From Candidatus Methylomirabilota bacterium (GTDB lineage: Bacteria; Methylomirabilota; Methylomirabilia; Rokubacteriales; CSP1-6): 64,000 nucleotides of DNA. The notes beneath the pieces were generated by a model, which saw nothing but the letters and a program-made list of their open reading frames with translations, ran no database searches and was not told the DNA's origin. Where the stretch lies: the NCBI GenBank assembly GCA_046727415.1, contig JBKPCO010000020.1, positions 659-64,658 on the forward strand, read 5' to 3'. The position numbers and the translations under genes are program-made. Each line of letters starts with the position of its first letter. Positions within the stretch are counted from its first letter, which is position 1. Positions 1 to 64,000 of the stretch are shown here, one piece after another.

Positions 1-124
1 CCACGACCAGCAGAGGCGCGACGACCTCCGGGCGCGTGCTCCAGACGCTGGAGGTCATCGCAGTGAAGGACCAGACGTCGCCGGGCGGGGCGGCTCCGAT
101 CGGCGGCACGGCTCCGTGGGCCAC
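1..124 (-). CDS. partial ORF, N-terminal ~41 codons, continues past window edge; function unknown
   Basis: Minus-strand frame is open from GTG at 124 to position 1 (VAHGAVPPIGAAPPGDVWSFTAMTSSVWSTRPEVVAPLLVV...). It is absent from the ORF track because it is truncated. No family assignable. Confidence 0.2.
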   Translation of the reverse strand, partial: MAHGAVPPIGAAPPGDVWSFTAMTSSVWSTRPEVVAPLLVV

Positions 125-129
125 GGCAG

Positions 130-222
130 CTACTTCCGGGCGGCGAGGAATGCCACCCAGACGAAGAAGGCCACGGTGCCCACGAGGAACGTCGCGAACG
201 CGATCTTCTCGACGGTGCTCAC
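130..222 (-). CDS. tiny hydrophobic ORF (30 aa, one predicted TM helix)
   Basis: GTG at 222, TAG at 130-132. VSTVEKIAFATFLVGTVAFFVWVAFLAARK. Starts 1 nt after the previous tiny ORF. No clear RBS. Confidence 0.25.
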   Translation of the reverse strand: MSTVEKIAFATFLVGTVAFFVWVAFLAARK

Positions 223-223
223 G

Positions 224-328
224 CTACGTGATGCCCAGAAGATCGGCGACCAGGTTGAAGAGGACGCCGAGCACGAGTGCGAGCAGATTGAGCAGCGCCA
301 GCGGAATCAAGATGCGTTCGGCGCGCAT
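224..328 (-). CDS. tiny hydrophobic ORF (34 aa, one predicted TM helix) at the end of the cbb3 operon
   Basis: ATG at 328 with AAGGAG 5 nt upstream, overlapping the TAA of the preceding ORF. MRAERILIPLALLNLLALVLGVLFNLVADLLGIT. Below the ORF-track size cutoff. Confidence 0.4.
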   Translation of the reverse strand: MRAERILIPLALLNLLALVLGVLFNLVADLLGIT

Positions 329-337
329 GCGCACTCC

Positions 338-532
338 TTACTGCGAAGCGCCCAGGCCGGGCCCGAGCCCTCCCCAGTACTTGATCAGGTAGTAGATTCC
401 CCAGACGGCGAGGATCGCGTAGACGACCAGGAGCCACCTGTTGACGATGCCGTGATAGCTGCGAATCTCGCCCTGCGCGTATTCCTCGACCTCGCCGTAT
501 CGTGGATGACGCTCAGGCTTCGGATCGCTCAC
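338..532 (-). CDS. small membrane protein resembling the N-terminal anchor domain of CcoP (FixP_N-like)
   Basis: 64 aa. HGIVNRWLLVVYAILAVWGIYYLIKYWGG resembles the conserved W-rich TM anchor at the start of CcoP. Lies in the cbb3 operon and overlaps the ccoS-like ORF by 20 nt. Confidence 0.5.
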   Translation of the reverse strand: MSDPKPERHPRYGEVEEYAQGEIRSYHGIVNRWLLVVYAILAVWGIYYLIKYWGGLGPGLGASQ

Positions 533-704
533 GTCCAGCCTCCGGCTGTTCGGCTGTCAATCCCTCGGCGCGAAGCACCTGGTGCTTGATCGATTCGCCG
601 CCTCGGAAGGCGCCTGTCGTCGCCCCCCACAGGAACGCACACAGGGCCGCCAGCCCCATCGACAGCGCGACCACGAATTCGCCGAGGGTGAGATGCTCGA
701 TCAC
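513..704 (-). CDS. ccoS: cbb3 oxidase maturation protein CcoS/FixS-like
   Basis: 63 aa, single TM. LAALCAFLWGATTGAFRGGESIKHQVL matches the CcoS pattern (FFW..KSGQFDDLEG...RIL). Its ATG overlaps the ccoO stop (ATGA). Confidence 0.55.
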   Translation of the reverse strand: MIEHLTLGEFVVALSMGLAALCAFLWGATTGAFRGGESIKHQVLRAEGLTAEQPEAGRERSEA

Positions 705-2359
705 TCGCGGATTCCCCCGCGATAGACGCGGGGCTTGCTAGGTTTCTCCGCGCTCTCGACCGCCAGGCGCCCGCGCCGCGCGGGATCGAGCGCCGTTTCC
801 GGGCGATCCGCGGACGTCTCCGGCGCGTCGAGCGCCGCGCGCACCTCGGCCGGCACGTCGAGCGGCCGGCCCGTGAGCGGGTCGCGCCAAGCGGAGAGCG
901 ACAGGATGTAGTAGGTGATGGCCCAGCGCTCCTCATCGCTCAGCGCGTCGCCGAACGAGGGCATGGGCGTTCCGTCGAGCCCCAGGGTCATCGCGCGGTA
1001 GACGTCGCGCGCCGTCGAGCCGCCCTTGAGCTGGCCCCGGGTAAAGTCCGTCGGTCTGATCGGAAACTTGAGGTCGTCGGTCAGGTCGGCCGCCGACTCG
1101 CCATCGCCCTTGCCTTCCTGGCCGTGGCACTGGAAGCACTTGGCCGACTGATAGAGCGTCTTGCCCTGCTTCACCAGCGCTGCGGTGGCCTTCGGGGGGG
1201 CGCCGATCTCCACCGGCGGCTCGGGCTTCTCATCCTTCCAGCGGCTCGAGAAGGTCTTGATGAACGTGACGACGGCGAGCCGCTCTTCGGCCGGAAGCTC
1301 ATGCCATGTGGGCATGGCGGTCCAGCGCACGCCCCGCGTTACCGTGCGAAAGAGGTCGCTGTCGGTCGGCAGCGATCCCGACTGTGTCGTCCGGAACTTG
1401 AAGACGCCCAGCGTGAAGTCGCGAGGGCGCGGCGAGAGAAATGTCGCCGCGGGACCGTTGCCGTCGCCCTTGGGACCGTGGCACCCGACGCAGCGCGTCT
1501 TGTAGACGAAGCGACCGCGCGCCGTCAGATCTTCCGTCGGCGCCGTGGGGGCGGCCGGAACGTTCATCTGAGGCTCGAACACCTCGCGCCAGGCGCCGCG
1601 GTCGGTCCCGAGCTTCTGGATGTACGCAACGAGCCCGATCATGTCCCGGGTCGGGATGATCAGGGTCACCGCGTTCAGCGCGGGCGGCTCGGAGCCGAAT
1701 GCCTTGAAGTCGAGGGCCGGCGTGCCGTCGAAGGGCCAGCGACCCTCCGGCGGCGGCGACACGAACGTGAGGCCCGCGGCGTTCGGGTAAAGCGGGATCA
1801 GCGTGCCGGCCTTCATCGTGAAGAACACGCGGAGCACATGCGCCGGCGGCAGCGCTAGGCCGGCGTCGGTCTTCACGAGCGGCAGGCGAACCTGCGAATA
1901 GAGCCACTTGAAGCCAGGCATGACGGAATCGGGCACCACCAGGCGCGGATCCCAGTGGTGGGCGTAGTGCCAGTCGTCGCCGTACTTGAGCCCGACGCGC
2001 GCCAGGTCGGGTCCGATGCGCCGGGTCGAGAGCAGATGCGGCAGATCGAATGCGTACTCTCCCGCCTCGGAGACCGGCCCCCAGCGCCGGTCTTCACCAG
2101 TCACGGGGCGCACGTACTGGCTGTGGCAGTACCAGCATCCTTCGCGGATGTAGACGGAGCGGCCGCGACGCTCGAGCGCCGTGTAATCCGACGCGTCGTA
2201 TCTGAACCATTTCACGTCGCCCAGATCGGTCCGCACGGCCCGAGTCACGCGGGCCGTCCGTGACTCCGCGATCATCATGGGCAGGAAGCCCTGGACGAAC
2301 ATCGCGACCGTCACGAAGAAGAAGCCTGCGCCAACGGCAACCGAGCCGATCGACTTCAT
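701..2359 (-). CDS. ccoO: cbb3-type cytochrome c oxidase subunit II (CcoO) fused to a C-terminal dihaem cytochrome c (CcoP-like); 552 aa, three CxxCH sites
   Basis: Real start is MKSIGSVAVGAGFFF at 2359 (ATGA overlap with the ccoN stop). CcoO hallmarks are YIREGCWYCHSQYVRP and RIGPDLARVG. Then CVGCHGPKGDGNG and CFQCHGQEGKGDG. The upstream 438 aa of the 991-aa track ORF is an out-of-frame shadow over ccoN. Confidence 0.85.
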   Translation of the reverse strand: MKSIGSVAVGAGFFFVTVAMFVQGFLPMMIAESRTARVTRAVRTDLGDVKWFRYDASDYTALERRGRSVYIREGCWYCHSQYVRPVTGEDRRWGPVSEAGEYAFDLPHLLSTRRIGPDLARVGLKYGDDWHYAHHWDPRLVVPDSVMPGFKWLYSQVRLPLVKTDAGLALPPAHVLRVFFTMKAGTLIPLYPNAAGLTFVSPPPEGRWPFDGTPALDFKAFGSEPPALNAVTLIIPTRDMIGLVAYIQKLGTDRGAWREVFEPQMNVPAAPTAPTEDLTARGRFVYKTRCVGCHGPKGDGNGPAATFLSPRPRDFTLGVFKFRTTQSGSLPTDSDLFRTVTRGVRWTAMPTWHELPAEERLAVVTFIKTFSSRWKDEKPEPPVEIGAPPKATAALVKQGKTLYQSAKCFQCHGQEGKGDGESAADLTDDLKFPIRPTDFTRGQLKGGSTARDVYRAMTLGLDGTPMPSFGDALSDEERWAITYYILSLSAWRDPLTGRPLDVPAEVRAALDAPETSADRPETALDPARRGRLAVESAEKPSKPRVYRGGIRE

Positions 2360-3747
2360 CCAGCCGCACCCGTCGCCGCGCCGGCCTGCAGCGACGTCTT
2401 CATCAGGGTGTAGATGACGAGCGAGATGCCGATGTCCATCGCGATACCCGTGAACGTCCGCACCCACCAGTACGGGCGCATCACGTTGACTGAATGGACC
2501 CACTCGGCACCGGCCATCAGCATGAAGCCCTGGTGTAACCCCTGCACCACGAGCAGGAAGCCCATCGACGAGATGCCCAGCGTCATGAGCCAGAAGCCCC
2601 AGTTGCCGACGCGGAAGCTCCAAAGCGGCTCGTCGCGGGCGAGCCGGGGCCACACGTAGATCGCGCCGGCCACCGCCCACATGATGAAGGTGCCGAAGAT
2701 GGTGAGGTGAGAGTGGGCGATGACGAAATCGGTAAAGTGAGTCGGCTGCTGCACCGACCGCAAGGCCGAGATCGAACCCTGGAAGCAGCCGATCAGGTAC
2801 ATGAGCGAGCCCACGACGAGGAACTTCGCGGGCAGGTTCCGGCCGAGCTCCCGCCAGCGGCCCGTCACGGTTCCGAAGAAGTTCTGGAGCACCGTCCAGA
2901 CCGGGATGATCAGCATCATCGACGACACGATGGCGATCGTCTCGGCCCAGTCGGCGATGGGCGAGTAGAGATAGTGATGGATGCCCACGAACGGGTAGAA
3001 GAAGGCGAGCGACCAGAACCCGATCAGCGAGAGCTTGTGGCTGTAAATGGGGTTCCGCACGCTGGCCGGCAGGAAGTAATAGATGAGGACGTAGCCCGCC
3101 GGCGTGATCCAGAGCCCGACGACGTAGTGGATGTAGAGCCCGTGCCACGCGGCGTTGTTGATGCCGGGAATGTGGTAGGGGCCGAGCAGCAGCAAGATCA
3201 GGTTCACGTCGGTCCACACGAAGGCCGCGATGAGATACCAGAGCGAGACGTAGAGCTCGGTCTGTCGCCGGTTGCGAATCGTCATCAGGAGCTGCGTTGT
3301 GAGGAAAGCGAGCCCGAGCAGGATCACGACCACGTTGACGCGCGGCAGCTCGCCCGCCTCCCAGCCCCGGTTGTGCCCGAGGGCCAGGAACGCGACCGAC
3401 GCCGCCAGGTTCAGGTTCCAGATCCAGAGGAGCAGGTAGCTCCAGCGCTCGCCCCAGAGACGCACGCCCGTGAGCCGCGGGACGATGTAGAAGCACAGTC
3501 CGATGAAGATCGTGGAGAAGGCGCCCCAGATCACCCCGTTGACATGAATCGGCCGGAGCCGGCCGAACGTAAGCCATGCAGTATCGCCGAGGAACTCCGG
3601 ATAGGTGAACTTGGTCGAGACCAGGGCGCCGATTGTCGGGAAGAACAGGAGCCAGCCCAGTCCCGAGGCCAGCCACTTCCGGATCAGGTCGGCGTTGATC
3701 AGCTCGTCGTTCTTCGCGGACGCCTGACTCGCGGCGTCGGTGGCCAT
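2356..3747 (-). CDS. ccoN: cbb3-type cytochrome c oxidase subunit I (CcoN)
   Basis: Polytopic haem-copper oxidase sequence (RPIHVNGVIWGAFS, HYLYSP, IAHSHLTIFGTF). Start chosen at MATDAASQ (M55 of the track ORF). Confidence 0.9.
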   Translation of the reverse strand: MATDAASQASAKNDELINADLIRKWLASGLGWLLFFPTIGALVSTKFTYPEFLGDTAWLTFGRLRPIHVNGVIWGAFSTIFIGLCFYIVPRLTGVRLWGERWSYLLLWIWNLNLAASVAFLALGHNRGWEAGELPRVNVVVILLGLAFLTTQLLMTIRNRRQTELYVSLWYLIAAFVWTDVNLILLLLGPYHIPGINNAAWHGLYIHYVVGLWITPAGYVLIYYFLPASVRNPIYSHKLSLIGFWSLAFFYPFVGIHHYLYSPIADWAETIAIVSSMMLIIPVWTVLQNFFGTVTGRWRELGRNLPAKFLVVGSLMYLIGCFQGSISALRSVQQPTHFTDFVIAHSHLTIFGTFIMWAVAGAIYVWPRLARDEPLWSFRVGNWGFWLMTLGISSMGFLLVVQGLHQGFMLMAGAEWVHSVNVMRPYWWVRTFTGIAMDIGISLVIYTLMKTSLQAGAATGAAG

Positions 3748-3953
3748 TCGTCTGCGTCTCCCTGAGCGAGGATAGCGCGGCTCCACCGCGCAGCCGTCAT
3801 TCGTCGTGCGCCCGGCTGCCCGAATTGTCGTCCACTCGCGCCGTCCGATAGAATCGGCCAGCCCGGAGGCTGCGTGAAGGACGTCTTCAGCGCCTGAGCG
3901 AGGGGCCACCCTCGCCGCGGCGTTGTGGCAGAATCCCGGAACAGGAGGGCCCC

Positions 3954-4931
3954 ATGGCGGTCCAGACGACGCGGACGGTCGAGGAGCTGGAAGCGTACTG
4001 CGCGCGGTTGAGAGCCGCTGGGCTCGATGCTCCGTGGTCGCGACCCGGGCCGCTCATTCCGCCGAAGCCGACGGCGACCCAGCCGCGGCACTGGCGCTGG
4101 CGCGACATCGAGCCGCTGCTGCGCGAGAGCAGCGAGTTTCTGAGCCCGCATCGCGGTGCCGAGCGCCGGGTGCTGCGCCTGCACAACCCCGGCGTCCCGG
4201 AGCGGACCGTCGCTCACAGCCTCGTCCTGGCCATCCAGTACCTGCTGCCCGGCGAGGTCGCGCCGGCGCACCGCCATTCGCCGACGGCGATCCGGTTCAT
4301 GCTCCACGGCGAGGGCGCCTTCACGACGGTCGACGGACAGAAGTGCGCGATGAAGCCCGGCGACCTCGTGCTCACGCCGGGCATGGCCTGGCACGACCAC
4401 GGCAACGAAGGCGGGGCGCCCGTCTACTGGATGGACATCCTCGACTGGCAGATCGTCCGCTTTCTCGAGAACCTGACGTTCGAGCCGTATCCCGACGACC
4501 AGCAGCCGGCGCTCCGGAGCCCCGGACGCGACATCTACTTCCCGTGGACCGACGCCTACGCCGCGCTGCAGAAGCGCGCGCAGGGTGAGCCCGATCCATA
4601 CGACGACGTCCTGGTCGAGTACGTCGATCCGACCACCGGCTCGTCGCTGCGCCCGACCGTGTCCTGCTACCTGCAGATGCTGCGGCCGGGCGTGCGCACG
4701 CGCGCCCATCGAGAGACCAGCTGCGCGGTCTATCGCGTGGTGCAGGGGCGCGGCACGACGACCGTCGACGACCAGACCTTCGCGTGGGAGCCGGGCGACT
4801 TCTTCGTGGTCCCGCCGCGTGCCCGGCACGCGCATTCGAACGCCGGGAGCGAGCCGGCCGTCCTCTTCACCGCGCAGGACGTGCCGATGCTCAAGCTGCT
4901 GCGCCTTTATCGCATGGAGCCGGCCGACTGA
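3954..4931 (+). CDS. bicupin dioxygenase, gentisate 1,2-dioxygenase-like
   Basis: 325 aa. Cupin metal motif PGEVAPAHRHSPTAIRFMLHGEG...GDLVLTPGMAWHDHGN, plus a second cupin half (DFFVVPPRARHAHSN). Confidence 0.8.
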   Translation: MAVQTTRTVEELEAYCARLRAAGLDAPWSRPGPLIPPKPTATQPRHWRWRDIEPLLRESSEFLSPHRGAERRVLRLHNPGVPERTVAHSLVLAIQYLLPGEVAPAHRHSPTAIRFMLHGEGAFTTVDGQKCAMKPGDLVLTPGMAWHDHGNEGGAPVYWMDILDWQIVRFLENLTFEPYPDDQQPALRSPGRDIYFPWTDAYAALQKRAQGEPDPYDDVLVEYVDPTTGSSLRPTVSCYLQMLRPGVRTRAHRETSCAVYRVVQGRGTTTVDDQTFAWEPGDFFVVPPRARHAHSNAGSEPAVLFTAQDVPMLKLLRLYRMEPAD

Positions 4932-4982
4932 AACGCTGAGCGAACGGGAGAGCTGGAGCAGGGAGCCCAGGGAGGACCGCCG

Positions 4983-6209
4983 ATGGCACGCGCCGGGTAC
5001 CGCATCTTCGACGCCGACACTCACATCATCGAAGCCGCAGAACCCATCGAGGCCTACCTGTCGGCCGCCGACAAGGCGCGGCTGACGGCTCTCGGCCCGC
5101 TGATCGGACGCGCCGCCGGCAAGGCTGGCGTCTCCCGCTATCGCGTCGGCAAACGGCCGGAGCTCAATCGGTTGCTCGGCTCGCGCGACCGCGTGCCACC
5201 CGGTGACGCGATCTCCCGCGGATTGAAGGACGGCGGCACGCCCTGGGACGTTCGCTGGCAGGGACCACCCTTCCCCGACGATCGGGTGAACTTCGACCCG
5301 CACGCCCGCGTGAAAGACATGGACATCGAGGGCGTCGACGTGAACATGGTCCTGCCGTCTGGCGGGCTCGCGGCCTTCAGTGGGCTGGACGACGTCGGTG
5401 TCGAGATGATGATGTACGGCGCGTATCATCGCTTCCTCAAGGACTACTGCGCGCCCTATCCGGACCGGCTCACCAGCGTGCTCCACGTCACGGTCCGCGA
5501 CGTTCCCGGATCGGTCGCCGAGATCCGCCGCTGCGGGAAGGAATCGTGGCCGGTCGGCGTCTTCCCGGTCTGCCCGCCCGGGATGACGCTCGACGATCCG
5601 GAATGGAATCCGATCTGGGCGGCGGCGCAGGAGCACGACCTGACCGTGGTGATCCACTCGTTCACCATGTCGATCCCGTACCCGCCGGGCATGTGGGACA
5701 ACTGGGACAACATGTTCCTGGTCCGTTCCGCCAGCCACGTGTGGAATGCGCAGCGCAACATGGCGGCGCTGATCGGCTCCGGCGTGCTCGACCGCTACCC
5801 GGAGCTGCGCCTCACGTCGCTCGAGTGCGGCCACGGCTGGCTCGCGTTCTGGGCGTCGCGCCTGGACGAGCAGGCCGAGATGAGCCAGCACGCGCTGCCG
5901 CGGCTCAAGAAGAAGCCGAGTGAGTACATTCGCGGGCCGCAGTACTTCCAGTCGATCCAGCTCCACGAGGGCGAGCTGTCGCTGCGCCAGGCCATCGAGG
6001 CCATCGGCGAAGACACGCTGATGTTTGCGACGGACTATCCGCACTCCGAGAGCTGGTTCCCGAAGTCCGTCGACGCGGTGCTGAAGTGGACCACAATTCC
6101 CGAGAGCGCCCGGCGCAAGCTCCTCTGGGAGAACGCGGTGCGCTGCTACCGGCGCTACAGCGGCTACACCTCCGCGGTCGTCGAGCCCGTGGCCGCCGCG
6201 GCCCGGTGA
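4983..6209 (+). CDS. amidohydrolase-2 family protein (ACMSD-type metal-dependent decarboxylase/hydrolase)
   Basis: 408 aa. N-terminal IFDADTHIIE and C-terminal MFATDYPHSESWFP are typical of the PF04909-type family. Confidence 0.8.
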   Translation: MARAGYRIFDADTHIIEAAEPIEAYLSAADKARLTALGPLIGRAAGKAGVSRYRVGKRPELNRLLGSRDRVPPGDAISRGLKDGGTPWDVRWQGPPFPDDRVNFDPHARVKDMDIEGVDVNMVLPSGGLAAFSGLDDVGVEMMMYGAYHRFLKDYCAPYPDRLTSVLHVTVRDVPGSVAEIRRCGKESWPVGVFPVCPPGMTLDDPEWNPIWAAAQEHDLTVVIHSFTMSIPYPPGMWDNWDNMFLVRSASHVWNAQRNMAALIGSGVLDRYPELRLTSLECGHGWLAFWASRLDEQAEMSQHALPRLKKKPSEYIRGPQYFQSIQLHEGELSLRQAIEAIGEDTLMFATDYPHSESWFPKSVDAVLKWTTIPESARRKLLWENAVRCYRRYSGYTSAVVEPVAAAAR

Positions 6210-6213
6210 CGGC

Positions 6214-7179
6214 GTGGCGAGACTGAATCTCACTCTCGCGTGCGGCGACTACGACCGCACGCGAGCGATCCGCACGGGCGAGGTGCAGCCCGACGGGGTC
6301 GAGCTGAACGTGGTCACGCTCGCCCCGGAAGAGATGTTCTATCGCATGGCGCGCTTCCGCGAGTTCGACGTCTCGGAGCTCTCGCTCTCGACCTACACGG
6401 TGCTTCGCGGCCGCGGCGAGCCGCTCGTGGCGATCCCGGTCTTTCCGTCGTTCAGCTTTCGCCACTCGTCGATATTTGTCGGCACGCACGCCGGGATCAA
6501 GGCGCCCAAGGACCTGGTCGGCAAGCGCGTCGGCGTCCCCAAGTACCACATGACGGCGGCGGTGTGGATCCGCGGCATGCTGGAGGACGAGTACGGCGTC
6601 GCGCCCCGGGACATGATCTGGTTCGAAGGCGGCGAGGGATCGAAGGTCAAGGAAGTGGACGTGACGCTCCCGCCCGACGTGCGGCATCAGCTGGTGCCCG
6701 ACGGCCGGACCCTCGGCGACATGGTGGCGGCGGGCGAGCTCGACGCCTACGTGGGCGCGCGACGGCCGGCGGCGTACGGCGCGAAGGTGACCCGGCTCTT
6801 CCCGGACTTTCGCCAGGCCGAGCGCGCCTATTACGAGAAGACCGGGATCTTTCCCATCATGCACACCCTGGTCCTGAGAGAGGAGCTGGCGCGTGCCCAC
6901 CCGTGGCTGCCGCGGAGCCTGTACGACGCCTTCGTCGAGGCCAAGCGTCTGGCCTACGAGCGCCTGAACTTCACGGCGGCCTTGCCGGTGAGCCTGCCGT
7001 GGCTGGTCGCCGAGGTCGAGGAAACGCGGGCGCTCATGGGCGGCGATCCGTTCCCCTACGGCGTCGCGAAGAATCGCAAGACGCTCGAGACGCTCGCCGG
7101 CTACACGTTCGCGCAGGGCCTCGCGCCCCGCCGGCTCAAGATCGAGGAGATGTTCTGGGAGTCGACCCTGGCGATCTAG
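6214..7179 (+). CDS. NMT1/PhtD-like protein (4,5-dihydroxyphthalate decarboxylase-like / periplasmic-binding fold)
   Basis: 321 aa. LNLTLACGDYDRTRAIRTGEVQPDGVELNVV...FREFDVSELSLSTY matches proteins commonly annotated as 4,5-dihydroxyphthalate decarboxylase. Starts 4 nt after the amidohydrolase. Confidence 0.55.
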   Translation: MARLNLTLACGDYDRTRAIRTGEVQPDGVELNVVTLAPEEMFYRMARFREFDVSELSLSTYTVLRGRGEPLVAIPVFPSFSFRHSSIFVGTHAGIKAPKDLVGKRVGVPKYHMTAAVWIRGMLEDEYGVAPRDMIWFEGGEGSKVKEVDVTLPPDVRHQLVPDGRTLGDMVAAGELDAYVGARRPAAYGAKVTRLFPDFRQAERAYYEKTGIFPIMHTLVLREELARAHPWLPRSLYDAFVEAKRLAYERLNFTAALPVSLPWLVAEVEETRALMGGDPFPYGVAKNRKTLETLAGYTFAQGLAPRRLKIEEMFWESTLAI

Positions 7180-7183
7180 TCGG

Positions 7184-7456
7184 TCAGCGGGATCCGAATC
7201 GGGAAGCCGACCGGGCCTTGGCCCTGGCGGCCTCGGCATCGCGGTTGCGCGGCGGGGCGCTGGTCACGAGCGAGTCGATCAGCTCGCGCGCGGCGTGGGC
7301 CACTTGGTCCACGGCGCGGGTGAACGCGGCCTCGTTGGTCTTCGACGGGCGGGTGAAGCCGCTCAGCTTCCGGACGAACTGCAGCGACGATGCACGGATC
7401 TCCTCGTCGGTGGCCGGCGGCGCGAAGTTATGGAGCGTCTTGATGCTGCGGCACAT
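7184..7456 (-). CDS. DUF2277 domain protein
   Basis: 90 aa. MCRSIKTLHNFAPPATDEEIRASSLQFVRKLSGFTRPSKTNEAAF is the characteristic DUF2277 N-terminus. RBS AGGAGA upstream. Confidence 0.7.
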   Translation of the reverse strand: MCRSIKTLHNFAPPATDEEIRASSLQFVRKLSGFTRPSKTNEAAFTRAVDQVAHAARELIDSLVTSAPPRNRDAEAARAKARSASRFGSR

Positions 7457-7634
7457 GCGGCATTCTCCTGACGTCGGTCAATGCTCGGCGAGCTCGGCCG
7501 GTGCGTATCACGCCCTTGAAACCCAGAACGTCGGCGTAGAACTGCCGATTCTCGTCGAAGCGATCCGGGCCGATGTCGGGCACGACCCGTCGGCGGGCGA
7601 CGAGGGTCCGCTCGGTCGCGGCGGCGCTAGACAT
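7428..7634 (-). pseudogene. truncated VOC/glyoxalase-family fragment (N-terminal beta-alpha unit only)
   Basis: VVPDIGPDRFDENRQFYADVLGFKGV is a typical VOC first module. After ~45 aa similarity stops and the ORF runs into the start of the DUF2277 gene. The start overlaps the ADH stop. Confidence 0.45.
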
Positions 7635-8691
7635 GCAGCACGACCTTCAGGGCGTTGCCGATCCGTTCCGTGTAGGTGCGGAACGCGTCGTGAATCTGAT
7701 CGAGCCGGAAGTGGTGACTGATGATCGGATCGGCCAGGATTTTGCCCTTGCTCATGAGCTCGAGTGAGCGGCCGCAGTTCATCCCACCCTCGCCGCGCGC
7801 GGCGTAGATGCGCACGTTGGAGCGCACGGCCAGGTTCATGTCGACCTCGACCGGACCGTTGTACCAGGCGACCACGCCGATCCGTCCGCCGCGCTTCACG
7901 TTCTCGAGCGCCTCCTGCATCGACGTGGCGCCGCCGGCGCACTCGAGCACGCAGTCGGCGCCCCGTCCGCCGGTGATCTCACGAATCCGTTCGCGCATGT
8001 TCTCGCGGCGGACGTCGATCGTGAAGTCGGCGCCGAGCTGCCGGCCGACGGCGAGCCGGGCCTCGCGGGTGCCGGTGAGGACGACGCGCGCGGCGCCGAG
8101 CGCCTTGCAGAGCTGCACGGCGATGAGCCCGATGGGGCCCGGACCCTGCACCAGCACGGTCTCGCCCGCGACGTAGCCGCCCATGAGGTCGATGGCCCAG
8201 AGGGGTGAGGCCGCCGTGGTCACCATGCACGCCTGCTCGAAGGTCAGGTTCTCAGGCAACCGGTAGAGGGTGTTGATGTGGTTCACCGCATATTCCGCGA
8301 AGCCGCCGTCGCAGGTGAGGCCTTTCGCGCGATGGCCCTTCGCCACGTCGCCGTAGTTCAGGCAGGAGGTATACCAGCCCTTGATGCAGTTCTCGCAGCG
8401 GTCGCAGCCCTTGTGCACCTCGACCGCGACGCGGTCACCCACCCGGAACTCGTCGACGCCGGGCCCGAGCGCGGCGACCGTACCGGCGTACTCGTGCCCC
8501 ATCACGAACTCGCCGGTAGGCTGGCCCTGCAGCGCGCGGTGCAGCACCTTCACGTCGGTGCCGCAGATCGAGGCGACCTCCACCTTCAGCAGCACCTCGC
8601 CCGGGCCCGGCGTCGGGCGGGGCCAGGCCTCGACGTGCATGTCGTCGGCGCCGTGCAGGACGACCGCTTTCATGTTGGCGGACGGCGGCAT
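7627..8691 (-). CDS. zinc-dependent medium-chain alcohol/polyol dehydrogenase
   Basis: EVASICGTDVKVLH, GHEYAG, structural Zn CDRCENCIKGWYTSC, Rossmann VQGPGPIGL. Start at MPPSANMKAVV (GGAGG 5 nt upstream); alternative ATG at 8673. Confidence 0.85.
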   Translation of the reverse strand: MPPSANMKAVVLHGADDMHVEAWPRPTPGPGEVLLKVEVASICGTDVKVLHRALQGQPTGEFVMGHEYAGTVAALGPGVDEFRVGDRVAVEVHKGCDRCENCIKGWYTSCLNYGDVAKGHRAKGLTCDGGFAEYAVNHINTLYRLPENLTFEQACMVTTAASPLWAIDLMGGYVAGETVLVQGPGPIGLIAVQLCKALGAARVVLTGTREARLAVGRQLGADFTIDVRRENMRERIREITGGRGADCVLECAGGATSMQEALENVKRGGRIGVVAWYNGPVEVDMNLAVRSNVRIYAARGEGGMNCGRSLELMSKGKILADPIISHHFRLDQIHDAFRTYTERIGNALKVVLHV

Positions 8692-8730
8692 AGACTCCTC
8701 CCGCCCGCGGCGTACGACGGCGGGCGCTAG

Positions 8731-9036
8731 CTCGTTAGCATAGCAGCCAAGACCACCAAGACCATCTGGCCCGCCGACGGCGCGTTCGGCATTGGCGCTC
8801 CGACCGCCGTCATCAAGGGCGCGCCGCATCCGAACGCGGCGCTGGCCGAGTTCATGATCAGCGACACGGTCCAGAAGCTCCTGCCCGGCGAGGGAATTTA
8901 CGCCGGCCGGTCCGGCGTCGAGCCGCCGGCGGGCAACCCGCCGCTCGGCCAGATCAAGCTGGTGCCGATCGACTACGACCAGATCGAGAAGGACGCGAAG
9001 ATGCTCAAGACCCGCTTCAACGAGATCTACCAGTAG
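8731..9036 (+). pseudogene. C-terminal remnant of an ABC-transporter solute-binding protein (PotD/AfuA-like)
   Basis: The frame is open only from 8731, after a TAG. ...WPADGAFGIGAPTAVIKGAPHPNAALAEFMISDTVQKLL... is the conserved C-terminal third of such SBPs. There is no N-terminal part, signal peptide or partner permease/ATPase. Confidence 0.5.
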
Positions 9037-9040
9037 ATCG

Positions 9041-9070
9041 GACGAGGGGCGGTGCAGGCCGCCCCTCGTC
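9041..9070. terminator. perfect 12-bp stem-loop between convergent genes
   Basis: gacgaggggcgg-tgcagg-ccgcccctcgtc, located between the SBP remnant stop (9036) and the cyclase stop (9079). Confidence 0.5.
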
Positions 9071-9078
9071 CTGCTCGC

Positions 9079-10062
9079 TCAGCGAATCGCGGTCGGGGCG
9101 ACGGTGGAGCCCGTGAAGCCCTGCAGCTTGAGCGGCTGCATCACGAAGGCAAACTCGTACATGCGTTTGCCGGCGAGCTCGTCCAGCTTGAGGTTCTCCA
9201 GCAGGTGAATGCCGTTCACCACGAGCATGATCTGGTGGACCGGCAGCGAGATCTCCGGATCGGGATTCGGTGAGACCTCGACCGGCGCCGTGTCGCCGCC
9301 GACCAGCATCGGGTCCTGCTTGGCCAGCCACTCCGCCGCCTTCACGCCGATGCCGGGGCTGCTCTTCATGTAGCGCGCGTTGTCCTTCCCCCAGAGCTTG
9401 CCCCAGCCCGTGTGGATGATGACCGCGTCACCCGGCTGTAGCTTCTGGTTCTGGCGCTGGAGCGCGCCCTCGAGGTCGGCCACCGTGACCTCGTAGGTGT
9501 CGCCGAGCATGTCGACGGCCTTGAGCGCGGCGACGTCGATGAGCACGCCGCGGGTCATCAACGTGCCCACCTTCTCGATACCCACCTTCGTGAACCCGGT
9601 GCGCGTGGCGATGTCGTCGAGCTTGTAGCAGTTGTAGACCTTGTCCTCGATGGTCTGGTGAGCGAAGCCGTCGAACTGCGTGCCCACCTGACCGATCTCG
9701 CTGGTGAGCAGCTCCTCGTTGCTACCCCGGCGGTTGGACGGCTTGTTCATGAACGTGCGCTTGGTGTGCACGTTGAACTGGCGCGTGGCCGAGATCGGCA
9801 TCGACTGGCTGAGGACGTGGCTGAGCTCCACGTACTCGCCGGTCTTGATGAGCTGCGCGGCCTTGAGCACGGACGCGGGCTTCATGTGGTTGCCCGCGCC
9901 GCGCTCGTCGGTGGCGCCCCACTTCGATGGACAGCGCTGGCTCTCGGTCGGCGGTCGCCAGGACGGGCTCTGGGCGACGGCGGTCGACAGGCCGAGCGCG
10001 ACGATCACGGCGAGGACAACGATCATGCGACGCTGCATGGCTCTCCTCCGGGTGAAGGGCAC
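9079..10062 (-). CDS. secreted cyclase-family protein (kynurenine formamidase-like fold)
   Basis: 327 aa. Signal peptide MQRRMIVVLAVIVALGLSTAVAQS. GTQFDGFAH and IIHTGWGKLW are motifs of the putative cyclase family. Confidence 0.8.
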   Translation of the reverse strand: MPFTRRRAMQRRMIVVLAVIVALGLSTAVAQSPSWRPPTESQRCPSKWGATDERGAGNHMKPASVLKAAQLIKTGEYVELSHVLSQSMPISATRQFNVHTKRTFMNKPSNRRGSNEELLTSEIGQVGTQFDGFAHQTIEDKVYNCYKLDDIATRTGFTKVGIEKVGTLMTRGVLIDVAALKAVDMLGDTYEVTVADLEGALQRQNQKLQPGDAVIIHTGWGKLWGKDNARYMKSSPGIGVKAAEWLAKQDPMLVGGDTAPVEVSPNPDPEISLPVHQIMLVVNGIHLLENLKLDELAGKRMYEFAFVMQPLKLQGFTGSTVAPTAIR

Positions 10063-10081
10063 TACAATCGTCGATCTGGCG

Positions 10082-10837
10082 TCACGCGATCTTGATGATG
10101 CCGGGTTCCACCTCCTTGAACCGGTCTTTCACCTGCGGGTCGTGGCCGGCGACGACGAGCTTCGTCGAGCCGGCGAGCCGGTCGATGGTTTCGAAGGCGG
10201 TGAGCATCTGGGGCAGGCTCGTGATGATCTGGACCGGCTGCCGGGTCTCCACGTTGTGGTAGAAGTGCGAGGCGTCGGAGGTGAGCACGACAGGGCCGCG
10301 CCGGGTCTCGACGGTGACGATCTGGAGCCCGGCGGTGTGACCGCCCACCTTGTGCACGCGGATGCCGGGCCACACCTCGTGGTCGCCCTCGACGATCTTG
10401 ATCTTGTTCGCGTAGTTCAGCGTGACGAGGCGCGACAGCGCGTCCACGTTGGCCGAGCCGCGGAACGCCGGCGTGCTGCCGAACGGGCCGGTCCAGAACG
10501 CGACCTCCTCGCCCTGGATCCAGAACTCCGCGTTCGGGAACAGGCTGTGGCCGGCCCAGTGATCGTAGTGCAGGTGCGTGATGAGCGAGATCGGCACGTC
10601 GGCAGCCCGGACCCCGGCGCGCTCGACCATGGCCGCCGGGCTCACGTAGTTACGGATGCCGCGCGCCCGCGCGTCGTCGTCGCGAAACCCCGTGTCGACC
10701 AGGAGCGGCTGGGGACCACCCAGGATGAGCCACACGAAATAGTCGAGGGTGAGCTTGTCGTGCGAGGACTCGCGATAGAAGAACTGGCACTTCGTCGTGT
10801 CTCGCTCACCGTACTTGAGCGCAAGCACTTCGTACAT
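10082..10837 (-). CDS. MBL-fold metallo-hydrolase (lactonase-like)
   Basis: Start at MYEVLALKYG with GGGAGGGAGA upstream. ITHLHYDHWAG is the HxHxDH motif. The 74 upstream codons in the track are Arg/Ser-rich shadow. Confidence 0.8.
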   Translation of the reverse strand: MYEVLALKYGERDTTKCQFFYRESSHDKLTLDYFVWLILGGPQPLLVDTGFRDDDARARGIRNYVSPAAMVERAGVRAADVPISLITHLHYDHWAGHSLFPNAEFWIQGEEVAFWTGPFGSTPAFRGSANVDALSRLVTLNYANKIKIVEGDHEVWPGIRVHKVGGHTAGLQIVTVETRRGPVVLTSDASHFYHNVETRQPVQIITSLPQMLTAFETIDRLAGSTKLVVAGHDPQVKDRFKEVEPGIIKIA

Positions 10838-10898
10838 GACTGGTCTCCCTCCCTGGCGGGCAACTGTACTATGATCGGCCGACAGCGAGGAGACTGAC

Positions 10899-11900
10899 AT
10901 GACCAAGCGCGAGCGCGTCATGGCGGCGCTACGAGGCGCGCCGGTGGATCGAGTGCCGGTGAGTCTCTGGCTGCACAACTTCGCCACCGAGAACTCGGCC
11001 GACGACCTTGCCGCCGAGACGCTGCGGCTGGCCCGTCGGTTCGACTGGGATTTCCTCAAGCCCCAGACCCGCGCCCAGTGCTTTGCCGAGATGTGGGGGC
11101 TTCGCTACACGCCCTCGCGCGATCGCGCCACGTCCTACACGGTGACCGAGACGCCGGTGACGACCGCGGCCGATCTCCGTCGGCTCGAGCCGGCCGACGC
11201 GCGATTCGGTGCCCTCGGCCAGCAGCTCGAGGCGCTCGAAATGATCCGGAAGGCGGTGGGGCGGGACACCCCGATCATCTGGACGGTGTTCTCGCCGCTC
11301 ATGGTCCTGCCGTTTCTCCTGACGGGAGGCCGCACGCAGGCCGTGGCGCTCGTGCGCTCGGAACCCGCGGCCGTCGAGCATGCGCTCGACGCGATGGCGG
11401 TGACGCTCGAGGCCTACGCGCGCGCGGCCGTCGAGTCGGGCGCGGATGGCCTGTTCTACGCCACCAACATGGCCACGCGAGAGCTGTCGAGCGCCGCCGA
11501 GTGCCGTCGCTTCCAGCGGCCGTACGATCTGCGCATTCTCGGGCGGGTCGAGAGCGCGCCCTTCAACATGCTTCACGTGTGCGGGGCGGGCGTTCTTCTT
11601 GACGAGTTCGCCGACTACCCGGCGACGGCGCTGAGCTGGGCCACGACGCCCGGCAACCCCTCACTGCGCGACGCCCACCGGCGCACCGGCCGGGCCGTCG
11701 TGGGCGGGCTTCCCGCCAAGCCCGAGATCGCGAGCTTGCCGCCAGCAGAAGTCGAGGCACGGGGCCGCCGGGCCATCGCCGAGATGGGCGGACGTTTCCT
11801 GCTGTTGGGCCCGGACTGCTCGATCAACCCCGACACGTCCGACGTGGTGATGGACGCCGCGACGACCGCGGCCCGCTCGGGAGAGCGAGGTGGGACATGA
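10899..11900 (+). CDS. uroporphyrinogen decarboxylase (URO-D) family protein, possibly a methyltransferase/decarboxylase of aromatic substrates
   Basis: 333 aa. RERVMAALRGAPVDRVPVSLW is the URO-D family N-terminus. Confidence 0.75.
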   Translation: MTKRERVMAALRGAPVDRVPVSLWLHNFATENSADDLAAETLRLARRFDWDFLKPQTRAQCFAEMWGLRYTPSRDRATSYTVTETPVTTAADLRRLEPADARFGALGQQLEALEMIRKAVGRDTPIIWTVFSPLMVLPFLLTGGRTQAVALVRSEPAAVEHALDAMAVTLEAYARAAVESGADGLFYATNMATRELSSAAECRRFQRPYDLRILGRVESAPFNMLHVCGAGVLLDEFADYPATALSWATTPGNPSLRDAHRRTGRAVVGGLPAKPEIASLPPAEVEARGRRAIAEMGGRFLLLGPDCSINPDTSDVVMDAATTAARSGERGGT

Positions 11901-12349
11901 CCGTAAGTCTCTCGTCGAAACAGCTCGAGCAGTTGTGGGCCGAGCATCTCAAAGGGGAGTTCGAGAGCAAGGACGTCGAGGCGACGCTGGCCACCATGGT
12001 CGACGATGCCTACGTGAACCACATGCCGGTGAACACCGGCGGGCGCGGGAAGGACGCGCTGCGCGCCTTCTATCGGGACGACTTCATACCGTCATGGCCC
12101 GACGATCTCCAGATGACACCCATCAACCGTGTCGTCGGTGATGGGCAGCTCGTGGACGAGCTGCGTCTCACGTTCACGCACGATAAGCCGATGCCGTGGT
12201 TCCTACCGAACGTGTCGCCGACGGCGAGGAAGATCGCTATCGACGTCGTGGTCGTCGTGCAGTTTCGCGGTGACAAGATCGCGTGCGAGCGAATCTACTG
12301 GGATCACGCTGCCGCGCTTCGCCAGGCCGGTCTGCTGAAGGCGGACTGA
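11897..12349 (+). CDS. NTF2/SnoaL-like fold protein
   Basis: 150 aa. Overlaps the URO-D stop by 4 nt. ATLATMVDDAYVNHMPVNTGGRGKDALRAFY is the SnoaL-like pattern. Confidence 0.6.
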   Translation: MTVSLSSKQLEQLWAEHLKGEFESKDVEATLATMVDDAYVNHMPVNTGGRGKDALRAFYRDDFIPSWPDDLQMTPINRVVGDGQLVDELRLTFTHDKPMPWFLPNVSPTARKIAIDVVVVVQFRGDKIACERIYWDHAAALRQAGLLKAD

Positions 12350-12361
12350 CCGGCCGGCCGG

Positions 12362-13114
12362 CTACAGCATCACCAGCCCGCCGTTGACGTCGAGCGCGGC
12401 ACCGGTCACGTAGCGGGCCGCATCCGAGGCGAGAAACAGCACCACGTCGGCGATTTCCTCCGGCTCCCCGATGCGCCCGAGCGGAACTGTTTCCGCGATC
12501 CGGCGCGTCTGCTCGGGTGTCCGCAGCGCGCGGACGCGCTCGGTGGCCACGGTGCCGGGCGCGACCGCGTTGACCCGGATGCCGTCGCCCGCGGCCTCGA
12601 GGGCCACGTGACGCGTGAAGCCGAGGATCGCCGCCTTCGCGGCCGCGTAGTGGGACGTGGTGGTGACGGCGCTCGAGCGGCCGGCGATCGACGACAGGTT
12701 GACGATCGAGCCCGAGCGCTGCCGCCGCATGTGCGGCAGCACGGCCTTGGTGCAGAGGAAGGCGCTCGTCACGTTGAATCGAAAGATCGCGTCCCACTCC
12801 TCGTCGGGGATGTCCTCGGTCCGACGGATCACTGAGAAGCCGCCGGCGTTGTTGACCAGCACGTCGACGCGGCCCCACCGGCCGATGACGGTGTCGACCG
12901 CGCGCCGCACCTCGCCGGCCACCGTGACGTCAACCTTCAGCGCGAGCGCCTCGCGACCGCCGGCGGCGAGCTCTCCGGCGAGACCTTCCACGCCGTCGGC
13001 GTTCACGTCGAGGGCCGCGACCCGCGCGCCCTCTCGGCCGAATGCCCTGGCAACGCGCAGCCCGATGCCCTTGGCGGCGCCGGTGACGATGGCCACCTGC
13101 CCCTCGAACCTCAT
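12362..13114 (-). CDS. short-chain dehydrogenase/reductase (FabG-like)
   Basis: Start MRFEGQVAIVTGAAKGIG (TGxxxGIG) with GGAGG upstream; NNAG; YAAAKAA catalytic YxxxK. Confidence 0.9.
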   Translation of the reverse strand: MRFEGQVAIVTGAAKGIGLRVARAFGREGARVAALDVNADGVEGLAGELAAGGREALALKVDVTVAGEVRRAVDTVIGRWGRVDVLVNNAGGFSVIRRTEDIPDEEWDAIFRFNVTSAFLCTKAVLPHMRRQRSGSIVNLSSIAGRSSAVTTTSHYAAAKAAILGFTRHVALEAAGDGIRVNAVAPGTVATERVRALRTPEQTRRIAETVPLGRIGEPEEIADVVLFLASDAARYVTGAALDVNGGLVML

Positions 13115-13163
13115 GCAAAGAGCCTCCGGCCGGTCGCGCCGTCGAAGAACACGATCGGGGATG

Positions 13164-14372
13164 TCACATCGTGGGGCTGCTGAACTCACCGCCGAGCGCG
13201 ACCAGCGCCCACGGCCCGCCCTGCGCATCCCAGCTGAAGCCGATGTGGCCGGCGAGCGCGTGCTGGTCGCGGAAGAGCCGCTGGATCGGGTACCGGTCGT
13301 AGATGCCGTTGGCGCCGGCCAGTGCGTGGAGCGTGTCGACGGCCTCGGTGCAGAGCTCCATCGCGTAGGCGACGTTGCGCTTGAAGCGGAGCTTCTCTTC
13401 GAGTGTGGGCGCACGACCGGCCCGGGCGATCCGCTCGGCGTCGAGACAGTCGGTGCGGATGACGAGCCGGGCCGAGTCGACCATCGCGCCGGCGCGGCCG
13501 ACGCGCAGCTGCACGGCCTGGAAGTCGCGCATGCGCGCGCCGGTGTAGTTGGTGCTGCGCTCGCGGATTACTTCGATGGTCATCTCGAGCGCGGCCTGGG
13601 CGTTGCCGACGCCGGCCGCCGCCAGGCAGTGGGAGCCCAGGGCCGACAGCGGCACCTGGTAGAGCGGGTTCGGATTGGCGAGCGCCCCTGGAAACTGATT
13701 CCCGCCGCGCGCCAGGTACATGCAGAGAGCCCGATGCTCGGGCACGAAGACTTCGCGGGCCCGGACGGATTTGGATCCGGTGCTGCGCATGCCGAGCACG
13801 TTCCAGTCGTCGACGATCTCGTAGTCGCTCCGCGGCACCAGACACATCCGGTGATCGACGACGCGCTCGCCGTCGCGGACCATGACGGCCAGCATATTCC
13901 AGTCGCAGGCGTCGACGCCGCTCGAGAAGTTCCAGAATCCGCTGACGACGAAGCCGCCGTCGACGCGGCGCCCGCTGCCCTGCGGATAGGCGATGCCCGA
14001 GGCGATCAGGGCATCGGGGTTCTTGCTCCATACCTCGTCCTGGGCGCGCTCGTCGTAGAGCGCCAGCATCCAGTGGTGCACGCCCAGGTTCGCGACGTTC
14101 CAGCCGGTCGAGGCGCAACCACGGGCGACCTCGGCCGGCACGTCGAAGAGCGCCACGAAGTCGAGCTCCATGCCGCCCCAGCGTCGCGGCTGGTGAAAAC
14201 GGAAGAGCCCGGTGCGGTGCAGGTCCTCGATCGTCTCCTTCGGCATCTCGCGCCCGGCCTCGGCGGCCGCGGCGCGCTCGCGCAAGGCTGGCACGAGCCC
14301 GCGCGCCCGGCGCATCGCCTCGTCGTAGTCGACCCCGACGAAGCCCGGGCGCGCCGGTCGCGCCTCGGTCAT
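13164..14372 (-). CDS. acyl-CoA-dehydrogenase-fold flavin-dependent monooxygenase, oxygenase component (HsaA/HpaH-C2-like)
   Basis: 402 aa. ACAD-like fold with an N-terminus typical of two-component aromatic hydroxylases (IEDLHRTGLFRFHQPRRWGGME). A flavin reductase lies 600 bp away. Confidence 0.75.
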   Translation of the reverse strand: MTEARPARPGFVGVDYDEAMRRARGLVPALRERAAAAEAGREMPKETIEDLHRTGLFRFHQPRRWGGMELDFVALFDVPAEVARGCASTGWNVANLGVHHWMLALYDERAQDEVWSKNPDALIASGIAYPQGSGRRVDGGFVVSGFWNFSSGVDACDWNMLAVMVRDGERVVDHRMCLVPRSDYEIVDDWNVLGMRSTGSKSVRAREVFVPEHRALCMYLARGGNQFPGALANPNPLYQVPLSALGSHCLAAAGVGNAQAALEMTIEVIRERSTNYTGARMRDFQAVQLRVGRAGAMVDSARLVIRTDCLDAERIARAGRAPTLEEKLRFKRNVAYAMELCTEAVDTLHALAGANGIYDRYPIQRLFRDQHALAGHIGFSWDAQGGPWALVALGGEFSSPTM

Positions 14373-14845
14373 GCCCGCATGCCGGCAGTCGCCTGGGGCA
14401 TTTTCGAGTAGTCCTCGCCGCCCCAGTCCGTGACGTCCTTCAGGCCGAAGAAGTTGAGCTCGATGGTCAGGCCGTTCGGGTCCTTGACAAAGATCTGATA
14501 AAGATCGAACTCCGGTAGCGACCGCGGCTGGAAGTCGAGTCCGCGCGCCTTGAAGCGCCGGATGAAGTCCCCGGGCTTGGTCGCGAGGAACGCGATGTGG
14601 TCGACTACGCCGGCGTGGTCGGTCACCGCGCCCTTCGGCGTTCCCAGATAGTAGAGCTCGGCGTTGTCGATGCCGTCCGGCCCCATGTGCACCTGGATCT
14701 TGCCGTTCACGCCGAGCCAGTAGCCGGGGAAGGGAAAGCTTGGCCGATTCATCACCTCGAAGCCGAGCACGTCGCAGTAGAAGGCCTTGGTCTTCTCGAG
14801 GTCATTGGCCCGGATGAAATAGTGATTGAGCTCAGTCAGCGGCAT
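14369..14845 (-). CDS. VOC/glyoxalase-family protein (possible extradiol-type dioxygenase)
   Basis: 158 aa. LNHYFIRANDLEKTKAFYCDVLGFEV and VDHIAF. Overlaps the monooxygenase start by 4 nt. Confidence 0.8.
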   Translation of the reverse strand: MPLTELNHYFIRANDLEKTKAFYCDVLGFEVMNRPSFPFPGYWLGVNGKIQVHMGPDGIDNAELYYLGTPKGAVTDHAGVVDHIAFLATKPGDFIRRFKARGLDFQPRSLPEFDLYQIFVKDPNGLTIELNFFGLKDVTDWGGEDYSKMPQATAGMRA

Positions 14846-14972
14846 GGGTTCCTCCTCACCGCGTTCGCGGTTCGGGCCGATGGTACGCGAAAGGACTCTC
14901 GATGCGCAAAGCCGTCGATGTCTGGACCGCGGGCCGCATCCGCCGTATCCTCCGGGGCGGGAGGACTACCCG

Positions 14973-15476
14973 ATGGACGCGAACGCCAAGAAGACTACGC
15001 TGCGCATGATCCCGTACGGCCTCTACGTCCTGACCGCCGCCGGCAAGGACGGCCAGGTCGCCGCGGCCACCATCAACTGGGTGACCCAGGCCTCGTTCGA
15101 GCCGCCGCTGGTCGCGATCGGGGTGAAGACCGACTCGCACGCCCACGCGCTCATCAAGGACACCAAGGCCTTCGCGCTGAACGTGCTGGGCAAGGGGCAG
15201 CAGGCGCTCGCCTACACGTTCTTCAAGCCGGCCGAGCGCAAGGGCGACACGATCTCGGGCGAGAAGTTCCGCCCGGGCACGACGGGCGCGCCGATCCTCG
15301 CCAGCGCGCCGGCCTTCGTCGAGTGCACGCTCGAGGCCACGGTGGAGAAGGGCGACCACTCCGTCTTCGTCGGGAAGGTCGTCGAGGTCGGGCTCACGAA
15401 GACACCCGACGGCCGGGCCGACGACGCCACGCTCTGGCTGAAGGACCTCGGCGACAAGGTCTTCTACGGCGGCTAG
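14973..15476 (+). CDS. flavin reductase domain protein (NAD(P)H:flavin oxidoreductase partner)
   Basis: Start MDANAKK with GGGAGGA upstream. YGLYVLTAAGKDGQVAAATINWVTQASFEPPLVAIGV is the flavin_reduct motif. Confidence 0.85.
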   Translation: MDANAKKTTLRMIPYGLYVLTAAGKDGQVAAATINWVTQASFEPPLVAIGVKTDSHAHALIKDTKAFALNVLGKGQQALAYTFFKPAERKGDTISGEKFRPGTTGAPILASAPAFVECTLEATVEKGDHSVFVGKVVEVGLTKTPDGRADDATLWLKDLGDKVFYGG

Positions 15477-15482
15477 ACCACC

Positions 15483-16880
15483 TCAGGCCGGCGTGATATT
15501 GGCGTTGGCGCGGAACAGGTTCGTCGGGTCGTACACCGCCTTCAGCTCGCGCAGCCGGGCGTAGTTCGCCCCGAACGACGCGCGGACCTTCTCCGGCCGG
15601 TCATCGGCGGCCAGATGGTTGACGTACGCGCTGCCCTGCAGGTGCGGCTCCAGCCGCTCCCAGAGCTTCCGAACCCACGCGATGTGCTGCGGAGACTGAG
15701 CGGCGTCCGTCCACTGCGCGATAGCGTCGAAGTCCCACTGGGGCCGCCGCGCGGCGAACGCCGTGGCGGTCGGCGAGACGCGGGTCGCCGCGCCGTGCAC
15801 GTTGAAGAAGAGCAACGCGCTCATGGGTGAGCTGAAGCCCGCCGCGCCTTCGACCAGCGCGTCGATGAGCCCGTCCGAGAGCTGTTCCGTGAAGGCCGAC
15901 CGCCAGTAGCGGTGCAGGCCGTGCACCGCGTTGGGATCGTCCAGCATGGTCTGGCGCGCCTTGTACGGTACCGGCCCGACGAGATCGGCGATCGGCTTGC
16001 CGAACTGACGCGCGGGCGCCAGGACCTTCACGCCCTCCTCGATCGGCCCGTTGTAGCCGAGGATCAGCGCTGAGGCCGGTTTGCCGTCGGGCGCGGTGAG
16101 AAGGGCGGTGTAGGCCTCCGCCTCGTCGGGAAGCGTCTGGCAGAAATCGCGATAGAAGCGGAGCACCTCGCGCGCCTGATCGAGCGGATACAGCACGAGC
16201 CCGCCCAGGACCTGCGTGACCGGATGCAGGCGGTATTCGAATGACGTGACGACGCCAAAGTTGCCGCCGCCGCCCCGCAGCGCCCAGAAGAGATCCGGGT
16301 TGTCCGTCGCGCTGGCCTTGCGAAGCTGCCCGTCGGCTGTCACGACGTCGACGGAGATCAGGTTGTCGATAGTGAGCCCGTGCTTGCCCATGAGCCAGCC
16401 GAGGCCGCCGCCCAGGGTGAGCCCGGCGATGCCCGTATTGGAAACGGTGCCGCCCGTCGTGGCGAGGCCGAACGCCTGGGTTTCGTGATCGAGCTCGCGC
16501 CAGAGCACGCCGCCCTCGGCCCGTACGGTGCGGGCGCCCGGGTCGACCCGGATGCCTTTCATCGCCGACAGGTCGAGGACCAGACCACCGTCGTTGGTGC
16601 CGTAGCCCGGCGCGCTGTGGCCGCCCCCGCGCAAGGCCAGCGCCAGATGGTTGGTTCGGGCGAAGTTGACGGCCTGTTGCACGTCGGCAGCACCGGTCGC
16701 GCGCACGATGAGGGCGGGACGACGATCGACGTTGGCGTTCCACACGCGACGCGCCGCCTCGTAGCCGGCGTGATCGCTTCCGATCAGCTCGCCACGGAGC
16801 GCGCTTCGGAGACCGTCGACGTCGTCGGTCCCAAGGTTGATACCGGTTCCATCTGCGGTCACTGCGGCGACATTAGCCAT
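15483..16880 (-). CDS. FAD-linked oxidase (PCMH/BBE-like)
   Basis: Start MANVAAVT with a GAGGTGA RBS. ALRGGGHSAPGY FAD-binding motif and a C-terminal BBE-like YVNH...LRELKAVYDPTNLFRANANI. Confidence 0.85.
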   Translation of the reverse strand: MANVAAVTADGTGINLGTDDVDGLRSALRGELIGSDHAGYEAARRVWNANVDRRPALIVRATGAADVQQAVNFARTNHLALALRGGGHSAPGYGTNDGGLVLDLSAMKGIRVDPGARTVRAEGGVLWRELDHETQAFGLATTGGTVSNTGIAGLTLGGGLGWLMGKHGLTIDNLISVDVVTADGQLRKASATDNPDLFWALRGGGGNFGVVTSFEYRLHPVTQVLGGLVLYPLDQAREVLRFYRDFCQTLPDEAEAYTALLTAPDGKPASALILGYNGPIEEGVKVLAPARQFGKPIADLVGPVPYKARQTMLDDPNAVHGLHRYWRSAFTEQLSDGLIDALVEGAAGFSSPMSALLFFNVHGAATRVSPTATAFAARRPQWDFDAIAQWTDAAQSPQHIAWVRKLWERLEPHLQGSAYVNHLAADDRPEKVRASFGANYARLRELKAVYDPTNLFRANANITPA

Positions 16881-17087
16881 GAGGTCACCTCGGGCTCTCC
16901 GTGGAATGTGCTCGTTCTGCGCATTCAACATTCATACCGCCGAAGATGAGGGAGGGAATCGTGTGGATTCATCTGCCCTCCGGCGCCTCGCCATCCTCCG
17001 CCTTCGCATCAGCGCGGGCAGGACGCCACGGAGCCTCGACGGCGATTCGGGCAAAAGACCCGATCAGGAAATGTCGACGGTGTGTCT

Positions 17088-18038
17088 TCAGAGCGCGACG
17101 CGGTAGCGCTCGGGGTCCTGATCGAACATCTCCTTGCAATGGCGGCAGCAGAAGTACATCGTGCGTCCGGAGAACTCCGAACGGAACTTCGCGGTCGCGC
17201 TGTCGACCATCATGCCGCAGATCGGGTCCCTGGACTCGATGCGGACCGCAGCTGCAGCCGCGGGCGCCGGCTCCGCCTGCGCACCCAGCGCCTTCTCGCT
17301 GCGGCGATGCTGGATGATCTCGGCGAGGATGCTCACGGCAATCTCTTCGGGGGTGACCGCACCGATGTCGAGCCCAGCCGGCGCCTTGAGTCGGCCGAAT
17401 CGGTCAGGCGAGGTGCCGCGCTGCTTCACCCGCTCGACGATCATCGAGGCGCGGCGCCGGCTTGCGACCAGGCTGACGTAACCGGCGTCGGTCTCGAGCA
17501 CGCGTAAGAGCGCGTCCTCGTCGGTGTCGGCGTGGGTGGCGACGACGACGGAGGCGCGACGGTCGAGACGGAGCTCGGCGAGCTGCGTCGTCTGCGCGTC
17601 TTCTGAGAGTGTCGAGACCGCGAAGCCGGCGACGGCTCCGAGGGCGGCGAGGCTCTCGACGACCGGTCCTTGGCCGACGAGCACGAGCTGCGGCTTCGGG
17701 AGATACGGCTCCACATAGATCTCCAGCGTGCCACCGCTGTGGCACGTCATGCCGTATTCGACCATGCCTTCCGTCCGGCCGGGCGTACGCGCGCCCTCCC
17801 CGTAGAGCCCGATGAGACGTGGGCGCCCGTCACGGAGCGCGCTGAGGGCCTCGCGGACGACCACGGGCTCGGCGCAGGCGCCGCCGACCCATCCCCGCAC
17901 GCTGCCGTTCTCACGGATCAGGACCTTCGCGCCGGGCTTCGCCGAGGTCGGCGCCTCGCAGCGAACGACCGTAGCCAGCGCAAACGCCTCGCCGCGCTGC
18001 TGCAGATCGGCCGCGAGCGCTAGGAGCTCCTCGTTCAA
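17088..18038 (-). CDS. XdhC/CoxI-family molybdoenzyme maturation factor with C-terminal YHS (TRASH-type) metal-binding domain
   Basis: TTG start overlaps the coxL TGA (TTGA). FALATVVRCEAPTSAKPGAKVLI is the XdhC_CoxI N-domain and LVLVGQGPVVESLA the Rossmann-like C-domain. The last ~45 aa, DPICGMMVDSATAKFRSEFSGRTMYFCCRHCKEMFDQDPERY, form the YHS motif. Confidence 0.8.
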   Translation of the reverse strand: MNEELLALAADLQQRGEAFALATVVRCEAPTSAKPGAKVLIRENGSVRGWVGGACAEPVVVREALSALRDGRPRLIGLYGEGARTPGRTEGMVEYGMTCHSGGTLEIYVEPYLPKPQLVLVGQGPVVESLAALGAVAGFAVSTLSEDAQTTQLAELRLDRRASVVVATHADTDEDALLRVLETDAGYVSLVASRRRASMIVERVKQRGTSPDRFGRLKAPAGLDIGAVTPEEIAVSILAEIIQHRRSEKALGAQAEPAPAAAAAVRIESRDPICGMMVDSATAKFRSEFSGRTMYFCCRHCKEMFDQDPERYRVAL

Positions 18039-20401
18039 TCCTTCACGCCTTTCTCGCGCAGGAGCTTCCACACCTTCGCGGGCGTGATCGGAATGTCGAC
18101 GTGGCGCACGCCAAGATGCCAGAGTGCGTCCACCACCGCGTTCGCGATCGCCGCCGGCGCCCCGACGGTGGCCGATTCGCCCACGCCCTTGGCTCCCAGC
18201 GGGTGATGGGGAGACGGCGTGACCGTGTGACCCGTCTCCCACTTCGGAGTCTCGACTGCCGTGGGCAAGAGATAGTCGATGAAGCTGCCGCCGCGGATGT
18301 TGCCGATCTCGTCGTAGGAGATCTCTTCGAAAAGCGCCGGCGCCAGCCCCATGGTGAGACCGCCGTGGACCTGGCCCTGCACGATCATCGGGTTGATGAT
18401 GTTTCCGCAGTCGTCGATGGCAACGAATCGGCGTACCTTCACCTCGCCCGTGCCGGAATCGATGTCGACCACGCAGATGTAGCTGCCGAACGGGTAGGTG
18501 AGGTTCGGCGGATCGTAGTAGCTGACCGCCTCGAGCCCGGCCTCCATGCCCTGCGGGTGATTGGTGTAGGCGGCGAAGGCGATGTCCTGGATGGTCTTCG
18601 ACTTGCCCGGCACGCCCTTGACCGAGAATTTCCCGGGCTCCCACACGAGGTCGTCCTCGGCCACTTCGAGCAGGTAGGCCGCGATCTTCCGAGCCTTGTC
18701 GCGCACCTTTCGGGCGGCGACCGCGGCGGCGGCGCCGGCGACCGGTGTCGATCGGCTCGCGTAGGTGCCGAGACCGTACGGCGCGGTGTCGGTGTCGCCT
18801 TCCTCCACCTGGATGTCGGTGGCCGGAATGCCGAGCTCTTCGGCGAGAATCTGGGCGTAGGTCGTCTCGTGCCCCTGCCCCTGTGACTTCGTGCCGAACC
18901 GGGCGAGGGCCTTGCCGGTCGGGTGCACGCGGATCTCGCAGCTGTCGAACATCTTGAGGCCGAGGATGTCGAAGTGCTTGGACGGGCCGGCGCCGACGAT
19001 CTCGGTGAAGCTCGAGATGCCGATGCCCATCAGCACGCCGCGCTTGCGCTTCTCGGCCTGCTCGCGCCGCAGGTCGGCGTAGCCGATCGTGTCCATCGCC
19101 TTCTTGAGCGCCCCCGCATAGTTGCCGCTGTCGTATTCCCAGCCGAGGGCCGACTTGTAGGGGAACTGCTCCGGCTTGACGAAGTTCTTCATGCGGAAGT
19201 CGGCCGGGTCGACGCCGAGCTGATGAGCCATCAAATCGACCATGCGCTCGATCGTGTGCACGGCCTCGGTCACGCGGAACGAGCAGCGATAAGCGATGCC
19301 GCCAGGCGGTTTGTTGGTGTAGGCGCCGTCCACTTCGATGTGCGCCGACTTCAGGTCATACGAGCCGGTGCACACGTGGAAGAGGCCCGCGGGGAACTTC
19401 GACGGGTTGGCCGCGGCGTCGGCGTAGCCGTGGTCGGCGATCGTCTTGATCCGGAGCGCGGTGAGCGTGCCGTCCTGCCCGGCGGCCAGCTCGGCGCTGA
19501 TGTGGTAGTCGCGGGCGAACGAGTCGGCCTGGAGGTTCTCCATCCGGTCCTCGATCCACTTCACGGGCTTGCCGGTGAGCACCGACGCCGCGACCGCGAT
19601 GACGTAGCCCGGATAGACCGGCACCTTGCCGCCGAAGCCGCCGCCGATATCCGGAGAGATGATCCGGATCTTGTGCTCGGCCAGGCCGACGTGCCCGGCC
19701 ACCAGCGCGAAGACCGTCCGAATCGCGTGCGGCGCCTGGGTCGTCATCCAGACCGTGAGCTTTTCGTTGACCTTGTCGAAGTGCGCGACGCACCCGCAGG
19801 TCTCGATCGACGCCACGTGAATGCGCGGGAGGTAGATGTCTTCCTTGACCGTCACCGCCGCCTCGCTGAAGGCGCGGTCGGTTGCGCCCTTGTCGCCCCA
19901 TTCCCAGTGCCAGATGTGATTGTCCTTCTTGTCTTTCTTGTCGGTGCGCAGCACGGGCGCACCCGGCTCGAGGGCCTTCTTCGGGTCGACGACCACCGGC
20001 AGGGGCTCGTAATCGACCGACACCGCCGCGGCGCCGTCCGCGGCGGCGTAGCGGCTCGTCGCCAGTACCGCCGCCACTTCCTGCGCCTGGTACATCACCT
20101 TCTCGACCGGCAGCACCATCTGCGTATCCGACATGAGGGTCGGCATCCAGTGCAGGTTGTACTTGGCGAGGTCCTCGCCCGTGATGACGGCGAGCACGCC
20201 GGGGACGGCCAGCGCCTTCGTGCTGTCGATCTTCTTGATCTTCGCGTGGGCGTGCGGACTCCGGACGATGTCGAGGTAGAGCATGCCCGGCAGCTGGACG
20301 TCGTCGACGTACGTGCCCTTGCCGCGGATGAAGCGCGGGTCTTCCTTCCGCTTGAGGGAATGCCCCATGCCCCCGACTTCAGGCGAGGTTCTGAGCGCCA
20401 T
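18035..20401 (-). CDS. coxL: aerobic carbon monoxide dehydrogenase large subunit, form I (Mo-Cu)
   Basis: 788 aa molybdopterin hydroxylase. Active-site loop AYRCSFR is encoded at 19274-19294 (GCT TAT CGC TGC TCG TTC CGC). GGAGG lies 6 nt before the ATG at 20401. Gene order is M-S-L. Confidence 0.9.
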   Translation of the reverse strand: MALRTSPEVGGMGHSLKRKEDPRFIRGKGTYVDDVQLPGMLYLDIVRSPHAHAKIKKIDSTKALAVPGVLAVITGEDLAKYNLHWMPTLMSDTQMVLPVEKVMYQAQEVAAVLATSRYAAADGAAAVSVDYEPLPVVVDPKKALEPGAPVLRTDKKDKKDNHIWHWEWGDKGATDRAFSEAAVTVKEDIYLPRIHVASIETCGCVAHFDKVNEKLTVWMTTQAPHAIRTVFALVAGHVGLAEHKIRIISPDIGGGFGGKVPVYPGYVIAVAASVLTGKPVKWIEDRMENLQADSFARDYHISAELAAGQDGTLTALRIKTIADHGYADAAANPSKFPAGLFHVCTGSYDLKSAHIEVDGAYTNKPPGGIAYRCSFRVTEAVHTIERMVDLMAHQLGVDPADFRMKNFVKPEQFPYKSALGWEYDSGNYAGALKKAMDTIGYADLRREQAEKRKRGVLMGIGISSFTEIVGAGPSKHFDILGLKMFDSCEIRVHPTGKALARFGTKSQGQGHETTYAQILAEELGIPATDIQVEEGDTDTAPYGLGTYASRSTPVAGAAAAVAARKVRDKARKIAAYLLEVAEDDLVWEPGKFSVKGVPGKSKTIQDIAFAAYTNHPQGMEAGLEAVSYYDPPNLTYPFGSYICVVDIDSGTGEVKVRRFVAIDDCGNIINPMIVQGQVHGGLTMGLAPALFEEISYDEIGNIRGGSFIDYLLPTAVETPKWETGHTVTPSPHHPLGAKGVGESATVGAPAAIANAVVDALWHLGVRHVDIPITPAKVWKLLREKGVKD

Positions 20402-20434
20402 CACTTGCCTCCTAAGTACGTCCTGTGGCTCGCA

Positions 20435-20896
20435 CTACCGCAGCCTTGCCGCGGCATGCTGAACGGCCTTGACGATGTTCACGTAGCCGGTGCAGCGGCA
20501 GAGGTTGCCCGAGATGGCCCAGCGGATGTCGTCCTCGCTCGGCGAGGGATTCTTCTTGAGGAAAGCGTAGCTGGTCATCAGCATGCCCGGCGTGCAGTAG
20601 CCGCACTGGAGCCCGTGCTCGGCCATGAAGCCCTCTTGCAGCGGGTGGAGCCTGCCGTTTTGCTCCAGCCCCTCGACCGTCATGAGCTCCTTGCCCTGCG
20701 TCTGGACGGCGAACATCGTGCACGACTTCACGGGCCGGCCGTCCATCAAGATCGTGCAGGCGCCGCAGTGGGTCGTGTCGCAGCCGATGTGGGTGCCGGT
20801 CAGCCGCAGCACGTCGCGGAGCATGTGGACGAGCAGGAGCCGAGGCTCGACGTCGGCCTCGTGCTTCTCGCCGTTGATCGAAAGCTTCACGAGCAT
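20435..20896 (-). CDS. coxS: CO dehydrogenase small subunit, [2Fe-2S]-binding
   Basis: 153 aa. [11 protein letters not shown] and CGYCTPG...CRCTGY are the cluster motifs. Confidence 0.9.
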
Positions 20897-20910
20897 CGTC
20901 GGCTCTCCTT

Positions 20911-20938
20911 CTACACGCTACCGTCTACACGCTACCGT
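20911..20938. repeat. perfect tandem duplication of a 14-nt unit (ctacacgctaccgt x2) in the coxM-coxS spacer
   Basis: Read directly: 20911-20924 and 20925-20938 are identical. Confidence 0.85.
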
Positions 20939-20945
20939 TGCCGCG

Positions 20946-21815
20946 CTATCGCCGGGCGCGCTCGAGGGCCCGGCGCAGAGCGCGGGCCGTCAGCACACGC
21001 ACGAGATCTTTCTTGTACTCCACCGAGCCGCGCAGGTCGGCGGAGGGCTCGGCCGCCTCGGCGGCGAGCTCGGCCGCCCGCTTGATCGTCGCCTCGTCCG
21101 GTGCCTTGCCCTTCAACGCCGCCTCTGCCTTCGTCGCCTTGATGGACGTGAGGCCCACGTTGGTGAGGCCGATGCCAACCTGATCGCAGGCGCCGTTCGC
21201 GGCGAGCGTGAGCTGCACGGCCACCGCGGCCGTCGCGAAGTCGCCGACCTTGCGCTCGAGCTTCAGGTACGCGCCGCCGCTGCGCGCGGCGGGCTGCGGG
21301 ATCCGGATCTCGACGAGGATTTCGTCGGGCTTCAAGCTGGTCTCGAACGGCCCGGTGAAGAACGATCCGATGGCAATCCGCCGCTCGCCCTTCGTGCCGA
21401 TCGCGACGACCTCGGCGCCGAGCGCCAGCATCGTCGCCGGATGGTCGTTGGCCGGATCGCCATGGGCCAGGTTGCCGCCGACGGTGGCGAGGTTGCGTAC
21501 CACCGGATCGGCGATGACCTTCGAGGTGTCGTGGAGCAGGGGATAGCGCGTCCTCATCAGCTCGGACTCTTCCAGCTCCGATTCGCGCGTGAGCGCTCCG
21601 ATCTTAAGAAAGCCGTCAGCCTCACGGATACCCGACAGACCCGGGATTCCGTTGATGTCGACGACGTGCGCCGGGCTGGCGAGCCGGAGCTTCATCAGGG
21701 GGATGAGGCTCTGGCCTCCCGAGAGGATTTTGGCGTCCTCGCCGAGCCTTGCCAGCAGCGCGGTCGCCTCGCCGATCGTGTTCGGCGCGTGATAATCGAA
21801 CGCGGCAGGAATCAT
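20946..21815 (-). CDS. coxM: CO dehydrogenase medium subunit, FAD-binding
   Basis: 289 aa. MIPAAFDYHAPNTIGEA...ILSGGQSLIPLMKLR is the typical CoxM/XdhB FAD-binding domain. Confidence 0.9.
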   Translation of the reverse strand: MIPAAFDYHAPNTIGEATALLARLGEDAKILSGGQSLIPLMKLRLASPAHVVDINGIPGLSGIREADGFLKIGALTRESELEESELMRTRYPLLHDTSKVIADPVVRNLATVGGNLAHGDPANDHPATMLALGAEVVAIGTKGERRIAIGSFFTGPFETSLKPDEILVEIRIPQPAARSGGAYLKLERKVGDFATAAVAVQLTLAANGACDQVGIGLTNVGLTSIKATKAEAALKGKAPDEATIKRAAELAAEAAEPSADLRGSVEYKKDLVRVLTARALRRALERARR

Positions 21816-21841
21816 CGTCGTGGTCTCCTGCGCAGAGGAAT

Positions 21842-21883
21842 CCTCGACCCGTCGCGGAAGATCCCGCCCGCGACGGATCGAGG
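21842..21883. promoter_or_regulatory. 16-nt-arm inverted repeat (1 mismatch) between the upstream MBL gene and coxM
   Basis: cctcgacccgtcgcgg-N10-ccgcgacggatcgagg. Could be a terminator for the MBL gene or an operator in front of coxMSL. Confidence 0.35.
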
Positions 21884-21899
21884 TTGATCAGCGCTGGGC

Positions 21900-23336
21900 T
21901 CAGCGGCCTATCAGCTTGTTCAGCTCCGTGAGCGAAACAATCCGGCTGTGGAGGGGCACGATTTGATCCACCGTCAGGTTCAACCGCTTGATGTTGTCCG
22001 CCAAACCGACCCAGTTCGAGTTCACCGCTGCGGGGGCCGGCGCATTCGCTGCCGGCGGGTTGAACACGTCGGCCTCGATCAGGAGCTTTTCCTTGGGTAA
22101 GTGAAGCATGATGATGCCGCCGTGATGGTTGTTGTCGGCGACCTGGTGTATATCCACCGTTCGGGCCCCGTCGGTCAGTGTGCGCAGAACCCCCACGCCC
22201 TCGACGGTTGCCTTCTTGCCCGACTTGGCGAGCCGATCGGGGTTCACGGTGGACGGCGCGGCCAGCGATTTCTCCAGGAAGGCCCTGTTCGACTCGGGCG
22301 CGAGGATCGTCAGCGGCTCGGCTGCAACCGCTCGTAGACCGCCGGCGTGATCGAAATGATGATGCGTCGCGACGACGTACTTGATCGGCTTGCTCGAGAG
22401 CTTTTTGACCTCGCCCAGCACGGCGGCGGCCCGGTCCTCGTTCAGCGGGCTCTCCACCACGATGAGGTGATCCTTCATCTCGATCACGACGCTGTGGTGG
22501 GTGCCGCCGGTCAAGTGCCAGACCCCGTCGGCGACCATCTGACTCGCCACCCGGGCGTAGGGCGCGGACGCCTGGAGAATCGGGCCGGGGATCGCGATGT
22601 TCACCGCGGCATTCATCTGGACGTCGGTCACGGTGAGGTCGAGGGCAGGGTAGTCGCCGATCGTTTGCTTGATCTTCATCGGAAACTTCACGCCGGCGAA
22701 GTCCTTGTAGTCGGAATAGTTGATCTCGACACGCATGTCGCCCAGTACCGCATTCGGAACCAGGGCAACCACCTTCTCGACAAGGTTCTGACTGGTGACG
22801 GTTGTCCAGATCCGGAAGCGCCCGGGAATCGCGAAGTAGATCGTGTTGCCCTGGACGGTCGCATTGTTCGCCATCGCCAGTTTGATTACGCCGTGAGGCG
22901 TGGTCCAGAGCTGAAGCTGGCGATCGAGCAGCGCGACCGGCGCGGGAGCCGGCGTGTCGCCCATCACGTTCCAGGCGAAGTCGCCGCGTGCCTGGAGGTC
23001 TTGCCGCTGCTCGCCCTGCATCGGCTGGCCGCCGCCGCCGCGCGCCGGGTTCTCCCCCTGCGTGCGCACCAGCTCGTCGCGGATTGCGGCGGTCTCGTAG
23101 CTCACGGAGCGCGTAGAGCTCTTGACGACGAACCGCGGCCACGGCGTCTCCGGCGCATAGTTCTGTCCCACCGCGAAGTTCACACCACTACCAGAGTACT
23201 GGATCGACTTGACGCTGCCGGCGCCCATCGCCTTCGCGATGAGGGCGAGCGCGGCGCGGTTGTCCTGCGCGGATGCGGCGAGCGGTGAAAGGAGCAGCAG
23301 GACGGCCATCAGGGTCACGGTGATGGGTCGGCGCAT
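21900..23336 (-). CDS. secreted two-domain protein with C-terminal MBL-fold hydrolase
   Basis: 478 aa. Signal peptide MRRPITVTLMAVLLLLSPLAASAQ. VVATHHHFDHAGG motif. The ~250-aa N-terminal domain is unassigned. Confidence 0.75.
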   Translation of the reverse strand: MRRPITVTLMAVLLLLSPLAASAQDNRAALALIAKAMGAGSVKSIQYSGSGVNFAVGQNYAPETPWPRFVVKSSTRSVSYETAAIRDELVRTQGENPARGGGGQPMQGEQRQDLQARGDFAWNVMGDTPAPAPVALLDRQLQLWTTPHGVIKLAMANNATVQGNTIYFAIPGRFRIWTTVTSQNLVEKVVALVPNAVLGDMRVEINYSDYKDFAGVKFPMKIKQTIGDYPALDLTVTDVQMNAAVNIAIPGPILQASAPYARVASQMVADGVWHLTGGTHHSVVIEMKDHLIVVESPLNEDRAAAVLGEVKKLSSKPIKYVVATHHHFDHAGGLRAVAAEPLTILAPESNRAFLEKSLAAPSTVNPDRLAKSGKKATVEGVGVLRTLTDGARTVDIHQVADNNHHGGIIMLHLPKEKLLIEADVFNPPAANAPAPAAVNSNWVGLADNIKRLNLTVDQIVPLHSRIVSLTELNKLIGR

Positions 23337-23467
23337 ACTGACCTCCCGGGACGGTCGGATCGGTGGTCGGGATGCTAGCAGCGCACCCGGCTGGCGTCAA
23401 ACGCCCGAAGCGCGTAGAGTCCCGGGTTGTCGTTCATGTCACCCCGTTACCGTGAAAGGAGCAGACC

Positions 23468-23797
23468 GTGAGTACACAGCCCGTATCGACCGCCCGTGAC
23501 GTGGTCCGCGGGGTCGCGCCGAAGCTCGTCGACCTCAGCGAGAAGGTGCTCTTCGGCGACGTCTGGGAGCGGCCGGGACTCTCCAAGCGCGACCGGAGCT
23601 TCATCACCGTCGCGGCGCTCATCGCCATGTACCGCACCGACCAGCTGCCGGGGCATCTCGAACGCGCGCTGAACAACGGCGTCACGCGCGAGGAGATCGG
23701 CGAGATCATCACCCACCTCGCCTTCTACGCCGGCTGGCCCGCCGCCATGACCGCCGGGACGATCGCCCGCCGTATCTTCGACGGGAGGAAGCCATGA
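23468..23797 (+). CDS. carboxymuconolactone decarboxylase (CMD/AhpD-like) family protein
   Basis: 109 aa. FGDVWERPGLSKRDRSFITVAAL...GVTREEIGEIITHLAFYAGWPAA. GTG start with AAAGGAG upstream. Confidence 0.8.
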   Translation: MSTQPVSTARDVVRGVAPKLVDLSEKVLFGDVWERPGLSKRDRSFITVAALIAMYRTDQLPGHLERALNNGVTREEIGEIITHLAFYAGWPAAMTAGTIARRIFDGRKP

Positions 23798-24735
23798 AAG
23801 TCGGGTTCATCGGAGTCGGCACCATGGGACGCCACATGGCGTCCAATCTGATGAAAGGCGGCTACGAGCTGGTCGTGAACGACGTGCGCCGCGAGGCGGC
23901 GGCGCCTCATCTGAAGGCCGGCGCCACCTGGGCCGACACGCCGCGCGCCGTCGCGGCGGCAACGGAAGTCGTGTTCACCTCGCTGCCGGGGCCCGTCGAA
24001 GTCGAGTCGGTCGCCCTCGGCGAGCAGGGGCTCCTCTCGGGCATGGCGGCCGGCAAGGTCTACTTCGACCTCTCGACCAACTCACCCGCGGTCGTGCGAA
24101 AGATTCACGAGGTGTTCAAGCAGAAGGGTGTCCACATGCTCGACGCGCCCGTGAGCGGCGGCCCGCGCGGCGCCGAGTCGGGCCGGCTCGCCCTCTGGGT
24201 CGGCGGCGACGAGGATCTCTTCAAGCGCTTGAAGCCCGTACTCGACGCAATCGGCGATCAGGCGTACTACGTTGGGCCGATCGGTGCGGGCTCGGTCGCC
24301 AAGCTCGTCCACAACTGCGCCGGTTACATCATGCAGACCGCTCTGGCCGAAGTCTTCACGATGGGCGTCAAGGCGGGCGTCGAGCCCATCGCGCTCTGGA
24401 AGGCCGTGCGCCAGGGCGCCGGCGGTCGGCGCCGGACGTTCGACGGGCTTGCCGACCAGTTCTTGCCCGGTAAGTTCGATCCGCCGGCGTTCGCGCTGCG
24501 CCTGGCCCACAAGGACGTCACGCTGGCCACAGCGCTCGGCCGCGAGCACAAGGTGCCGATGCGCCTGGCCAACATCACGCTCGAGGAGATGACCGAGGCG
24601 CTCAATCGCGGCTGGGCCGAGCGGGACTCGCGCGTGGCGATGCTGCTGCAGGAAGAGCGCGCGGGCGTGCAGATCAAGGTGACGGAGGAAGCGATCAAGG
24701 AAGCGTTGGCGATCGACAAGACGCCTCCGCGCTGA
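23794..24735 (+). CDS. NAD(P)-dependent 3-hydroxyisobutyrate dehydrogenase-family oxidoreductase
   Basis: 313 aa. MKVGFIGVGTMGRHMA dinucleotide fold, DAPVSGG, GAGSVAKLVHN. Overlaps the CMD stop by 4 nt. Confidence 0.85.
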   Translation: MKVGFIGVGTMGRHMASNLMKGGYELVVNDVRREAAAPHLKAGATWADTPRAVAAATEVVFTSLPGPVEVESVALGEQGLLSGMAAGKVYFDLSTNSPAVVRKIHEVFKQKGVHMLDAPVSGGPRGAESGRLALWVGGDEDLFKRLKPVLDAIGDQAYYVGPIGAGSVAKLVHNCAGYIMQTALAEVFTMGVKAGVEPIALWKAVRQGAGGRRRTFDGLADQFLPGKFDPPAFALRLAHKDVTLATALGREHKVPMRLANITLEEMTEALNRGWAERDSRVAMLLQEERAGVQIKVTEEAIKEALAIDKTPPR

Positions 24736-24752
24736 GGCTGCCCTTTGGGGGA

Positions 24753-24781
24753 GGGACGCCCCGGTGTGGCCGGGGCGTCCC
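24753..24781 (+). terminator. perfect 12-bp GC stem-loop 18 nt after the HIBADH-family stop
   Basis: gggacgccccgg-tgtgg-ccggggcgtccc. No U-tract follows. Confidence 0.5.
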
Positions 24782-24858
24782 CGAGCGCGCGTCGCGTCGT
24801 CGATCAGGAAGTCCTCGGACGTAACCCGGGCCCTGGCATCAGCCCCTTCCGTGGGCCG

Positions 24859-24902
24859 TGCGTTCTTACCGAGCGTTGCTGCTCCGACTTGCGTTCTTAC
24901 CG
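24859..24902. repeat. 13-nt direct repeat (tgcgttcttaccg) at 24859-24871 and 24890-24902 in a noncoding lower-GC island
   Basis: Read directly. Further gcgttc-like copies occur at ~25003 and ~25014. Confidence 0.6.
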
Positions 24903-25104
24903 TGTAATTCGTTCAACGCAGGCCCGCGGTACGGGCGTCGAAACCCTCGGTTCTCAGCGGACCACGCCAACATTTTCCATGGCTTCGGCGGATGTCTTCC
25001 ATGCGTTCCGGCAGCGTTCTGTGTTTCGGCACGCGACTTGCCGAACCACGTCAGGTGCTGCCCCGAGACTGGGCTGACATCACGCAAGGCGCGGGAGAGA
25101 TCAG

Positions 25105-25251
25105 ATGGCATTGACGGCTGCCGACGTATTAATCGAGACGATTCACGACTGGGGTGTCGAGGTCGTCTTTGGGCTTCCGGGCTTCTGCGGGGCGAGCCCA
25201 ACCGTCAAAAAATCGCGCTCACCGTGCTCGGTGACCGGATTCGCGAGCTAG
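25105..25251 (+). pseudogene. N-terminal remnant of a thiamine-diphosphate enzyme (pyruvate oxidase/acetolactate synthase family), 48 codons
   Basis: MALTAADVLIETIHDWGVEVVFGLPG is the canonical TPP-enzyme N-terminus, with a GGGAGAGA RBS. It then degenerates (FCGASPTVKKSRSPCSVTGFAS*). Below the ORF-track cutoff. Confidence 0.4.
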
Positions 25252-25281
25252 TGTGAGCGCGCGCGATCAGGAGGATACCGA

Positions 25282-25956
25282 ATGAAATTCCTCAAGACGC
25301 TCGTGATCATGATGCTGGCGGCCGGCTGCGCGGTGCAGTCGTCGGGTCAGGCCGATCGCGGCCAGCCTCAGCCGCAGCCCAGCGCCGGAGCCCCGGCGCC
25401 GTCCAACAAGAAAGTCGATCCGGCCGTCGTCGAGCGGCTGCAGCGCGTGATGATTCCGCTCATGGCAAAGATGAACCGGCCACTCCAGCCCAACCAGGTC
25501 AAGGTCGGGATCATGGACGATCCCCACATCAACGCGGCCAGCGCCGGTGGCGGCGAGTTCTACGTGACGACGGGTCTTCTGGAGAAGGCGAACGACGACC
25601 AGATGCGGGGCGTGCTGGCCCATGAGCTCGCCCACGACGACCTCGGTCACGTCGCGAAGGCGCAGCGGCTCGGCGCCGGGCTCCAGATCGGCGCAATCCT
25701 GCTGGATCAGGCCCTCCCCGGCAGCGGCGCGATCACGCCGATCGCCGGTGAGCTGATCGCGCGCTCCTACAGCCGGAAAGAAGAGTACGCGGCCGATCGC
25801 CACGGCGCCGAGATCCTCCAGAGGGCCGGATATTCCAAGGACGTCATGGTCAACACGCTCTCATGGTTGGAGCAGACCGAGGGCGCCAGCGGCGGCGGCT
25901 TCTTCGCTACGCATCCGGCGACGGGCGATCGGATCGACGCGCTGAAGAAGAGCTAG
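25282..25956 (+). CDS. M48-family zinc metalloprotease lipoprotein
   Basis: 224 aa. Lipobox MLAAGC. HELAHDDLGH is the HExxH motif; the ADRHGAEI region is typical of M48. Confidence 0.8.
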   Translation: MKFLKTLVIMMLAAGCAVQSSGQADRGQPQPQPSAGAPAPSNKKVDPAVVERLQRVMIPLMAKMNRPLQPNQVKVGIMDDPHINAASAGGGEFYVTTGLLEKANDDQMRGVLAHELAHDDLGHVAKAQRLGAGLQIGAILLDQALPGSGAITPIAGELIARSYSRKEEYAADRHGAEILQRAGYSKDVMVNTLSWLEQTEGASGGGFFATHPATGDRIDALKKS

Positions 25957-26037
25957 CCCGGAGAATCCGGCGGTTTCGGCTCCAGCTGGAGTCGGACCGA
26001 CGGGAGCGCGGCGGCATTGCGCCCGCCGCGGCCCCCG

Positions 26038-27699
26038 TCAGAACGAATCAGGCGCGGCGGCGATTGCGTCGAGGTCGGCGCGCGTGTACGAGCCGAGGCT
26101 CCGGAAGTCGAGCTCGGTGTAGTTCTTGATCCAGCGCATCGCGATCTTGAGCGCCTTGCGGTAGCGCTCCTGCGTCTCGGCGCCCTGGTGTCGCGTCAAG
26201 ATGTCGGCGAGCTCCTCATTGAGCAGCTTTTTCACCAGGGCGAAGTCGTGCGCGGTGCTGCTGTTGGTCTCGCGCGCCCGATGGAGGATCCGCTGCGCGA
26301 TCTGCGCGACCGACATACGGCCGGTCGCCAGATCTTCCATCAGCGCCGGATGAATGCCGGGCTTGCCCTCGAGGCTGTCGATGCCTTTGGCGCCGCGGCC
26401 ACCGAGCCAGCCTTCCACGTACTCGATCAGCATCCGTGCGTTGCGCCGCGTGCCCTGGATGGTGACAGGGCCGTCTGGCACTTTGATGGCTACCGGGTAG
26501 TTGTCGGGGTTCGCCATCTGCTCCGTCGGCTTCCAGCCCGAGCCGATGAGCTTCTTGAACGGGTCGCTGGCGGTCTTCATGTGGAAGATGTGCGCCACCC
26601 AGCCGCGGATGAAGCCCTGTTCGGCTTCCCACTGCTTGTCGGCGCGGATCGCCTCGCCGGCCGCGCGATTCACCTCGGCGTCGGCGCTCGGGAGCGCGGT
26701 GGCCATGCCGCCGATCGGCACGGCGCCGCGCTTGAGGCAGACAGCGACGAGACGGCGGAAGATGTTCGCCAGAAACGGCGTGGTCTTGATGTCGACGCCG
26801 AAGCGATCGGGCCATACCTGGGCCGGATCGGTCATGATGAATTCGAAGATCGACGCCTTGAGATCCCAGCGGGCCGCGTTCAGCCCCGCCGCGTAGGGGC
26901 CGAGCTCGTAGAGCATCTCCTCCATCTCGTAGACGCACGGCAGGGACTCGACGAGCACAATCGCCCGGATGGTCGCGCTGGCCAGGAACGGCAGGTGCTC
27001 GCGGCTCACGTCGAACAGATCGCGGTACCAGCGCGCCTCGGCCGCGGCCTCGAGCTTCGGCAGGTAGAAGTAGATACCCTGGCCGCGGCCGGCCTGGGCC
27101 CGCCCGGCGTAGAAGAGCGTGAGGGCCGTGCCGAGGAGCGCCGCGTTGACGGGCGCGCCGTCGATGGTGACGTCCGGCTCGTCCAGGTGCATGCCGCGCT
27201 CGCGGTGCATGAAGAACGGTAGCTCGCCGTCGGCGATCTTGTAGTTCCGGTTGCGCTCGCGGTCGACGAAGGTGAGCTCGCGGTTCACGGCGGCCAGCCG
27301 ATTGTGCGCCGCACGCACGGTGTCGATCAGGCGGTGGCCGCCCGAGTCCTCGTCGTCGTCGAGGTCGCCGGCGGCGCGCTCGCCCTCGGGGCCCGGATTC
27401 AGCGCGTTGATGAACATCGACGTGATCGAGCACGGTCCCGAGATCTCGATACCCGGCCGCTTCAGCTCGTCGGGCATCGACGGGACCTGCCACGTCCCGG
27501 TGTTGGCCGCGCTGGCCGACGGGTGACTCGGCGGCGTGTGCTCGCGCAGCGCCCGCTCCAGCACCGCCCGCCGGCGGGCGCGGAGGTCGCGCGCGCGCGC
27601 GTCCAGGCGATCGTGCAGCCGCGTGAGGTAGTCGCAGAACGCGGGCGTGAGGAGCGTCGCCGCCCCTTCGACCGTGGCGAATTTCACTCGCGTCGACAT
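26038..27699 (-). CDS. aceB: malate synthase A
   Basis: ~553 aa with full-length resemblance to AceB (FYLPKLE, NAARWD, GGMAT). ATG at 27699; the track start at 27705 is an upstream GTG. Confidence 0.9.
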   Translation of the reverse strand: MSTRVKFATVEGAATLLTPAFCDYLTRLHDRLDARARDLRARRRAVLERALREHTPPSHPSASAANTGTWQVPSMPDELKRPGIEISGPCSITSMFINALNPGPEGERAAGDLDDDEDSGGHRLIDTVRAAHNRLAAVNRELTFVDRERNRNYKIADGELPFFMHRERGMHLDEPDVTIDGAPVNAALLGTALTLFYAGRAQAGRGQGIYFYLPKLEAAAEARWYRDLFDVSREHLPFLASATIRAIVLVESLPCVYEMEEMLYELGPYAAGLNAARWDLKASIFEFIMTDPAQVWPDRFGVDIKTTPFLANIFRRLVAVCLKRGAVPIGGMATALPSADAEVNRAAGEAIRADKQWEAEQGFIRGWVAHIFHMKTASDPFKKLIGSGWKPTEQMANPDNYPVAIKVPDGPVTIQGTRRNARMLIEYVEGWLGGRGAKGIDSLEGKPGIHPALMEDLATGRMSVAQIAQRILHRARETNSSTAHDFALVKKLLNEELADILTRHQGAETQERYRKALKIAMRWIKNYTELDFRSLGSYTRADLDAIAAAPDSF

Positions 27700-27765
27700 G
27701 AGCACCGAACTTTTCGCATGGCGACGACGCGGCTGTCAATGGCAGAATGCCCGCGGCTTTCCGGA

Positions 27766-28173
27766 ATGCGCGGGCGATTTCGTGGCATGGGCAAGGGACG
27801 CAAGACCCGTCGCGCCCTCGAGCGTGGCGGCGCGGGCCCGGCCAAGCGGCTCAACGAGACGCTGGCGGGGTGGTCGGGCGTGCGGATCACACCGATGTTC
27901 GGCCGGTGGAGCTACTTCGTGGGCGAGACGCTCTTCGGCTGCTTTCCCCTGCGCGAGAAGGAGCGCGACCTCTGGGTCCGCCTCGCCGAAGGGGACCAGG
28001 CCCGCGCCCTGACCGACCCCCGGATTCGTCCCCACCGGCGCTTCTCGAAGAAAGGCTGGGTCGAGCTCGACGTGGAAGGTGTCGAAGATCTGGGCCGGGC
28101 CCTCCGCTGGCTCCGCCGCGCTCACGCCGCCGCCACGCGCAGCCCGGCCGCCTCGGCGGACATCGACCTCTAG
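27766..28173 (+). CDS. small TfoX_N-like / DUF-type protein
   Basis: ITPMFGRWSYFVGETLFGCFPLREKERDLWVRL resembles the TfoX N-terminal domain pattern. Start uncertain (27766 or 27787). Its stop overlaps the convergent MFS stop (CTAG). Confidence 0.4.
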   Translation: MRGRFRGMGKGRKTRRALERGGAGPAKRLNETLAGWSGVRITPMFGRWSYFVGETLFGCFPLREKERDLWVRLAEGDQARALTDPRIRPHRRFSKKGWVELDVEGVEDLGRALRWLRRAHAAATRSPAASADIDL

Positions 28174-29483
28174 CTCGCGGGCGTCGCCTCGAGGGTGCTC
28201 GTCGCCTCGGCGCGGGCCTTGGCCTCGATGCGCTCGATCCGGACCAGCGGCACCAGCACCCACGTGAGCGCCGTCATCGCCGCCCCGATGACGACGAGCC
28301 AGCTGTAGCCGACGCGGTCGTACAGGCGCGCCCCGACGTTCTCCGCCAGCTGCACCCCCAGGTTGAACACCGACATGAGCAGCGCGAAAAACGTCGCCTC
28401 GACGTGGGCCGGGCATGCCTTGGCGGCCAGATCGAGAAACGCGAGCTGCATGATCATGCTGACCGCGCCGAACACGACGGTGATGAGTACGGCCGAGACG
28501 GTGTCGCGGTAGACGAGATACGCGAGCGTGCCGATGACGCCGAAGCCGATCGAGAGGTTGATGATGCGCTTGAGCGGCACGCGCCGGGAGAGCGGCGCGT
28601 AGACGACGGCCCCGATGACGCCGGCGAGCGCGCCGATCGCCGCGAGACGGCCGATGAACTGCTGGCTGAACTTCAGGGTGTCCGTCTGATAGTAAAGGAA
28701 CGCCGGGCCGAAGGACGGGCTGAACCAGAAGAAGAAGATGAAGCCCGCGACGATCCAGATCTCGCGGTGGCCCAGCGCGACCCAGATGGCCCGCCACGTC
28801 TCTAGAAACGCCGCCTTGTCCCTGCGTGCCACCGACTCGTGGATGAAGGTGCGCGCCATGAACAGGGAGATGAACGGAAAGCAGGCGGCGATGAGGAAGG
28901 CGGCGCGCAGGCTGCGCGTCTCCGCGAGGGAGCCGCCCAGCTCGCCGACCGCGATCGACGCGACGGTGACGCACGCCCACTGCACGGACTGGAACGCGCC
29001 GGTGAGACCGCGCGGCCGGCCGTTCTCGACCATCATCGCGTCGGTCAGCACGTCGGTGAACGCCAGGCCCAGCGCCATCAGGGTGAAGAGGCCGACGCCG
29101 GGGACGAGCGTGAACTTCACGCCCGGAAGGTCCAGGGTACGGATCGGGCCCACGGCGATGGCGTCGCCGGCCGCCAGGATGAGCCCCGCGATCGCCGCCA
29201 GTGAGGATGTGATCAGGAAGTAGCTCAGCCGCCGCCGGCCGAAGAGCGGCACGAAGTCGGACAGGAGCCCGTACACCGGCTTGATGAGCCACGGGATGAT
29301 CGTGATCAGGAAGAAATCGGCGACCTGGCCGGCGCTGAGCCCGCGCTCCTTGAGCACGATCGTGATCGTCTGGTTGGGCAGGTACCACATGCCCTGGGCG
29401 AAATAAACGACCCCGAAGAGAAGGGCCAGCCGGCGGGCGTCCGGGGTCTTGAAAGGGTTCAGCCGCCGGATCAGCGCGAGCAT
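28170..29483 (-). CDS. MFS transporter of the BT1 (folate-biopterin transporter) family
   Basis: LIKPVYGLLSDFVPLFGRRRLSYF is the BT1 signature, with ~12 TM segments. Start chosen at MLALIRRLNPF. Confidence 0.75.
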   Translation of the reverse strand: MLALIRRLNPFKTPDARRLALLFGVVYFAQGMWYLPNQTITIVLKERGLSAGQVADFFLITIIPWLIKPVYGLLSDFVPLFGRRRLSYFLITSSLAAIAGLILAAGDAIAVGPIRTLDLPGVKFTLVPGVGLFTLMALGLAFTDVLTDAMMVENGRPRGLTGAFQSVQWACVTVASIAVGELGGSLAETRSLRAAFLIAACFPFISLFMARTFIHESVARRDKAAFLETWRAIWVALGHREIWIVAGFIFFFWFSPSFGPAFLYYQTDTLKFSQQFIGRLAAIGALAGVIGAVVYAPLSRRVPLKRIINLSIGFGVIGTLAYLVYRDTVSAVLITVVFGAVSMIMQLAFLDLAAKACPAHVEATFFALLMSVFNLGVQLAENVGARLYDRVGYSWLVVIGAAMTALTWVLVPLVRIERIEAKARAEATSTLEATPAS

Positions 29484-29544
29484 CCGGGAGCCCATCATAC
29501 GCGGGTTCACGCAGCGATGTCGCTGCGATAGGATGGGCACCACG

Positions 29545-30426
29545 ATGAGCGGCGAAGCGGTCGGCACGGTCGTCTCGCTCTGGCGCTACCCCGTCAAGTC
29601 GATGATGGGCGAAGAGCTCAACGCCTGCGAGGTGACCGAGCGGGGGCTCTGCGGTGACCGCGCCTACGGACTGGTCGACCAGGAGACCGGAAAACTCGCG
29701 AGCGCGAAGCACCCGCGGAAGTGGGGCCGGCTCTTCGATTTCCGCGCCGACTTTGTCGAGCCGCCCCGGCTCGGCGCGCCGATGCCGCCGGTGCGAATCA
29801 CGTTTCCGCGCGGGACAAGCGTGACCAGCGAGGAGCCGGCCGTGAGCCGCCTGCTCTCGGAGGCCCTCGGGCGTTCGGTGGTTCTGATGTCGAGCGCCCC
29901 GGCCGACAGCTCCTTCGAGGAGGTCTGGCCCGAGGTCAAGGGTGGGCGGCTCTACGGCACGGTGATGCCCCAGCGGGAGGAAGGTGACCGCGTCACGGAC
30001 GTGCCGGCGGCCTTCCGCGCGCCCGCCGGAACGTTCTTCGATTTCTGCGCGATCCACCTCCTCACGACCAATACGCTCGATCGCCTGCGCGAGCTCGCGC
30101 CAGCGCAGCGCTTCGAGGCGCGCCGCTTCCGCCCAAACCTCGTCGTGGAGGTGCCCGACCATCGCGGGTTCGTCGAGAACGACTGGTCGCGCCGCGTCGT
30201 CACTGTCGGTGAGGCACGCCTCAAGGTCATCATTCCCACCGCTCGCTGTGTGATGACTACGCTCAGGCAGGGCGATCTGCCGCGCGATCCCGGCGTGCTG
30301 CGCGCGATGGCCGAGCACAACCGGATTCGGGCCGGCGGTCTGGGCGAGCTTCCCTGCGCCGGGGTGTACGCATTCGTGATGACGCCGGGCACGGTCCGGC
30401 GCGGCGATCCGGTTCGCGTCGAGTAG
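29545..30426 (+). CDS. MOSC domain protein (YcbX-like, with N-terminal beta-barrel)
   Basis: VVSLWRYPVKSMMGEEL is the MOSC_N motif and the C-terminal ...CAGVYAFVMTPGTVRRGDPV the MOSC motif. Start at MSGEAVG. Confidence 0.85.
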   Translation: MSGEAVGTVVSLWRYPVKSMMGEELNACEVTERGLCGDRAYGLVDQETGKLASAKHPRKWGRLFDFRADFVEPPRLGAPMPPVRITFPRGTSVTSEEPAVSRLLSEALGRSVVLMSSAPADSSFEEVWPEVKGGRLYGTVMPQREEGDRVTDVPAAFRAPAGTFFDFCAIHLLTTNTLDRLRELAPAQRFEARRFRPNLVVEVPDHRGFVENDWSRRVVTVGEARLKVIIPTARCVMTTLRQGDLPRDPGVLRAMAEHNRIRAGGLGELPCAGVYAFVMTPGTVRRGDPVRVE

Positions 30427-30452
30427 CGCCCGGCGCGGCTCCGGCCGGGCGC
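30426..30452. terminator. 9-bp GC stem-loop between convergent MOSC and hpnN genes
   Basis: gcgcccggc-N9-gccgggcgc. Confidence 0.4.
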
Positions 30453-30469
30453 CGTCGGCGATCGGCCTC

Positions 30470-33253
30470 TCAGCGGGTCCGGTCGATATCGTGGCCGGCG
30501 GCGGCGAGGGGCGTGTCCGGAGTCCCGCGGACGGGGCTCGGCGCGATGGCCGGGCGGCCCGGCATCGCCTGGAGCAGCACCGGAAGCACGACGAGCGCCG
30601 CGATGAGGCTCGTCGTGGTGCCGAGCGTGAGCAAGAGGCCGAGCCCGAAGATGCCGCGATGGTCGGCGATCATCAGGCTGCCGAAGCCGGCGATGGTCGT
30701 GAGGCCGCTGACCAGCACCGCCATCACCGTCGAGCGCGCGATCAGCGGACCGCCGCGATCGCGGCCCTCGCGATAGCGCATCACGATGTTCAGCCCGTAC
30801 TCTGCGGCGGCGCCGAGGATCAGCGGCAGGCCGAAGACGTTGCCCATGTTGAACTTGAGGCCGAAGAAGTACATGAGCCCGAACGCCCACATGAGGCCGA
30901 GGCCGAGCGGCAGGAGTGCCAGAGCCGTATCGCGGAGCCGTCGCAGCGTCAAAGCGGTGGCGAGCGAGACGAGCAGGATCGCGTAGACCATGCCCTGCTG
31001 GTAGGCGCGCTCCATCAGGCGCAGCGCCTCGAACGTGATGATCGGAGTGCCGGTGACCTCCGGATCGGCCGCGCGAAGGTCGGTGACGAAGCGCCGGGCG
31101 CCGTCCCGGTCCCAGATGTCGACGGCCGGATGGATCTGCAGAAGGAACCGCCCGGTGTCGCTCACGAACTTGGCCCGGAGCTCCTTCGGGACGTCGGCGA
31201 GCCCGATCTGGCGTGGCGCGAGGTTGTCCTGGAGCCGCTGGAAGCTCTTCACGAAGTCGTGATAGAGCTGGTTCTGCAGGTGCGTGAGCGCAGGCTCGCT
31301 CACCTGGACGTCGGTCTGCCGAATCTTGCGAATCAACCGCCCGATGTCGTCGACGACGATCCGGAGCTTGGTCTTGGCGTCGCCCTCTGGGGCTTCGGCG
31401 GCCGCCAGCCCGAAGCGTCGGTTGAGCGTCTCGAGGGCGGTGAGGAGCCGGCCGAGGTTCACCGACGTGGGCCGCCCGATCCGGACCGGCGCCACCAGTG
31501 GCGCGAAGTCGCCGATGATCTTGAGCTTCGCGGGCTGGTCGTCCGGAATCAGGAGCAGCACCGAGTCCACCTCCGACACGGTCGGAAGCGCGCGGAAGGC
31601 GGCGTTCTTCTTTCGGAGCTCCTCGATCGAGTCGGCGCTGGCGAGAGCCGCGAACGCCGAGCGCCGCGCCGTCGCCAGCACGCGCTTCTCCCAGTAGACG
31701 GACTCGGTTCCAAAGGCCTGCAGGTTGAGCAGGTTGTAGTCGAACTCGATGTAGCGCAGGCCCCACGCCGACACGGCCGTCAGCACGAGGGCCATGAGGG
31801 CGACCGTCTTCGGGTACGCGACGAGCCGCTCCACGAAGGGCACGTGGATGCGCTCGAGCGCCAGCGCGCGCGGAATCGTGCCGGCCGGCCGGCTTGCGTG
31901 ACGCCGGTCGACCAGGACGAGCATCGCCGGGAGCACGGTGATCATGGCGAGCCACGCCAGCAGAAGGGCCGTGCCGGCGATGAATCCGAGCTCGCGCACG
32001 CCGCGGAAGTCGGTGAGCCACAGAACGTAGAAGGTGCCGCCCGCCGTCACGGCGCCCAGCAGCATGCCCGGACCGCTGCGCCGGGCCGTGATCTCAATCG
32101 CCTCGCGCAGGTTGCGGCCGAGAAACAGCTCTTCCTCGTAGCGGAAGAGGAAGTAGATGCCGTAGTCGATGCCGATGCCGATCACGATCGAGATGAACAT
32201 GACCGAGAAGAGCGAGAGGTGCCCGATCACCAGGGTGGCGACCCCGATCGACCAGCAGAGGCTCATAGCGAGGACCGCCAGCATCAGGACCGGCTTGCCG
32301 ACGCGCAGGAACGCCACGAGCAACAGGCCAAGGGTAAGGGCGAACGCGATGAGCGTGGCCCGTCCGCTGTCGCGGAACGCCGCTACCATCTCGTCGTTCT
32401 GGAGCGCCGGCTTGCCGGTCACGCCGACCGCAACCTCGGGGAACTCGCCCCGAAGCGAGGCGATCGCCGCGCGGATTCCGTCGATCGCGTGCTGGTCGCC
32501 GGTGAAGCTCCCGCGCTCGGTATCCGGCTCGGCCAGGATGAAGAGCAGCCGCTGGTCCTCGGACAGGAAGTAACCGGCGCCCGGGTGGTCGTCGCCGTCC
32601 ACGGCGAAGAGCGTCCCGAACGGCGACCGGTACGGCCCCGGCCGATCGAGCCGCGCCGCGATCTGAGCGATCAGATCCTGGACGAATCGCAGATCGGCGG
32701 CGCCCTTGCCGTCGTTGAGCCCGAGGTCGATGAAGTGCGAGACGAAGGCAGTCGCGATCTGGGTGCCCATGCCCTCCACCAGCTGGTCGAGGGTCGGCCG
32801 CGCCGCGAACGCCTCCATGAACTCCTGGTAGTCGAAGATCTTGTCGCGGATCGCGGCCAGCTTCTCCTGCGACAGATAGAGGAGCGCACGCCCCTCGAAC
32901 TGCTTGGGGTCGATCCGGTAGGAAATCTGCTTGAGCGGTACGCTGGTCTCGCCGAGCGCGCGGACGAGGCGGTTCGCGTACATCGTCGCCTCGGGCAGGG
33001 AGGGGGCCTCGACGACGATGGCGATGCTCTCGAGATCGGCGAACTCCCGGTCGTACTGGGTGAAGCGCTCGACGTAGGGCCGGCCCGGCGGCAGGAGCGA
33101 CCGGGTCGAGGTGGCGAAGGTGAGGGTGGTGAGCGCGTAGAGCAGCGAAACGATCGCCAGCGAGACGGCGATGGCGACGGTCAGGGCGGGTCGCGCGCAG
33201 CCCAGCCGGACGAGCCGGCGGAGCGGGCGACCGATCCGTTCGGCGAGCGGCAC
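30470..33253 (-). CDS. hpnN: RND/MMPL-type hopanoid transporter HpnN
   Basis: 927 aa with a duplicated 6-TM plus large-loop RND architecture. N-terminus PLRRLVRLGCARPALTVAIAV...YVERFTQYDREF resembles HpnN. Lies in the hopanoid locus. The GTG start abuts the ino1 TAG. Confidence 0.8.
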   Translation of the reverse strand: MPLAERIGRPLRRLVRLGCARPALTVAIAVSLAIVSLLYALTTLTFATSTRSLLPPGRPYVERFTQYDREFADLESIAIVVEAPSLPEATMYANRLVRALGETSVPLKQISYRIDPKQFEGRALLYLSQEKLAAIRDKIFDYQEFMEAFAARPTLDQLVEGMGTQIATAFVSHFIDLGLNDGKGAADLRFVQDLIAQIAARLDRPGPYRSPFGTLFAVDGDDHPGAGYFLSEDQRLLFILAEPDTERGSFTGDQHAIDGIRAAIASLRGEFPEVAVGVTGKPALQNDEMVAAFRDSGRATLIAFALTLGLLLVAFLRVGKPVLMLAVLAMSLCWSIGVATLVIGHLSLFSVMFISIVIGIGIDYGIYFLFRYEEELFLGRNLREAIEITARRSGPGMLLGAVTAGGTFYVLWLTDFRGVRELGFIAGTALLLAWLAMITVLPAMLVLVDRRHASRPAGTIPRALALERIHVPFVERLVAYPKTVALMALVLTAVSAWGLRYIEFDYNLLNLQAFGTESVYWEKRVLATARRSAFAALASADSIEELRKKNAAFRALPTVSEVDSVLLLIPDDQPAKLKIIGDFAPLVAPVRIGRPTSVNLGRLLTALETLNRRFGLAAAEAPEGDAKTKLRIVVDDIGRLIRKIRQTDVQVSEPALTHLQNQLYHDFVKSFQRLQDNLAPRQIGLADVPKELRAKFVSDTGRFLLQIHPAVDIWDRDGARRFVTDLRAADPEVTGTPIITFEALRLMERAYQQGMVYAILLVSLATALTLRRLRDTALALLPLGLGLMWAFGLMYFFGLKFNMGNVFGLPLILGAAAEYGLNIVMRYREGRDRGGPLIARSTVMAVLVSGLTTIAGFGSLMIADHRGIFGLGLLLTLGTTTSLIAALVVLPVLLQAMPGRPAIAPSPVRGTPDTPLAAAGHDIDRTR

Positions 33254-34327
33254 CTACTCGTCGCCGGCGATGAACCGCTCGAGCCGCCGGTGGGCGGTGT
33301 CGTCGGTCCACTGCTCGGGCGGCGACTTCATCAGGTAGGCCGAGGGCGCCAGCAGGGCGCCCTTGATGCCGCGATCGAGCGCGATCTTGCAGCTCCGAAT
33401 CGCGTCGATGACGACGCCCGCGGAGTTCGGCGAGTCCCACACCTCGAGCTTCAGCTCGACGTTGATGGGCTGATCGCCGAAGCCCGAACCCTCGAGCCGG
33501 ATGTGCGCCCACTTGCGGTCGGCCAGCCAGGGCACGTAGTCGCTGGGGCCGATGTGGACGGCGTCGGCCGGCAGCTCGTGGCCGAGCTGCGAGCGGACAG
33601 AATCCGTCTTCGAGATCTTCTTCGACGTCAGCCGGTCGCGCTCGAGCATGTTGTAGAAGTCGGTGTTGCCGCCGAAGTTCAGCTGGCTCGTCCGGTCAAG
33701 TCGCACGCCGCGGTCCATGAACAGATTTGTCAGCACTCGGTGGATGATGGTCGCGCCCACCTGCGACTTCACGTCGTCGCCGACCAGCGGGAGCCCGCGC
33801 TCCTCGAACCGGCGACGCCAGTACTGCTCGCGAGCAATGAACACCGGGATGCAGTTGACGAAGGCGCAGCCGGCGTCGAGGATCTGCTCGACGTACCACT
33901 TGGTCGCCATCTCGCTGCCCACCGGCAGGAAGTTGACGACGACGTTGGTGTTGGTGTCGCGCAGAATGCCGGCGATGTCGGCGGTGGAGCCCGGGGCCTT
34001 TTTGATCATTTGCGAGAGGTAGTGCCCGAGGCCGTCGTGGGTCATCCCGCGCTGGACCGGCACGCCGAGGTGCCCGACGTCGGCGAACTTCACCGTGTTG
34101 TTGGGCGCCTGGTAGATCGCCTCGCCGAGATCACGGCCGACCTTGCGCTCGTCGATGTCGAAGGCGGCGGAGAACTCGATGTCGCGGACGTGGTAGCCCC
34201 CGAGCCTGGGATGCATGAGCCCGGGAATGAATCGGTCGTCCGGCGCGTTCTTGTAGTACTCCACACCCTGGACGAGAGCCGACGCGCAGTTTCCGACGCC
34301 GATGATCGCGACTCTGACGGATCCCAC
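33254..34327 (-). CDS. ino1: myo-inositol-1-phosphate synthase
   Basis: [25 protein letters not shown] is the N-terminus of bacterial/archaeal MIPS. GTG at 34327 with GAGGAGG 6 nt upstream; the track ORF is 20 codons longer. Confidence 0.9.
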
Positions 34328-34432
34328 GAACGCCTCCTCAGCAGTAGGTCGGTCGAGCGGGGTCTTGAATTGCCGTAAGTCTAACACAGCGATCGAGGCT
34401 TTCCGGAATCGGGACGGCCGCGGCGCGCCTCA

Positions 34433-35626
34433 TCAGCCGCTCACCGCGCGGCGGAATCGGTCGCGGATGGCCTCGGGACCGTGCGGAATCCGCGGCGACG
34501 GGGTCTCCACCGAGGTGACCTTGGCCAGGATGAAGTGCGGACCCTCCGCGGTGCGCGCCCTCCGCACGGCCGCCGCGATCTCGTCCGCGGTGGTCACCGC
34601 CGTCGCCGTGAGGTATCCCGCGCCGCGGGCCAGCCGATCGAGCCGGACGTCGCGCGAGAGCGAGCGCTGGCCGCCGGTCGAGCCGTAGACCTCGTTGTCG
34701 AAGACGAGGTGGACGAAGTTGCGCGGGCCGAGGCTGCCGACCATGGCGAGGGTGCCGAGGCTCATCAAGAGGTTGCCGTCGCCGTCGAAGACCACGCATG
34801 CGACCGCCGGCCGCGCCAGCGCGAGCCCGAGCCCGATCGCGGAGGCCATGCCCATCGAGCCGATCATGTAGAAGTTCTGCGGCCGGTCGTCGATCGCGCA
34901 CGATTCGCGACAGATGTAGCCGTTGGCATGAATCACCGGCTCCGCCGAGAGCTCCTTGATCGCCACCGCGATGGCCTCCGCGCGTGAGATCACCGGGGTC
35001 AGCTCGTCATGCTCGGGGGCGGGCGTCGCCGCGGCCGTTTCGCGGCCAACGCGCGACGGCGAAAAGCCGCTCGCCGTGACGGACGCCCCACCGTGCGGAC
35101 CGGAGCTCCGGTGCTCCGCACCAGCCGCGACGACGCCCGGGGGTACGAGGAGCGCGACGGGGCTCGTGCGCGCGTTCATCTCGCGCGCGGCCCAGGCGAC
35201 GAGCTCGCCGGCATGAGCGGCATCGAGAGTGCGATAGGGGATGCGGAGCAGGTCGAGGAGGCTCGGCGTGATCTCGCCGGTCAGGATGTGCTCGGGGGCG
35301 TCCCGACCGCCGAAGCCGCGCCAGGTGACGATCAAGAGCGACGGAAATCCGTACATGAGCGACAGGGACGCGAGCGCGTTGAGGCTCGTGCCGAGCCCGG
35401 AATTCTGCATGATCACCGCGGGCCGCCGGCCGCCGAGCCAGGCGCCGGCGGCGAGCCCGACGGCGACGTCCTCGCGCACCGCCGGAATCCAGGGAGCGGG
35501 CCGGTCGCCCTCGAGCGCGACGATGAGGTCCTCGACCAGCGAGCAGGGGACGCCCGTGTAGAAGTCGAAGCCGTGGTGGTCGAGAAGCGCGGCGAGCTCG
35601 GGCCCCGACAGGTCCGCCGCGCTCAC
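34433..35626 (-). CDS. TPP-dependent decarboxylase of the phosphonopyruvate/sulfopyruvate decarboxylase family (fused alpha-beta)
   Basis: LSGPELAALLDHHGFDFYTGVPCSLVEDL is the N-terminal motif and GSMGMASAIGLGLA...DGDGNLLM the TPP-binding motif. The GTG start overlaps the hpnM TGA. Confidence 0.7.
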   Translation of the reverse strand: MSAADLSGPELAALLDHHGFDFYTGVPCSLVEDLIVALEGDRPAPWIPAVREDVAVGLAAGAWLGGRRPAVIMQNSGLGTSLNALASLSLMYGFPSLLIVTWRGFGGRDAPEHILTGEITPSLLDLLRIPYRTLDAAHAGELVAWAAREMNARTSPVALLVPPGVVAAGAEHRSSGPHGGASVTASGFSPSRVGRETAAATPAPEHDELTPVISRAEAIAVAIKELSAEPVIHANGYICRESCAIDDRPQNFYMIGSMGMASAIGLGLALARPAVACVVFDGDGNLLMSLGTLAMVGSLGPRNFVHLVFDNEVYGSTGGQRSLSRDVRLDRLARGAGYLTATAVTTADEIAAAVRRARTAEGPHFILAKVTSVETPSPRIPHGPEAIRDRFRRAVSG

Positions 35627-36258
35627 CGCTGCGAGGTCCGCTTCTCTTCCTGGATGAACTCCTCCTGCTTGGTTTTCATCTTCTTCACGAGCTCCTGGTA
35701 CGACGAGGTCGTGATGATCTTGTTGAACTGAGTGCGGTAGTTCGAGATCAGGCTGACGCCCTCGATGAGGACGTCGTAGACGAGCCACTGGTCGCCCCGC
35801 TGGTGCATTCGGTAGTCGATGGGGATCTCGGTTTCCTGCTTCGTGATCAGGCGCGTCTTGACGATGGCGCCGTCAGGGTCGACGGCCTCGCCCACGAACC
35901 TGATCTTCTCCCCACCGTAGAGCTCGATCTTCGAGATGTAGGAGCGCTCGAGCAGATCGGCGAAGAGCTGGACGAACTCGTCGCGCTCGGCCTGCGAGCG
36001 GGCCGCCCAGTGCCGCGCGAGCGAGCGCTTAGCCGTCTCGCCGAAGTCGAAGATGTCGTTGGCCACCTGACGAACCGCAGCGCGGCGTTCCCGGGTCTTG
36101 CCCGGCTTCTTGAGCTCCGGATCGTCGAGGATCTTGATCGTCCGATTGATCTGGCCCCTGAGCTGGTCGGTGGGCGCACCCGCCCAGACCTTCCCCAGGT
36201 CGGGGGCCACCAGCAGCAGAGCGGCGGCGAGCGCGAGCGTGCGGGCGAACATGACCAT
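35623..36258 (-). CDS. hpnM: MlaC/Ttg2D-family lipid-binding periplasmic protein (HpnM-type)
   Basis: 211 aa. Signal peptide MVMFARTLALAAALLLVAP. Ttg2D-like body (FDFGETAKRSLARHW...FVQLFADLLERSYI). Confidence 0.75.
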   Translation of the reverse strand: MVMFARTLALAAALLLVAPDLGKVWAGAPTDQLRGQINRTIKILDDPELKKPGKTRERRAAVRQVANDIFDFGETAKRSLARHWAARSQAERDEFVQLFADLLERSYISKIELYGGEKIRFVGEAVDPDGAIVKTRLITKQETEIPIDYRMHQRGDQWLVYDVLIEGVSLISNYRTQFNKIITTSSYQELVKKMKTKQEEFIQEEKRTSQR

Positions 36259-36264
36259 CTCCTC

Positions 36265-36705
36265 CTACACCTTGCCGAAGATGTACTTCGACAGCAACTC
36301 TTCGAAATCCACCGGCGCCTCCACCTCGCGGATACGGCCGTTGGGCGGGATGATCTTGTCCGACCCGCCCGGACTGATACGGATGTACTTCTCGCCGATC
36401 AGCCCCTTCGTCTTGATCGACGCGATCACGTCTTCCTGCAGCTTAACCCCGGAGTGTACGCGCAGCGTGACGCGCGCCTGATAGTCGGCGAGCCCGATCG
36501 ACTCGACGCGGCCGATCTCGACGCCCGCGATCTCGACGGCGGAGCCGGCCTTGAGCCCGCCCACCGACGGGAAATCGACGGTCACCGCGTAGCCGCGGCC
36601 CCCGAGGAAGGAGATCTGGCCCAGCTGGATCGAGAGATATGCCAGAGCCACGATGCCGAGTATGACGAAGATACCCACCGCGATGTTCACCCGCGATCGG
36701 TCCAT
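36265..36705 (-). CDS. mlaD: MlaD-type MCE-domain protein
   Basis: 146 aa. N-terminal TM VNIAVGIFVILGIVALAYLS then the MCE core GLKAGSAVEIAGVEIGRV. ATGA overlap with mlaF. Confidence 0.8.
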   Translation of the reverse strand: MDRSRVNIAVGIFVILGIVALAYLSIQLGQISFLGGRGYAVTVDFPSVGGLKAGSAVEIAGVEIGRVESIGLADYQARVTLRVHSGVKLQEDVIASIKTKGLIGEKYIRISPGGSDKIIPPNGRIREVEAPVDFEELLSKYIFGKV

Positions 36706-37448
36706 CAGCGTTCCTCCGAATTGTCGGACTCGCCCCGGATGAACTGTTGCACGACACGGGAGGACGAGGCCTGGATCGCCGCCGGGGGACCCACCTCGGC
36801 GATCCGGCCGTCGTGGAGCATCGCCACCGTGTCGGCGATCTCGAAGATCTCGGGAATCTCGTGACTGACCACGACCGCCGTGAAGCGGAAGCGGCGGTGT
36901 AGATCGAGGATCAGGTGGTGGATGGTGTTCACCAGCACCGGGTCGAGCCCGGTGGTCGGCTCGTCGAAGAACACGATCTCGGGCTCGGTCACCAGTGCCC
37001 GCGCGATGGCCACGCGCTTGCGCATGCCGCCGGAGATCTCGGCCGGGAACTTGGCGCCCATCCCGTCGAGCCCCACCTGGGCCAGGGCGGCGTCGACGCG
37101 CTTGGCGATCTCGGCGGGGGGCAGGCGCAGCTTCTCGCGGAGCGGAAAGGCGACGTTCTCGTGGCACGACAGCGAGTCGAACAGCGCGCCGCCCTGGAAG
37201 ACGACGCCGTAGCGTCGGCGGATCTCGTCGAGCGCGCGTCCGCGCAGCGCGGTGATGTCGACGCCGTCCACCAGCACGCGGCCCGCGTCGGGGTAGAGGA
37301 GGCCGATGAGGTGCTTGAGCAGCACCGATTTCCCGCCGCCGCTGCGCCCGATGATGACGGTGATCGACCCGGTGGGCACCTCGAGCGACAGGCCGCGCAG
37401 CACCGGCTGGGATCCGAACGACTTCATGAGCGACTCGACCCGGATCAC
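36705..37448 (-). CDS. mlaF: MlaF-type ABC transporter ATPase
   Basis: Walker A GRSGGGKS, signature ISGGMRKRVAIARA, Walker B IVFFDEPTTGLDP. Confidence 0.9.
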   Translation of the reverse strand: MIRVESLMKSFGSQPVLRGLSLEVPTGSITVIIGRSGGGKSVLLKHLIGLLYPDAGRVLVDGVDITALRGRALDEIRRRYGVVFQGGALFDSLSCHENVAFPLREKLRLPPAEIAKRVDAALAQVGLDGMGAKFPAEISGGMRKRVAIARALVTEPEIVFFDEPTTGLDPVLVNTIHHLILDLHRRFRFTAVVVSHEIPEIFEIADTVAMLHDGRIAEVGPPAAIQASSSRVVQQFIRGESDNSEER

Positions 37449-37458
37449 CGCGGCATCC

Positions 37459-38253
37459 TCACGGCAAGACCGAGCCCATGAAGTAATCGCAGACGAGGAT
37501 CAGCACCGAGGAGAGGACGACCGCCTGCGTCGTCGCGCGCGCCACGCCCTCGGCGCCGTGGCCGACGTTGAACCCCTTGTACGTGCAGACCCACGTCACG
37601 ACGATCCCGAACGAGATCGACTTCCAGAAGCCCGTCATGATGTCGGTCATGTCGACGAACGTCCGCATCTCGCCGAAGTACGTGCCTTCCGACAGCCCCA
37701 GGAGGCGCACGCCGACGAGGTAGCCGCCGAAGATTCCGACCACGTCGAAGATGGCCGTCATCAGCGGGAAGGTCACCAGCCCAGCCAGGATCGAGGGCGC
37801 CACCAGGTAACGCATCGGGTTGAGGGCCATGACCGTCAGGGCGTCGATCTGCTCGGTGATGCGCATGATGCCGATCTCGGCGGTGAGCGCCGAGCCGGCG
37901 CGCCCGGTGACCATCAGCGCCGCCAGCACCGGGCCGAGCTCGCGGATCAGCGAGAGCGCAACCGCGGGGCCGAGGAACGCCTCGGAGCCGAAGCGCACGA
38001 GAGTCAGGTAGATCTGGAGCCCGAGGACCATCCCGGTGAAGGTGCCGGTCAGCAGGATGATCAGGAGCGAGCGGTAGCCGATGTAGTCGATGCGGTCGAG
38101 GAACGCCCGGAGCTTGAACGGCGGCGTGACGAGGGCGCCTAGCGCCTCGCCGAAGAAGGTGCCGAACCGGCCGAGTGCATCGACGACTCCGATCGTCCAG
38201 CCCCCGACCAGGTCGAAGGGGCGGAGTGCCGGCGCGACCGGCCGCTCAGGCAT
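37459..38253 (-). CDS. mlaE: MlaE-type ABC transporter permease
   Basis: 264 aa. FTGMVLGLQ...LIRELGPVLAALMVTGRAGSALTAEIG is the MlaE signature. Its start overlaps the shc stop by 8 nt. Confidence 0.9.
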   Translation of the reverse strand: MPERPVAPALRPFDLVGGWTIGVVDALGRFGTFFGEALGALVTPPFKLRAFLDRIDYIGYRSLLIILLTGTFTGMVLGLQIYLTLVRFGSEAFLGPAVALSLIRELGPVLAALMVTGRAGSALTAEIGIMRITEQIDALTVMALNPMRYLVAPSILAGLVTFPLMTAIFDVVGIFGGYLVGVRLLGLSEGTYFGEMRTFVDMTDIMTGFWKSISFGIVVTWVCTYKGFNVGHGAEGVARATTQAVVLSSVLILVCDYFMGSVLP

Positions 38254-40147
38254 GCGCGCGGCGGTAGATTCCCAGGGCCCAGAGAGGGAAGTAGTGGGCG
38301 TAGAGGTGGTACTTCAGGTAGAAGACCCGCGGGAATCCGGTTCCGTTCCAATAGGGGTCGTCCCACGAGCCGTCGTCCCGCTGCGTCCGCAGCAGATACT
38401 CGACGCCGCGCACGACTGCCGGGCCGCTGGTGCGGCCGGCGGCGAAGAGCCCGAGCAACGCCCACGCGGTCTGGCTCGGCATCGACTGGCCCACGCCGGC
38501 GAACTCGGAGTCGTCGTAGCTCTCGCAGGTCTCGCCCCAGCCGCCGTCCTTGTTCTGGTGGCGCTCGAGCCACCGCACTGCGCGCTGGACGTATTCGTGC
38601 CGCAGGTCCTCGCCGATGGCGGCGAGGCCGCGCAGCACCGACCACGTGCCGTAGATGTAGTTCACGCCCCAGCGCCCGTACCACGGCCCGTCGTGCCGCT
38701 GCGCGTGGCGAAGGAAGTCGATCGCGCGCTGAGCGGGCTCGAAATCCTTTTTGTAGCCGAGCGTGCCGAGCAGCTCGAGCCCGCGGCCCGTCAGGTCCTC
38801 GGTGGACGGATCGAGGAGGGCGCCGTGATCGGCGAACGGGATGTGGTTCAGATAGAGGCGATTGTTGTCGGCGTCGAAGGAGGCCCAGCCGCCGTCGCTG
38901 CCCTGCATGCCGAGGAACCAGCCGAGGCCGAGCTCCTTAGCCACCCGGGTGGTGTCGCCGTCGAGCCCGCTCACCTTCTCGAGCGCCATCACGACCATCG
39001 CCGTATCGTCGAGGTCCGGATAGAAGTCATTGCGGTACTGGAAGGCCCAGCCGCCGGGCTTCACGTGTGGCCGCTTCACCTGCCAGTCGCCCGGCACCAG
39101 AACCTGGCACTCGATCATCCACTCGGCGGCGCGGCGCAGCGCCGGATGGTCGGGCGGCACGTCGCTCTCGATCATCGCGTTGACCGCGAGCGCGGTGTCC
39201 CAGACCGGCGAGGGGCAGGGCTGGTAGTGCACGGAGTCGCCGTCCTCGACGGCGAGGGCCTCGATCTCCTTGATCTGCCCCATCACCAGCGGGTGATCGT
39301 CCGGGTACCCGAGCAGCCGCATCGCCAGGATCGAATTCGCCATCGCCGGGTAGATGCCGCCGAGGCCACCGGGAACGGCCAGCCGCTCCTCGAGGAACGC
39401 CCGCGCGGCCTCGACGGCGCGCTTGCGCAGGGGACGCGGGGAGAATCGTTCCCAGATCTTGAGACCGTCGTCGACGGCGATGAAGAAGCTCTTCCAGAAG
39501 AGACCTCGCCAGCTGAAGGGCTCCGGCACGCGCGGAAATCGGAGGCTCGTCTCCTCGCGCGGCTCCGGCCAGAGCTCGTCGAGGGACAGGTGCGGAGGGA
39601 GCCACTTCACCGGCTTGCGGTCCATCAGAACCAGGAGCGGCACCAGCACGGTGCGCGACCAGTACGAGATCTCGTAGATGTTGAACAGGAAGAACGGGCG
39701 CGGCAGCAGCATGATCTCGATCGGCATCGTCGGGACGCCGTTCCAGTCGTACTCGCCGAAGAGCGCGAGCTGGATCTTGGTGAACACGTCCGCCTTGGCC
39801 GGCCCGCCCATCTCGCGGATGCGCTCGCGCGCCGCCAGCATCGCCGAGTCGCTGATCGGGACGCCGGCCATCTTCATGGCGAAGTACGCCTTGATGGTCG
39901 CGGAGAGATTCGCCGGGCCCCCCTCGAAGAGGGAGTACCCGCCGTCGGGAAGCTGCTGCCGCTTGAGGTAACGCACCGAGCGCGTCTCGCGCTCGCGGTT
40001 CACCCGGTCGATCAGATGACAGAGCAGCAGGTACTCGGATGTGATCGTCGTGTTGGCTTCGAGCTGGCCGATCCAGTGGCCATCGGGGGCCTGCTGGCCA
40101 AGCAGATGCGCCTGGGCGCGGCCGATCGCGTCCTGCAGGTGCCTCAC
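38246..40147 (-). CDS. shc: squalene-hopene cyclase
   Basis: 633 aa. Repeated QW motifs (QAPDGHW, QLPDGGY, QNKDGGWGE, QRDDGSW) and the catalytic DxDDTA (YPDLDDTAMVV). GTG start. Confidence 0.95.
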   Translation of the reverse strand: MRHLQDAIGRAQAHLLGQQAPDGHWIGQLEANTTITSEYLLLCHLIDRVNRERETRSVRYLKRQQLPDGGYSLFEGGPANLSATIKAYFAMKMAGVPISDSAMLAARERIREMGGPAKADVFTKIQLALFGEYDWNGVPTMPIEIMLLPRPFFLFNIYEISYWSRTVLVPLLVLMDRKPVKWLPPHLSLDELWPEPREETSLRFPRVPEPFSWRGLFWKSFFIAVDDGLKIWERFSPRPLRKRAVEAARAFLEERLAVPGGLGGIYPAMANSILAMRLLGYPDDHPLVMGQIKEIEALAVEDGDSVHYQPCPSPVWDTALAVNAMIESDVPPDHPALRRAAEWMIECQVLVPGDWQVKRPHVKPGGWAFQYRNDFYPDLDDTAMVVMALEKVSGLDGDTTRVAKELGLGWFLGMQGSDGGWASFDADNNRLYLNHIPFADHGALLDPSTEDLTGRGLELLGTLGYKKDFEPAQRAIDFLRHAQRHDGPWYGRWGVNYIYGTWSVLRGLAAIGEDLRHEYVQRAVRWLERHQNKDGGWGETCESYDDSEFAGVGQSMPSQTAWALLGLFAAGRTSGPAVVRGVEYLLRTQRDDGSWDDPYWNGTGFPRVFYLKYHLYAHYFPLWALGIYRRAHA

Positions 40148-40162
40148 GTGGGTGATGGTAAC

Positions 40163-40996
40163 ATGCTGACTGGATTACTGAAACCTTCCATGGACCTTCT
40201 CGTCGGAACCATGGTGCTTCGACCGTACGTTTTTGCCTTCCTGGCGGTCTTCCTGGTCGCAGGGGCAGTCGATCTGGGCTGGCGGCGCGTCCTCGGGTTC
40301 GCCGGGTGCGTCTGGCCGGTGGCCTGGCTCGCCGAGTTCTCGTCCACGCGCACCGGAATCCCCTTCGGGCTCTATACGTACACGCAGCTCACGCGCGGCC
40401 GCGAGCTGTTCCTGGCCGACGTGCCCGTGATGGACTCGCTGTCCTTCACCTTCCTCGCCTACGCGTCGTTCTGCCTGGCCCGCGTCGCGCTCGCCGGCCG
40501 GGCGCCGTCGCGGCCGGTAACGGCGGTGCTGGCCGGCTCGCTCATGATGGCGCTCGACGTCGTGATCGATCCGCTCGCGGTGCGCGGCGACCGGTGGTTT
40601 CTCGGCCACCTCTTCTTCTACCCGGAGCCCGGCGTCTACTTCGGCGTGCCGTTGTCGAACTTCGCGGGGTGGGTGATCGTCGGCACGATCGGCGTCGGCT
40701 TCTACCTCGCCTTGATTCATCGGCGCGCCTCGGCCGGCGGGGCCCCAGCCCCGCGACGGCCTGGAGCGCGCACCACCGCCTCGAACGCCTCGGGAGGGCG
40801 GGCCTGGCCCGGTGTCGCGTTATACTACGGCGTGCTCGGGTTCAATCTCGCCATGACGATCCTGATCGGCGAGTGGTGGTTGGCGGCGGTGGGGGCGGCA
40901 GTCCACGTCGCCGTGGCCCTCGCAATCGTTCACTTCAACCGGAGTCCGGGCGTGATCGCGCTCGGCCCTGACCGCGAAGGAATTCAACGCGCATGA
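40163..40996 (+). CDS. polytopic membrane protein of the DUF422/CruF-like carotenoid-biosynthesis family
   Basis: 277 aa. SSTRTGIPFGLYTYT and DPLAVRGDRWF are typical of this family. Only the last 277 codons of the 968-aa track ORF are real. Its stop overlaps the hpnH ATG. Confidence 0.6.
   Translation: MLTGLLKPSMDLLVGTMVLRPYVFAFLAVFLVAGAVDLGWRRVLGFAGCVWPVAWLAEFSSTRTGIPFGLYTYTQLTRGRELFLADVPVMDSLSFTFLAYASFCLARVALAGRAPSRPVTAVLAGSLMMALDVVIDPLAVRGDRWFLGHLFFYPEPGVYFGVPLSNFAGWVIVGTIGVGFYLALIHRRASAGGAPAPRRPGARTTASNASGGRAWPGVALYYGVLGFNLAMTILIGEWWLAAVGAAVHVAVALAIVHFNRSPGVIALGPDREGIQRA
40722..40773. repeat. 52-nt repeat, copy A (inside the DUF422 coding region)
   Basis: ggcgcgcctcggccggcggggccccagccccgcgacggctgGagcgcgcac matches 59047-59098 at 51 of 52 positions. 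Contains the internal hairpin cggggc-ccca-gccccg. Confidence 0.85.
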
Positions 40997-42015
40997 GCGT
41001 GCCCGTCTCTCAGATGTGGGCTGTGGCGACCTATGTCCTCCGTCAAAAGCTCGCCCGCCGGAAGCGCTATCCACTCGTGCTGATGCTCGAGCCCCTGTTC
41101 CGCTGTAACCTCGCATGCGCCGGCTGCGGCAAGATCCAGTACCCGGCGCAGATCTTGAGGAAGCACCTGACGGTCGAGCAGTGCCTGGCGGCGGTGGACG
41201 AGTGCGGGGCGCCGATCGTCTCGATCCCCGGCGGCGAGCCCCTGATGTACCCCGACATCGGCCGCCTCATCGAAGGGCTGGTCGCGCGCAGAAAGTACGT
41301 CTACCTCTGCACCAACGCCATCCTCCTGAAGGAAAAGCTCGAAGCCGGCCTGTTCACGCCCTCGAAGTATCTCTCGTTCAGCGTGCACCTCGACGGGCTC
41401 CGCGAGGAGCACGACGAGGCGGTGTGCCGCGACGGCGTCTACGTCCAGGCCGTTGCCGCCATCAAGGAAGCGCTCCGCCGCGGCTTCCGGGTAACCACCA
41501 ACTCGACTTTGTTCGACGGGACAAGCCCGCTCCGGATGCGAGAGTTCTTCGACGAAGTGATGGACCTGGGCGTCGAGGGCATGATGATCTCGCCCGGCTA
41601 CAGCTACGCCAAGGCGCCGGACCAGGAGCATTTCCTCAGGACGCAGCGCGCGCACGAGCTCTTCTCGAAGATCCTCACGAACCCCAAGCGCCGCTGGCGG
41701 TTCAACCAGTCGCCGCTGTTCCTGCAGTTCCTCATGGGCAAGCAGGACTTCGAGTGCACTCCGTGGGGAAACCCCACGTACAACATATTTGGCTGGCAGC
41801 GGCCCTGTTACCTCCTGCAGGAAGGATACGCCGCGACCTTCAACGAGCTGCTCGAGACCACGCGCTGGGAAAACTATGGGCGGCGCAGCGGCAACGAGAA
41901 GTGCCGCGACTGCATGGTGCACTGCGGCTACGAGCCGACGGCCGTGAACCACACCTTCTCCTCGTGGCGCGGGTTCCGCGATACCGTGGCGGCCACGGTC
42001 ACCGGGCGCTTCTGA
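40993..42015 (+). CDS. hpnH: adenosylhopane synthase, radical SAM
   Basis: 340 aa. LEPLFRCNLACAGCGKIQYP is the CxxxCxxC radical-SAM motif in the HpnH context. Confidence 0.9.
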   Translation: MSVPVSQMWAVATYVLRQKLARRKRYPLVLMLEPLFRCNLACAGCGKIQYPAQILRKHLTVEQCLAAVDECGAPIVSIPGGEPLMYPDIGRLIEGLVARRKYVYLCTNAILLKEKLEAGLFTPSKYLSFSVHLDGLREEHDEAVCRDGVYVQAVAAIKEALRRGFRVTTNSTLFDGTSPLRMREFFDEVMDLGVEGMMISPGYSYAKAPDQEHFLRTQRAHELFSKILTNPKRRWRFNQSPLFLQFLMGKQDFECTPWGNPTYNIFGWQRPCYLLQEGYAATFNELLETTRWENYGRRSGNEKCRDCMVHCGYEPTAVNHTFSSWRGFRDTVAATVTGRF

Positions 42016-42028
42016 GGCGGGGGGCGGC

Positions 42029-42397
42029 GTGACGGACGAAACCACGCTCGAGGGCTGGACGCCGGAAGTCGGCGGCAGTCTTTCCCTCGCGACCATCATC
42101 GACATGGCGTTCGACTATCGCGGCAACGTCACCGTGGTGAAGATCGACGGCTCGGAAATGGTCGGCTTCCTGTTCAACCGCAACTCCGACGCGCCCGAGC
42201 CGTTCGTGCAGATGTTCGATCTGGATGGCGAGGGACCGAACACCATCCCCTACCACACGATCCGCACGATCCGGTTCACCGGCCGAGATACGGCGGCGGG
42301 CAATTCTTACGCGGCATGGCTCCGCGCCAAAGAGGCGGCGAAAGCCGCCGGCCATGCTGAGAAGGACTCCGGCCGCACGCCAGTCAGGGACGCGTGA
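42029..42397 (+). CDS. hypothetical protein (122 aa) embedded in the hopanoid operon
   Basis: GTG start 13 nt after hpnH; the stop overlaps the hpnG start. Non-shadow-like composition (MAFDYRGNVTVVKIDGSEMVGFLFNRN...IPYHTIRTIRFTG). No family recognised. Confidence 0.55.
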   Translation: MTDETTLEGWTPEVGGSLSLATIIDMAFDYRGNVTVVKIDGSEMVGFLFNRNSDAPEPFVQMFDLDGEGPNTIPYHTIRTIRFTGRDTAAGNSYAAWLRAKEAAKAAGHAEKDSGRTPVRDA

Positions 42398-43065
42398 CCC
42401 GCGTCCTCGTCGTCACCGCCGTCGAGCTCGAAACCCGTGGTCTGGCCCGTCAGCTCGGCCTCGAGCGCGTCGGCGGGAGCGCGTGGCCGCACTTCCGCGG
42501 CGGCGCGCTCGAGCTCCTCTGCGCCGGCCCGCGGGCCGCGCACCTCGACGCGCGCGCGGCCAGATCGGCGACGACACTGGTTGTCTCGGCGGGCGTCTGC
42601 GGTGCGCTCTCTCCCGATCTCGCCGAGGGCGACCTGGTCGTGCCCGAAGCCGTGGTCGGCGCCGGCGCCGTCCGTCACGCCACCGCGGCGCTGCCCGGCC
42701 TTCGGCGCGCCGGAACTCTCCTGACCGTCGACGCGGTCGTCTCCACCGCCGAGCTGAAGGCGCGGCTCTGGATGGAGACCGGCGCGCTCGCCTGCGACAT
42801 GGAATCCGTGGCAATCGTGGAGTGGGCTCGGGGCCGAGGGCTCCCGGCGGCCGTCGTCCGTGGGGTCTCCGACACGTCAAGCCGCGGCGTCCCGCCCGAC
42901 CTCGCGGCGGTCGTCGAGCCCGACGGCCGCGTGCGCACGACGCGCGCCGTCCGCGTCGTGCTCTCGCGTCCGGGCGCCATCGCGGAGGCGATGATGCTCC
43001 GGAGTGGGACGCAGGCGGCCCTGAAGTCAGTCGCCGCCGCGCTCGGCACGGTCGCCCGCTCATGA
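42394..43065 (+). CDS. hpnG: hopanoid-associated phosphorylase/nucleosidase (PNP-UDP family)
   Basis: 223 aa. SAGVCGALSPDLAEGDLVVP and ACDMESVAI...RGVSD are PNP_UDP_1 motifs. Sits between hpnH and hpnA. Confidence 0.8.
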   Translation: MTRVLVVTAVELETRGLARQLGLERVGGSAWPHFRGGALELLCAGPRAAHLDARAARSATTLVVSAGVCGALSPDLAEGDLVVPEAVVGAGAVRHATAALPGLRRAGTLLTVDAVVSTAELKARLWMETGALACDMESVAIVEWARGRGLPAAVVRGVSDTSSRGVPPDLAAVVEPDGRVRTTRAVRVVLSRPGAIAEAMMLRSGTQAALKSVAAALGTVARS

Positions 43066-44081
43066 ACCGTATCGACGCCTTGGTGACCGGGGGGACGGGC
43101 TTCGTCGGCGCCAACGTCGTGCGCGAGCTCCTGCGCGAGGGCGCCACGGTTCGCGTGCTGGCGCGCGCCCACGGCGATCGCCGCGCGCTCGAAGGGCTGA
43201 CGGTGGACGTATGCGAGGGCGACCTCGGCGATCCCTCGTCGCTCCGTCGCGCGGTCCAGGACGTGCGAACCGTCTACCATGTGGCCGCCGACTACCGGCT
43301 TTGGGCCCGGCGGCCCGAGGAGCTGTACCGGACCAATGTCGAGGGTACCCGCGCCATCCTTCAGGCCGCCGCCGACGCTGGCGTGAGCCGCGTGGTGCAC
43401 ACGTCGAGCGTCGGCGCGCTCGGCATCCCCGGCGACGGCACGCCGGGCACGGAGACGACGCCGGTCACGCTCGCGGACATGGTGGGTCCGTACAAGGCGT
43501 CGAAGTTCCTCGCCGAGCAGGTCGCCGTCGGCTTCGCGCTCAAGGGGCTCCCCGTCGTGATCGTGAATCCTTCGACGCCGATCGGTCCGTGGGACGTCAA
43601 GCCGACGCCGACCGGCCAGATGATCGTCGACTTCTTGCAGGGCAAGATGTTCGCGACACTGGACACGGGGCTCAACCTGGTCCACGTGCGCGACGTCGCG
43701 CGCGGCCATCTGCTGGCCGCCGAGCGCGGCCAGAGCGGTGAGAAGTACATTCTCGGCCACGCGAACGGAAACCTCACGCTCGCCGAGATCGGCGCACTGC
43801 TCGCGGAGATCACCGGCGGCCGGCCGCCGCGCATGCGCATTCCCTACGCCGTCGCCTGGCTCGCCGCCGGGTGCATGGAGGTCGCCGCCCGGGTCACCGG
43901 CGGCACGCCGCGCGCGTCGCTGACGGCGGTGCGCATGGCGAAGAAGAAAATGTTCTTCAGCCCGGCGAAGGCCCGGCGCGACCTCGGCCTGCCGCAGACC
44001 GACGTGCGCGACGCGCTCCGCGACGCGACCGACTGGTTCGTCGAGCACGGGTACGCCCGGCTCGCGAGAAAGATCGCGTGA
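43062..44081 (+). CDS. hpnA: hopanoid-associated NAD-dependent sugar epimerase/dehydratase
   Basis: MNRIDALVTGGTGFVGANVV is the GxxGxxG motif and YKASK the catalytic motif. ATGA overlap with hpnG. Confidence 0.85.
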   Translation: MNRIDALVTGGTGFVGANVVRELLREGATVRVLARAHGDRRALEGLTVDVCEGDLGDPSSLRRAVQDVRTVYHVAADYRLWARRPEELYRTNVEGTRAILQAAADAGVSRVVHTSSVGALGIPGDGTPGTETTPVTLADMVGPYKASKFLAEQVAVGFALKGLPVVIVNPSTPIGPWDVKPTPTGQMIVDFLQGKMFATLDTGLNLVHVRDVARGHLLAAERGQSGEKYILGHANGNLTLAEIGALLAEITGGRPPRMRIPYAVAWLAAGCMEVAARVTGGTPRASLTAVRMAKKKMFFSPAKARRDLGLPQTDVRDALRDATDWFVEHGYARLARKIA

Positions 44082-44965
44082 TCGGACGCCTGGCCGCCCG
44101 GCTGACGCGCAAGAGCCGTTCGAACTTCTACTACGCCTTCCTCACGCTGCCGCGCCGCCGGCGGGAGGCGCTCTACGCGGTGTACGCATTCTGCCGGACG
44201 GTGGACGACATCGCGGACCTCGGCGACGAGCGCGGCGTCGACCGCGCCGCGCAGCGGAGCCAGCTCGAAAGCTGGCGCCGCCACGTCGCGCTCTGCTACG
44301 AGCCGGGGGGTCGCCCTGAGCATCCGATCGCGGCAGGGCTGGCGCGCGCGGTGAGCGAGTTCGCGATCCCCCGCGAGGCTCTCCTGGCGATTATCGACGG
44401 GGTGGAAATGGACCTCGATCAGGTCCGCTACGAGACCGCCGAGGACCTCTATCCCTACTGCTATCGCGTCGCCTCAGCGGTCGGCCTCTGCTGCATCGAG
44501 ATCTTCGGCTACACGGATCCGCGCGCCCGCGAGTACGCGGTGAACCTCGGTACGGCGCTCCAGCTGACGAACATCATCCGCGACGTCGGCGCCGACGCCC
44601 GCGCCGGCCGCGTGTACCTGCCGCAGGAAGACCTCCGGAAGTTCGGCGTGACCACGGACGACCTGCGGGCCGGACGCTACACCGGCGAGTTCGTGAGCCT
44701 CATGCGCCACCAGGCGGCGCGGGCCCGGCAGTTCTACCGGGCCGCGCGAGACGCCTTTCCGGCGATGGACGCGCGCTCGCTGGTGGCCGCGGAGATCATG
44801 GGGCGAATCTACCGGGCGCTGCTCGACGAGATCGAGACGCGTGAGTTCCGCGTGTTCGGGGAGCGCATCACCCTGCCGACCGGCCGCAAGCTCGCGATCG
44901 CGCTTCGCTGCTGGGCGTCGGCTCGGTTCGGCCACGCCGGGCCGCGCGGCGAGCGCGCCGCGTGA
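44078..44965 (+). CDS. hpnD: squalene/phytoene synthase family enzyme, HpnD-like (presqualene diphosphate synthase)
   Basis: SRSNFYYAFLTLPRRRREALYAVYAFCRTVDDIAD and NIIRDVGADARAGRVYLPQED are the two Asp-rich regions. The GTG overlaps the hpnA TGA. Confidence 0.75.
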   Translation: MIGRLAARLTRKSRSNFYYAFLTLPRRRREALYAVYAFCRTVDDIADLGDERGVDRAAQRSQLESWRRHVALCYEPGGRPEHPIAAGLARAVSEFAIPREALLAIIDGVEMDLDQVRYETAEDLYPYCYRVASAVGLCCIEIFGYTDPRAREYAVNLGTALQLTNIIRDVGADARAGRVYLPQEDLRKFGVTTDDLRAGRYTGEFVSLMRHQAARARQFYRAARDAFPAMDARSLVAAEIMGRIYRALLDEIETREFRVFGERITLPTGRKLAIALRCWASARFGHAGPRGERAA

Positions 44966-45969
44966 AGGCCGCGGTTTATCGCGGCGTCGCCGGCGTCGCG
45001 GTCGAGGACTGGCCCAGGCCCGCCATTGGCCCGGGCGAGGCGCTGCTGCGGCTCAAGGGCTGCGGTCTCTGCGGCTCGGACATCGCCAAGCTCGGTGATC
45101 CGGCGACGAAGATCCCGGCGGTGTTCGGCCACGAGGTCGTGGGCGAGGTGACGGCGCTCGGCGTGGGTGTGTCGGGCTACGCGGTCGGCGATCGCGTCGT
45201 GGTCGCGCACCACGTGCCGTGCGGCGCCTGTCACTACTGCCGCCGGGGCAGCGAATCGATGTGCGCCTCGTTCAAGGCGTCGAACCTGGACCCGGGCGGC
45301 TTCGCCGAGTACGTGCGCGTCCCGGAGCCGAACGTGCTGCACGCGATGTTTCGCGTGCCGCCCCACGTCGGCGACGTGGCGGCGTCGTTCGTGGAGCCGC
45401 TGGCCTGCTGCGTGCGGGCCGTGCGGCGTACGGGGATCCGTCCGGGCGACACCGCCGTGGTCGTGGGCCTGGGTTCGATCGGCTGTCTCTTCGTACAGTT
45501 GCTCAAGCATGCCGGCGCCCTCGTCGTGGGCTGTGACACACTTGCCGACCGCGTCGCCCTCGCCCGGCGACTGGGAGCCGACGCCTGCGGATCGGCTGAC
45601 CCGGCCGGCGTCGCCGCGCGCGCGCTGAGCGACGGGCGGGGAGCCGATCACGTGATCGTCACCGGCGGCGGCGCGCAGGTCTTGCCGTGGGCGGCGGACG
45701 TGCTCCGCGACGGCGGTGCCGTGCACTGCTTCGCGGGCGGGGGCGACACACTACCTCTCTCGCTCGACCGGCTCTACCGCCGCGAGCTGACGATCACGGC
45801 CACCTATTCGTCGTCCCCATCCGATCTGGCCGAAGCGTTTCGCCTGATCGAGGGCAACGCGATCGAGGTCGAAAGCCTCGTCACGCACTGCGTGCCGCTC
45901 GAGAGCCTCGCGAAGGGCGTGGAGCTGATGCGCCGGCGCGAGGCCTTGAAGGTGTACGTGACGCCATGA
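44962..45969 (+). CDS. zinc-dependent medium-chain dehydrogenase (threonine/sorbitol dehydrogenase-like) 1
   Basis: GCGLCGSDI, GHEVVGEV, structural Zn CGACHYCRRGSESMC, VGLGSIG. Overlaps the hpnD stop by 4 nt. Confidence 0.85.
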   Translation: MKAAVYRGVAGVAVEDWPRPAIGPGEALLRLKGCGLCGSDIAKLGDPATKIPAVFGHEVVGEVTALGVGVSGYAVGDRVVVAHHVPCGACHYCRRGSESMCASFKASNLDPGGFAEYVRVPEPNVLHAMFRVPPHVGDVAASFVEPLACCVRAVRRTGIRPGDTAVVVGLGSIGCLFVQLLKHAGALVVGCDTLADRVALARRLGADACGSADPAGVAARALSDGRGADHVIVTGGGAQVLPWAADVLRDGGAVHCFAGGGDTLPLSLDRLYRRELTITATYSSSPSDLAEAFRLIEGNAIEVESLVTHCVPLESLAKGVELMRRREALKVYVTP

Positions 45970-46988
45970 GGGCGATGGTGTTCCACGGGCCGGGCGACCT
46001 CCGCGCGGAGGAGCTGCCGGTTCCGGTCCCGGGGCCGGGCGAAGTCGTCCTGAAGATCGACGCCGCGCTCACGTGCGGCACCGACGTGAAGACGCTGCGG
46101 CGCGGCCATCCGGTGATGATCCCGAAGATCCCGACAGTCTTCGGCCACGAGTTCGCCGGCACCGTCAGCGCGGTGGGCGCCGGCGTGGCGCTGCGCGAGG
46201 GCGACCGCGTGGTGGCGGCCAACTCGGCGCCCTGCGGCGCCTGCGCCTCGTGCCGCGGCGGGCGGCCGAATCTCTGCGAGGACTTGCTGTTCGTCAACGG
46301 CGCCTACGGCGAGTTCATCGCGCTGCCGCCGCGGCTCGTCTCGCTCAACGTCGTGCCGCTGGCGCCCTCGCTTCCGGCCGCGCGCGCGGCGTTCGCCGAG
46401 CCCCTGGCGTGCGCGCTCTTGGCGATCGAGCGGGCGCGGATCGAGGCGGGGCAGACCGTGGTGGTGCTCGGTCACGGGCCGTTCGGCTGCCTGCTCGGGA
46501 TGCTCGCGAGGTCCGGTGGCGCGCGCGTCATGGTGGTCGGAAAGGCCGGATGGCGATTCGATCGACTCAAGCGTCTGGGCTTCGCGCGCTGCCTCGACGC
46601 CACGGCCGCCGGCAGCGTGGTCGAGGAGATCCGGGGCCTCACCGCCGGGCGCGGAGCCGACGTGGTCATCGAGGCCACCGGCCGGCCCGAGGTGTGGGAG
46701 CAGGCCGTGGACGCCGTGGGGCGCGGCGGCACCGTGGTATTCTTTGGTGGGTGCGCTCCCGGGACTTCCATCCGCCTGGACACGCGGCGGGCGCACTACG
46801 AGGAGCTGGCGCTCCTCGGCGCGTTTCATCACACGCCGGGAACGATCCGTCGGGCGGTGGAGGCGCTGGAGTCGGGCGTGCTCGCGCCGGACAGTCTCAT
46901 CACACACCGGATGCGGCTCGACGAGGTCGGGCGCGCGCTCGAGCTCATGGCCAGAGGCGAGGCCCTCAAAGTGCTGATCGAGCCCTGA
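45966..46988 (+). CDS. zinc-dependent medium-chain dehydrogenase 2 (paralogue of the preceding gene)
   Basis: Start MRAMVFHGPG (ATGA overlap). AALTCGTDVK, GHEFAGTV, CGACASCRGGRPNLC. Confidence 0.85.
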   Translation: MRAMVFHGPGDLRAEELPVPVPGPGEVVLKIDAALTCGTDVKTLRRGHPVMIPKIPTVFGHEFAGTVSAVGAGVALREGDRVVAANSAPCGACASCRGGRPNLCEDLLFVNGAYGEFIALPPRLVSLNVVPLAPSLPAARAAFAEPLACALLAIERARIEAGQTVVVLGHGPFGCLLGMLARSGGARVMVVGKAGWRFDRLKRLGFARCLDATAAGSVVEEIRGLTAGRGADVVIEATGRPEVWEQAVDAVGRGGTVVFFGGCAPGTSIRLDTRRAHYEELALLGAFHHTPGTIRRAVEALESGVLAPDSLITHRMRLDEVGRALELMARGEALKVLIEP

Positions 46989-47001
46989 AAGGGTAACTGA
47001 C

Positions 47002-47994
47002 ATGAAGGCGCCAATCGCGGAGATCCTCCTGGCCGGCCCCCGCGGCTTCTGCGCCGGCGTGGAACGGGCCATTGATATCGTCGAGCTCGCGCTTTCCGTG
47101 TGCCAACCTCCGGTCTACGTCCGCCGCGAGATCGTCCACAACCGGCTCGTCGTCGAGACGCTCCGCAACCAGGGCGCCATCTTCGTGGACGAGCTGGACG
47201 AGGTGCCCGACGACGCCACCGTTATCTTCAGCGCCCACGGGATCTCGCCCGAGGTGCGGCAGGAAGGCATTCGCCGCGGTCTTCGCGTCATCGACGCGAC
47301 CTGCCCGCTGGTGACGAAAGTGCACTTCGAGGCGATCCGCTATGCGCGCGAGGATTACTCGATCGTGCTGATCGGCCATGAGGACCACGATGAGGTCATC
47401 GGCACGCTCGGCGAGGCGCCCGACCGCATCTTCGTCATCGCCGACGTGGACGAGGTCGCCACACTCGAGGTGGCGAATCCGGACAAGATCGCCTACCTGA
47501 CCCAGACCACGCTCTCGGTGGACGACACACGGGACGTGATCGAGGCCCTGCGCCGGAAGTTCCCGAAGATCGTCGGGCCGTCCCGTAACGACATCTGCTA
47601 TGCGACCCAGAACCGACAGGCGGCCGTCAAGCGCCTGGCCAACGACGTCGATCTCCTGCTGGTCATCGGCTCGGCCAACAGCTCCAACGCCATCCGGCTC
47701 GTCGAGGTGGCGCGGACGGCCGGCACCAGGGCCCATCTCATCAACGACGTCGGTGACATCCGTCCGGAATGGCTCGAGAACGCGTCGCGAATCGGCATCA
47801 CGGCGGGCGCCTCGACGCCGGAGGTGCTCGTCACGCAGACGGTTGAGGCGTTGCGCGGGCAGGGCGTCTCGGTGCGTGAGGTGCACGTGGTCGAGGAGGA
47901 CGTCCGCTTCGCGCTGCCGCAGGAGCTCGCGCGCATGGCCGAGGAGCGCGGTCTGACCCTGCCGGCGCGCACGGCCATGCGTCAGACCATCTAG
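47002..47994 (+). CDS. ispH: 4-hydroxy-3-methylbut-2-enyl diphosphate reductase
   Basis: 330 aa. PRGFCAGVERAI, DATCPLVTKVH, GSANSSN. Confidence 0.95.
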   Translation: MKAPIAEILLAGPRGFCAGVERAIDIVELALSVCQPPVYVRREIVHNRLVVETLRNQGAIFVDELDEVPDDATVIFSAHGISPEVRQEGIRRGLRVIDATCPLVTKVHFEAIRYAREDYSIVLIGHEDHDEVIGTLGEAPDRIFVIADVDEVATLEVANPDKIAYLTQTTLSVDDTRDVIEALRRKFPKIVGPSRNDICYATQNRQAAVKRLANDVDLLLVIGSANSSNAIRLVEVARTAGTRAHLINDVGDIRPEWLENASRIGITAGASTPEVLVTQTVEALRGQGVSVREVHVVEEDVRFALPQELARMAEERGLTLPARTAMRQTI

Positions 47995-48031
47995 TCGGAT
48001 GAGGGCAGGCCGTTAGGCCCGAGCGCTCGTA

Positions 48032-48610
48032 TCAGCCGAGCAGGTCGTCGACAGCAAGTGTGAGATCAGGGAAGGCGAGCGGCGCGAGTCTCGAGCCGCG
48101 CGCGAGCCGAACGATCTCCCGGTAAAGCGCGCCGCTCGGCTCACGGAACACTTCGACGTACTCGGTCGTGAGGTCGAGCAGCCAGGCCTCAATTATTCCT
48201 GCCCGGGCGTACAGCGGGATCTTCACCCGCCGGTCGAGCCGCAAAGTGGAATCGGCCACCTCGATGAGCAGCAGGACGTCGGGCGCGCCCGGGTGAGCAC
48301 TCGAGTAGAAGTCGGCGCGGGGGCGCAGCAATGTGATGTCGGGTTGCAGCTCCGACATCTCGTCAGGAAACGTGACCGGGTTCTGTATTCGAACAATCGC
48401 CCGGCCCGCCAGCTTCCCGAAGAAAAGGTGGCCGACCCGGTCCACCGCGCCCGCGTGGCGAGAGCCGGTCCGCTCGCGCACGACGATCGAACCGGCGATC
48501 AGCTCGATCCGCGGGTCATCGGCGAGAATGCCGGCCTCCCCCATGCGGCGATACTCCTCGACATTGAATCGTCGTCGCCTGACCGCGAGCCCCATCGTGA
48601 CGCCATTCAA
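48032..48610 (-). CDS. Uma2-family (DUF820) PD-(D/E)xK endonuclease-like protein
   Basis: 192 aa. FNVEEYRRMGEAGIL...RIELIAGSIV...PDVLLLIEVADSTLRLDRRVKIPLYARAGIIEAWLLDL is the Uma2 pattern. Confidence 0.8.
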   Translation of the reverse strand: MNGVTMGLAVRRRRFNVEEYRRMGEAGILADDPRIELIAGSIVVRERTGSRHAGAVDRVGHLFFGKLAGRAIVRIQNPVTFPDEMSELQPDITLLRPRADFYSSAHPGAPDVLLLIEVADSTLRLDRRVKIPLYARAGIIEAWLLDLTTEYVEVFREPSGALYREIVRLARGSRLAPLAFPDLTLAVDDLLG

Positions 48611-48682
48611 TCAAGGCCGCGCCGGCCCGTCAACGTCCCCATGAGCGGACATCTGGCGACTCCCGGCCGCGTGCGATTCGGG

Positions 48683-48711
48683 GAATCGGCTACACTGCAG
48701 TCAGCCGATTC
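48683..48711 (+). promoter_or_regulatory. perfect 9-bp inverted repeat immediately upstream of thrC
   Basis: gaatcggct-N11-agccgattc ends 9 nt before the thrC ATG. Possible 5-prime UTR hairpin or operator. Confidence 0.3.
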
Positions 48712-48719
48712 TTGCGAGG

Positions 48720-49961
48720 ATGCCGATGAGCTTCGTCAGCCACGTCGAATGCACCATCTGCGGCGCCCACCACGACGTCAAGCGGTTGCTGACGGTGTGC
48801 GAGAAGTGCGGTCAGATGCTGGCGGTCCGCTACGATCTGCAGCGCGTGGCGGCCAGCGTCACGAAGAGCGTGCTTCGCGAGCGCTCGCCGGGGATGTACC
48901 GCTTCCGCGAGCTGACGCCGCTCGACGACGGCGAGCAGCCCGTGACACTGGGCGAGGGGGGCACGCCGCTGCTCGAGCTTCCGCGACTCGCCGCCCACTT
49001 CGAGATCCGGAAGCTCTGGGGGAAGGACGAGGGCCAGAATCCGACGGGATCGTTCAAGGCGCGCGGCCTCGGTATGGCGCTCACGCGCGCACGGACGCTC
49101 GGCGCCCGGGGATTCGTCATCCCGTCAGCCGGCAACGCGGGCGGCGCGGCGGCCGTGTACGCGGCTCGCTGCGGCCTGCCCTGCGTCGTTATCGTGCCAC
49201 GCGGCACGCCGGCGGCGGCGGTCGCCGAGGCGCAGATTGCCGGCGCCCACGTCTTCACCATCGAGGGCTCGATCGCGACCGCCGGACGCGTCGTCGCGCG
49301 TGTCGCGCCGCTGCTCGGCTGGTTCGACCTCTCCACGCTGAAGGAGCCGTACCGCCTCGAAGGGAAGAAGACGATAGGACTCGAGCTTGCCGAGCAGCTC
49401 GACTGGCGGATGCCCGATGTCCTGCTCTATCCGACGGGCGGCGGCACCGGGCTCGTGGGCATCCCTAAGGGCTACGAAGAGCTCCGCGCGATGGGATGGC
49501 TCTCCGGCTCGCTCTCGCGCTTCTTCGCCGTCCAGGCCGACGGCTGCGCGCCCGTCGTGAAGGCGTTCGATGCAGGCGCCGAGACGACGACCGCCTGGGA
49601 GAATCCAACCACGCTCGCGGCGGGGCTCCGAGTGCCCTCGCCCTTCGCCGGGCGCCAGATGCTCCGGATCCTGCGCGAGACACGCGGCGGCGCGGTGGCG
49701 GTCAGCGAGACCGAGATCCAGGACGCGCAGCGCCTGGTGGCGCGCACCGAGGGCATCTGGACGGCGCCCGAGTCGGCAGCCCTGGTTGCGGCGCTCGCGC
49801 GGCTCAAGGACGGCGGTGAGGTCACCCGCGACACCGAGGTCATGCTGATCCTCACCGGCGCAGGGCTCAAGTACGAGCCGCCGCCGCTCCCGCCGCCGAC
49901 CGATCTGGCCGGCTCTGAAGAGGAGGTCGTCGCCCAGGTTCGCCGGGCGGTCGGGGCTTAA
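48720..49961 (+). CDS. thrC: threonine synthase (PLP-dependent, with N-terminal Zn-ribbon)
   Basis: CTICGAHHD...CEKCG ribbon and NPTGSFKARG, the PLP-lysine motif. The second ATG at 48726 has better GAGGA spacing. Confidence 0.8.
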   Translation: MPMSFVSHVECTICGAHHDVKRLLTVCEKCGQMLAVRYDLQRVAASVTKSVLRERSPGMYRFRELTPLDDGEQPVTLGEGGTPLLELPRLAAHFEIRKLWGKDEGQNPTGSFKARGLGMALTRARTLGARGFVIPSAGNAGGAAAVYAARCGLPCVVIVPRGTPAAAVAEAQIAGAHVFTIEGSIATAGRVVARVAPLLGWFDLSTLKEPYRLEGKKTIGLELAEQLDWRMPDVLLYPTGGGTGLVGIPKGYEELRAMGWLSGSLSRFFAVQADGCAPVVKAFDAGAETTTAWENPTTLAAGLRVPSPFAGRQMLRILRETRGGAVAVSETEIQDAQRLVARTEGIWTAPESAALVAALARLKDGGEVTRDTEVMLILTGAGLKYEPPPLPPPTDLAGSEEEVVAQVRRAVGA

Positions 49962-50021
49962 CGCGTTTGTCATTCGGTGGTAGCATGCGGGCCACCGCAT
50001 CGCGTTCCAGGAGGCCTGCTG

Positions 50022-52106
50022 ATGGCGATCGATATCGGGAAGATCCGGAACGTCGGCATCGTCGGTCACGGCGGCGTGGGCAAGACGTCGCTCGTCGAGG
50101 CCATGCTGTTTGCCGCCGGTGCCGTGACGCGCCTGGGCCGGGTCGACGACGGCTCGACCACCACTGACTTCGACCCCGACGAGATCAAGCGCAAGATCTC
50201 GATCAACACTTCGGTGGCCTACTGCGACTGGAAAGGTCACCGCATCAACTTCGTCGACACCCCCGGCTACGGAGATTTCATCGCCGACGCGCGGGCCGGG
50301 CTCCGGGTCGTCGAGGCGGCCGTCGTGGTGGTCGACGCGGTTGCCGGTGTCCAGGTGCAGACCGAGAAGGTCTGGAAGTTCGCGACGGAATACACGCTGC
50401 CGTGCGTCGTGGTGATCAACCGTCTCGACCGCGAGCGCGCCGACTTCTTCCGCACCGTCGATTCGCTCGGCCGGCGGCTCAAGGGGCGGCTGGTCGCGCT
50501 CCACATCCCGCTCGGTGAAGAGTCGGGCTTCCGGGGCTTCGTCGATCTCGTCAAGATGAAGGCGGTCACGTTCGCGGGCGGCAAGCCGGCCGAGGGCGAT
50601 ATTCCGGGCGAGGCCGGGGACCAGGCCAAGGAATACCGCGAGAAACTCGTGGAGGCGGCCGCCGAGACCGATGACGATCTGCTCGCCAAGTACTTAGAGG
50701 AAGGCACGCTCGGCGAAGCGGAGATGCTGAAGGCCCTCAAGGCCGGCATCGCGCAGGGCAAGCTCGTTCCAGTCATGTGCGCGGCCGCGACCAAGTCGAT
50801 CGGGGTCCACGCGCTGCTCGACCTCATCGTCGATTCGCTTCCGTCGCCGGCCGCCCGCACGGAGGTCGCCGGCACCGATCTCAAGACCAAGCAGGCGGCG
50901 AACCGAACTGCCGACGCGAAGGCCCCGGTGACCGCGCTCGTTTTCAAGACGCTCAGCGACCCGCACATCGGCAAGCTCTCGCTTTTCCGCGTGATGAGCG
51001 GCACGCTCAAGGCGGACTCGACGCTCCTGAACCCAGCGCATGGCGCCCGGGAGCGGATGGGCCACGTCTCGTGGCTCCAGGGCAAGACCCAGAAGAACGT
51101 CGAGGCGCTCGGGCCGGGGGAGATCGGGGTCGCCCAGAAGCTCAAGGAGACGCAGACCGGCGACACGCTGACCGAAGAAGCGCAGCCGTTCGAGCTGCCG
51201 AAGATCACCTTCCCGGAAGCGGCCATCTCGTTCGCGATTCAGCCCAAGACGCGGGGTGACGAGGACAAGATCTCGAACGCGCTGGCGCGCATCGCCGAGG
51301 AGGACCCGACGGTCCACTACCACTTCGATCCCGAGACGAAGCAGCTCCTGGTCTCGGGCGTGGGCAGTATGCACGTCGAGATGGTGGTGGAGCGCATGAA
51401 GCGGAAGTACAACGTCGACGTGAGCCTCCTGCCGCCGCGCATCCCCTACAAGGAGACGGTCAAGGGGCGCGCCGAGGGGCAGGGGAAGTACAAGAAGCAG
51501 ACCGGCGGGCGCGGCCAGTACGGCGACACGTGGCTCCGTGTCGAGCCGATGCCGCGGGGTGGCGGCTTCGAGTTCGTCGACGACATCTTCGGCGGCGCCG
51601 TGCCGCGTAACTTTATCCCCTCGGTCGAGAAGGGCGTCCGCGACTGCATGAAGAAGGGGATCCTCGCCGGCTACCCCGTCGTCGACATGAAGGTCACGCT
51701 CTACGACGGCTCCTATCACGACGTGGACTCGTCCGATATGGCGTTCCAGATCGCCGCGTCAATGGGCCTGCAGAAGGTGTTCATGGACGCCCGGCCGATC
51801 CTGCTCGAGCCCATCATGAACGTCGAGGTGACAACGCCCGCGGACCACGCCGGCGACGTCATCGGCGACCTGAACTCCCGCCGCGGCCGCATCGTGGGCA
51901 TGGAGCCGGCGGGCGAGACGGCAGTGGTGCGCGCGGTGGCGCCGATGGCCGAGATGCTGACCTACGAGTCGAGCCTGCGCTCCATGACTGGCGGCCGCGG
52001 CGGCTACTCGATGGAGTTCTCCCACTACGAAGAGGTCCCCGCGTTCCTGGCCGAAAAGGTCATCAAGGAGGCGAAGACTGAGAAGGAGAGTGCCGAGAAG
52101 CACTAG
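50022..52106 (+). CDS. elongation factor G paralogue (EF-G2 type)
   Basis: Start MAIDIGKIRNVGIVGHGGVGKTSL. G1 is GHGGVGKTS rather than the canonical AHIDAGKTT. DTPGYGDF. Full five-domain length (694 aa). Confidence 0.85.
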   Translation: MAIDIGKIRNVGIVGHGGVGKTSLVEAMLFAAGAVTRLGRVDDGSTTTDFDPDEIKRKISINTSVAYCDWKGHRINFVDTPGYGDFIADARAGLRVVEAAVVVVDAVAGVQVQTEKVWKFATEYTLPCVVVINRLDRERADFFRTVDSLGRRLKGRLVALHIPLGEESGFRGFVDLVKMKAVTFAGGKPAEGDIPGEAGDQAKEYREKLVEAAAETDDDLLAKYLEEGTLGEAEMLKALKAGIAQGKLVPVMCAAATKSIGVHALLDLIVDSLPSPAARTEVAGTDLKTKQAANRTADAKAPVTALVFKTLSDPHIGKLSLFRVMSGTLKADSTLLNPAHGARERMGHVSWLQGKTQKNVEALGPGEIGVAQKLKETQTGDTLTEEAQPFELPKITFPEAAISFAIQPKTRGDEDKISNALARIAEEDPTVHYHFDPETKQLLVSGVGSMHVEMVVERMKRKYNVDVSLLPPRIPYKETVKGRAEGQGKYKKQTGGRGQYGDTWLRVEPMPRGGGFEFVDDIFGGAVPRNFIPSVEKGVRDCMKKGILAGYPVVDMKVTLYDGSYHDVDSSDMAFQIAASMGLQKVFMDARPILLEPIMNVEVTTPADHAGDVIGDLNSRRGRIVGMEPAGETAVVRAVAPMAEMLTYESSLRSMTGGRGGYSMEFSHYEEVPAFLAEKVIKEAKTEKESAEKH

Positions 52107-52139
52107 TGCCGGCGGGGTCCTTGGTAGAATAGGCCCGCG

Positions 52140-53543
52140 ATGATCTTCCAGCAGATCCTCAACGAGGAATCCGGCTGCCTGTCGTACCTCATCGGCTGTA
52201 GCGAGGCCGGGAAGGCGCTCGTCGTCGATCCCGGCCGCGACCGTGTTCCTGAGTACCTGCGTCTCGCCGCGAAGAAGGGCCTCACGATCAGCCACATCCT
52301 CGAGACGCACACGCACGCCGACCACATCTCCGGTAATCGCGATCTCGCCGAGGCGGTCCGGGCGCCGATCCTGGTGCACCGCACCTCGGGGGTGGTCTTC
52401 GAGCACGAGGAGGTGCAGGACGGCGACGAGATCGTGATCGGCACGGTGCGCTTCAAGGTCGCGCACACGCCCGGCCACACCCCGGACTCGATCTGCCTCC
52501 TGGTCACCGATCTCTCGCGCGGCGATTTGCCGTGGTTCGTGCTGACCGGCGACATGCTCTTCGTCGGCTCGGTCGGTCGCCCCGATCTCGGCGGCGCCCG
52601 GGCGGCAGAGGATGCGTGGGAGAGCCTGCAGCGCGTGCTCCTGCCGCTCGACGACAGCGTCGAGGTCTATCCGGCGCACGGTGCCGGCTCGGCGTGCGGG
52701 CGCGCCATGTCGTCCAAGTCGGGGTCGACGATCGGCTTCGAGCGCCGGTTCAACCCGGCCCTGCAGTTCCGAGAGCGGGCCGCGTTCGTCGACTTCCTGA
52801 TGCGCGATCTGCCGCCCAAGCCGCCGTCGTTCGAGAAGATCGTCAGCAAGAACAAGGGGCTCGTCTCCCTGATGGCGGCCAAGCCCCGCCCGTATAGCGC
52901 GCGCGAGGCGTCGGAGGCGGTGCGCCGCGGCGAGATCGTCCTGGACCTGCGCGACCCTGCTACCTACGGCGAGGCGCACATTCCCGGCGCGATCAACGTG
53001 TGGATCGAGAGCCCGCAATTCGCCGAGCGGGTCGCCGGTATGGTGCCGGCGGGCGTGCCGCTGCTCCTGCTGGCGCAGGGGCCGTCGGACCTCGATCGCG
53101 CTGTTCCGGCCCTGTCGCGCGTCGGCGTCGACGAGGTCACCGGCTTTCTCCAGTGGGGCATGATCGAATGGCGCAGTGAGGGCTTCGCCGTCGAGTCGGT
53201 TCCGCAGATCACCGTCAACGAGCTGGCCGAGTGGCTCGAGCAGGGCCGCGAGGTCACGGTGATCGACGTCCGCGAGCACTCCGAGTGGCTCGACGGCCAC
53301 ATCAAGGGCGCCACGCACCTGCCGATGCTGGAGGCGGCGTCGCGGCACGCCGAGGTGCCGGCCGATCGACCGAAGGCCGTGCTTTGCGCGGGCGGCCTTC
53401 GCTCGAGCACGGCGATCAGCGCGCTCACGCGGCACGGCCTCACCGGCTTCTACAACGTGACCGGCGGCATGACGGCGTGGAAGCGCTCCGGCTATCCCGT
53501 CGTCCGTTCGTCAGCGGATCCCGGCTCAGCATCTCGCCCGTGA
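52140..53543 (+). CDS. persulfide dioxygenase (ETHE1-like MBL) fused to two rhodanese domains
   Basis: ETHTHADHISG is the MBL motif. The first rhodanese domain lacks the catalytic Cys; the second has the active loop LCAGGLRSS. Confidence 0.8.
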   Translation: MIFQQILNEESGCLSYLIGCSEAGKALVVDPGRDRVPEYLRLAAKKGLTISHILETHTHADHISGNRDLAEAVRAPILVHRTSGVVFEHEEVQDGDEIVIGTVRFKVAHTPGHTPDSICLLVTDLSRGDLPWFVLTGDMLFVGSVGRPDLGGARAAEDAWESLQRVLLPLDDSVEVYPAHGAGSACGRAMSSKSGSTIGFERRFNPALQFRERAAFVDFLMRDLPPKPPSFEKIVSKNKGLVSLMAAKPRPYSAREASEAVRRGEIVLDLRDPATYGEAHIPGAINVWIESPQFAERVAGMVPAGVPLLLLAQGPSDLDRAVPALSRVGVDEVTGFLQWGMIEWRSEGFAVESVPQITVNELAEWLEQGREVTVIDVREHSEWLDGHIKGATHLPMLEAASRHAEVPADRPKAVLCAGGLRSSTAISALTRHGLTGFYNVTGGMTAWKRSGYPVVRSSADPGSASRP

Positions 53544-53550
53544 CCGCCTG

Positions 53551-54717
53551 ATGGCGAGCTCGTTCGCCCCGCAGTACGGGGCGCTCTTCGCGCGTCCGTG
53601 GGTGGTATGGGGCGCGGCCGTCCTCATGGCCACCCTGAACGTCTTTCTCTTCGCCTTCGATCGTCCGTGGACGGCCTCGGACGGGCTGCGCAACTGGGGC
53701 GACTGGGTCCTCACCGGCGCGGGGCTCGTGCGCCGGCCGGACCTCCTGCCACCCTGGCTTTACTCGGGATCGATCCTGAACATCGGTGTGATCGTCGGCG
53801 GCACGATGGCCGCGTTGCTCTCGCGGGAATTTGCGATTCGCGTGCCGCCCGCTCCCGAGCTCGCCAAGGGTGCCACCGGCGGGCTCCTGATGGGCGTCGG
53901 CGCGGTGCTGGCCTTTGGCTGCAACATCGGCGGCTTCTTCTCGGCGACCAGCGCGCTCTCGCTCTCCGGCCTCGGGATGATGCTCGGGCTCGGCGCCGGC
54001 GCATACCTCGGGCTGCGCTACCTGCTCTGGGAGGTGGCCCACCGCCCCGGCTGGTCGCGCGGCGGCGGGCGCATCTTCTTGCAGTCGCAGGCACCGGTGG
54101 CCGGACGCCAGCCCGTGGCCGGCGCCTTCGTCCTCGCGCTGATCGCCGCGGCGCTCTTCGTCTACACGCGCACAGGCTACGGCACGCAGGGCATCTTCCT
54201 GCTCTTCGGCGCGGGATTCGGCGTGATCTTCCAGCGCTCCCGCTTCTGCCTGGTGCGCGCGTTTCGCGAGCCGTTCTTGACGGGCGACGCCGAGCACACG
54301 CGAGCGGCGGCGCTGGCGCTGGTCGTGTCGACACTCGGCTTCGCCATCCTGAAAGCCACCGATCTCAAGGACAAGACCGAGTGGGTTTTCCCCGCCGCTG
54401 GCGTCGGCGCGCTCGCCGGCGGGCTCGCCTTCGGCATCGGCATGACGCTCGCGGGCGGCTGCGGCGCCGGCTCGCTCTGGCGGGCGGGCGAGGGACAGGT
54501 GAAACTCTGGGTGGCCGTTGCGTGCTTCGCGCTCGGCGCCTCGCTCGTGCGCCTCGCCGCGAGCCAGACGGGGCTCCTCGGGAAGCTGGGCGCCGCCGTG
54601 TTCTTGCCGGCATCGCTCGGCTGGGCCGGCGCCCTCGTGCTGATTGTCGCCGTCGCGCTCGGCTGGGCTATGCTCGCGACCTGGAACGAAGCCACCGGCC
54701 GGCTCAGCGCGGCCTAG
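53551..54717 (+). CDS. YeeE/YedE-family sulfur-compound (thiosulfate) transporter
   Basis: 388 aa, polytopic, with duplicated conserved-Cys loops FGCNIGG and LAGGCGAGS. Confidence 0.8.
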   Translation: MASSFAPQYGALFARPWVVWGAAVLMATLNVFLFAFDRPWTASDGLRNWGDWVLTGAGLVRRPDLLPPWLYSGSILNIGVIVGGTMAALLSREFAIRVPPAPELAKGATGGLLMGVGAVLAFGCNIGGFFSATSALSLSGLGMMLGLGAGAYLGLRYLLWEVAHRPGWSRGGGRIFLQSQAPVAGRQPVAGAFVLALIAAALFVYTRTGYGTQGIFLLFGAGFGVIFQRSRFCLVRAFREPFLTGDAEHTRAAALALVVSTLGFAILKATDLKDKTEWVFPAAGVGALAGGLAFGIGMTLAGGCGAGSLWRAGEGQVKLWVAVACFALGASLVRLAASQTGLLGKLGAAVFLPASLGWAGALVLIVAVALGWAMLATWNEATGRLSAA

Positions 54718-54749
54718 TGACGCCCCGAACGCAGTCAGCGGAGGATGGA

Positions 54750-55997
54750 ATGAAGGATTCCACGCGAAGGGAATTCCTCTGGACGTCCGGGCTCGGCCTG
54801 CTCGCGGCGGGCTGCGCGCCCACGGTCAAGGACTACGCCCAGAAGAGCGGACGCCGCGTCGTCGTGGTCGGCGGCGGCTGGGGCGGCGCCACCGCCGCCA
54901 AGTACGTGCGGCTGGCCGATCCGTCGATCGAGGTCGTGTTGCTCGAGCCGAACAAGCAGTTTGTCTCGTGCCCGTTTTCGAACCTCGTGCTGAGCGGCGT
55001 GCGCACGATCGACAGCATCACCTTCGGCTACGACCGGCTTCGCGCCCAGGGCGTCCGCGTGCTGCACGAGGCGGCGACGGCCATCGAGCCCGACGCCCGG
55101 CGGGTCCGCGTGGGCAACGACTCCCTCCCGTACGACCGGCTCATCGTGTCGCCGGGCGTCGAGTTCCAGTGGGAGCAGGTGGAAGGGCTCGCGGCAAACC
55201 AGGACCGGGTCCTGCACGCGTGGAAGGCCGGACCGCAGACCGTCGAGCTGGCCCGGCAGCTCCAGGCGATGCCGGACGGCGGCGTGTTCGTCCTGACGAT
55301 TCCGCCGGCCGCCTATCGCTGCCCGCCCGGCCCCTACGAGCGCACGTGCCAGGTCGCCTGGTACCTGAAGAACAACAAGCCGAAGTCGAAGCTCATCGTG
55401 CTCGACGCCAACCCGAACATCATCTCGAAGACCGCGCTCTTCCGCGCGGCCTGGGCGAATTATCCGAACATCGACTACCGCGGCTCCAACAAGGTCGTGA
55501 AGGTCGACCCGGGCGCCCGCGAGGTGACGACCGAGCTCGGCGACAAGGTGAAGTACGACGTCCTGAACCTGATCCCGCCGCAGCGCGCGGGAACGATCGC
55601 GGTGTCGGCCGACCTGGTCGGCGCCGACAAGCGCTGGTGCGAGGTCAATCACCTGACGTACGAGTCCGTGAAGCACAAGAATATCCACGTCATCGGCGAT
55701 TCGACGATCGGCCTGCCGGTGCCGAAGTCGGGCAATGTCGCCAACGCGATGGGCAAGATCTCCGCGATCGCAGTGGTCAGCCTGCTCAACGACAAGCCGG
55801 TGCCCCCGATGGCGCCCGGCAACACCTGCTACAGCTGGGTGAGCGACCGCGAGGCCATCGCGGTCGTCAACGCGTACAAGATCGAGGGCGGCAAGGTCGT
55901 GCAGATCGAGCAGAAGCTCACGCCCGGCCAGTCGGAGATGTGGGCGCAGAACGCGGTCGGATGGGCCAACAGCATCTGGCAGGACATGCTCGGCTAA
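54750..55997 (+). CDS. fccB: flavocytochrome c sulfide dehydrogenase flavoprotein subunit (FccB/SoxF-like), Tat-exported
   Basis: MKDSTRREFLWTSGLGLLAAG is a Tat signal. VVVVGGGWGGATAAKY...LEPNKQFVSCPFSN. GGAGGA RBS. Confidence 0.8.
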   Translation: MKDSTRREFLWTSGLGLLAAGCAPTVKDYAQKSGRRVVVVGGGWGGATAAKYVRLADPSIEVVLLEPNKQFVSCPFSNLVLSGVRTIDSITFGYDRLRAQGVRVLHEAATAIEPDARRVRVGNDSLPYDRLIVSPGVEFQWEQVEGLAANQDRVLHAWKAGPQTVELARQLQAMPDGGVFVLTIPPAAYRCPPGPYERTCQVAWYLKNNKPKSKLIVLDANPNIISKTALFRAAWANYPNIDYRGSNKVVKVDPGAREVTTELGDKVKYDVLNLIPPQRAGTIAVSADLVGADKRWCEVNHLTYESVKHKNIHVIGDSTIGLPVPKSGNVANAMGKISAIAVVSLLNDKPVPPMAPGNTCYSWVSDREAIAVVNAYKIEGGKVVQIEQKLTPGQSEMWAQNAVGWANSIWQDMLG

Positions 55998-56028
55998 AGG
56001 CCTTGCGCGGCTAGAAAGGGACAACGCG

Positions 56029-56613
56029 ATGCCGATCGTTCTCATCAGCGTGCTCATCCTCGCTCTCGCCGGTCCGGCCGCGGCCGGACCGCTCGACGGC
56101 CCGGGCGCCTCCACCGCGGTGGTCTGCAGCGCGTGCCACGGCTTCGCCGGCCAGAGCCAATCGAATACGATGCCGATCCTGGCCGGCATGCCGCCCTGGT
56201 ACTTCAAGAAGGCGATCCAGGACTTCGCAGCCGGCAAGCGGACGTCGCCGGAGATGGAGCCCTACGCCAAGCAGGTCGTCCAGTTCGGCCTCGACGACGT
56301 CGCCGCCTACTTCGCCGCGCAGAAGCGCACGACGACGCCGGTGACGTCCGATCCCGTGGCCATCGAGCGGGGGCGCCAGGCGTCCGCGCAGTGCACGCTC
56401 TGCCACGGCGCCTCGGGCAAAGGTGATCCGTCGAAGGGCGTTCCCGATCTGACGGGCCAGCCGCCGGGTTATCTCAAGAACCAGATGCTGCTCTTCAAGG
56501 CGGACAAGCGGAGCCCGGGCGACGCTCAGCTCAAGGTGGTCAAGACGCTGATGACGACCATTCCCGACGAGCAGCTCGCCGATCTGGCGGCGTACTGGTC
56601 GAGCGTCAGGTAG
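56029..56613 (+). CDS. fccA: dihaem cytochrome c (FccA-like partner)
   Basis: 194 aa. Signal peptide and two CxxCH sites (CSACH, CTLCH). Confidence 0.65.
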   Translation: MPIVLISVLILALAGPAAAGPLDGPGASTAVVCSACHGFAGQSQSNTMPILAGMPPWYFKKAIQDFAAGKRTSPEMEPYAKQVVQFGLDDVAAYFAAQKRTTTPVTSDPVAIERGRQASAQCTLCHGASGKGDPSKGVPDLTGQPPGYLKNQMLLFKADKRSPGDAQLKVVKTLMTTIPDEQLADLAAYWSSVR

Positions 56614-56668
56614 CCGCCATCGACCGTCCCGCGGCCAAAGCGCTGCCGTCGCCGGCTCGGCGGACGGC

Positions 56669-57451
56669 GTGACCCTCGCCTTCGCCGTCACACTCCTGGC
56701 GCTCGGGTTCGCCGGCGCCTTCGTGGCTGGGCTGCTCGGCGCCGGCGGCGCCTTCGTCATGATCCCGCTGCTCCTTTACGTTCCGCCCCTGCTCAGCGTC
56801 GGCCACCTCGACATCAAGGAGGTCGCCGGCGTCACGATGGCGCAGGTGCTCGTAGCCGCCTCGGCCGGGATGCTTGCCCACCGGCGTCACGGCGCGGTGA
56901 ACAGCGGGATCGTGTGGGCCGGCGGCATCGCCATGGCCGTCGCGTCCTTCGTCGGCGCGCTCGCCTCCAAGTACGTCAGCGGGCGCGTTCTTCTGTTCGT
57001 CTTCGCGCTCATGGCCACGACGGCGGCCGCGCTCGCCTTCGTCGGCGCCGGGCGCGACGCGGGGCGCAGCGACGCGGACCTCACGTTCAGCCGCTTCCGC
57101 GTCGGCGCGGTTGCCGGCACGGTCGGGCTGGCCGCCGGTCTGGTGGGCGCAGGCGGCGGATTTCTTCTCGTACCGCTGCTGCTCGTCATCGCCGACACTC
57201 CGATTCGCGTGACGATTGGCAGCTCGCTGGCGATTGCCGCGCTGGCGGCGATCTCCGGCTTCACCGGCAAGCTCATGACCGGTCAGATTCCGCTGGCGCC
57301 GACGCTCGCCGTGGTGGCGGGCGCGATTCCGGGGGCCCGCTTCGGCGCCGCGATCAGCCGCCGCTTGCCGCCCTTCGGCCTCCGCGTCGCGCTGTTCGCG
57401 TTTGTCACGCTGACGGCCATCAAGGTGTGGGCGGATCTCCTAGGTTACTGA
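56669..57451 (+). CDS. TauE/SafE-family sulfite/anion exporter
   Basis: 260 aa. Repeated GAGGAFVMIPLL and GAGGGFLLVPLL motifs. Confidence 0.8.
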   Translation: MTLAFAVTLLALGFAGAFVAGLLGAGGAFVMIPLLLYVPPLLSVGHLDIKEVAGVTMAQVLVAASAGMLAHRRHGAVNSGIVWAGGIAMAVASFVGALASKYVSGRVLLFVFALMATTAAALAFVGAGRDAGRSDADLTFSRFRVGAVAGTVGLAAGLVGAGGGFLLVPLLLVIADTPIRVTIGSSLAIAALAAISGFTGKLMTGQIPLAPTLAVVAGAIPGARFGAAISRRLPPFGLRVALFAFVTLTAIKVWADLLGY

Positions 57452-57467
57452 GAGTCGGGGAGGGGAT

Positions 57468-59030
57468 GTGCGCTACGGGTTCGTGATCGATCAGCGCCGC
57501 TGCATTGGCTGTCATGCCTGCACGGTGGCGTGCAAGGAAGAGAACCGGGTTCCGCTGGGCGCCTTTCGCACCTGGGTGAAGTACGTCGAGCGCGGGACCT
57601 TCCCGCAGACGCGCCGATACTTCTCGGTGCTGCGGTGTAACCACTGCGACGACGCGCCCTGCGTGACGATCTGTCCGACGGTGGCGCTCTACCGGCGTCC
57701 CGACGGCATCGTCGACTTCGACGGCGCCCGGTGCATCGGCTGCAAGAGCTGCATGCAGGCGTGTCCGTACGACGCACTCTACATCGACCCGGACACGCGC
57801 ACCGCCGCGAAGTGCAACTACTGTGCGCATCGCATCGAGGTAGGGCTCGAGCCGGCGTGCGTGATCGTGTGCCCGGAGCAGGCGATCATCGCGGGCGATC
57901 TGGATGACCCGAGGTCGACCATCGCCCGCATCGTTGATCGGGAGCCCGTGCAGGTGCGCAAGGCCGAGCAGGGAACCCGGCCCAAGGTGTTCTATCTGGG
58001 CGCCGATGCCTCGGCGCTCTCGCCCGAGCTGCAGGCGCCGGCGAGCCGTTACCTCTGGGCCGAGCGGCCGCGCGAAGAGGTCGATCTGGTGACCATGGTC
58101 GCCGAGGCCCAGCAGCGCACTGCGCCCGGATCTCACACCCTGAGCCGGCCCGTATACGATGTGCCCCACCAGGTGCGGCCGTGGGGCTGGAAGGTCTCCG
58201 CGTACCTGTGGACGAAGTCGATCGCCGCGGGCACCCTGCTGGTCGGAGCACTCGCAGGGTCTGCCGGATGGGGAAGCCTCCTCGGCGTTGCCGCTCCCGC
58301 GCTCAGCCTGATTTTTCTGGCGCTTACGACCGCACTCCTGATCCTCGACCTCAAGCGCGCCGACCGCTTCGCCTACATCCTGCTCAAGCCGAACTGGCGC
58401 TCGTGGCTCGTCCGCGGCGCGTGGATCCTCTTGGCGTTCGGCGTGGTCGGCGTCCTGTGGCTGATCGGCGGGCTGACCGATCGCGTCGACCTCGTCCGCG
58501 CGACGTTCATACCGGCCGCCCTGCTGGCGCTCGCGACCGCGGGCTACAGCGCGCTACTCTTCGGCCAGGCCGAAGGGCGCGACTTCTGGCAGAGCCCGCT
58601 GGTGCTGCCGCACCTGATCGTGGCCGCGCTGGTTGCTGGCAGCGCCACCCTTTCGCTCGCCACCCTCGTCTGGCCCACCGGCGTGATGGTGGCCGGTCTC
58701 TACGTTTCCCATCCGGGCGATACGCTCGGGGCCTTGATGGTGCTCTCGCTCGCCGCCAACGCCGGGCTCCTCGCGGTCGAGCTCGGCACCCGCCACCCCG
58801 TGCGCGACGTGGCGAAGGCGGCCCGGCTCATCACGCGCGGCGGCTACCGGGCTCGCTTCTGGGGCGGCGTGGTGCTCGCGGGGATCGTCTTGCCGATTGC
58901 GTTCGTGATGGCCGACTTCGCGCTCACGCTGTGGCCGCTGAGCCACCTCGCGGCGGTCCTTGCGCTGGCCGGGCTCTGGCTGTGGGAAGACCTGTGGGTG
59001 CGGGCCGGCCAGTCCGTGCCGCTGAGCTGA
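57468..59030 (+). CDS. fusion of a 4x[4Fe-4S] ferredoxin subunit (DmsB/PsrB/SoeB-like) with an NrfD/PsrC/SoeC-like membrane quinone-interacting subunit
   Basis: The N-terminal ~190 aa has CIGCHACTVAC, CNHCDDAPC, CIGCKSCMQACP and CNYCAHR...CVIVCP. The C-terminal ~290 aa is polytopic and starts PWGWKVSAYLWTKSIAAG. No signal peptide. Confidence 0.8.
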   Translation: MRYGFVIDQRRCIGCHACTVACKEENRVPLGAFRTWVKYVERGTFPQTRRYFSVLRCNHCDDAPCVTICPTVALYRRPDGIVDFDGARCIGCKSCMQACPYDALYIDPDTRTAAKCNYCAHRIEVGLEPACVIVCPEQAIIAGDLDDPRSTIARIVDREPVQVRKAEQGTRPKVFYLGADASALSPELQAPASRYLWAERPREEVDLVTMVAEAQQRTAPGSHTLSRPVYDVPHQVRPWGWKVSAYLWTKSIAAGTLLVGALAGSAGWGSLLGVAAPALSLIFLALTTALLILDLKRADRFAYILLKPNWRSWLVRGAWILLAFGVVGVLWLIGGLTDRVDLVRATFIPAALLALATAGYSALLFGQAEGRDFWQSPLVLPHLIVAALVAGSATLSLATLVWPTGVMVAGLYVSHPGDTLGALMVLSLAANAGLLAVELGTRHPVRDVAKAARLITRGGYRARFWGGVVLAGIVLPIAFVMADFALTLWPLSHLAAVLALAGLWLWEDLWVRAGQSVPLS

Positions 59031-59046
59031 ACGTCCATGATCCAGA

Positions 59047-59098
59047 GGCGCGCCTCGGCCGGCGGGGCCCCAGCCCCGCGACGGCCTGCAGCGCGCAC
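59047..59098. repeat. 52-nt repeat, copy B (intergenic, upstream of the Mo-subunit gene)
   Basis: 51/52 identical to 40722-40773. The single difference is C at 59089 versus G at 40764. Confidence 0.85.
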
Positions 59099-59116
59099 AT
59101 CCGCACGGAGAGAGGC

Positions 59117-61948
59117 ATGACCGATCGTCTGACCGAGCCGCTGCACCCGGTCGCCCGTGAATTGCGCCCGCCCGAGGGCGGGCTTCGATCGTATCCGCCC
59201 GTCGAGCGGTGGGACGGCTGGGAAGAATACGACCCGGTCGCCTGGCCGCAGAAGGTCAAGCGCCGCTACTCGCTGATCCCGACGATCTGCTTCAACTGCG
59301 AGGCCGCCTGCGGTCTCCTGGCGTACGTCGACCAGGCAACCCTCAAGATCCAGAAGTTCGAGGGGAATCCGGTTCACCCGGGAAGCCGCGGCCGTAACTG
59401 CGCCAAGGGGCCCGCCACACTGAATCAGGTGACCGATCCGGAGCGGATTCTCTATCCGTTGCGTCGGGTGGGGCAGCGCGGCGGCGGCAAGTGGGAGCGC
59501 ATCTCGTGGGATCAGGCGCTCGACGACATCGCCGGGCGCATCCGCGCGGCGCTCGTCGAAGGCCGGCAGAAGGAGGTCATGTATCACCTCGGGCGGCCGG
59601 GCCACGAGCTCGTCTACCTGCAGCGCGTCTTCCACGCCTGGGGGATCGACGGCCACAACAGCCACACGAACGTCTGCTCGGCGAGCGCGCGCGCGGGCTA
59701 CGCGTTCTGGCACGGGATGGACCGCCCCTCGCCCGACCACGCGAATGCCCGCTTCATCCTGCTCCTGTCCTCGCACCTCGAGACCGGCCACTACTTCAAC
59801 CCGCACGCCCAGCGCATCATGGAGGCGAAGGCGCGCGGCGCGAAGGTTGCGGTGCTCGACACGCGCCTGAGCAACACCGCGTCGATGGCCGATTGGTGGC
59901 TCGCGCCGTGGCCCGGCTCGGAGTCGGCCGTGCTCCTGGCGATCGCCCACGTGCTGGTGCGGGAAAAGCTCTATGACCGCGACTTCGTGCGGCGCTGGGT
60001 GAACTGGGACGAGTACCTGCGCGCGGAGCGGTCCGAGCTGCCGGTCACGTTCGAGGCGTTCGAGCAGGCGCTCGACGAGCTGTACGCGCAATTCACACCG
60101 GAGTTCGCCGAGGCCGAGAGCGGTGTCGCCGCCGCAACCATAGTTGAAATTGCCCGGGAGATCGGGCGGGCCGGCTCCGCGCTGGCGACCCACGTCTGGC
60201 GCAACACCGCCGCCGGCAATCTCGGCGGCTGGCAGGTCGCGCGCGCGCTCGAGCTCGTGGTGGTGCTCATGGGAGCGGTCGGCACGCCCGGCGGCACCGC
60301 GCCGAACGCCTGGAACAAGGCGATCCCGACGCCGCCGATGATGCCGCCACCCGGGAAGATCTGGAGCGAGCTCTTGATGCCGCGCGAGTACCCGCTCGCG
60401 TTCTTCGAGATGAGCTTCCTGCTCCCGCACTTCCTGAAAGAAGGGCGCGGCAAGCTCGCGATGTACTTCACGCGGGTCTACAACCCCGTGTGGACGAACC
60501 CCGACGGGATGTCGTGGATCGAGATGCTGACCGACGAGAAGAAGGTCGAGCGGCACGCCTGCCTGACGCCGATCTGGAGCGAGACCGCGTGGTTCGCCGA
60601 CTACGTCCTGCCGATGGGCCACGCCTCGGAGCGTCACGACCTCATGTCGCAGGAGACGCACGCGGCGCGCTGGATCGGCTTCCGCCAGCCCGTGCTCCGC
60701 GTGGCGCTCGAGAAGGCGGGCCGGCGCTTCGACCTCACCTGGCAGGCGCACGAGGCCGCCGGGATTGGCCAGGTGTGGGAGGAGGACGAGTTCTGGATCG
60801 AGCTTTCGTGGCGGATCGATCCCGACGGCGCGCTCGGCGTGCGGAAATACTTCGAGTCGCCGTACCGCGCGGGCGAAAAGCTCCGCATCGAGGAGTTGTA
60901 CCGCTGGATCTTCGAGAACAGCGTGCCCGGGCTTCCCGAGGCGGCGGCCCGCGAGCGGGTCAGCCCCCTCGAGTACATGCGGAAGTACGGCGCGTTCCTG
61001 GTCGAGGACCAGGTGTACCGCACCCACGAGCAGGCGCTCACCGCCAAGGATCTCGACGGGGCGACGGTCGACCCGGTCTCCCACGTCGTGCAGAAGGGTG
61101 GTCAGGCGATCGGCGTCGAGATCGACGGCCGGCGATATGGCGGGTTCCCGACGCCGTCGCGCAAGCTCGAGTTCTTCTCGGGAACGCTCAAGGCGTGGAA
61201 GTGGCCCGAGCAGGCGGTGCCCAACTACATCCGCAGCCATGTCCACTGGTCGAATCTCGATCGCGCGAATGGCGAAATGGTGCTCCTGCCCACGTTCAGG
61301 CTGCCGACGCTCATTCACACGCGCTCGGGCAACGCCAAGTGGCTCTACGAGATCTCCCACACGAATCCGGTCTGGATGCATCCGACCGACGCAGCGCGCA
61401 CGGGCGTCTCGACCGGCGATCTGCTCAAGGTCGCCACGCGCATCGGGCACTTCGTCGACCGGGTCTGGGTCACCGAGGCGGTCCGGCCGGGCGTGATCGC
61501 GTGCTCGCACCACCTCGGACGGTGGCGTCTGCACGAGGACGCGGGCGGCGAGCGCTGGTCCACGTCGCTCGTCGATCTCACCCAGCCCGAACCGGGGAAA
61601 TGGCGCATGCGGCAGGTTCACGGACCTCGGCCGTTCGCCAGCGATGATCCCGATTCCGGGCGCGTCTGGTGGGAAGACGCGGGCGTCCACCAGAACCTCA
61701 CGTTTCCGGTCCAGCCCGACCCGGTCAGCGGCCAGCACTGCTGGCACCAGAAGGTGACCGTGTCGCGACCAGCTCCCGACGATCGTTACGGCGACGTGGT
61801 TGTGGATACGAACCGCTCGTTCGAGGTCTATCGCGAATGGCTGGCCCTCGCGCGCCCGGCGCCCGGCCCGGGCAACCTGCGGCGTCCCCTGTGGCTGCCG
61901 CGGGCGTTCAAGCCGGACGCGTCCGCCTACCGGCTGGACGGCGCCTGA
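59117..61948 (+). CDS. bis-MGD molybdopterin oxidoreductase catalytic subunit without Tat signal (SoeA-like)
   Basis: 943 aa. Start MTDRLTEPL with a GGAGAGAGG RBS. CFNCEAACGLL...NCAKG is the N-terminal FeS-0 motif. No RRxFL. The track ORF start at 58181 is a shadow over the upstream gene. Confidence 0.85.
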   Translation: MTDRLTEPLHPVARELRPPEGGLRSYPPVERWDGWEEYDPVAWPQKVKRRYSLIPTICFNCEAACGLLAYVDQATLKIQKFEGNPVHPGSRGRNCAKGPATLNQVTDPERILYPLRRVGQRGGGKWERISWDQALDDIAGRIRAALVEGRQKEVMYHLGRPGHELVYLQRVFHAWGIDGHNSHTNVCSASARAGYAFWHGMDRPSPDHANARFILLLSSHLETGHYFNPHAQRIMEAKARGAKVAVLDTRLSNTASMADWWLAPWPGSESAVLLAIAHVLVREKLYDRDFVRRWVNWDEYLRAERSELPVTFEAFEQALDELYAQFTPEFAEAESGVAAATIVEIAREIGRAGSALATHVWRNTAAGNLGGWQVARALELVVVLMGAVGTPGGTAPNAWNKAIPTPPMMPPPGKIWSELLMPREYPLAFFEMSFLLPHFLKEGRGKLAMYFTRVYNPVWTNPDGMSWIEMLTDEKKVERHACLTPIWSETAWFADYVLPMGHASERHDLMSQETHAARWIGFRQPVLRVALEKAGRRFDLTWQAHEAAGIGQVWEEDEFWIELSWRIDPDGALGVRKYFESPYRAGEKLRIEELYRWIFENSVPGLPEAAARERVSPLEYMRKYGAFLVEDQVYRTHEQALTAKDLDGATVDPVSHVVQKGGQAIGVEIDGRRYGGFPTPSRKLEFFSGTLKAWKWPEQAVPNYIRSHVHWSNLDRANGEMVLLPTFRLPTLIHTRSGNAKWLYEISHTNPVWMHPTDAARTGVSTGDLLKVATRIGHFVDRVWVTEAVRPGVIACSHHLGRWRLHEDAGGERWSTSLVDLTQPEPGKWRMRQVHGPRPFASDDPDSGRVWWEDAGVHQNLTFPVQPDPVSGQHCWHQKVTVSRPAPDDRYGDVVVDTNRSFEVYREWLALARPAPGPGNLRRPLWLPRAFKPDASAYRLDGA

Positions 61949-61950
61949 GA

Positions 61951-61975
61951 GCCGCCAGGAGTTGTTGCTGGCGGC
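61951..61975 (+). terminator. 8-bp stem-loop followed by a T-rich stretch between the Mo subunit gene and soxY
   Basis: gccgccag-N9-ctggcggc, then ...tattttctc ~15 nt downstream. Confidence 0.35.
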
Positions 61976-62036
61976 CTTCGGGCGCATAGTATTTTCTCGG
62001 AGTCTTCGCGAGTCCCGGAGAGAGGGAGAGAGGCGC

Positions 62037-62531
62037 ATGACTGACGATTGCCAGGTGACCCGGCGGACGGCACTGGGCGCGCTCGGCGCTCTCGGCGTCG
62101 TCGCCGCCGGAGGGTTCGTGATGGGCACGCCTGCGACCGCGCGCGCCCAGGTGCTCGGGCTGAACGAGAGTGTCCAGGACACGATGAAACGGCTCTTCGG
62201 CGACCGTCCCATCAAGGACGGTGAGGCCCTCGTCAAGGTCGACTTCCCGCCGATCGCCGAGAACGGCTCGGTGGTGCCGATCTCGGTCACCGTGGACTCG
62301 CCGATGACGCCGGCGAGCTACGTGAAGAACATCTACATCGTCGCCGACAAGAATCGCATTCCGTTCGTCACCCGCGTGACGCTGGCGCCGGAGGCGGGCC
62401 GCGCGTTCATGGGCGCGAACATCCGCCTCGGCGAGACGGGCGACCTTCGCGCGATCGTGGAGCAGAGCGACGGCACCCTGCTCGCGGTCAAGCGCGAGGT
62501 CAAGGTGACCGTCGGCGGGTGCGGAGGCTAG
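62037..62531 (+). CDS. soxY: sulfur carrier protein SoxY, Tat-exported
   Basis: TRRTALGALGALGVVAAG is a Tat signal. The C-terminal VTVGGCGG is the invariant GGCGG carrier arm. Confidence 0.9.
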   Translation: MTDDCQVTRRTALGALGALGVVAAGGFVMGTPATARAQVLGLNESVQDTMKRLFGDRPIKDGEALVKVDFPPIAENGSVVPISVTVDSPMTPASYVKNIYIVADKNRIPFVTRVTLAPEAGRAFMGANIRLGETGDLRAIVEQSDGTLLAVKREVKVTVGGCGG

Positions 62532-62533
62532 CG

Positions 62534-62866
62534 ATGGCTGACAGCGACAAGGTCCGTCTCCGCTTGCCGTCGACCATCAAGTCCGGCGACATCGTCCAGG
62601 TGCGTGCGCTCGTGCTCCATCCGATGGAGCGGGTCGAGCGCGACGCGCAGGGCCGAATCATCCAGAAGAACTATAACTACGTCAACAAGGTGATCGTGAC
62701 GTACCTCGGCAAGACCATCCTCACCTTCGACACCTCGCAGGGCGTGGCCGAGAACCCCTTCTTCTCCTTCACGTTCCGGGCAACCGCTCCCGGTCCGCTC
62801 AAGGTCGAGTTCCTCGACACCACGGGCGGTCGATTCGAACGTACGGCCGACATCAAGTTTTCGTGA
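62534..62866 (+). CDS. soxZ: SoxZ
   Basis: 110 aa. IKSGDIVQVRALVLHPME...NPFFSFTFRA is typical of SoxZ. Starts 3 nt after soxY. Confidence 0.9.
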   Translation: MADSDKVRLRLPSTIKSGDIVQVRALVLHPMERVERDAQGRIIQKNYNYVNKVIVTYLGKTILTFDTSQGVAENPFFSFTFRATAPGPLKVEFLDTTGGRFERTADIKFS

Positions 62867-64000
62867 GCCGCCGGCCAGCACGGCGGGCGGCGCGCTGGGC
62901 CGCTCTCGTCGCGCTCTGCGCCGCGTGCGCCGGGCCGACCGCCAATGCGCCCGACACCGCGAGCGTCCCGGCGTGGACGTCGCGCGCCACACCCGAGGCG
63001 CGGGGCGAGTTCCAGGTGCAGCCCGACGGCAAGCGCATGGCGGTCCGGTATCGCGGCTGGTCGACGCGCGATTTCAACTTCCGGACCTACGCCTACGACG
63101 ACAAGCGCCCTGAGCCGGCCGTGCAGACCGTGACGATGCCGGCCGGCGTGACGGGCAACCCGCGGCTGGGCCACGCGCTGTTTCTCAGCCGCGCCAAGGG
63201 GCCGTGCACCGGTTGCCATCTGATTCCGGGCGACGACGTGTGGCCCGCCGGCAACGTCGGTCCAGACCAGTCCACCATCGGTGACCGGAAGCTGACCGAT
63301 CAGTACCTCTATCAGGTCATCTGGGATCCGCGGGTGTTCTTCCCCAACACGTCCATGCCGCCGTGGGGCACGGTCGGCGTCCTGAGCCCCGAAGAGGTCG
63401 TGCACCTCGTGGCCTATCTGCAGACGCTCAAGGGCCCGGTGCCGCCGGAGAAGGATCCCGATCGCAGTCCGTTCACACGGCGCAAGCCGGCGGGATTCGG
63501 TGACAACCTCGATCCGACGAACAACCCCGCGATGCTCCTGGCGGACAGCGCAGAGGCCCTGTGGACCGCCAAGGGGCCGGCCGGCAAGGCGTGCGCTGAT
63601 TGCCACGAGGGCGGAGCGGCGAGCGCCATGAAGGGCGTCGCGACGCGTTATCCGAAGTTCGTCAAGGCGTACCGGCGAGTCATGAGCATCGAGGATTTCC
63701 TGACGGTCCACGGGCCCGAGACCACCGGCCGCCCGCTCCTGGCCGAGTCCAACGACAACCTCAATCTGAGCATGCTCATCCGGCGCGCCTCGAACGGGAT
63801 GCCGATGAGCGTCGACACCGAGAGCCCCGAGGCGCGCGCGGCGATCGCGCGCGGCAAGGCCACGTTTGGCAGGCGCGTGGGCGAGCGCAATCACGCGTGT
63901 GCCGACTGCCACACGGTGGAGCGCGGCGCCAACAAGTTCCTGGGCGGGCGGCTGCTGGCGGACGTCACCACGGGCCTGACCCGGCACTTTCCCCTCTGGC
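62863..64000 (+). CDS. soxA: SoxX-SoxA fusion cytochrome c (partial, continues beyond window)
   Basis: Not in the ORF track because there is no stop in the window. GTG overlaps the soxZ TGA. My translation has lipoprotein-like LVALCAACAG, a SoxX part GPCTGCHLIPG...GNVGPDQS...PNTSMPPWG...VAYLQTLKG, then a SoxA part with ACADCHEGG and ACADCHT...TRHFPLW. Confidence 0.8.
   Translation, partial: MSRRPARRAARWAALVALCAACAGPTANAPDTASVPAWTSRATPEARGEFQVQPDGKRMAVRYRGWSTRDFNFRTYAYDDKRPEPAVQTVTMPAGVTGNPRLGHALFLSRAKGPCTGCHLIPGDDVWPAGNVGPDQSTIGDRKLTDQYLYQVIWDPRVFFPNTSMPPWGTVGVLSPEEVVHLVAYLQTLKGPVPPEKDPDRSPFTRRKPAGFGDNLDPTNNPAMLLADSAEALWTAKGPAGKACADCHEGGAASAMKGVATRYPKFVKAYRRVMSIEDFLTVHGPETTGRPLLAESNDNLNLSMLIRRASNGMPMSVDTESPEARAAIARGKATFGRRVGERNHACADCHTVERGANKFLGGRLLADVTTGLTRHFPLW

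Follow-up and report, generated by a model that had tools for sequence, protein, structure and literature searches.

Copper insertion into aerobic CO dehydrogenase has been described in most detail for Oligotropha (Afipia) carboxidovorans OM5, the one species for which a need for CoxF in loading the apo-enzyme is known (PMC4240915). CoxF of this bacterium is an XdhC-family protein with a putative copper site, M107CPSHGTM, and mutants in coxE and coxF were found to produce a copper-free enzyme (Pelzmann 2014, PMC4240915). In the Oligotropha model, the substrate enzyme of CoxF already holds the molybdenum cofactor (Moco). Copper delivery to the buried Mo-S-Cu site is therefore represented by a single model from one alphaproteobacterium, which rests on speculative CoxF motifs (a phytase motif and RGD-integrin binding). 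The 280-aa OM5 protein is encoded in the coxMSLDEFG cluster of pHCG3, where Pfam assigns two XdhC domains and no YHS domain to both CoxF and its paralogue CoxI.

YHS/TRASH-type domains are known from other contexts. For an adenylyl cyclase of M. phlei that contains a YHS domain and is activated by copper, an Asp and three Cys residues were proposed as ligands (Linder 2015, PMC4626032). The metal specificity of these domains is not settled, and they can be structural or metal-free: the YHS domain of toluene-4-monooxygenase was metal-free in the crystal, and Cd/Zn is bound in the TRASH domain of ribosomal protein L24e.

The window analyzed here, a 64-kb stretch of DNA, represents nearly all of contig C20 of a Rokubacteria (Methylomirabilota) MAG of 4.53 Mb (242 contigs, 84% complete). 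It harbors a form I CO dehydrogenase operon in the order coxM-S-L, followed by a gene for a CoxF-type protein with an additional C-terminal domain (coxF-YHS). The following features were assigned:

17088 to 18038, minus strand: coxF-YHS gene, 316 aa (P0001), CoxF-type XdhC-family maturation factor with C-terminal YHS domain
17811 to 18002, minus strand: XdhC_CoxI N-terminal domain, residues 13-76, with conserved Cys55 (Pfam PF02625, 7e-20)
17730 to 17750, minus strand: CoxF-type motif M-T-C-H-S-G-G, residues 97-103, counterpart of the putative Oligotropha CoxF copper site
17316 to 17687, minus strand: XdhC_C Rossmann-like domain, residues 118-241 (Pfam PF13478, 1.5e-28)
17238 to 17300, minus strand: Ala/Pro-rich flexible linker, approximately residues 247-267 (about 20 residues), with a dip in pLDDT and variable among homologues
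17103 to 17228, minus strand: YHS/TRASH-type domain, residues 271-312 (Pfam PF04945, 2.5e-12, 47 bits versus a cut-off of 30.3)
Within the YHS/TRASH-type domain: candidate metal ligands D271, C274, C297 and C301 (plus C298)
18035 to 20404, minus strand: coxL, form I large subunit, 789 aa (P0002), AYRCSFR loop encoded at 19274-19294
20435 to 20896, minus strand: coxS, [2Fe-2S] small subunit (Pfam Fer2_2 and Fer2)
20946 to 21815, minus strand: coxM, FAD-binding medium subunit (Pfam FAD_binding_5 and CO_deh_flav_C)

The plus-strand reading of positions 17088-18038 was rejected because its frame is riddled with stops, which places the gene on the minus strand; the reverse complement of the interval is an uninterrupted frame of 316 codons. 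Translation starts with a TTG at 18038 that overlaps the TGA stop of coxL (GAT TGA / TTG AAC), so that the overlap with a form I coxL, reported in the first-pass annotation of this DNA, was confirmed together with the AYRCSFR loop. The encoded CoxL is 72.7% identical to CoxL of Thermomicrobium roseum and 61% identical to that of OM5. A gene for a metallo-beta-lactamase-fold protein is located upstream of the operon, and an unrelated gene for a BBE-type FAD oxidase follows approximately 150 nt downstream of coxF-YHS. A scan for promoters and terminators around the operon on the minus strand returned nothing convincing.

Regarding domain architecture, the fusion of an XdhC-type factor to a YHS domain, which had been proposed from the sequence letters, was borne out by the Pfam search. 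The XdhC_CoxI and XdhC_C domains scored 71.1 and 100.3 bits versus curated cut-offs of 24.3 and 29.7, respectively, and the YHS domain, located at C20:17761-17886 in the genome search, likewise exceeded its cut-off and contains the conserved Asp and three Cys. All 120 listed homologues of at least 70% identity feature the same three domains; the fusion is therefore not a product of chance or of a frameshift. Close homologues are named as members of Candidatus Rokuibacteriota/Methylomirabilota. AF2 modelling from 92 sequences gave a mean pLDDT of 92.9, with values of 93-97 for the YHS fold and of 66-69 for the linker, which dips under 50 for residues 260-265 and is flanked by two domains above 90. 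Since the linker is Ala/Pro-rich, differs in length and sequence among homologues and separates two confidently modelled domains while itself scoring low, it was interpreted as a tether.

In order to place the protein within the XdhC family, several lines of evidence were combined. It is 40% identical to OM5 CoxF (tblastn E 1e-48) versus 27-28% to OM5 CoxI. In a tree built on XdhC-core columns only, the clade of the window protein also contains, nested within it, CoxF of OM5 and of an Aestuariivirga, and a CoxI-like clade comprising OM5 CoxI and the second XdhC proteins of Natronorubrum and Rokubacteria is separated from it with 99% branch support. Furthermore, in the CoxF clade the second conserved Cys is followed by two inserted residues, which are a gap in five of six CoxI-like proteins and give rise to the motif M-T-C-x-S-x-G (MTCHSGG in the window); within the clade, C55, C99 and S101 are conserved in 147, 152 and 143 of 154 proteins. 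The AF2 model matched 2we8, the M. smegmatis Rv0376c homologue, with a Foldseek E-value of 1.8e-18. Together, these four lines place the window protein with CoxF. Judged by sequence, the window gene is thus an orthologue of CoxF and not a substitute for it, and the view that an XdhC-YHS protein is used here instead of CoxD, CoxE and CoxF does not hold in this respect.

Compared to OM5 CoxF, the window protein shares the XdhC_CoxI and XdhC_C core, the M-x-C-x-S-x-G motif, membership in the same clade and the association with a form I cluster, overlapping as it does an AYRCSFR coxL. However, the OM5 protein lacks a YHS domain and ends approximately 35 residues past the Rossmann domain, and its proposed phytase motif RHGQRQS has no counterpart in the window protein. 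Gene order also differs: coxF of OM5 comes after coxD-coxE, whereas coxF-YHS directly follows coxL, with coxD and coxE located outside the operon. Clustering with coxD (MoxR AAA+) and coxE (VWA), as in coxMSLDEFG, is accordingly not seen at this locus, but occurs in many other lineages. OM5 CoxI, the M. smegmatis Rv0376c homologue (2we7/2we8) and classical XdhC share the two-domain fold and the equivalent of Cys55, but such CoxI-like paralogues are only 27-28% identical, lack the two-residue insertion and, at the loci examined, have no YHS domain.

To determine the distribution of the fusion, 1.84 billion representatives at 50% identity were screened by profile search, yielding 38,137 XdhC-family matches. 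A YHS tail was present in approximately 130 of the best 150 of these, a share which, like that of approximately 130 of 154, is biased upward since the ranking profile includes YHS. In this biased sample, the YHS type appears to be the predominant form of CoxF outside the Proteobacteria and Actinobacteria checked. A further scan of species-representative genomes, using an alignment of diverse fusions, identified 80 fusion loci in Methylomirabilota, Acidobacteriota, Chloroflexota, Armatimonadota, Bacteroidota, Calditrichia, Verrucomicrobiota and some Proteobacteria. An AYRCSFR coxL was encoded inside the 9-kb flank in 62 of these cross-phylum loci; the other 18 are mostly cut by a contig end or contain coxL fragments or coxD-coxE. 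The commonest gene order was coxM-S-L-(G)-D-E-[XdhC-YHS], which corresponds to the coxF slot and was observed in Acidobacteriota, Bacteroidota, Armatimonadota, Limnocylindrales (Chloroflexota) and an Acidiferrobacterales MAG. The fusion likewise takes the coxF slot in haloarchaea, with the order coxM-S-L-[XdhC-YHS]-coxD-coxE-...-CoxI-like in Natronorubrum bangense.

Within the phylum, 136 Methylomirabilota genomes were surveyed, namely the MAG of the window and relatives of at least 90% completeness. The fusion was found in 52 genomes and a DNA pattern coding for AYRCSFR in 49; 45 genomes contained both and 80 neither. In 44 of the 45 genomes with both, corresponding to 44 of the 52 fusion-bearing genomes, the two were located on one contig within 5.3 kb. 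These genomes are kin to each other, and the counts hence describe a pattern and do not constitute a statistical test. An association between the fusion and form I coxL, for which a survey had been suggested, is therefore visible both across phyla and within the phylum. Conversely, the first-pass annotation had considered that the fusion might be equally frequent beside non-copper enzymes of the family; this was not observed, and the CoxI-like second XdhC encoded beside form II clusters was never equipped with YHS at the loci examined. As evidence to the contrary, some Rokubacteria have lost coxMSL by deletion and retained an intact coxF-YHS gene. Taken together, the gene very probably represents a CoxF-YHS tied to the form I CO dehydrogenase. 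Public databases list fusion proteins of this kind as 'XdhC family protein' or 'xanthine dehydrogenase accessory factor', and no paper linking XdhC/CoxF with YHS/TRASH was found in the literature searched. The YHS-bearing type of CoxF is hence undescribed in the papers searched, and the copy in the window is an ordinary member of it.

A further comparison is provided by T. roseum DSM 5159, an experimentally proven CO oxidiser (Islam 2019, PMC6776052). Its megaplasmid (NC_011961.1) encodes coxM-S-L(AYRCSFR) followed by an XdhC-YHS protein (WP_143714800.1, annotated only as 'XdhC family protein') with no adjoining coxD or coxE. This protein is 43% identical to the window protein, although T. roseum belongs to another phylum and its two genes are separated by an intergenic gap of approximately 80 nt versus the start/stop overlap in the window. 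A weak VWA_CoxE match on the megaplasmid was evaluated as a possible CoxE and rejected, as it represents YhbH. In Thermomicrobium sp. CFH 73360 and HR28, from which the second cluster of the genus was read, a two-cluster layout like that of Rokubacteriales was found: coxM-S-L(AYRCSFR)-CoxF-YHS and, separately, coxG-S-L(AYRGAGR)-M-coxD-coxE-XdhC.

The genes for CoxD and CoxE required separate consideration. None of coxD, coxE and coxG is encoded within the 64-kb window, so that the first-pass statement that coxD, coxE and coxF are missing from it is correct for the first two and incorrect for coxF, which is the gene itself. The search was extended to the complete MAG. It contains 36 MoCoBD_1 matches, corresponding to approximately 35 large subunits of the XDH family, among them a single enzyme of form I (AYRCSFR) and four of form II (AYRGAGR). 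Two coxG genes are located on contigs other than C20, and coxF-YHS provides the sole XdhC_CoxI match. CoxE was not detected above the cut-off in the MAG, and a CoxD orthologue was likewise not found there, the best tblastn match being MoxR at 27% identity. The genome-wide search for coxDEF, which the first-pass annotation had recommended, thus recovered coxF as the window gene and neither of the other two in this assembly, but same-genus relatives encode both in a stretch that is missing here.

In three genomes of the same genus (G054, G055 and G056), a second cluster with the order coxS-coxL(form II type)-coxM-coxD-coxE-XdhC(CoxI-like) was identified, whose CoxD and CoxE share 55-57% and 34-35% identity, respectively, with their OM5 counterparts. 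When the G055 locus was aligned to the MAG, its left flank corresponded to contig C114 up to the last base and its right flank to contig C111 from the first base. The 8.2 kb in between encode the 3' end of coxL, coxM, coxD, coxE and a second xdhC (xdhC2) and have no counterpart anywhere in the MAG. Since the flanks end exactly at the contig ends and the intervening stretch lacks a counterpart, the missing coxD and coxE are, according to this sequence comparison, an assembly or binning gap and not biology. Furthermore, VWA_CoxE matches of approximately 210 bits were obtained in all 83 genomes of the same family, with or without the fusion. An absence of coxD and coxE from the genome was consequently ruled out by the phylum survey, the loci of relatives and the synteny to the contig ends.

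The same gap bears on a reading in which the protein is a general XdhC-type Moco (MCD) insertion chaperone serving many XDH-family enzymes and located beside coxL by chance. A lone XdhC_CoxI match in a MAG with so many XDH-family large subunits would fit such a role. However, the assembly gap conceals another XdhC, and 80 of the 84 fusion-lacking Methylomirabilota genomes also lack the form I pattern. Moreover, the window protein scores far under the NCBIfam cut-offs for XdhC equivalogs (37.9 versus 161.6 for TIGR02964) and reaches 125.3 versus 350 for the AOR maturation factor NF045664. This reading is therefore regarded as highly improbable.

A streamlined and self-sufficient XdhC-YHS system, delivering both Moco and copper and making CoxD and CoxE unnecessary in the organism, had been the central suggestion of the first-pass annotation. 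The form I operon of the window indeed consists only of coxM-S-L and the fusion gene, as it does in Thermomicrobium and most Rokubacteriales, and T. roseum, with the same compact layout on its megaplasmid, oxidises CO (PMC6776052). In addition, Rokubacteria with and without form I share the same single strong coxE match, so that no coxD/E pair is dedicated to form I. Against this, coxD and coxE are encoded beside form II coxSLM in same-genus genomes and in Thermomicrobium, and their absence here maps to the gap between C114 and C111. Elsewhere in the phylum (G028, G007 and G093; families f4/f7 and genus g15), coxD-coxE lies beside CoxF-YHS in the form I cluster; as the same arrangement prevails in most other phyla, the YHS tail does not act as a general substitute. 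The suggestion of a streamlined route was accordingly rated as distinctly unlikely, given that CoxF-YHS clusters with both genes in most lineages. CoxF-YHS does not replace CoxD/CoxE, which exist in the lineage next to the form II coxSLM cluster, and this single coxD-coxE pair may also act in trans on the form I enzyme. A narrower proposal, the one part of the streamlined idea to survive and a minority reading, namely that in lineages with a compact operon (Rokubacteriales, Thermomicrobium) YHS lets CoxF load copper without dedicated CoxD/CoxE while the sole coxD-coxE pair serves form II, is considered unlikely. If it were true, it would represent a simplified route of Mo-S-Cu assembly and make heterologous production of active enzyme far easier.

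Concerning the tail itself, C274, C297 and C301 do not vary among 92 diverse representatives (33-55% identity), and conservation is at least 90% at D271, P272 and M276. D271, C274, C297 and C301 match the Asp and three Cys set of the M. phlei cyclase YHS, and the extra Cys of the F-C-C-x-x-C stretch, C298, is present in 93 of 154 CoxF-clade proteins. The window domain resembles the YHS domains found in Cu-ATPases and in the M. phlei cyclase in belonging to PF04945, in the Asp and three Cys residues and in forming a C-terminal module on a short tether. It differs from them in being attached to a molybdoenzyme maturation factor, where its role would be delivery and not sensing, and in the extra Cys that most CoxF versions carry. 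By analogy with these proteins, we infer that the YHS domain attached to CoxF would bind copper and that transfer would proceed from it.

Other modules occupy the same position. In the CoxF orthologue P0175 (locus L178, NCBI GCA_009936275.1), which is 43% identical to OM5 CoxF and encoded after coxM-S-L(AYRCSFR)-G-D-E, an HMA domain with the MxCxxC motif (Pfam 40.9 bits) replaces YHS. Eight other CoxF representatives end in Cys-Cys tails; the contig encoding one protein with such a tail, P0226, is just 1.5 kb long. Further architectures include MocA-XdhC-YHS, partial CoxG-XdhC-YHS and XdhC with two YHS domains, and these fusions, judged from their domain composition, tie the family to cofactor assembly of CO dehydrogenase. 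Such a variety of thiol-rich metal modules at one position of the same chaperone, whose gene adjoins that of the sole enzyme in the family to depend on copper, is the strongest argument for a putative role in copper handling. A function of the tail as carrier of the Cu(I) to be inserted is given odds somewhat better than even.

Alternatively, the YHS domain could be a structural zinc ribbon or a docking or regulatory module, involved in binding of CoxL or CoxE or in metal sensing, and not a copper carrier. In ribosomal protein L24e, TRASH serves as a structural metal site, and eL24 provides the best, though weak, PDB matches of the tail: a sequence search with the tail alone returned marginal eL24/TRASH-like matches (E 0.04), which fit a kinship with TRASH sequences but do not prove it. 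The one YHS domain studied biochemically acts as a sensor, and a Deinococcus clade keeps the domain in degenerate form despite loss of the first Cys. However, the independent swap to HMA, the classic Cu(I) chaperone fold, at the same position, the Cys-Cys tails of other CoxF orthologues and the almost exclusive link of the fusion to the copper-containing form I enzyme speak against a structural or docking role, which is rated as unlikely. YHS is absent from CoxF of OM5, Nonomuraea (Actinobacteria) and Alphaproteobacteria; since OM5 CoxF works without it, the actinobacterial and alphaproteobacterial proteins lack it and the first Cys is lost in Deinococcus, some lineages can dispense with the domain.

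The best explanation, to which a probability of roughly 60% is assigned, is that the gene encodes the CoxF orthologue of the form I operon with a tethered YHS domain as a tail delivering Cu(I), and that CoxD and CoxE are not replaced. In the proposed mechanism, cytoplasmic Cu(I) would be captured by the tethered YHS domain. From there it would move either to the cysteine site in the core of CoxF or straight into folded apo-CoxMSL, at its sulfurated Mo centre. This transfer would complete the [CuSMoO2] cluster.

For the window itself, the analysis adds an explanation for the coxD/E gap, a two-cluster layout in common with Thermomicrobium and the survival of coxF-YHS after deletion of coxMSL in relatives. 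The apparent lack of coxD and coxE in its MAG was a tempting false negative, which is now corrected. More generally, comparative genomics provides independent support for CoxF as a copper-handling component, based on YHS-tethered CoxF in many phyla, including the cultured CO oxidisers Thermomicrobium and Natronorubrum, and on HMA or Cys-Cys tails elsewhere. The YHS tail is a small, soluble and mutable module. Aerobic CO dehydrogenase is of interest for syngas biotechnology, in which heterologous expression is limited by maturation, and much of the atmospheric CO that soil bacteria take up is consumed through this enzyme.

A whole-genome search of the 4.5-Mb Rokubacteria MAG to which the window belongs (G000) recovered approximately 35 large-subunit genes of the xanthine-dehydrogenase family, among which one encodes the form I enzyme and four feature the form II loop AYRGAGR. 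Furthermore, a second cox cluster with the gene order coxS-coxL (form II, AYRGAGR)-coxM-coxD-coxE-xdhC (CoxI-like) is hidden by an assembly gap in this MAG. In genomes of the same genus, this cluster is positioned between flanks matching two contigs of G000, C114 and C111.

C114, 3603-6382: left flank of the gap in the own genome, running to the contig end
C111, 1-3874: right flank of the gap in the own genome, beginning at the contig start
L085:2829-11042: counterpart of the gap region in a relative

The coxD gene of two same-genus relatives, G056 and G054, is split near the Walker B region by an in-frame insertion of approximately 490 codons, in which Pfam domains for intein splicing and a LAGLIDADG homing endonuclease were identified. 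The coxD gene of the relative G055 is devoid of an intein-type insertion; CoxD of locus L114 is split in a similar way (2445/4320).

L086:6947-8418: coxD insertion in G056
L087:5988-7459: coxD insertion in G054

A two-cluster layout was also observed in Thermomicrobium, where the form II loop AYRGAGR is encoded in a coxG-S-L-M cluster with coxD/E (L200 and L201; Thermomicrobium sp. CFH 73360 and HR28), and the AYRCSFR enzyme resides in a separate operon composed of coxMSL and the YHS-tailed coxF (L200 and L201 compared with L184 and L183). In T. roseum, the latter operon is located on the megaplasmid. The chromosomal genes trd_1206-1208 (coxGSLM) were designated type I by Islam 2019 (PMC6776052).

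Within the window, a consensus scan of positions 16700-22100 detected neither a sigma-70-like promoter nor an intrinsic terminator at the cox operon borders on the minus strand. In some relatives, coxMSL was deleted, yet coxF-YHS is still intact and the adjacent MBL gene is also present. The remnant in L029 is a 148-codon ORF in which ~48 residues from the start of CoxM are fused to ~95 from the end of CoxL, whereas in L031 nothing is left but a C-terminal CoxL segment of 333 residues.

L029:5533-5979 and L031:4978-5979: coxMSL deletion remnants in Rokubacteria AR22 and AR27; L036 also

Further architectures were found among CoxF and XdhC proteins. XdhC-YHS variants within the set P0141, P0150, P0181, P0215, P0161 and P0123 include triple fusions of the type MocA (NTP_transf_3)-XdhC-YHS, CoxG-XdhC-YHS proteins in which CoxG is partial, and XdhC carrying the YHS domain twice in tandem; P0250 and P0265 represent XdhC-MocA without YHS. 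In the CoxF orthologue at L178:9001-10038 (NCBI GCA_009936275.1, AP019797.1), an HMA domain (MxCxxC) replaces YHS, the gene order being coxM-S-L (AYRCSFR)-G-D-E-[CoxF-HMA]-MocA, after which comes an XdhC of the CoxI-like type, encoded on the opposite strand. Moreover, Deinococcus-type CoxF (L177:11601-12662 of Deinococcus sp. AJ005; L070; P0260) retained a YHS-like fold (32.5 bits for P0260, Pfam), in which both the first Cys (S-P-V-D replacing D-P-x-C) and one member of the Cys-Cys pair have been lost. This tail may be degenerate or repurposed.

Follow-up and report, generated by a model that had tools for sequence, protein, structure and literature searches.

To our knowledge, HpnN is the sole transporter of hopanoids, the sterol-like lipids of bacteria, with experimental support. 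ABC transporters of the MCE/YrbE type carry polycyclic lipids, as does Mce4 of Actinobacteria with cholesterol. Mce4 is built from two YrbE and six Mce proteins and takes up a host sterol, unlike the locus described here, which lies in a 64-kb stretch (the window) of a metagenome contig from an uncultured soil bacterium of the Rokubacteria (Methylomirabilota); in a PDB search the MlaE of the window matches YrbE1A at E 1e-21 only. The Mla system of E. coli and other Proteobacteria (MlaFEDB-MlaC-MlaA) shares with the window an MlaE permease, an MlaF-like ATPase, a short single-MCE MlaD and a soluble MlaC, but its genes are ordered F-E-D-C-B rather than E-F-D-C, and they are not embedded in a hopanoid operon as those of the window are. 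Neither MlaB (STAS) nor MlaA (outer-membrane lipoprotein) appears in the Pfam tables of the operon or of the annotated part of the window (about 12-64 kb), where no TolC partner is visible either. Published counts give no MlaB and 0-1 MlaA per Rokubacteria MAG, encoded elsewhere. Both proteins are largely specific to Proteobacteria (Grasekamp et al. 2023, PMC10665443).

Three further systems bear comparison. An HpnN-HpnM-HpnS pathway of hopanoid trafficking in Proteobacteria has been proposed, from prediction only (Lawrence et al., bioRxiv 10.1101/2025.07.29.667474). Like the window, it has an MlaC-family gene clustered with an RND gene of the HpnN type and with genes for hopanoid biosynthesis, and it shares the idea of a Mla-like periplasmic shuttle. 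There, however, hpnN has beside it a single additional MlaC paralog (HpnM) and the MlaA-like HpnS, while the canonical mla operon lies elsewhere, whereas the window holds a whole MlaEFD-MlaC operon in the cluster, no MlaA-like gene, and an MlaC below the HpnM cut-off. The minimal MlaEFD-TolC-TamB system of Veillonella parvula shares with the lineage of the window its E-F-D order and the ancient tie between mlaEFD and a tolC homolog (Grasekamp et al. 2023, PMC10665443); its MlaD, however, is elongated and of the bridge type, and it lacks MlaC, in contrast to the short MlaD and the MlaC of the window. In BstABC sterol transport of Methylococcus, an HpnN-like RND pump and a periplasmic carrier move polycyclic triterpenoid-like lipids (PMC11713862), but the carrier BstB is PhnD-like rather than MlaC-like.

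Operon layout and family assignments

The genes run on the minus strand in the order shc, mlaE, mlaF, mlaD and an MlaC-family gene, as read from the open reading frames and their junctions (Table 1). At the shc/mlaE junction (...CGCGCATGCCTGAGCG...) the two genes share 8 nt (ATGCCTGA), an overlap claimed in an earlier note on this DNA and confirmed by direct reading. Between mlaE and mlaF lie 10 nt, with GAGGA as a Shine-Dalgarno-like site; mlaF and mlaD overlap by 1 nt at TGATG, preceded by GGAGGA; and the 6-nt gap between mlaD and mlaC has AGGAGGAG inside. The spacing of 10 nt or less given in that note thus stands throughout, and the junctions together with the family matches support its view of a full MlaE-MlaF-MlaD-MlaC set translationally coupled to shc. 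The block continues past mlaC with a phosphonopyruvate-decarboxylase-like TPP gene (4-nt overlap with mlaC), ino1 and an HpnN-like RND gene that abuts ino1, so that the MlaC-family gene sits inside the hopanoid cluster, two genes from the HpnN-like gene and with shc four genes upstream. A scan of the shc-to-hpnN interval gave 0 terminator-like or promoter-like sites above chance.

Table 1. Genes of the hopanoid-mla locus (bit scores against model cut-offs).
Feature	Coordinates	Strand	Evidence
HpnN-like MMPL/HAE3 RND transporter, 927 aa	30470..33253	-	TIGR03480 best full-length match; Pfam MMPL
ino1, inositol-3-phosphate synthase-like, 357 aa	33254..34327	-	TIGR03450 517.8 vs 638; PF01658
Phosphonopyruvate-decarboxylase-like TPP enzyme, 397 aa	34433..35626	-	TIGR03297 297.2 vs 312.5; Pfam TPP_enzyme_N and _C
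MlaC-family periplasmic lipid-binding protein, 211 or 209 aa	35623..36258	-	PF05494 164.7 vs 26; signal-peptide-like N-terminus
mlaD, short single-MCE, 146 aa, N-terminal membrane anchor	36265..36705	-	TIGR04430 141.5 vs 135; PF02470 81.3; start ATG at 36705
mlaF-like ABC ATPase, 247 aa	36705..37448	-	NF008809 best match; PF00005; motifs intact
mlaE, MlaE-family ABC permease, 264 aa	37459..38253	-	TIGR00056 257.2 vs 212.2; PF02405 265.6; PDB MlaE matches
shc, squalene-hopene cyclase, 633 aa	38246..40147	-	TIGR01507 759.9 vs 431.1; Pfam SQHop_cyclase_N and _C; DxDD motif as DLDDTA
CruF-like PF04240 membrane protein, divergent from shc	40190..40996	+	PF04240; weak CruF matches
hpnH, adenosyl-hopene transferase	40993..42015	+	TIGR03470 531.5 vs 225
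Conserved 122-aa ORF without family	42029..42397	+	no Pfam or NCBIfam match
hpnG-like nucleosidase/phosphorylase	42394..43065	+	TIGR03468 107.4 vs 187.1; PF01048
hpnA, hopanoid-associated sugar epimerase	43062..44081	+	TIGR03466 456.2 vs 367.65
hpnD-type presqualene diphosphate synthase	44078..44965	+	TIGR03465 316.6 vs 278.6
Two tandem Zn-dependent alcohol dehydrogenases (44962-45969, 45966-46988)	44962..46988	+	weak IolM, Tdh, HpnZ_proposed matches
ispH/lytB	47002..47994	+	PF02401

Profile searches, which the earlier note had proposed, place MlaE, MlaD and MlaC above their family cut-offs. MlaF is the top NCBIfam match of the ATPase (196 bits), under the equivalog cut-off of 441; its Walker A (GRSGGGKS), signature (ISGGM) and Walker B (IVFFDEP) motifs are intact. 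MlaE matches the MlaE structures of P. aeruginosa (E 3e-60) and E. coli (E 1e-54), its orthologs align from residue 1, and it scores 274.8 against 315 for the E. coli-type exception model NF033619; for MlaE_1, MlaF and MlaC alike, the scores fall short of the E. coli-type equivalog cut-offs. The two lengths given for the MlaC-family protein reflect a second ATG 6 nt downstream, which yields 209 instead of 211 aa. Its AF2 model (pLDDT 73), a prediction also suggested earlier, has an MlaC fold, with Foldseek TM scores of 0.72-0.78 to MlaC/Ttg2D, and its structural matches are phospholipid-binding MlaC/Ttg2D only. An MlaE permease, a cognate adjacent ATPase, an anchored single-MCE MlaD and a soluble MlaC-fold carrier, by which an Mla-type transporter is recognised, are all present.

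The label "HpnM type", which the earlier note attached to the MlaC gene, fails by the family's own cut-off (TIGR03481, 88.8 bits against 160.1), and membership in HpnM was rejected. HpnM as best match is not diagnostic, because MlaC genes from hopanoid-unlinked operons score alike or higher on this model (74.7-101.7). The RND exporter does share the strand block, as claimed, and is called HpnN-like since both HpnN cut-offs are missed (TIGR03480, 560.8 against 751.85; NF052374, 355 against 1100); TIGR03480 is still its best match and covers model positions 4-858 of 862, with BstA behind it at 271.

Conservation of the linkage and orthologous operons

Of the 115 distinct mlaE loci drawn from GTDB genomes, shc directly precedes mlaE in 59, and in 50 of the 59 stop and start overlap by 8, 4 or 1 nt, which puts the arrangement far beyond chance. 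In NC10 (Methylomirabilales) the same genes occur in another order, mlaEFD-tolC-mlaC1-hpnN-mlaC2-shc, with hpnN flanked by two MlaC genes. The mla genes always lie between hopanoid genes, with the cruF-like gene and hpnH on one side and hpnN on the other. On the plus strand, the CruF-like gene, 42 bp from the divergent shc, holds the same position in all Methylomirabilota loci, and the 122-aa ORF is kept between hpnH and hpnG in relatives. Between mlaC and hpnN, relatives always carry ino1, which is 81-94% identical across Rokubacteria and better conserved than any other gene of the block, and many carry a phosphonate cassette (a PEP mutase-nucleotidyltransferase fusion, phosphonopyruvate decarboxylase, a second nucleotidyltransferase and a 390-aa protein).

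All hopanoid-linked mla operons fall together in a single clade of the tree; the linkage therefore has one origin and has persisted since. Its presence in the 59 loci and in the rearranged NC10 relatives indicates that it is ancient and under selection. The adjacency, for which the earlier note had envisaged a survey, is conserved across the phylum, with the order rearranged and the linkage retained. It is neither unique to this genome, as that note had allowed, nor is the hopanoid-operon pair the only MlaE/MlaD pair of Rokubacteria, since published per-genome counts give one or more further pairs. A literature search for the shc-mla arrangement found no paper describing such a layout.

The operon of the window is vertically orthologous to the mlaEFD-tolC-mlaC operons found in Nitrospirota and in Thermodesulfobacteriota, with MlaE identity of 58-66%. 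The operons of these phyla and of Brocadiales likewise run E-F-D-(TolC)-C and group as a sister clade in the tree, but unlike the window they have no hopanoid genes within 8 kb on either side, and most have between mlaD and mlaC a TolC-family gene that was lost in the window's clade. In the outgroups this operon is the only MlaC-bearing set and is canonical-like (E-F-D-C-A in Kuenenia, a single MlaC in T. yellowstonii). Thermodesulfovibrionia (Nitrospirota) keep the orthologous operon, with SHC in 0 of 20 genomes, and the ancestral cargo was therefore not hopanoid. The ratio of MlaC to MlaE identity is 0.78 for linked-versus-unlinked pairs and 0.77 among unlinked operons; MlaC thus shows no excess divergence.

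Candidate cargo of the transporter

The sequences bear no mark of hopanoid specificity and are by themselves insufficient to decide the cargo. The phylum-wide layout suggests that the Mla shuttle may help move hopanoids between the two membranes, and hopanoid cargo for the Methylomirabilota MlaEFD-MlaC is plausible, if unproven. We tentatively favour the reading that the lineage's own canonical Mla transporter, one that depends on MlaC, has been built into the hopanoid operon and has hopanoids among its cargo. The gene identities, the operon structure, the conservation across the phylum and the orthology to non-hopanoid operons are shown by the data; the hopanoid cargo and a partnership of MlaC and HpnN we infer. 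The mla genes would be co-transcribed and translationally coupled with shc and expressed alongside the HpnN-like exporter. Hopanoids would be synthesised by SHC at the inner membrane, where HpnN (proton-driven) and MlaFED (ATP-driven) would act. The transporter would consist of the MlaE permease, the MlaF ATPase, a ring of the short MlaD MCE protein and soluble periplasmic MlaC, a shuttle that the short type of MlaD needs (Grasekamp et al. 2023, PMC10665443). The further MlaE/MlaD pair of Rokubacteria could have other lipids as cargo. In favour of hopanoid cargo stand the tight junctions and the absence of terminators, the shc-mlaE adjacency in 59 loci, the linkage retained through the NC10 rearrangement, the two MlaC genes beside the NC10 hpnN, the hopanoid genes on both sides of mla, the single origin of the linkage, the independent proposal of HpnM as a hopanoid shuttle in Proteobacteria, and the precedent of Mce4. 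Against it stand the HpnM score, the orthology to operons of SHC-free relatives, the ordinary divergence of MlaC, the phospholipid-binding structural relatives, and the lack of a visible MlaA, MlaB or TolC partner in about 12-64 kb of the window.

A real possibility is that the set is a housekeeping phospholipid Mla only, in which MlaC-mediated glycerophospholipid traffic serves lipid homeostasis of the outer membrane, with the removal or supply of phospholipid co-regulated with hopanoid delivery to that membrane and HpnN alone moving hopanoids. The vertical orthology to the only MlaC-bearing set of the outgroups, the same operon in the SHC-free Thermodesulfovibrionia, the ordinary divergence of MlaC, its phospholipid-binding structural neighbours and the missed HpnM cut-off all fit this account. 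However, stop and start overlap at the junction with a biosynthetic enzyme in 50 of 59 species-level genomes, and the linkage has survived rearrangement, either of which co-regulation alone would rarely bring about. In NC10, moreover, hpnN has an MlaC gene on each side, and other MlaE/MlaD pairs could cover housekeeping. The same orthology, SHC-free relatives, MlaC divergence, structural relatives and HpnM score leave unsupported the earlier claim of a machine dedicated to hopanoids rather than phospholipids. It is unlikely that MlaEFD-MlaC was re-purposed in this way as one of a two-engine pair with HpnN, one working outward via MlaC and the other retrieving, while the second MlaE/MlaD pair takes phospholipid housekeeping.

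The genes between mlaC and hpnN raise another candidate, a phosphonate- or inositol-bearing lipid of the same cluster, or a hopanoid with such a head group. The phosphonate cassette is found in eight individual loci and in many hpnN-centred ones, and the strongly conserved ino1 abuts hpnN. But the cassette is not constant and has largely disappeared from the clade of the window, the window itself keeping the decarboxylase-like gene only; no PEP mutase occurs in the 64 kb, no lipid-head-group transferase was identified, and the mla-shc-hpnN linkage is constant with or without the cassette, so that we regard this cargo as rather improbable. Genomic hitch-hiking, an adjacency of shc and mla without functional meaning, agrees with outgroup orthologs that work without hopanoid neighbours; it is very improbable given a linkage kept across two orders despite rearrangement, with conserved translational coupling.

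The Mla system itself is known; what is new here is that a canonical, MlaC-dependent version of it forms part of a hopanoid operon. The locus bears on the passage of hopanoids across the periplasm. A phylum that hard-wires a complete MlaEFD-MlaC to the cyclase and HpnN offers independent genomic evidence for cooperation between an MlaC-family carrier and HpnN, and provides a defined four-gene module for testing. A dedicated hopanoid machine, if true, would make this the first Mla-type transporter to have specialised in a polycyclic triterpenoid of endogenous origin. Were the cargo phospholipid only, the locus would still show phospholipid trafficking coupled stoichiometrically to hopanoid synthesis, with a bearing on how the outer membrane balances its lipid classes.

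A canonical Mla-type transporter coupled to squalene-hopene cyclase

A canonical MlaC-dependent Mla-type transporter sits within the hopanoid operon of the window, which is GC-rich (about 68%) and has an exact match in a 95-kb JGI metagenome contig, and is translationally coupled to squalene-hopene cyclase (SHC). The 8-nt overlap of the shc stop with the mlaE start, described in the earlier note, was confirmed from the sequence, with the mlaE ATG lying within the 3' end of shc (ATGCCTGA). The tight spacing of the following genes is also as described there: mlaE and mlaF are 10 nt apart, mlaD starts within the mlaF stop codon (TGATG), and mlaD is followed after 6 nt (12 nt with the second ATG) by the MlaC-family gene. 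In profile searches, the assignments of MlaE, MlaD and MlaC held above their cut-offs, but that of MlaF is supported as best named match only. Downstream of the MlaC gene on the minus strand are a phosphonopyruvate-decarboxylase-like gene that shares 4 nt with mlaC, the inositol-3-phosphate synthase gene ino1 and a gene for an HpnN-like RND exporter, correctly placed earlier in the same strand block as the shc-mla genes. The stretch from shc to hpnN was scanned for terminator-like and promoter-like sites, and none was found above chance. The plus strand, beginning 42 bp from shc, carries in order genes for a CruF-like membrane protein, hpnH, a 122-aa ORF, hpnG-like, hpnA, hpnD, two alcohol dehydrogenases and ispH. 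TolC, MlaA and MlaB were sought in the annotated part of the window (about 12-64 kb) and none was found.

Features of the window and of comparison loci (L numbers denote numbered loci from GTDB genomes)
Feature	Locus	Coordinates	Strand	Profile match or remark
shc	window	38246-40147	minus	TIGR01507, 759.9 bits (cut-off 431.1)
mlaE	window	37459-38253	minus	TIGR00056, 257.2 bits (cut-off 212.2)
mlaF	window	36705-37448	minus	best named match MlaF, under equivalog cut-off
mlaD	window	36265-36705	minus	TIGR04430, 141.5 bits (cut-off 135)
MlaC-family gene	window	35623-36258	minus	PF05494, 164.7 bits (cut-off 26)
phosphonopyruvate-decarboxylase-like gene	window	34433-35626	minus	297 bits, just below cut-off 312.5
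ino1	window	33254-34327	minus	
CruF-like gene	window	40190-40996	plus	PF04240, carotenoid hydratase family
122-aa ORF	window	42029-42397	plus	
region with the SQS_PSY gene	window	44078-46988		
sulfur-oxidation region	window	~49900-64000		rhodanese/beta-lactamase-fold protein, sulfur transporter, flavocytochrome c sulfide dehydrogenase, molybdopterin oxidoreductase with NrfD/4Fe-4S partners, SoxYZA (by identity to a second JGI contig)
NC10 gene cluster	L092	1030-11246		
PEP mutase-nucleotidyltransferase fusion	L036	10662-12329		
PEP mutase-nucleotidyltransferase fusion	L037	10733-12400		
TolC-family gene between mlaD and mlaC	L046	9973-11322		
TolC-family gene between mlaD and mlaC	L059	6763-8127		
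TolC-family gene between mlaD and mlaC	L045	10021-11502		
TolC-family gene between mlaD and mlaC	L039	9967-11499		

Several other genes of the cluster deserve description. Many relatives possess a phosphonate cassette right after mlaC, made up of a PEP mutase fused to a nucleotidyltransferase (555 aa), phosphonopyruvate decarboxylase, a further nucleotidyltransferase (246 aa) and a protein of 390 aa; the decarboxylase-like gene is its sole remnant in the window, and no PEP mutase occurs within the 64 kb. The inositol-3-phosphate synthase gene, separated from the hpnN start by a 0-nt gap, is conserved more strongly than any other gene of the block, with 81-94% identity among Rokubacteria, a hint of an inositol-derived lipid or head group connected with HpnN. 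The divergent CruF-like gene adjoins hpnH in all Methylomirabilota loci examined and may encode an uncharacterised hopanoid-modifying enzyme. The 122-aa ORF between hpnH and hpnG, which matches no Pfam or NCBIfam family, is kept phylum-wide at 39-74% identity. The cluster contains one SQS_PSY gene, scoring as HpnD, and neither HpnC nor HpnE was found near it; the two tandem Zn-alcohol dehydrogenases that follow show weak similarity to scyllo-inosose dehydrogenase and 'HpnZ_proposed'. The sulfur-oxidation region is unrelated to the mla-shc finding.

Conservation of the linkage and the outgroup operons

The proteins of the window were compared with the best 80 MlaE-centred and the best 80 HpnN-centred loci in GTDB, giving 115 distinct mlaE loci. 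Among the best 80, the nearest MlaE relatives belong to MAGs of Candidatus Rokubacteria (Rokuibacteriota / Methylomirabilota), with identities up to 94%. The adjacency is not unique to one genome: shc lies directly upstream of mlaE on the same strand in 59 of the 115 loci, and the two genes overlap in 50 of these 59 (23 overlaps of 8 nt, 26 of 4 nt and one of 1 nt). Gene order differs in NC10/Methylomirabilales (L090-L097), where a divergent cruF-like gene is followed by mlaE-mlaF-mlaD-tolC-mlaC1-hpnN-mlaC2-shc, so that two MlaC paralogs flank hpnN and shc is found downstream rather than upstream. In one Rokubacterial subclade shc has been relocated, while mlaE is still directly divergent from the cruF-like gene and hpnH, with hpnN still downstream. 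When the NC10 MlaC2 paralog was used as query to look in Rokubacteria for an overlooked HpnM-like copy, 8 loci matched, all from NC10. A neighbour-joining tree built from concatenated MlaE, MlaF and MlaD groups all hopanoid-linked operons in one clade, and this single clade, together with the altered gene orders, indicates that the linkage is ancient, was gained once and has been kept despite rearrangement. The shc-mla arrangement is thus retained across a phylum. The hopanoid-mla cluster typical of Rokubacteria also occurs on contigs filed under GTDB MAGs named Nitrosotalea, Nitrosocosmicus, Solirubrobacterales, Gemmatimonadales, Acidoferrum, Verrucomicrobiia or Binatia (L033, L131, L132, L133, L162, L165 and L008/L021/L038), likely owing to mis-binning or mislabelling.

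The next-nearest MlaE genes (58-66% identity) are from Nitrospirota, Thermodesulfobacteriota, Brocadiales and a few other lineages. Their operons share the E-F-D-C order with that of the window and form the sister clade of the hopanoid-linked operons; none of 36 such loci has hopanoid genes within 8 kb. Between mlaD and mlaC, most contain a gene for a TolC-family outer-membrane protein (about 450 aa), a gene kept in deep-branching Rokubacteria and NC10 and lost from the clade of the window. These tolC-bearing operons resemble the mlaEFD-tolC-tamB operon of Veillonella, an analogy suggesting that a TolC-like protein may be the outer-membrane partner instead of MlaA. Thermodesulfovibrionia carry the orthologous operon (e.g. 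L059, Thermodesulfovibrio sp. N1), and SHC was found in none of the 20 Thermodesulfovibrionia genomes in the survey of Lawrence et al. (supplement file 5, 10.1101/2025.07.29.667474); hopanoid transport therefore cannot have been what the operon did ancestrally.

The MlaC protein and other Mla components

The MlaC gene had been labelled as HpnM type, after the hopanoid-associated MlaC-like protein HpnM (TIGR03481). This identity was rejected, as the protein scores 88.8 bits against a cut-off of 160.1 and MlaC proteins from hopanoid-unlinked operons score alike (Thermodesulfovibrio 101.7, a Thermodesulfovibrionales MAG 89.6, Nitrospira 93.3, Kuenenia 74.7); the NC10 copies score 80.2 and 74.9. 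To judge from these sequences, HpnM is the default top match of non-enterobacterial MlaC proteins. The ratio of MlaC to MlaE identity stands at 0.78 when hopanoid-linked operons are compared with unlinked ones and at 0.77 within the unlinked group, giving no sign of excess MlaC divergence that would point to changed specificity. Foldseek searches with an AlphaFold2 model of MlaC (pLDDT 73) returned only phospholipid-binding MlaC and Ttg2D (TM 0.72-0.78, normalised to target) and no non-phospholipid structural neighbour. The top sequence match, 11hy ('Exported protein'), comes from Bordetella and binds phospholipid; it is not an HpnM.

Numbers of Mla components per genome were taken from Supplementary Data 1 of Grasekamp et al. 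2023 (PMC10665443). Each of three Rokubacteria MAGs has two MlaE, two MlaD, 3-5 MlaC-family proteins, 0-1 MlaA and no MlaB. The corresponding numbers of MlaE, MlaD, MlaC-family, MlaA and MlaB are 3, 3, 2, 1 and 0 in Ca. Methylomirabilis lanthanidiphila, with three complete E-F-D sets, 3, 3, 1, 0 and 0 in T. yellowstonii, and 2, 2, 1, 1 and 0 in Kuenenia, whose MlaC-bearing set is ordered E-F-D-C-A. Two of the Rokubacteria MAGs, 13_2_20CM_69_15_1 and GWA2_70_23, correspond to our L108 and L164, both with the hopanoid-linked operon, which is therefore not their sole MlaE/MlaD pair; the surplus of MlaC-family proteins over pairs implies several orphan MlaC-like carriers elsewhere in these genomes. 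In our own searches, the best 120 MlaE matches were all orthologs (at least 75% identical), and scanning GTDB for a second MlaE with a degenerate, GC-biased MlaE motif gave at least 120 matches, with no Rokubacteria among those listed. These data cut both ways: the second pair could serve housekeeping, yet the hopanoid-linked operon is the ortholog of the outgroups' only MlaC-bearing, canonical-like set and most resembles classical Mla.

Possible cargo of the transporter

Hopanoid shuttling by Mla-like parts has no experimentally established case. A 2025-26 preprint based on microsynteny and AlphaFold3 proposed that in Proteobacteria MlaC-like HpnM and MlaA-like HpnS form with HpnN an Mla-analogous hopanoid shuttle (10.1101/2025.07.29.667474); it does not mention MlaE, MlaF or MlaD adjoining shc, and the portion of its supplements that was searched contains no MlaE, MlaD or Mce term. 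Extra mlaC copies beside hopanoid genes, with the canonical mla operon elsewhere, are attributed there to Tripathi et al. 2025 (Arch Microbiol 207:107). A literature search for a full MlaEFDC set within a hopanoid operon, or for shc-mlaEFDC linkage, found no description.

That the MlaC carrier, and probably MlaFED, would act on hopanoids jointly with HpnN is our tentative preference, held at somewhat less than an even chance. It is suggested by how strong and persistent the linkage is, by the two MlaC genes flanking hpnN in NC10, by the independent association of HpnM with hpnN in Proteobacteria and by the existence of sterol-carrying MCE systems as a precedent. The stronger form of this reading advanced in the earlier note, in which the machine would be dedicated to hopanoids and not to phospholipids, is unlikely: the complete set coupled to shc stands, and phylum-wide, but dedication is unsupported given the missed HpnM cut-off, the orthologs in SHC-free lineages and the lack of excess MlaC divergence.

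A phospholipid-only Mla system co-regulated with hopanoid synthesis is a plausible, somewhat less likely alternative, and sequence evidence does not discriminate among the cargoes. Another lipid made by the cluster, for which the phosphonate- and inositol-related genes separating mlaC from hpnN provide candidates, is an unlikely cargo. Least credible is an adjacency of shc and mla without meaning, since the linkage is ancient, confined to one clade and kept through rearrangement, so that we hold chance to be excluded. The shc-mlaEFDC genes constitute a concrete, testable module for the question of how hopanoids pass across the periplasm.

Follow-up and report, generated by a model that had tools for sequence, protein, structure and literature searches.

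A cytoplasm-facing two-gene molybdoenzyme of the PSRLC3 lineage, a candidate sulfite:quinone oxidoreductase, in a sulfur-oxidation cluster of Rokubacteria

Two adjacent genes of the window, the 64,000-nucleotide stretch of DNA analysed here, encode a fused iron-sulfur and membrane protein (BC) and a molybdenum-containing catalytic subunit (A), which match the PSRLC3 lineage of green sulfur bacteria; the match was made through the published description of PSRLC3. The two polypeptides form a complex iron-sulfur molybdoenzyme whose catalytic side faces the cytoplasm. We consider it moderately probable that the enzyme oxidises sulfite, its most likely substrate, to sulfate and reduces quinone.

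The genes lie in the order PDO-rhodanese, YeeE, FccAB, TauE, BC, A, SoxYZ(AB), with a gap of 16 nt between the end of TauE and the BC gene (Table 1). Pfam searches and gene calls confirmed the neighbours named in the initial annotation, namely TauE, an upstream PDO and soxYZ. The PDO-rhodanese protein, a persulfide-dioxygenase-like metallo-beta-lactamase (MBL) fold joined to two rhodanese domains, weakly matched the NCBIfam model of the bifunctional sulfurtransferase/dioxygenase Blh and would presumably supply the cytoplasmic sulfite or thiosulfate. The YeeE protein matched the NCBIfam TsuA and YedE models below their cutoffs, and SoxY passed the SoxY_true_GGCGG model (127.8 bits; cutoff 125). 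The dihaem cytochrome c is likely the FccA-like partner of the FccB-like flavoprotein. Sox gene calls were made on three loci carrying an A protein identical to that of the window (L170, L171 and L172); on L170, the gene caller starts SoxZ at 62534, giving 110 aa. The full SoxA-like protein has 435 aa on the source contig, where a SoxB-like and then a thioredoxin-like gene follow. The host is a soil Rokubacteria member, whose sulfur-oxidation gene cluster holds a two-gene membrane molybdenum enzyme.

Table 1. Features of the BC-A locus in window coordinates
Feature	Coordinates	Strand	Evidence or remarks
PDO-like MBL-fold domain and two rhodanese domains, 467 aa	52140..53543	+	Pfam Lactamase_B and two Rhodanese
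YeeE/YedE-type sulfur-compound transporter, 388 aa	53551..54717	+	Pfam Sulf_transp, E 2e-50
FccB-like sulfide dehydrogenase flavoprotein, Tat signal, 415 aa	54750..55997	+	Pfam FCSD_central, Pyr_redox_2, FCSD-flav_bind
Dihaem cytochrome c, 194 aa	56029..56613	+	Pfam Cytochrom_C and Cytochrome_CBB3
TauE/SafE-family anion exporter, 260 aa	56669..57451	+	Pfam TauE, E 7e-37
BC fusion, 520 aa	57468..59030	+	GTG start; Pfam Fer4_11 and NrfD
BC, ferredoxin half (residues 1-200)	57468..58067		Four-[4Fe-4S] type
BC, NrfD/PsrC-type half (residues 240-516)	58185..59015		Predicted quinone-binding
Mo-bisPGD catalytic subunit A, 943 aa	59117..61948	+	Molybdop_Fe4S4, Molybdopterin and Molydop_binding domains
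A, C187	59675..59677		Putative Mo ligand
SoxY, 164 aa, Tat signal, C-terminal GGCGG	62037..62531	+	Pfam SoxY
SoxZ	62519..62866	+	Pfam SoxZ
SoxA-like cytochrome gene, 5' part; runs off window	62863..64000	+	Gene calls and Pfam on L170, L171, L172

Pfam domains and Cys motifs bore out the anatomy first proposed, a four-cluster ferredoxin fused to an NrfD-type domain and followed by a bis-MGD subunit with a CX2CX3C...C motif. In BC, Fer4_11 covers residues 52-144 (E 1e-23) and NrfD residues 238-482 (E 1.4e-12), and residues 200-239 form a linker between the two halves. The 16 Cys residues make up four cluster motifs (C12/15/18/22, C57/60/65/69, C89/92/95/99 and C116/119/131/135). AlphaFold2 placed eight confident transmembrane helices within residues 240-516, while its model of the ferredoxin half was unreliable (pLDDT <50); in the PDB, BC matched PsrB (2vpw_B, E 3e-51). 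The fusion is genuine and does not result from a sequencing frameshift, an artefact that the initial annotation had named as a possible refutation, because a fused BC ORF directly precedes A in 174 of the 201 related loci whose upstream DNA was long enough to judge, finished genomes included: BC is a single CDS in the NCBI annotation of Thermomicrobium roseum, Rhodococcus jostii RHA1 and Natrinema. Such a fusion is topologically easy, since PsrC has its termini on the PsrB side of the membrane (PMC8076601).

The gene for A starts with an ATG preceded by GGAGAGAGG. The protein has the FS0 cysteines C58-x2-C61-x3-C65...C95, and C187, the putative Mo ligand, takes the alignment position at which PhsA and SoeA have their Mo-binding Cys and DmsA has Ser. 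The nearest curated models for the enzyme were those of PhsA (208 bits) and TtrB (212 bits); both describe reductases, which does not favour a sulfite-oxidising enzyme, and both scores fall well short of the model cutoffs.

The absence of signal peptides, together with the distribution of charged residues, argues that the catalytic side of the complex is cytoplasmic, as had been claimed from the outset. No twin-arginine motif was found in the first 60 residues of BC or A, and neither protein has a Sec signal. Tat motifs are present in the same cluster in the FccB-like protein (TRREFL, beginning at residue 5) and in SoxY (TRRTAL), which provided an internal positive control. A hidden upstream start does not supply the signal either: the reading frame of BC offers no upstream extension, and the in-frame GTG codons before the start of A fall within the BC gene and yield no Tat-like peptide. 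Homologues from many phyla likewise have no Tat signals. The BC loops contain 11 Lys and Arg in 52 residues on the ferredoxin side versus 1 in 28 on the opposite side.

In neighbour-joining trees of the A subunit (100 bootstraps), the deep nodes of which are weakly supported, the window protein fell in a 100% clade with BC-A pairs of Chlorobium/Chlorobiaceae, Bacteroidota, Chloroflexota, Actinomycetota and haloarchaea, the named homologues being those of Chlorobium, T. roseum, RHA1 and haloarchaea. The clade also takes in relatives that are exported by Tat, encoded by unfused B, C and A genes and accompanied by a TorD-like gene. These enzymes, with their ttrBCA-like B-C-A order, are the nearest relatives outside the fused group, which goes in part against the assignment made in the initial annotation. 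The SoeA group stands apart. Relatives of the pair are present in hundreds of genomes, bacterial as well as archaeal, and we found no biochemical or genetic work on any family member in the literature searched.

In the mechanism that we propose, substrate, direction of electron flow and energy coupling are all inferred. The substrate would be oxidised at the Cys-ligated Mo-bisPGD site of A, and electrons would travel via FS0 and then the four [4Fe-4S] clusters in the N-terminal half of BC to a quinone site in its NrfD half. The latter would be inverted in the membrane relative to PsrC, with its termini and ferredoxin-binding face in the cytoplasm. In the Rokubacteria cluster, sulfite may be supplied by the PDO-rhodanese protein acting on sulfane sulfur from FccAB, a truncated Sox system or YeeE, and the adjacent TauE could export the anionic product or surplus sulfite. 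As both half-reactions would take place on the cytoplasmic side, this reaction probably moves no net charge across the membrane, unless protons are conducted by the NrfD domain.

That sulfite is most likely the substrate is suggested by gene context and by an older hypothesis on green sulfur bacteria, in which PSRLC3 was “inferred to be sulfite oxidase” (PMC9324843) or called an “alternative sulfite-oxidizing system” (PMC6338057). Sulfur-related genes lie within 6 kb of 51 of 148 family loci, a PDO-like gene in 29 cases and TauE in 24, and such neighbours are seen in seven phyla or more, even where A shares as little as 44% identity. The most divergent of these, a Myxococcota_A relative (44% identity), has the order sigma54 activator, PDO-rhodanese, Sulf_transp, BC-A; R. 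jostii RHA1 has DsrE-TusA-BC-A-Mrp amid three MBL-fold genes and ArsR regulators; Chlorobium sp. N1 has BC-A-TauE-DsrE-rhodanese; and in T. roseum a CsoR-family regulator precedes BC-A. The recurrence of PDO, TauE, DsrE/TusA, YeeE and the CsoR-family regulator across phyla supports a role as a cytoplasmic sulfite:quinone oxidoreductase. The sulfite oxidation first proposed is therefore plausible, whereas the relationship to SoeABC proposed with it was not upheld.

Sulfane sulfur or thiosulfate as substrate would suit the DsrE/TusA and YeeE neighbours as well as sulfite does. A cytoplasm-facing, quinone-feeding enzyme might use, for example, TusA- or DsrE-bound persulfide or thiosulfonate, or imported thiosulfate, in place of free sulfite, working upstream of sulfite or parallel to the persulfide dioxygenase. 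The DsrE and TusA genes directly upstream of BC-A in RHA1, the DsrE-like and rhodanese genes after it in Chlorobium, the thiosulfate-type YeeE and rhodanese-fused PDO beside it in Rokubacteria and Myxococcota_A, and the best curated match of A, thiosulfate reductase PhsA, are all consistent with this possibility. Nevertheless, we regard it as unlikely: the commonest neighbours, TauE and PDO, both point to sulfite, DsrE and TusA are absent nearby in many carriers, and we know of no Mo-bisPGD enzyme that oxidises protein-bound persulfide.

Electron flow in the opposite direction, from quinol to cytoplasmic polysulfide, tetrathionate, thiosulfate or elemental sulfur, as reported for the cytoplasm-facing bacterial sulfur reductase of Aquifex, appears quite improbable. 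[quoted passage not shown] In favour of a reductase are the close curated and structural matches, all of them reductases (PhsA, TtrB, PsrABC 2vpw and ArrAB 6cz7), and the placement of a cytoplasmic bacterial sulfur reductase (bSreA) in one lineage with SoeA (Wells et al. 2023; PMC10100899).

Still more doubtful is a substrate other than a sulfur compound, such as arsenite, selenium oxyanions or an organic molecule, with coincidental sulfur neighbours in some lineages. About two thirds of the 148 loci, many of them from Binatia, Terriglobales and Bacteroidota, have no recognisable sulfur gene within 6 kb, and the loci of Binatia have genes for TctA, a CoA transferase and Mrp antiporters nearby. 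Furthermore, Azoarcus KH32C has a Tat-type relative, more distant than these, that adjoins arsenic genes, and arsenite oxidation has been suggested for another Soe-like enzyme (PMC6620896). However, the sulfur neighbours span too many phyla and too wide a range of A identities to sit easily with coincidence, and no arsenic or selenium gene was seen beside a fused BC-A pair.

Least probable is that the pair is a genuine SoeABC with B and C merely fused and reordered, despite the shared cytoplasmic orientation, FS0 and Cys ligand of A, similar A size (943 aa versus 956-998 aa in SoeA-type proteins), sulfur-oxidation setting beside soxYZ, and the abstract of Dahl et al. 2013, which, as quoted in PMC8232776, has Soe genes universal in purple and green sulfur bacteria and so suggests that PSRLC3 was counted as Soe. 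The canonical reference here was Azospirillum soeABC, which adjoins xsc, plus SoeA relatives so named by JGI. With this reference, SoeA formed a separate 100%-bootstrap clade, the group most distant from window A in the neighbour-joining tree. Azospirillum SoeA aligned with window A at 25.8% identity over residues 56-393, one third of the protein (tblastn, E 6e-23), and PhsA scored better (E 1e-34). Among the best 120 database relatives listed for window A, none is called SoeA, whereas JGI gives the name “sulfite dehydrogenase (quinone) subunit SoeA” to the 70-72% relatives of the Azospirillum protein. Identity in the ferredoxin half is 38% to SoeB, compared with 50% to PhsB and 49-57% to the B subunits of Tat-type relatives. 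SoeC is a Pfam DmsC protein, in contrast with the NrfD anchor of the window, which gave no BLAST match to SoeC, and canonical soe genes run A-B-C instead of BC-A. On this reference we rejected membership of the SoeABC family, and with it the SoeABC-like label originally given: the BC-A enzyme would be a functional analogue of Soe that arose independently.

The closest likeness is to PSRLC3 of green sulfur bacteria, described as “2 genes” (PMC5473276), a PsrA-like protein and a fused PsrBC-like protein, both without signal peptides as in the window pair. In Chlorobium sp. N1, Chlorobium sp. L442-64 and Chlorobiaceae MAGs, BC (44-45% identity over its full length) is likewise followed by A (60-61%). 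The fusion and the BC-A order, which had been taken as departures from the soeABC of purple sulfur bacteria, are not new but match those of the two-gene PSRLC3.

From 52.1 kb to the end of the window, all genes lie on the + strand and are separated by short gaps. They form a sulfur gene cluster that contains the ferredoxin-NrfD fusion (BC) and the Mo-bisPGD subunit (A). The window has a G+C content of ~68%, and its closest genomic relatives among the matches listed are Rokubacteria/Methylomirabilota MAGs, with one contig (L001) at 97% protein identity.

Genes of the sulfur cluster in the window
Feature	Coordinates	Strand
Persulfide dioxygenase (PDO)-like metallo-beta-lactamase (MBL-fold) protein with two rhodanese domains	52140-53543	+
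YeeE-type Sulf_transp protein	53551-54717	+
FccB-like flavoprotein, Tat signal	54750-55997	+
Dihaem cytochrome c	56029-56613	+
TauE	56669-57451	+
Ferredoxin-NrfD fusion BC, 520 aa	57468-59030	+
Mo subunit A, 943 aa	59117-61948	+
SoxY and SoxZ	after 61948, from 62037	+

After soxYZ, the source contig continues with SoxA-like, SoxB-like and thioredoxin-like genes. The Sox set appears truncated: across window positions 62037-64000 and positions 12921-17397 of scan contig L170, it comprises SoxY, SoxZ, a 435-aa SoxA-like cytochrome, a SoxB-like protein, an 80-aa ORF and a thioredoxin-like protein. SoxCD was not found within 10 kb, and sulfane sulfur left on SoxY would need another route to sulfite. 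A gene for an EF-G-like GTPase (49977-52106; 694 aa according to the gene caller, 709 aa as the longest ORF) directly precedes the cluster. Upstream ORFs with Pfam matches (~20.6-50 kb) encode IspH, a PALP enzyme, alcohol dehydrogenases, an epimerase and a carotenoid-synthesis domain; they are housekeeping genes unrelated to the sulfur cluster. Three other ORFs of this region have no Pfam match. The 968-aa ORF at 38090-40996 matches Pfam Caroten_synth in residues 714-878 only, and as the records contain no gene for precisely this product, its true start is probably downstream of the called one. A promoter and terminator scan returned nothing useful.

The domains and Cys motifs of the two proteins are as described in the initial annotation. 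BC contains 16 Cys residues in four cluster motifs, and its ferredoxin half has PsrB of the Thermus thermophilus PsrABC (PDB 2VPW-2VPZ) as its best match among solved structures (E 3e-51). The C-terminal half forms eight transmembrane helices, confidently predicted by AlphaFold2; pLDDT values are below 50 across the ferredoxin half, making the model unreliable there. A carries the motif of an Fe-S cluster, FS0 (C58-x2-C61-x3-C65...C95), and its C187 lines up with the Cys that ligates Mo in PhsA and SoeA. Thermus PsrABC is the second best solved-structure match of A (E 2.5e-37).

We looked for export signals in both proteins. Neither has a twin-arginine motif, which FccB and SoxY of the same cluster do possess. 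The BC ORF cannot be extended upstream, and the in-frame GTG codons upstream of A fall inside the BC gene and encode nothing Tat-like; the reported lack of a Tat or Sec signal holds. The membrane-domain loops contain 11 Lys and Arg among 52 residues on the ferredoxin side vs 1 in 28 on the opposite side, a bias that matches the positive-inside pattern expected with a cytoplasmic ferredoxin. This pattern and the signal-less proteins support the predicted cytoplasmic orientation. A passage in PMC8076601 places both termini of PsrC on the PsrB side, which makes a B-to-C fusion topologically simple; a cytoplasmic fused BC would imply an anchor inverted relative to PsrC.

The fusion could have been a frameshift artefact, and we surveyed its occurrence. 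Of the 80 closest genome loci listed, nearly all have a fused BC ORF directly upstream of A. BC was a single continuous match in 174 of the 201 listed loci in which A is at least 50% identical and enough upstream DNA is available, and NCBI annotates it as a single CDS in the records of T. roseum DSM 5159, R. jostii RHA1 (pRHL3) and Natrinema halophilum. This architecture recurs in thousands of metagenome proteins. The recurrence of the fusion as one ORF shows that it is genuine and rules out the artefact.

The initial annotation described the pair as a SoeABC-like sulfite:quinone oxidoreductase, while noting that its fusion and gene order differ from soeABC. As a reference we used the soe locus of Azospirillum argentinense, identified by tblastn of plasmids, which makes the SoeA anchor of the comparison an indirect one. 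The locus codes for an A subunit of 998 aa, a B subunit of 251 aa and a C subunit of the DmsC/YnfH type (314 aa); next come a hypothetical gene and xsc, whose product releases sulfite. Relatives at 70-72% identity to this SoeA bear the JGI name "sulfite dehydrogenase (quinone) subunit SoeA", and a genome scan seeded with it returned, among the matches listed (at least 600), only alphaproteobacterial-type relatives. Plasmid matches in Thioclava, Allorhizobium and Phaeobacter, first suspected to be SoeA, proved to be other soluble Mo enzymes.

Window A is 25.8% identical to Azospirillum SoeA over residues 56-393, its N-terminal third (E 6e-23), and is matched better by PhsA (E 1e-34). Neighbour-joining trees (745-800 columns, 100 bootstraps) place the SoeA-type sequences in a clade of their own with 100% support, weakly sister to PhsA. 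They are the group farthest from window A, at Kimura distances of 1.9-2.3 vs 1.8 for DmsA, placing A outside the SoeA clade (KEGG K21307-type). None of the 120 closest database relatives of A is named SoeA; NCBIfam holds no Soe model, and looking up the clusters of distant representatives yielded no informative names. The ferredoxin half of BC is 38% identical to SoeB, 50% to PhsB and 49-57% to the B subunits of the exported relatives described below. Its membrane half matches NrfD-type C subunits, with no SoeC or DmsC match at E≤10: the window anchor belongs to Pfam NrfD (PF03916), and Azospirillum SoeC to Pfam DmsC (PF04976). The gene order likewise differs, with one fused BC upstream of A in the window vs three genes in the order soeA-soeB-soeC in Azospirillum. 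Judged by these sequences, the window pair is not a member of the SoeABC family, although it shares with SoeABC signal-less A and B moieties and a predicted cytoplasmic active site. The architecture, the orientation and probably the chemistry proposed at the outset stand, and the family assignment does not.

Window A instead belongs to a 100%-bootstrap clade of two kinds, signal-less fused BC-A pairs and Tat-bearing proteins, whose internal branching order is poorly supported in the neighbour-joining trees. The Tat-exported B-C-A(-TorD) molybdoenzymes are the nearest relatives outside the fused group, so that the proposed separation from exported enzymes is only partly borne out by the phylogeny. 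We found them in Sulfurovum, Sulfurimonas, Sulfurihydrogenibium and metagenome contigs (P0249, P0274 and P0283), with identities to the window of 36-47% for A, 49-57% for B and ~34% for the NrfD-type C. Their genes encode, in this order, separate B and NrfD-type C subunits, A, a TorD-like chaperone and a polyferredoxin, an operon order resembling ttrBCA and srdBCA. As in the window, B and C precede A, and an N-terminal YPP-x-E-x-W motif precedes FS0. They differ from the window pair by the Tat signal on A, which makes them periplasm-facing, by the separate B and C, and by the TorD-like and polyferredoxin genes alongside. We infer that the inward-facing fused form may have arisen within, or beside, a periplasmic family with ttrBCA-like order, first by loss of the Tat signal and chaperone and then by fusion of B to C.

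The Tat-exported family, represented by scan loci L084 7001-10130, L250, L200, L177 and L178, also occurs in Sulfuricurvum. The A gene of Sulfurovum mangrovi is unannotated and matches in two pieces; an in-frame stop near L084 8011 may encode selenocysteine or mark a pseudogene. A more distant relative is the B-C-A-TorD cluster on a plasmid of Azoarcus sp. KH32C (L083 4092-9532), whose A is 32.5% identical to window A. This cluster directly adjoins genes for a PhnD-like binding protein, a sensor kinase and a sigma54 regulator and has an ACR3 arsenite pump gene nearby, neighbours that suggest an arsenic-related substrate.

Two other assignments were rejected. A periplasmic reductase of the Psr/Phs/Ttr/Arr type is ruled out by the missing Tat signal on A, by the absence of any Nitrate_red_del (TorD-like) gene among the called genes within 10 kb on either side of A, and by curated equivalog scores that all fell below their cutoffs (PhsA 208/694, TtrA 100/1750, ArrA 122/1600, TtrB 212/416). 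The ActB subunit of alternative complex III (ACIII) is a MopB-like domain that lacks the cofactor and is joined to a ferredoxin; it is accompanied by 10-helix ActC/ActF and multihaem ActA/ActE. Window A retains both the cysteines of FS0 and the Cys ligand of Mo, BC has an 8-helix anchor, and no ActA, ActE or ActF genes are present, which argues against an ACIII-like protein. ActB chains match the BC ferredoxin at E 1e-12 to 1e-18, vs 3e-51 for PsrB, and the ferredoxin is fused to the membrane domain in BC vs the MopB-like domain in ActB.

A closer counterpart is polysulfide-reductase-like complex 3 (PSRLC3) of green sulfur bacteria, reportedly described by Frigaard and Bryant in 2008 as a PsrA-like protein and a fused PsrBC-like protein without signal peptides. 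Passages in PMC9324843, PMC6338057 and PMC5473276 credit the name to Frigaard and Bryant 2008 and a discussion to Gregersen et al. 2011; the wording in PMC5473276 is "2 genes encoding PSRLC3", and the passages in PMC9324843 and PMC6338057 treat sulfite oxidation by this complex as inferred. The window pair has the same two-gene composition and lacks signal peptides. Motif and follow-up scans detected BC-A pairs in Chlorobium sp. N1, Chlorobium sp. L442-64 and several Chlorobiaceae MAGs, with A 60-61% and full-length BC 44-45% identical to the window proteins, in the same 100%-bootstrap clade; the Chlorobium N-termini of A and BC show no Tat motifs. Judged by these Chlorobium and Chlorobiaceae sequences, the window pair is orthologous to the green-sulfur-bacterial genes. 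A scan seeded with Chlorobium A returned Chlorobium sp. N1 and MAGs, with no classical type strains among the matches listed. In Chlorobium sp. N1 the genes follow the order BC, A, TauE, DsrE-family protein, rhodanese. The window pair is thus very probably PSRLC3, whose published genes are known here by description, so that the PSRLC3 anchor is indirect. It extends this known but uncharacterised kind of complex to a new phylum and a new genomic setting.

The BC-A family is widespread. Fused signal-less pairs occur in Binatia, Acidobacteriota, Chloroflexota (T. roseum, A 66% identical to window A), Actinomycetota (RHA1, 60%) and Bacteroidota, as well as in Chlorobi, haloarchaea (A 54-56%), Caldarchaeum and marine group II archaea, and divergent members at 44-47% A identity are fused too. 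Every genome scan returned, among the matches listed, relatives at ≥54% identity, from Rokubacteria, Binatia, Acidobacteriota, Chloroflexota, Actinomycetota, Bacteroidota, Chlorobi, haloarchaea and Thermoproteota. BC-A genes at 75-83% identity to the window are found on contigs labelled Nitrosotalea (an archaeon; L011), Dormibacterota (L015), Verrucomicrobiia (L026) and Limnocylindria (L073); Rokubacteria-type sulfur neighbours accompany them on L011 and L073, and the high identity points to binning contamination or recent transfer. The Mo-ligand Cys is kept in all family members but one, a Myxococcota_A homologue of A (P0245, L176 5604-8480; 44% identity, fused BC, adjacent PDO gene), in which its absence could reflect an alignment problem or a change of ligand.

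We then considered what the genomic neighbourhoods suggest about function. Sulfur-type neighbours are present within 6 kb in 51 of 148 family loci (PDO in 29, TauE in 24). PDO genes accompany BC-A in Rokubacteria, Myxococcota_A (A 44%), Acidobacteriota, Chloroflexota, Gemmatimonadota, Bacteroidota and Actinomycetota, and TauE genes in Rokubacteria and Chlorobium. PDO produces sulfite in the cytoplasm, and TauE belongs to a sulfite/sulfonate-type exporter family. The simplest reading of this gene context is therefore that BC-A would be a sulfite:quinone oxidoreductase working like SoeABC. In this cluster, sulfane sulfur would come from FccAB and from the Sox system lacking SoxCD; after its conversion to sulfite by PDO, BC-A would oxidise the sulfite and reduce quinone. 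As both half-reactions would take place on the cytoplasmic side, this step is probably not electrogenic.

Regulatory genes beside BC-A are of the CsoR type in T. roseum, the ArsR type in RHA1 and the sigma54 activator type in Myxococcota_A, families that include persulfide sensors. The T. roseum gene (L081 7087-7365), for a CsoR-family "metal-sensitive transcriptional regulator", directly precedes BC-A in the same orientation. No other sulfur-related neighbour was detected there, and its product is a candidate persulfide-sensing, CstR-like regulator. A gene for an Mrp/NBP35-family ATPase directly follows A, with a slight overlap, in RHA1 (L082 11799-12968) and Natrinema (L085 10900-12060); a Natronomonas MAG (L277) has a match to this family no more than 6 kb from A, and the window has no such gene. 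This ATPase may serve specifically in Fe-S maturation of the cytoplasmic enzyme.

Other substrates were weighed against sulfite. DsrE and TusA genes are near BC-A in RHA1, a DsrE-family gene in Chlorobium sp. N1, and both DsrE and TusA matches were scored in a Chlorobiaceae MAG (L231); YeeE-type transporters also accompany BC-A. These neighbours fit carrier-bound sulfane sulfur or thiosulfate as well as sulfite. It seems unlikely that BC-A, instead of being a sulfite dehydrogenase, is a cytoplasmic enzyme that reduces quinone while oxidising sulfane sulfur or thiosulfonate bound to a carrier (TusA/DsrE-S-S- or -S-SO3-). If it were, it would provide a third, Mo-based route from sulfane sulfur to sulfite or sulfate beside reverse Dsr and sHdr, common in soil bacteria, Bacteroidota and haloarchaea and unseen by current marker-gene surveys. 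A substrate other than a sulfur compound would agree with the two thirds of family loci that have no sulfur neighbours within 6 kb, and arsenite activity has been proposed for another Soe-like enzyme. It would also agree with the Binatia loci, which have TctA, CoA transferase and Mrp antiporter genes; the conserved neighbours with Pfam matches in Binatia and Acidobacteria, which also include an ABC ATPase, say nothing clear about function, and four other conserved neighbour ORFs there have no Pfam match. Finally, BC-A might be a reductase, as are all curated and structural neighbours of the window proteins, an unlikely reading in view of the oxidative partners PDO, FccAB and Sox.

The main value of these observations is practical, as the family is widespread and overlooked by soeA-based surveys. 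Cytoplasmic sulfite oxidation in genomes and metagenomes is usually scored by soeABC or aprAB/sat. BC-A proteins are annotated only as "molybdopterin-dependent oxidoreductase", "formate dehydrogenase" or "anaerobic selenocysteine-containing dehydrogenase", and such surveys would thus not count them. Should BC-A indeed oxidise sulfite and reduce quinone, it may connect persulfide/sulfide detoxification with the respiratory chain in aerobic soils, as a major link that has gone unrecognised. Culturable, genetically tractable carriers (R. jostii RHA1, with the pair RHA1_RS43840 and RHA1_RS43835; T. roseum, with TRD_RS12035 and TRD_RS12030; Natrinema; Lutibacter) make the 2008 PSRLC3 hypothesis directly testable.

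Among known systems, Thermus PsrABC resembles the window pair in its 8-helix anchor but is periplasmic, Tat-dependent and made of three polypeptides, with an A subunit ~180 residues shorter. PSRLC3 of Chlorobium shares the two-gene BC and A composition, the lack of signal peptides and an adjacent TauE gene. The hosts differ, non-phototrophic soil Rokubacteria vs green sulfur bacteria, as do the presumed sources of sulfite, PDO for the window pair vs reverse Dsr for PSRLC3. TauE is upstream of BC-A in the window and downstream in Chlorobium sp. N1, and, unlike PSRLC3, the window pair is set between fccAB and soxYZ. SoeABC, reportedly described in Allochromatium vinosum by Dahl et al. in 2013 and in Aquifex aeolicus by Boughanemi et al. 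in 2020, is likewise a Mo-bisPGD enzyme that faces the cytoplasm; it combines FS0 and a four-cluster ferredoxin with a quinone-binding anchor that lacks haem. It acts once sulfite has been produced in the cytoplasm, and soxYZ has relevance for it too. It serves as the working model for the action of the window enzyme. It differs by its DmsC-family anchor and by three separate genes in A-B-C order. A passage by Calisto and Pereira (PMC8076601) restricts SoeC to Proteobacteria, Clostridia and Aquificae, whereas the BC-A family extends to many other phyla and to Archaea. The same 2021 review presents SoeABC as the only cytoplasm-facing, inverted NrfD-type complex; BC-A would be a second one, of separate origin, and useful for testing ideas on proton pathways in NrfD-type anchors.
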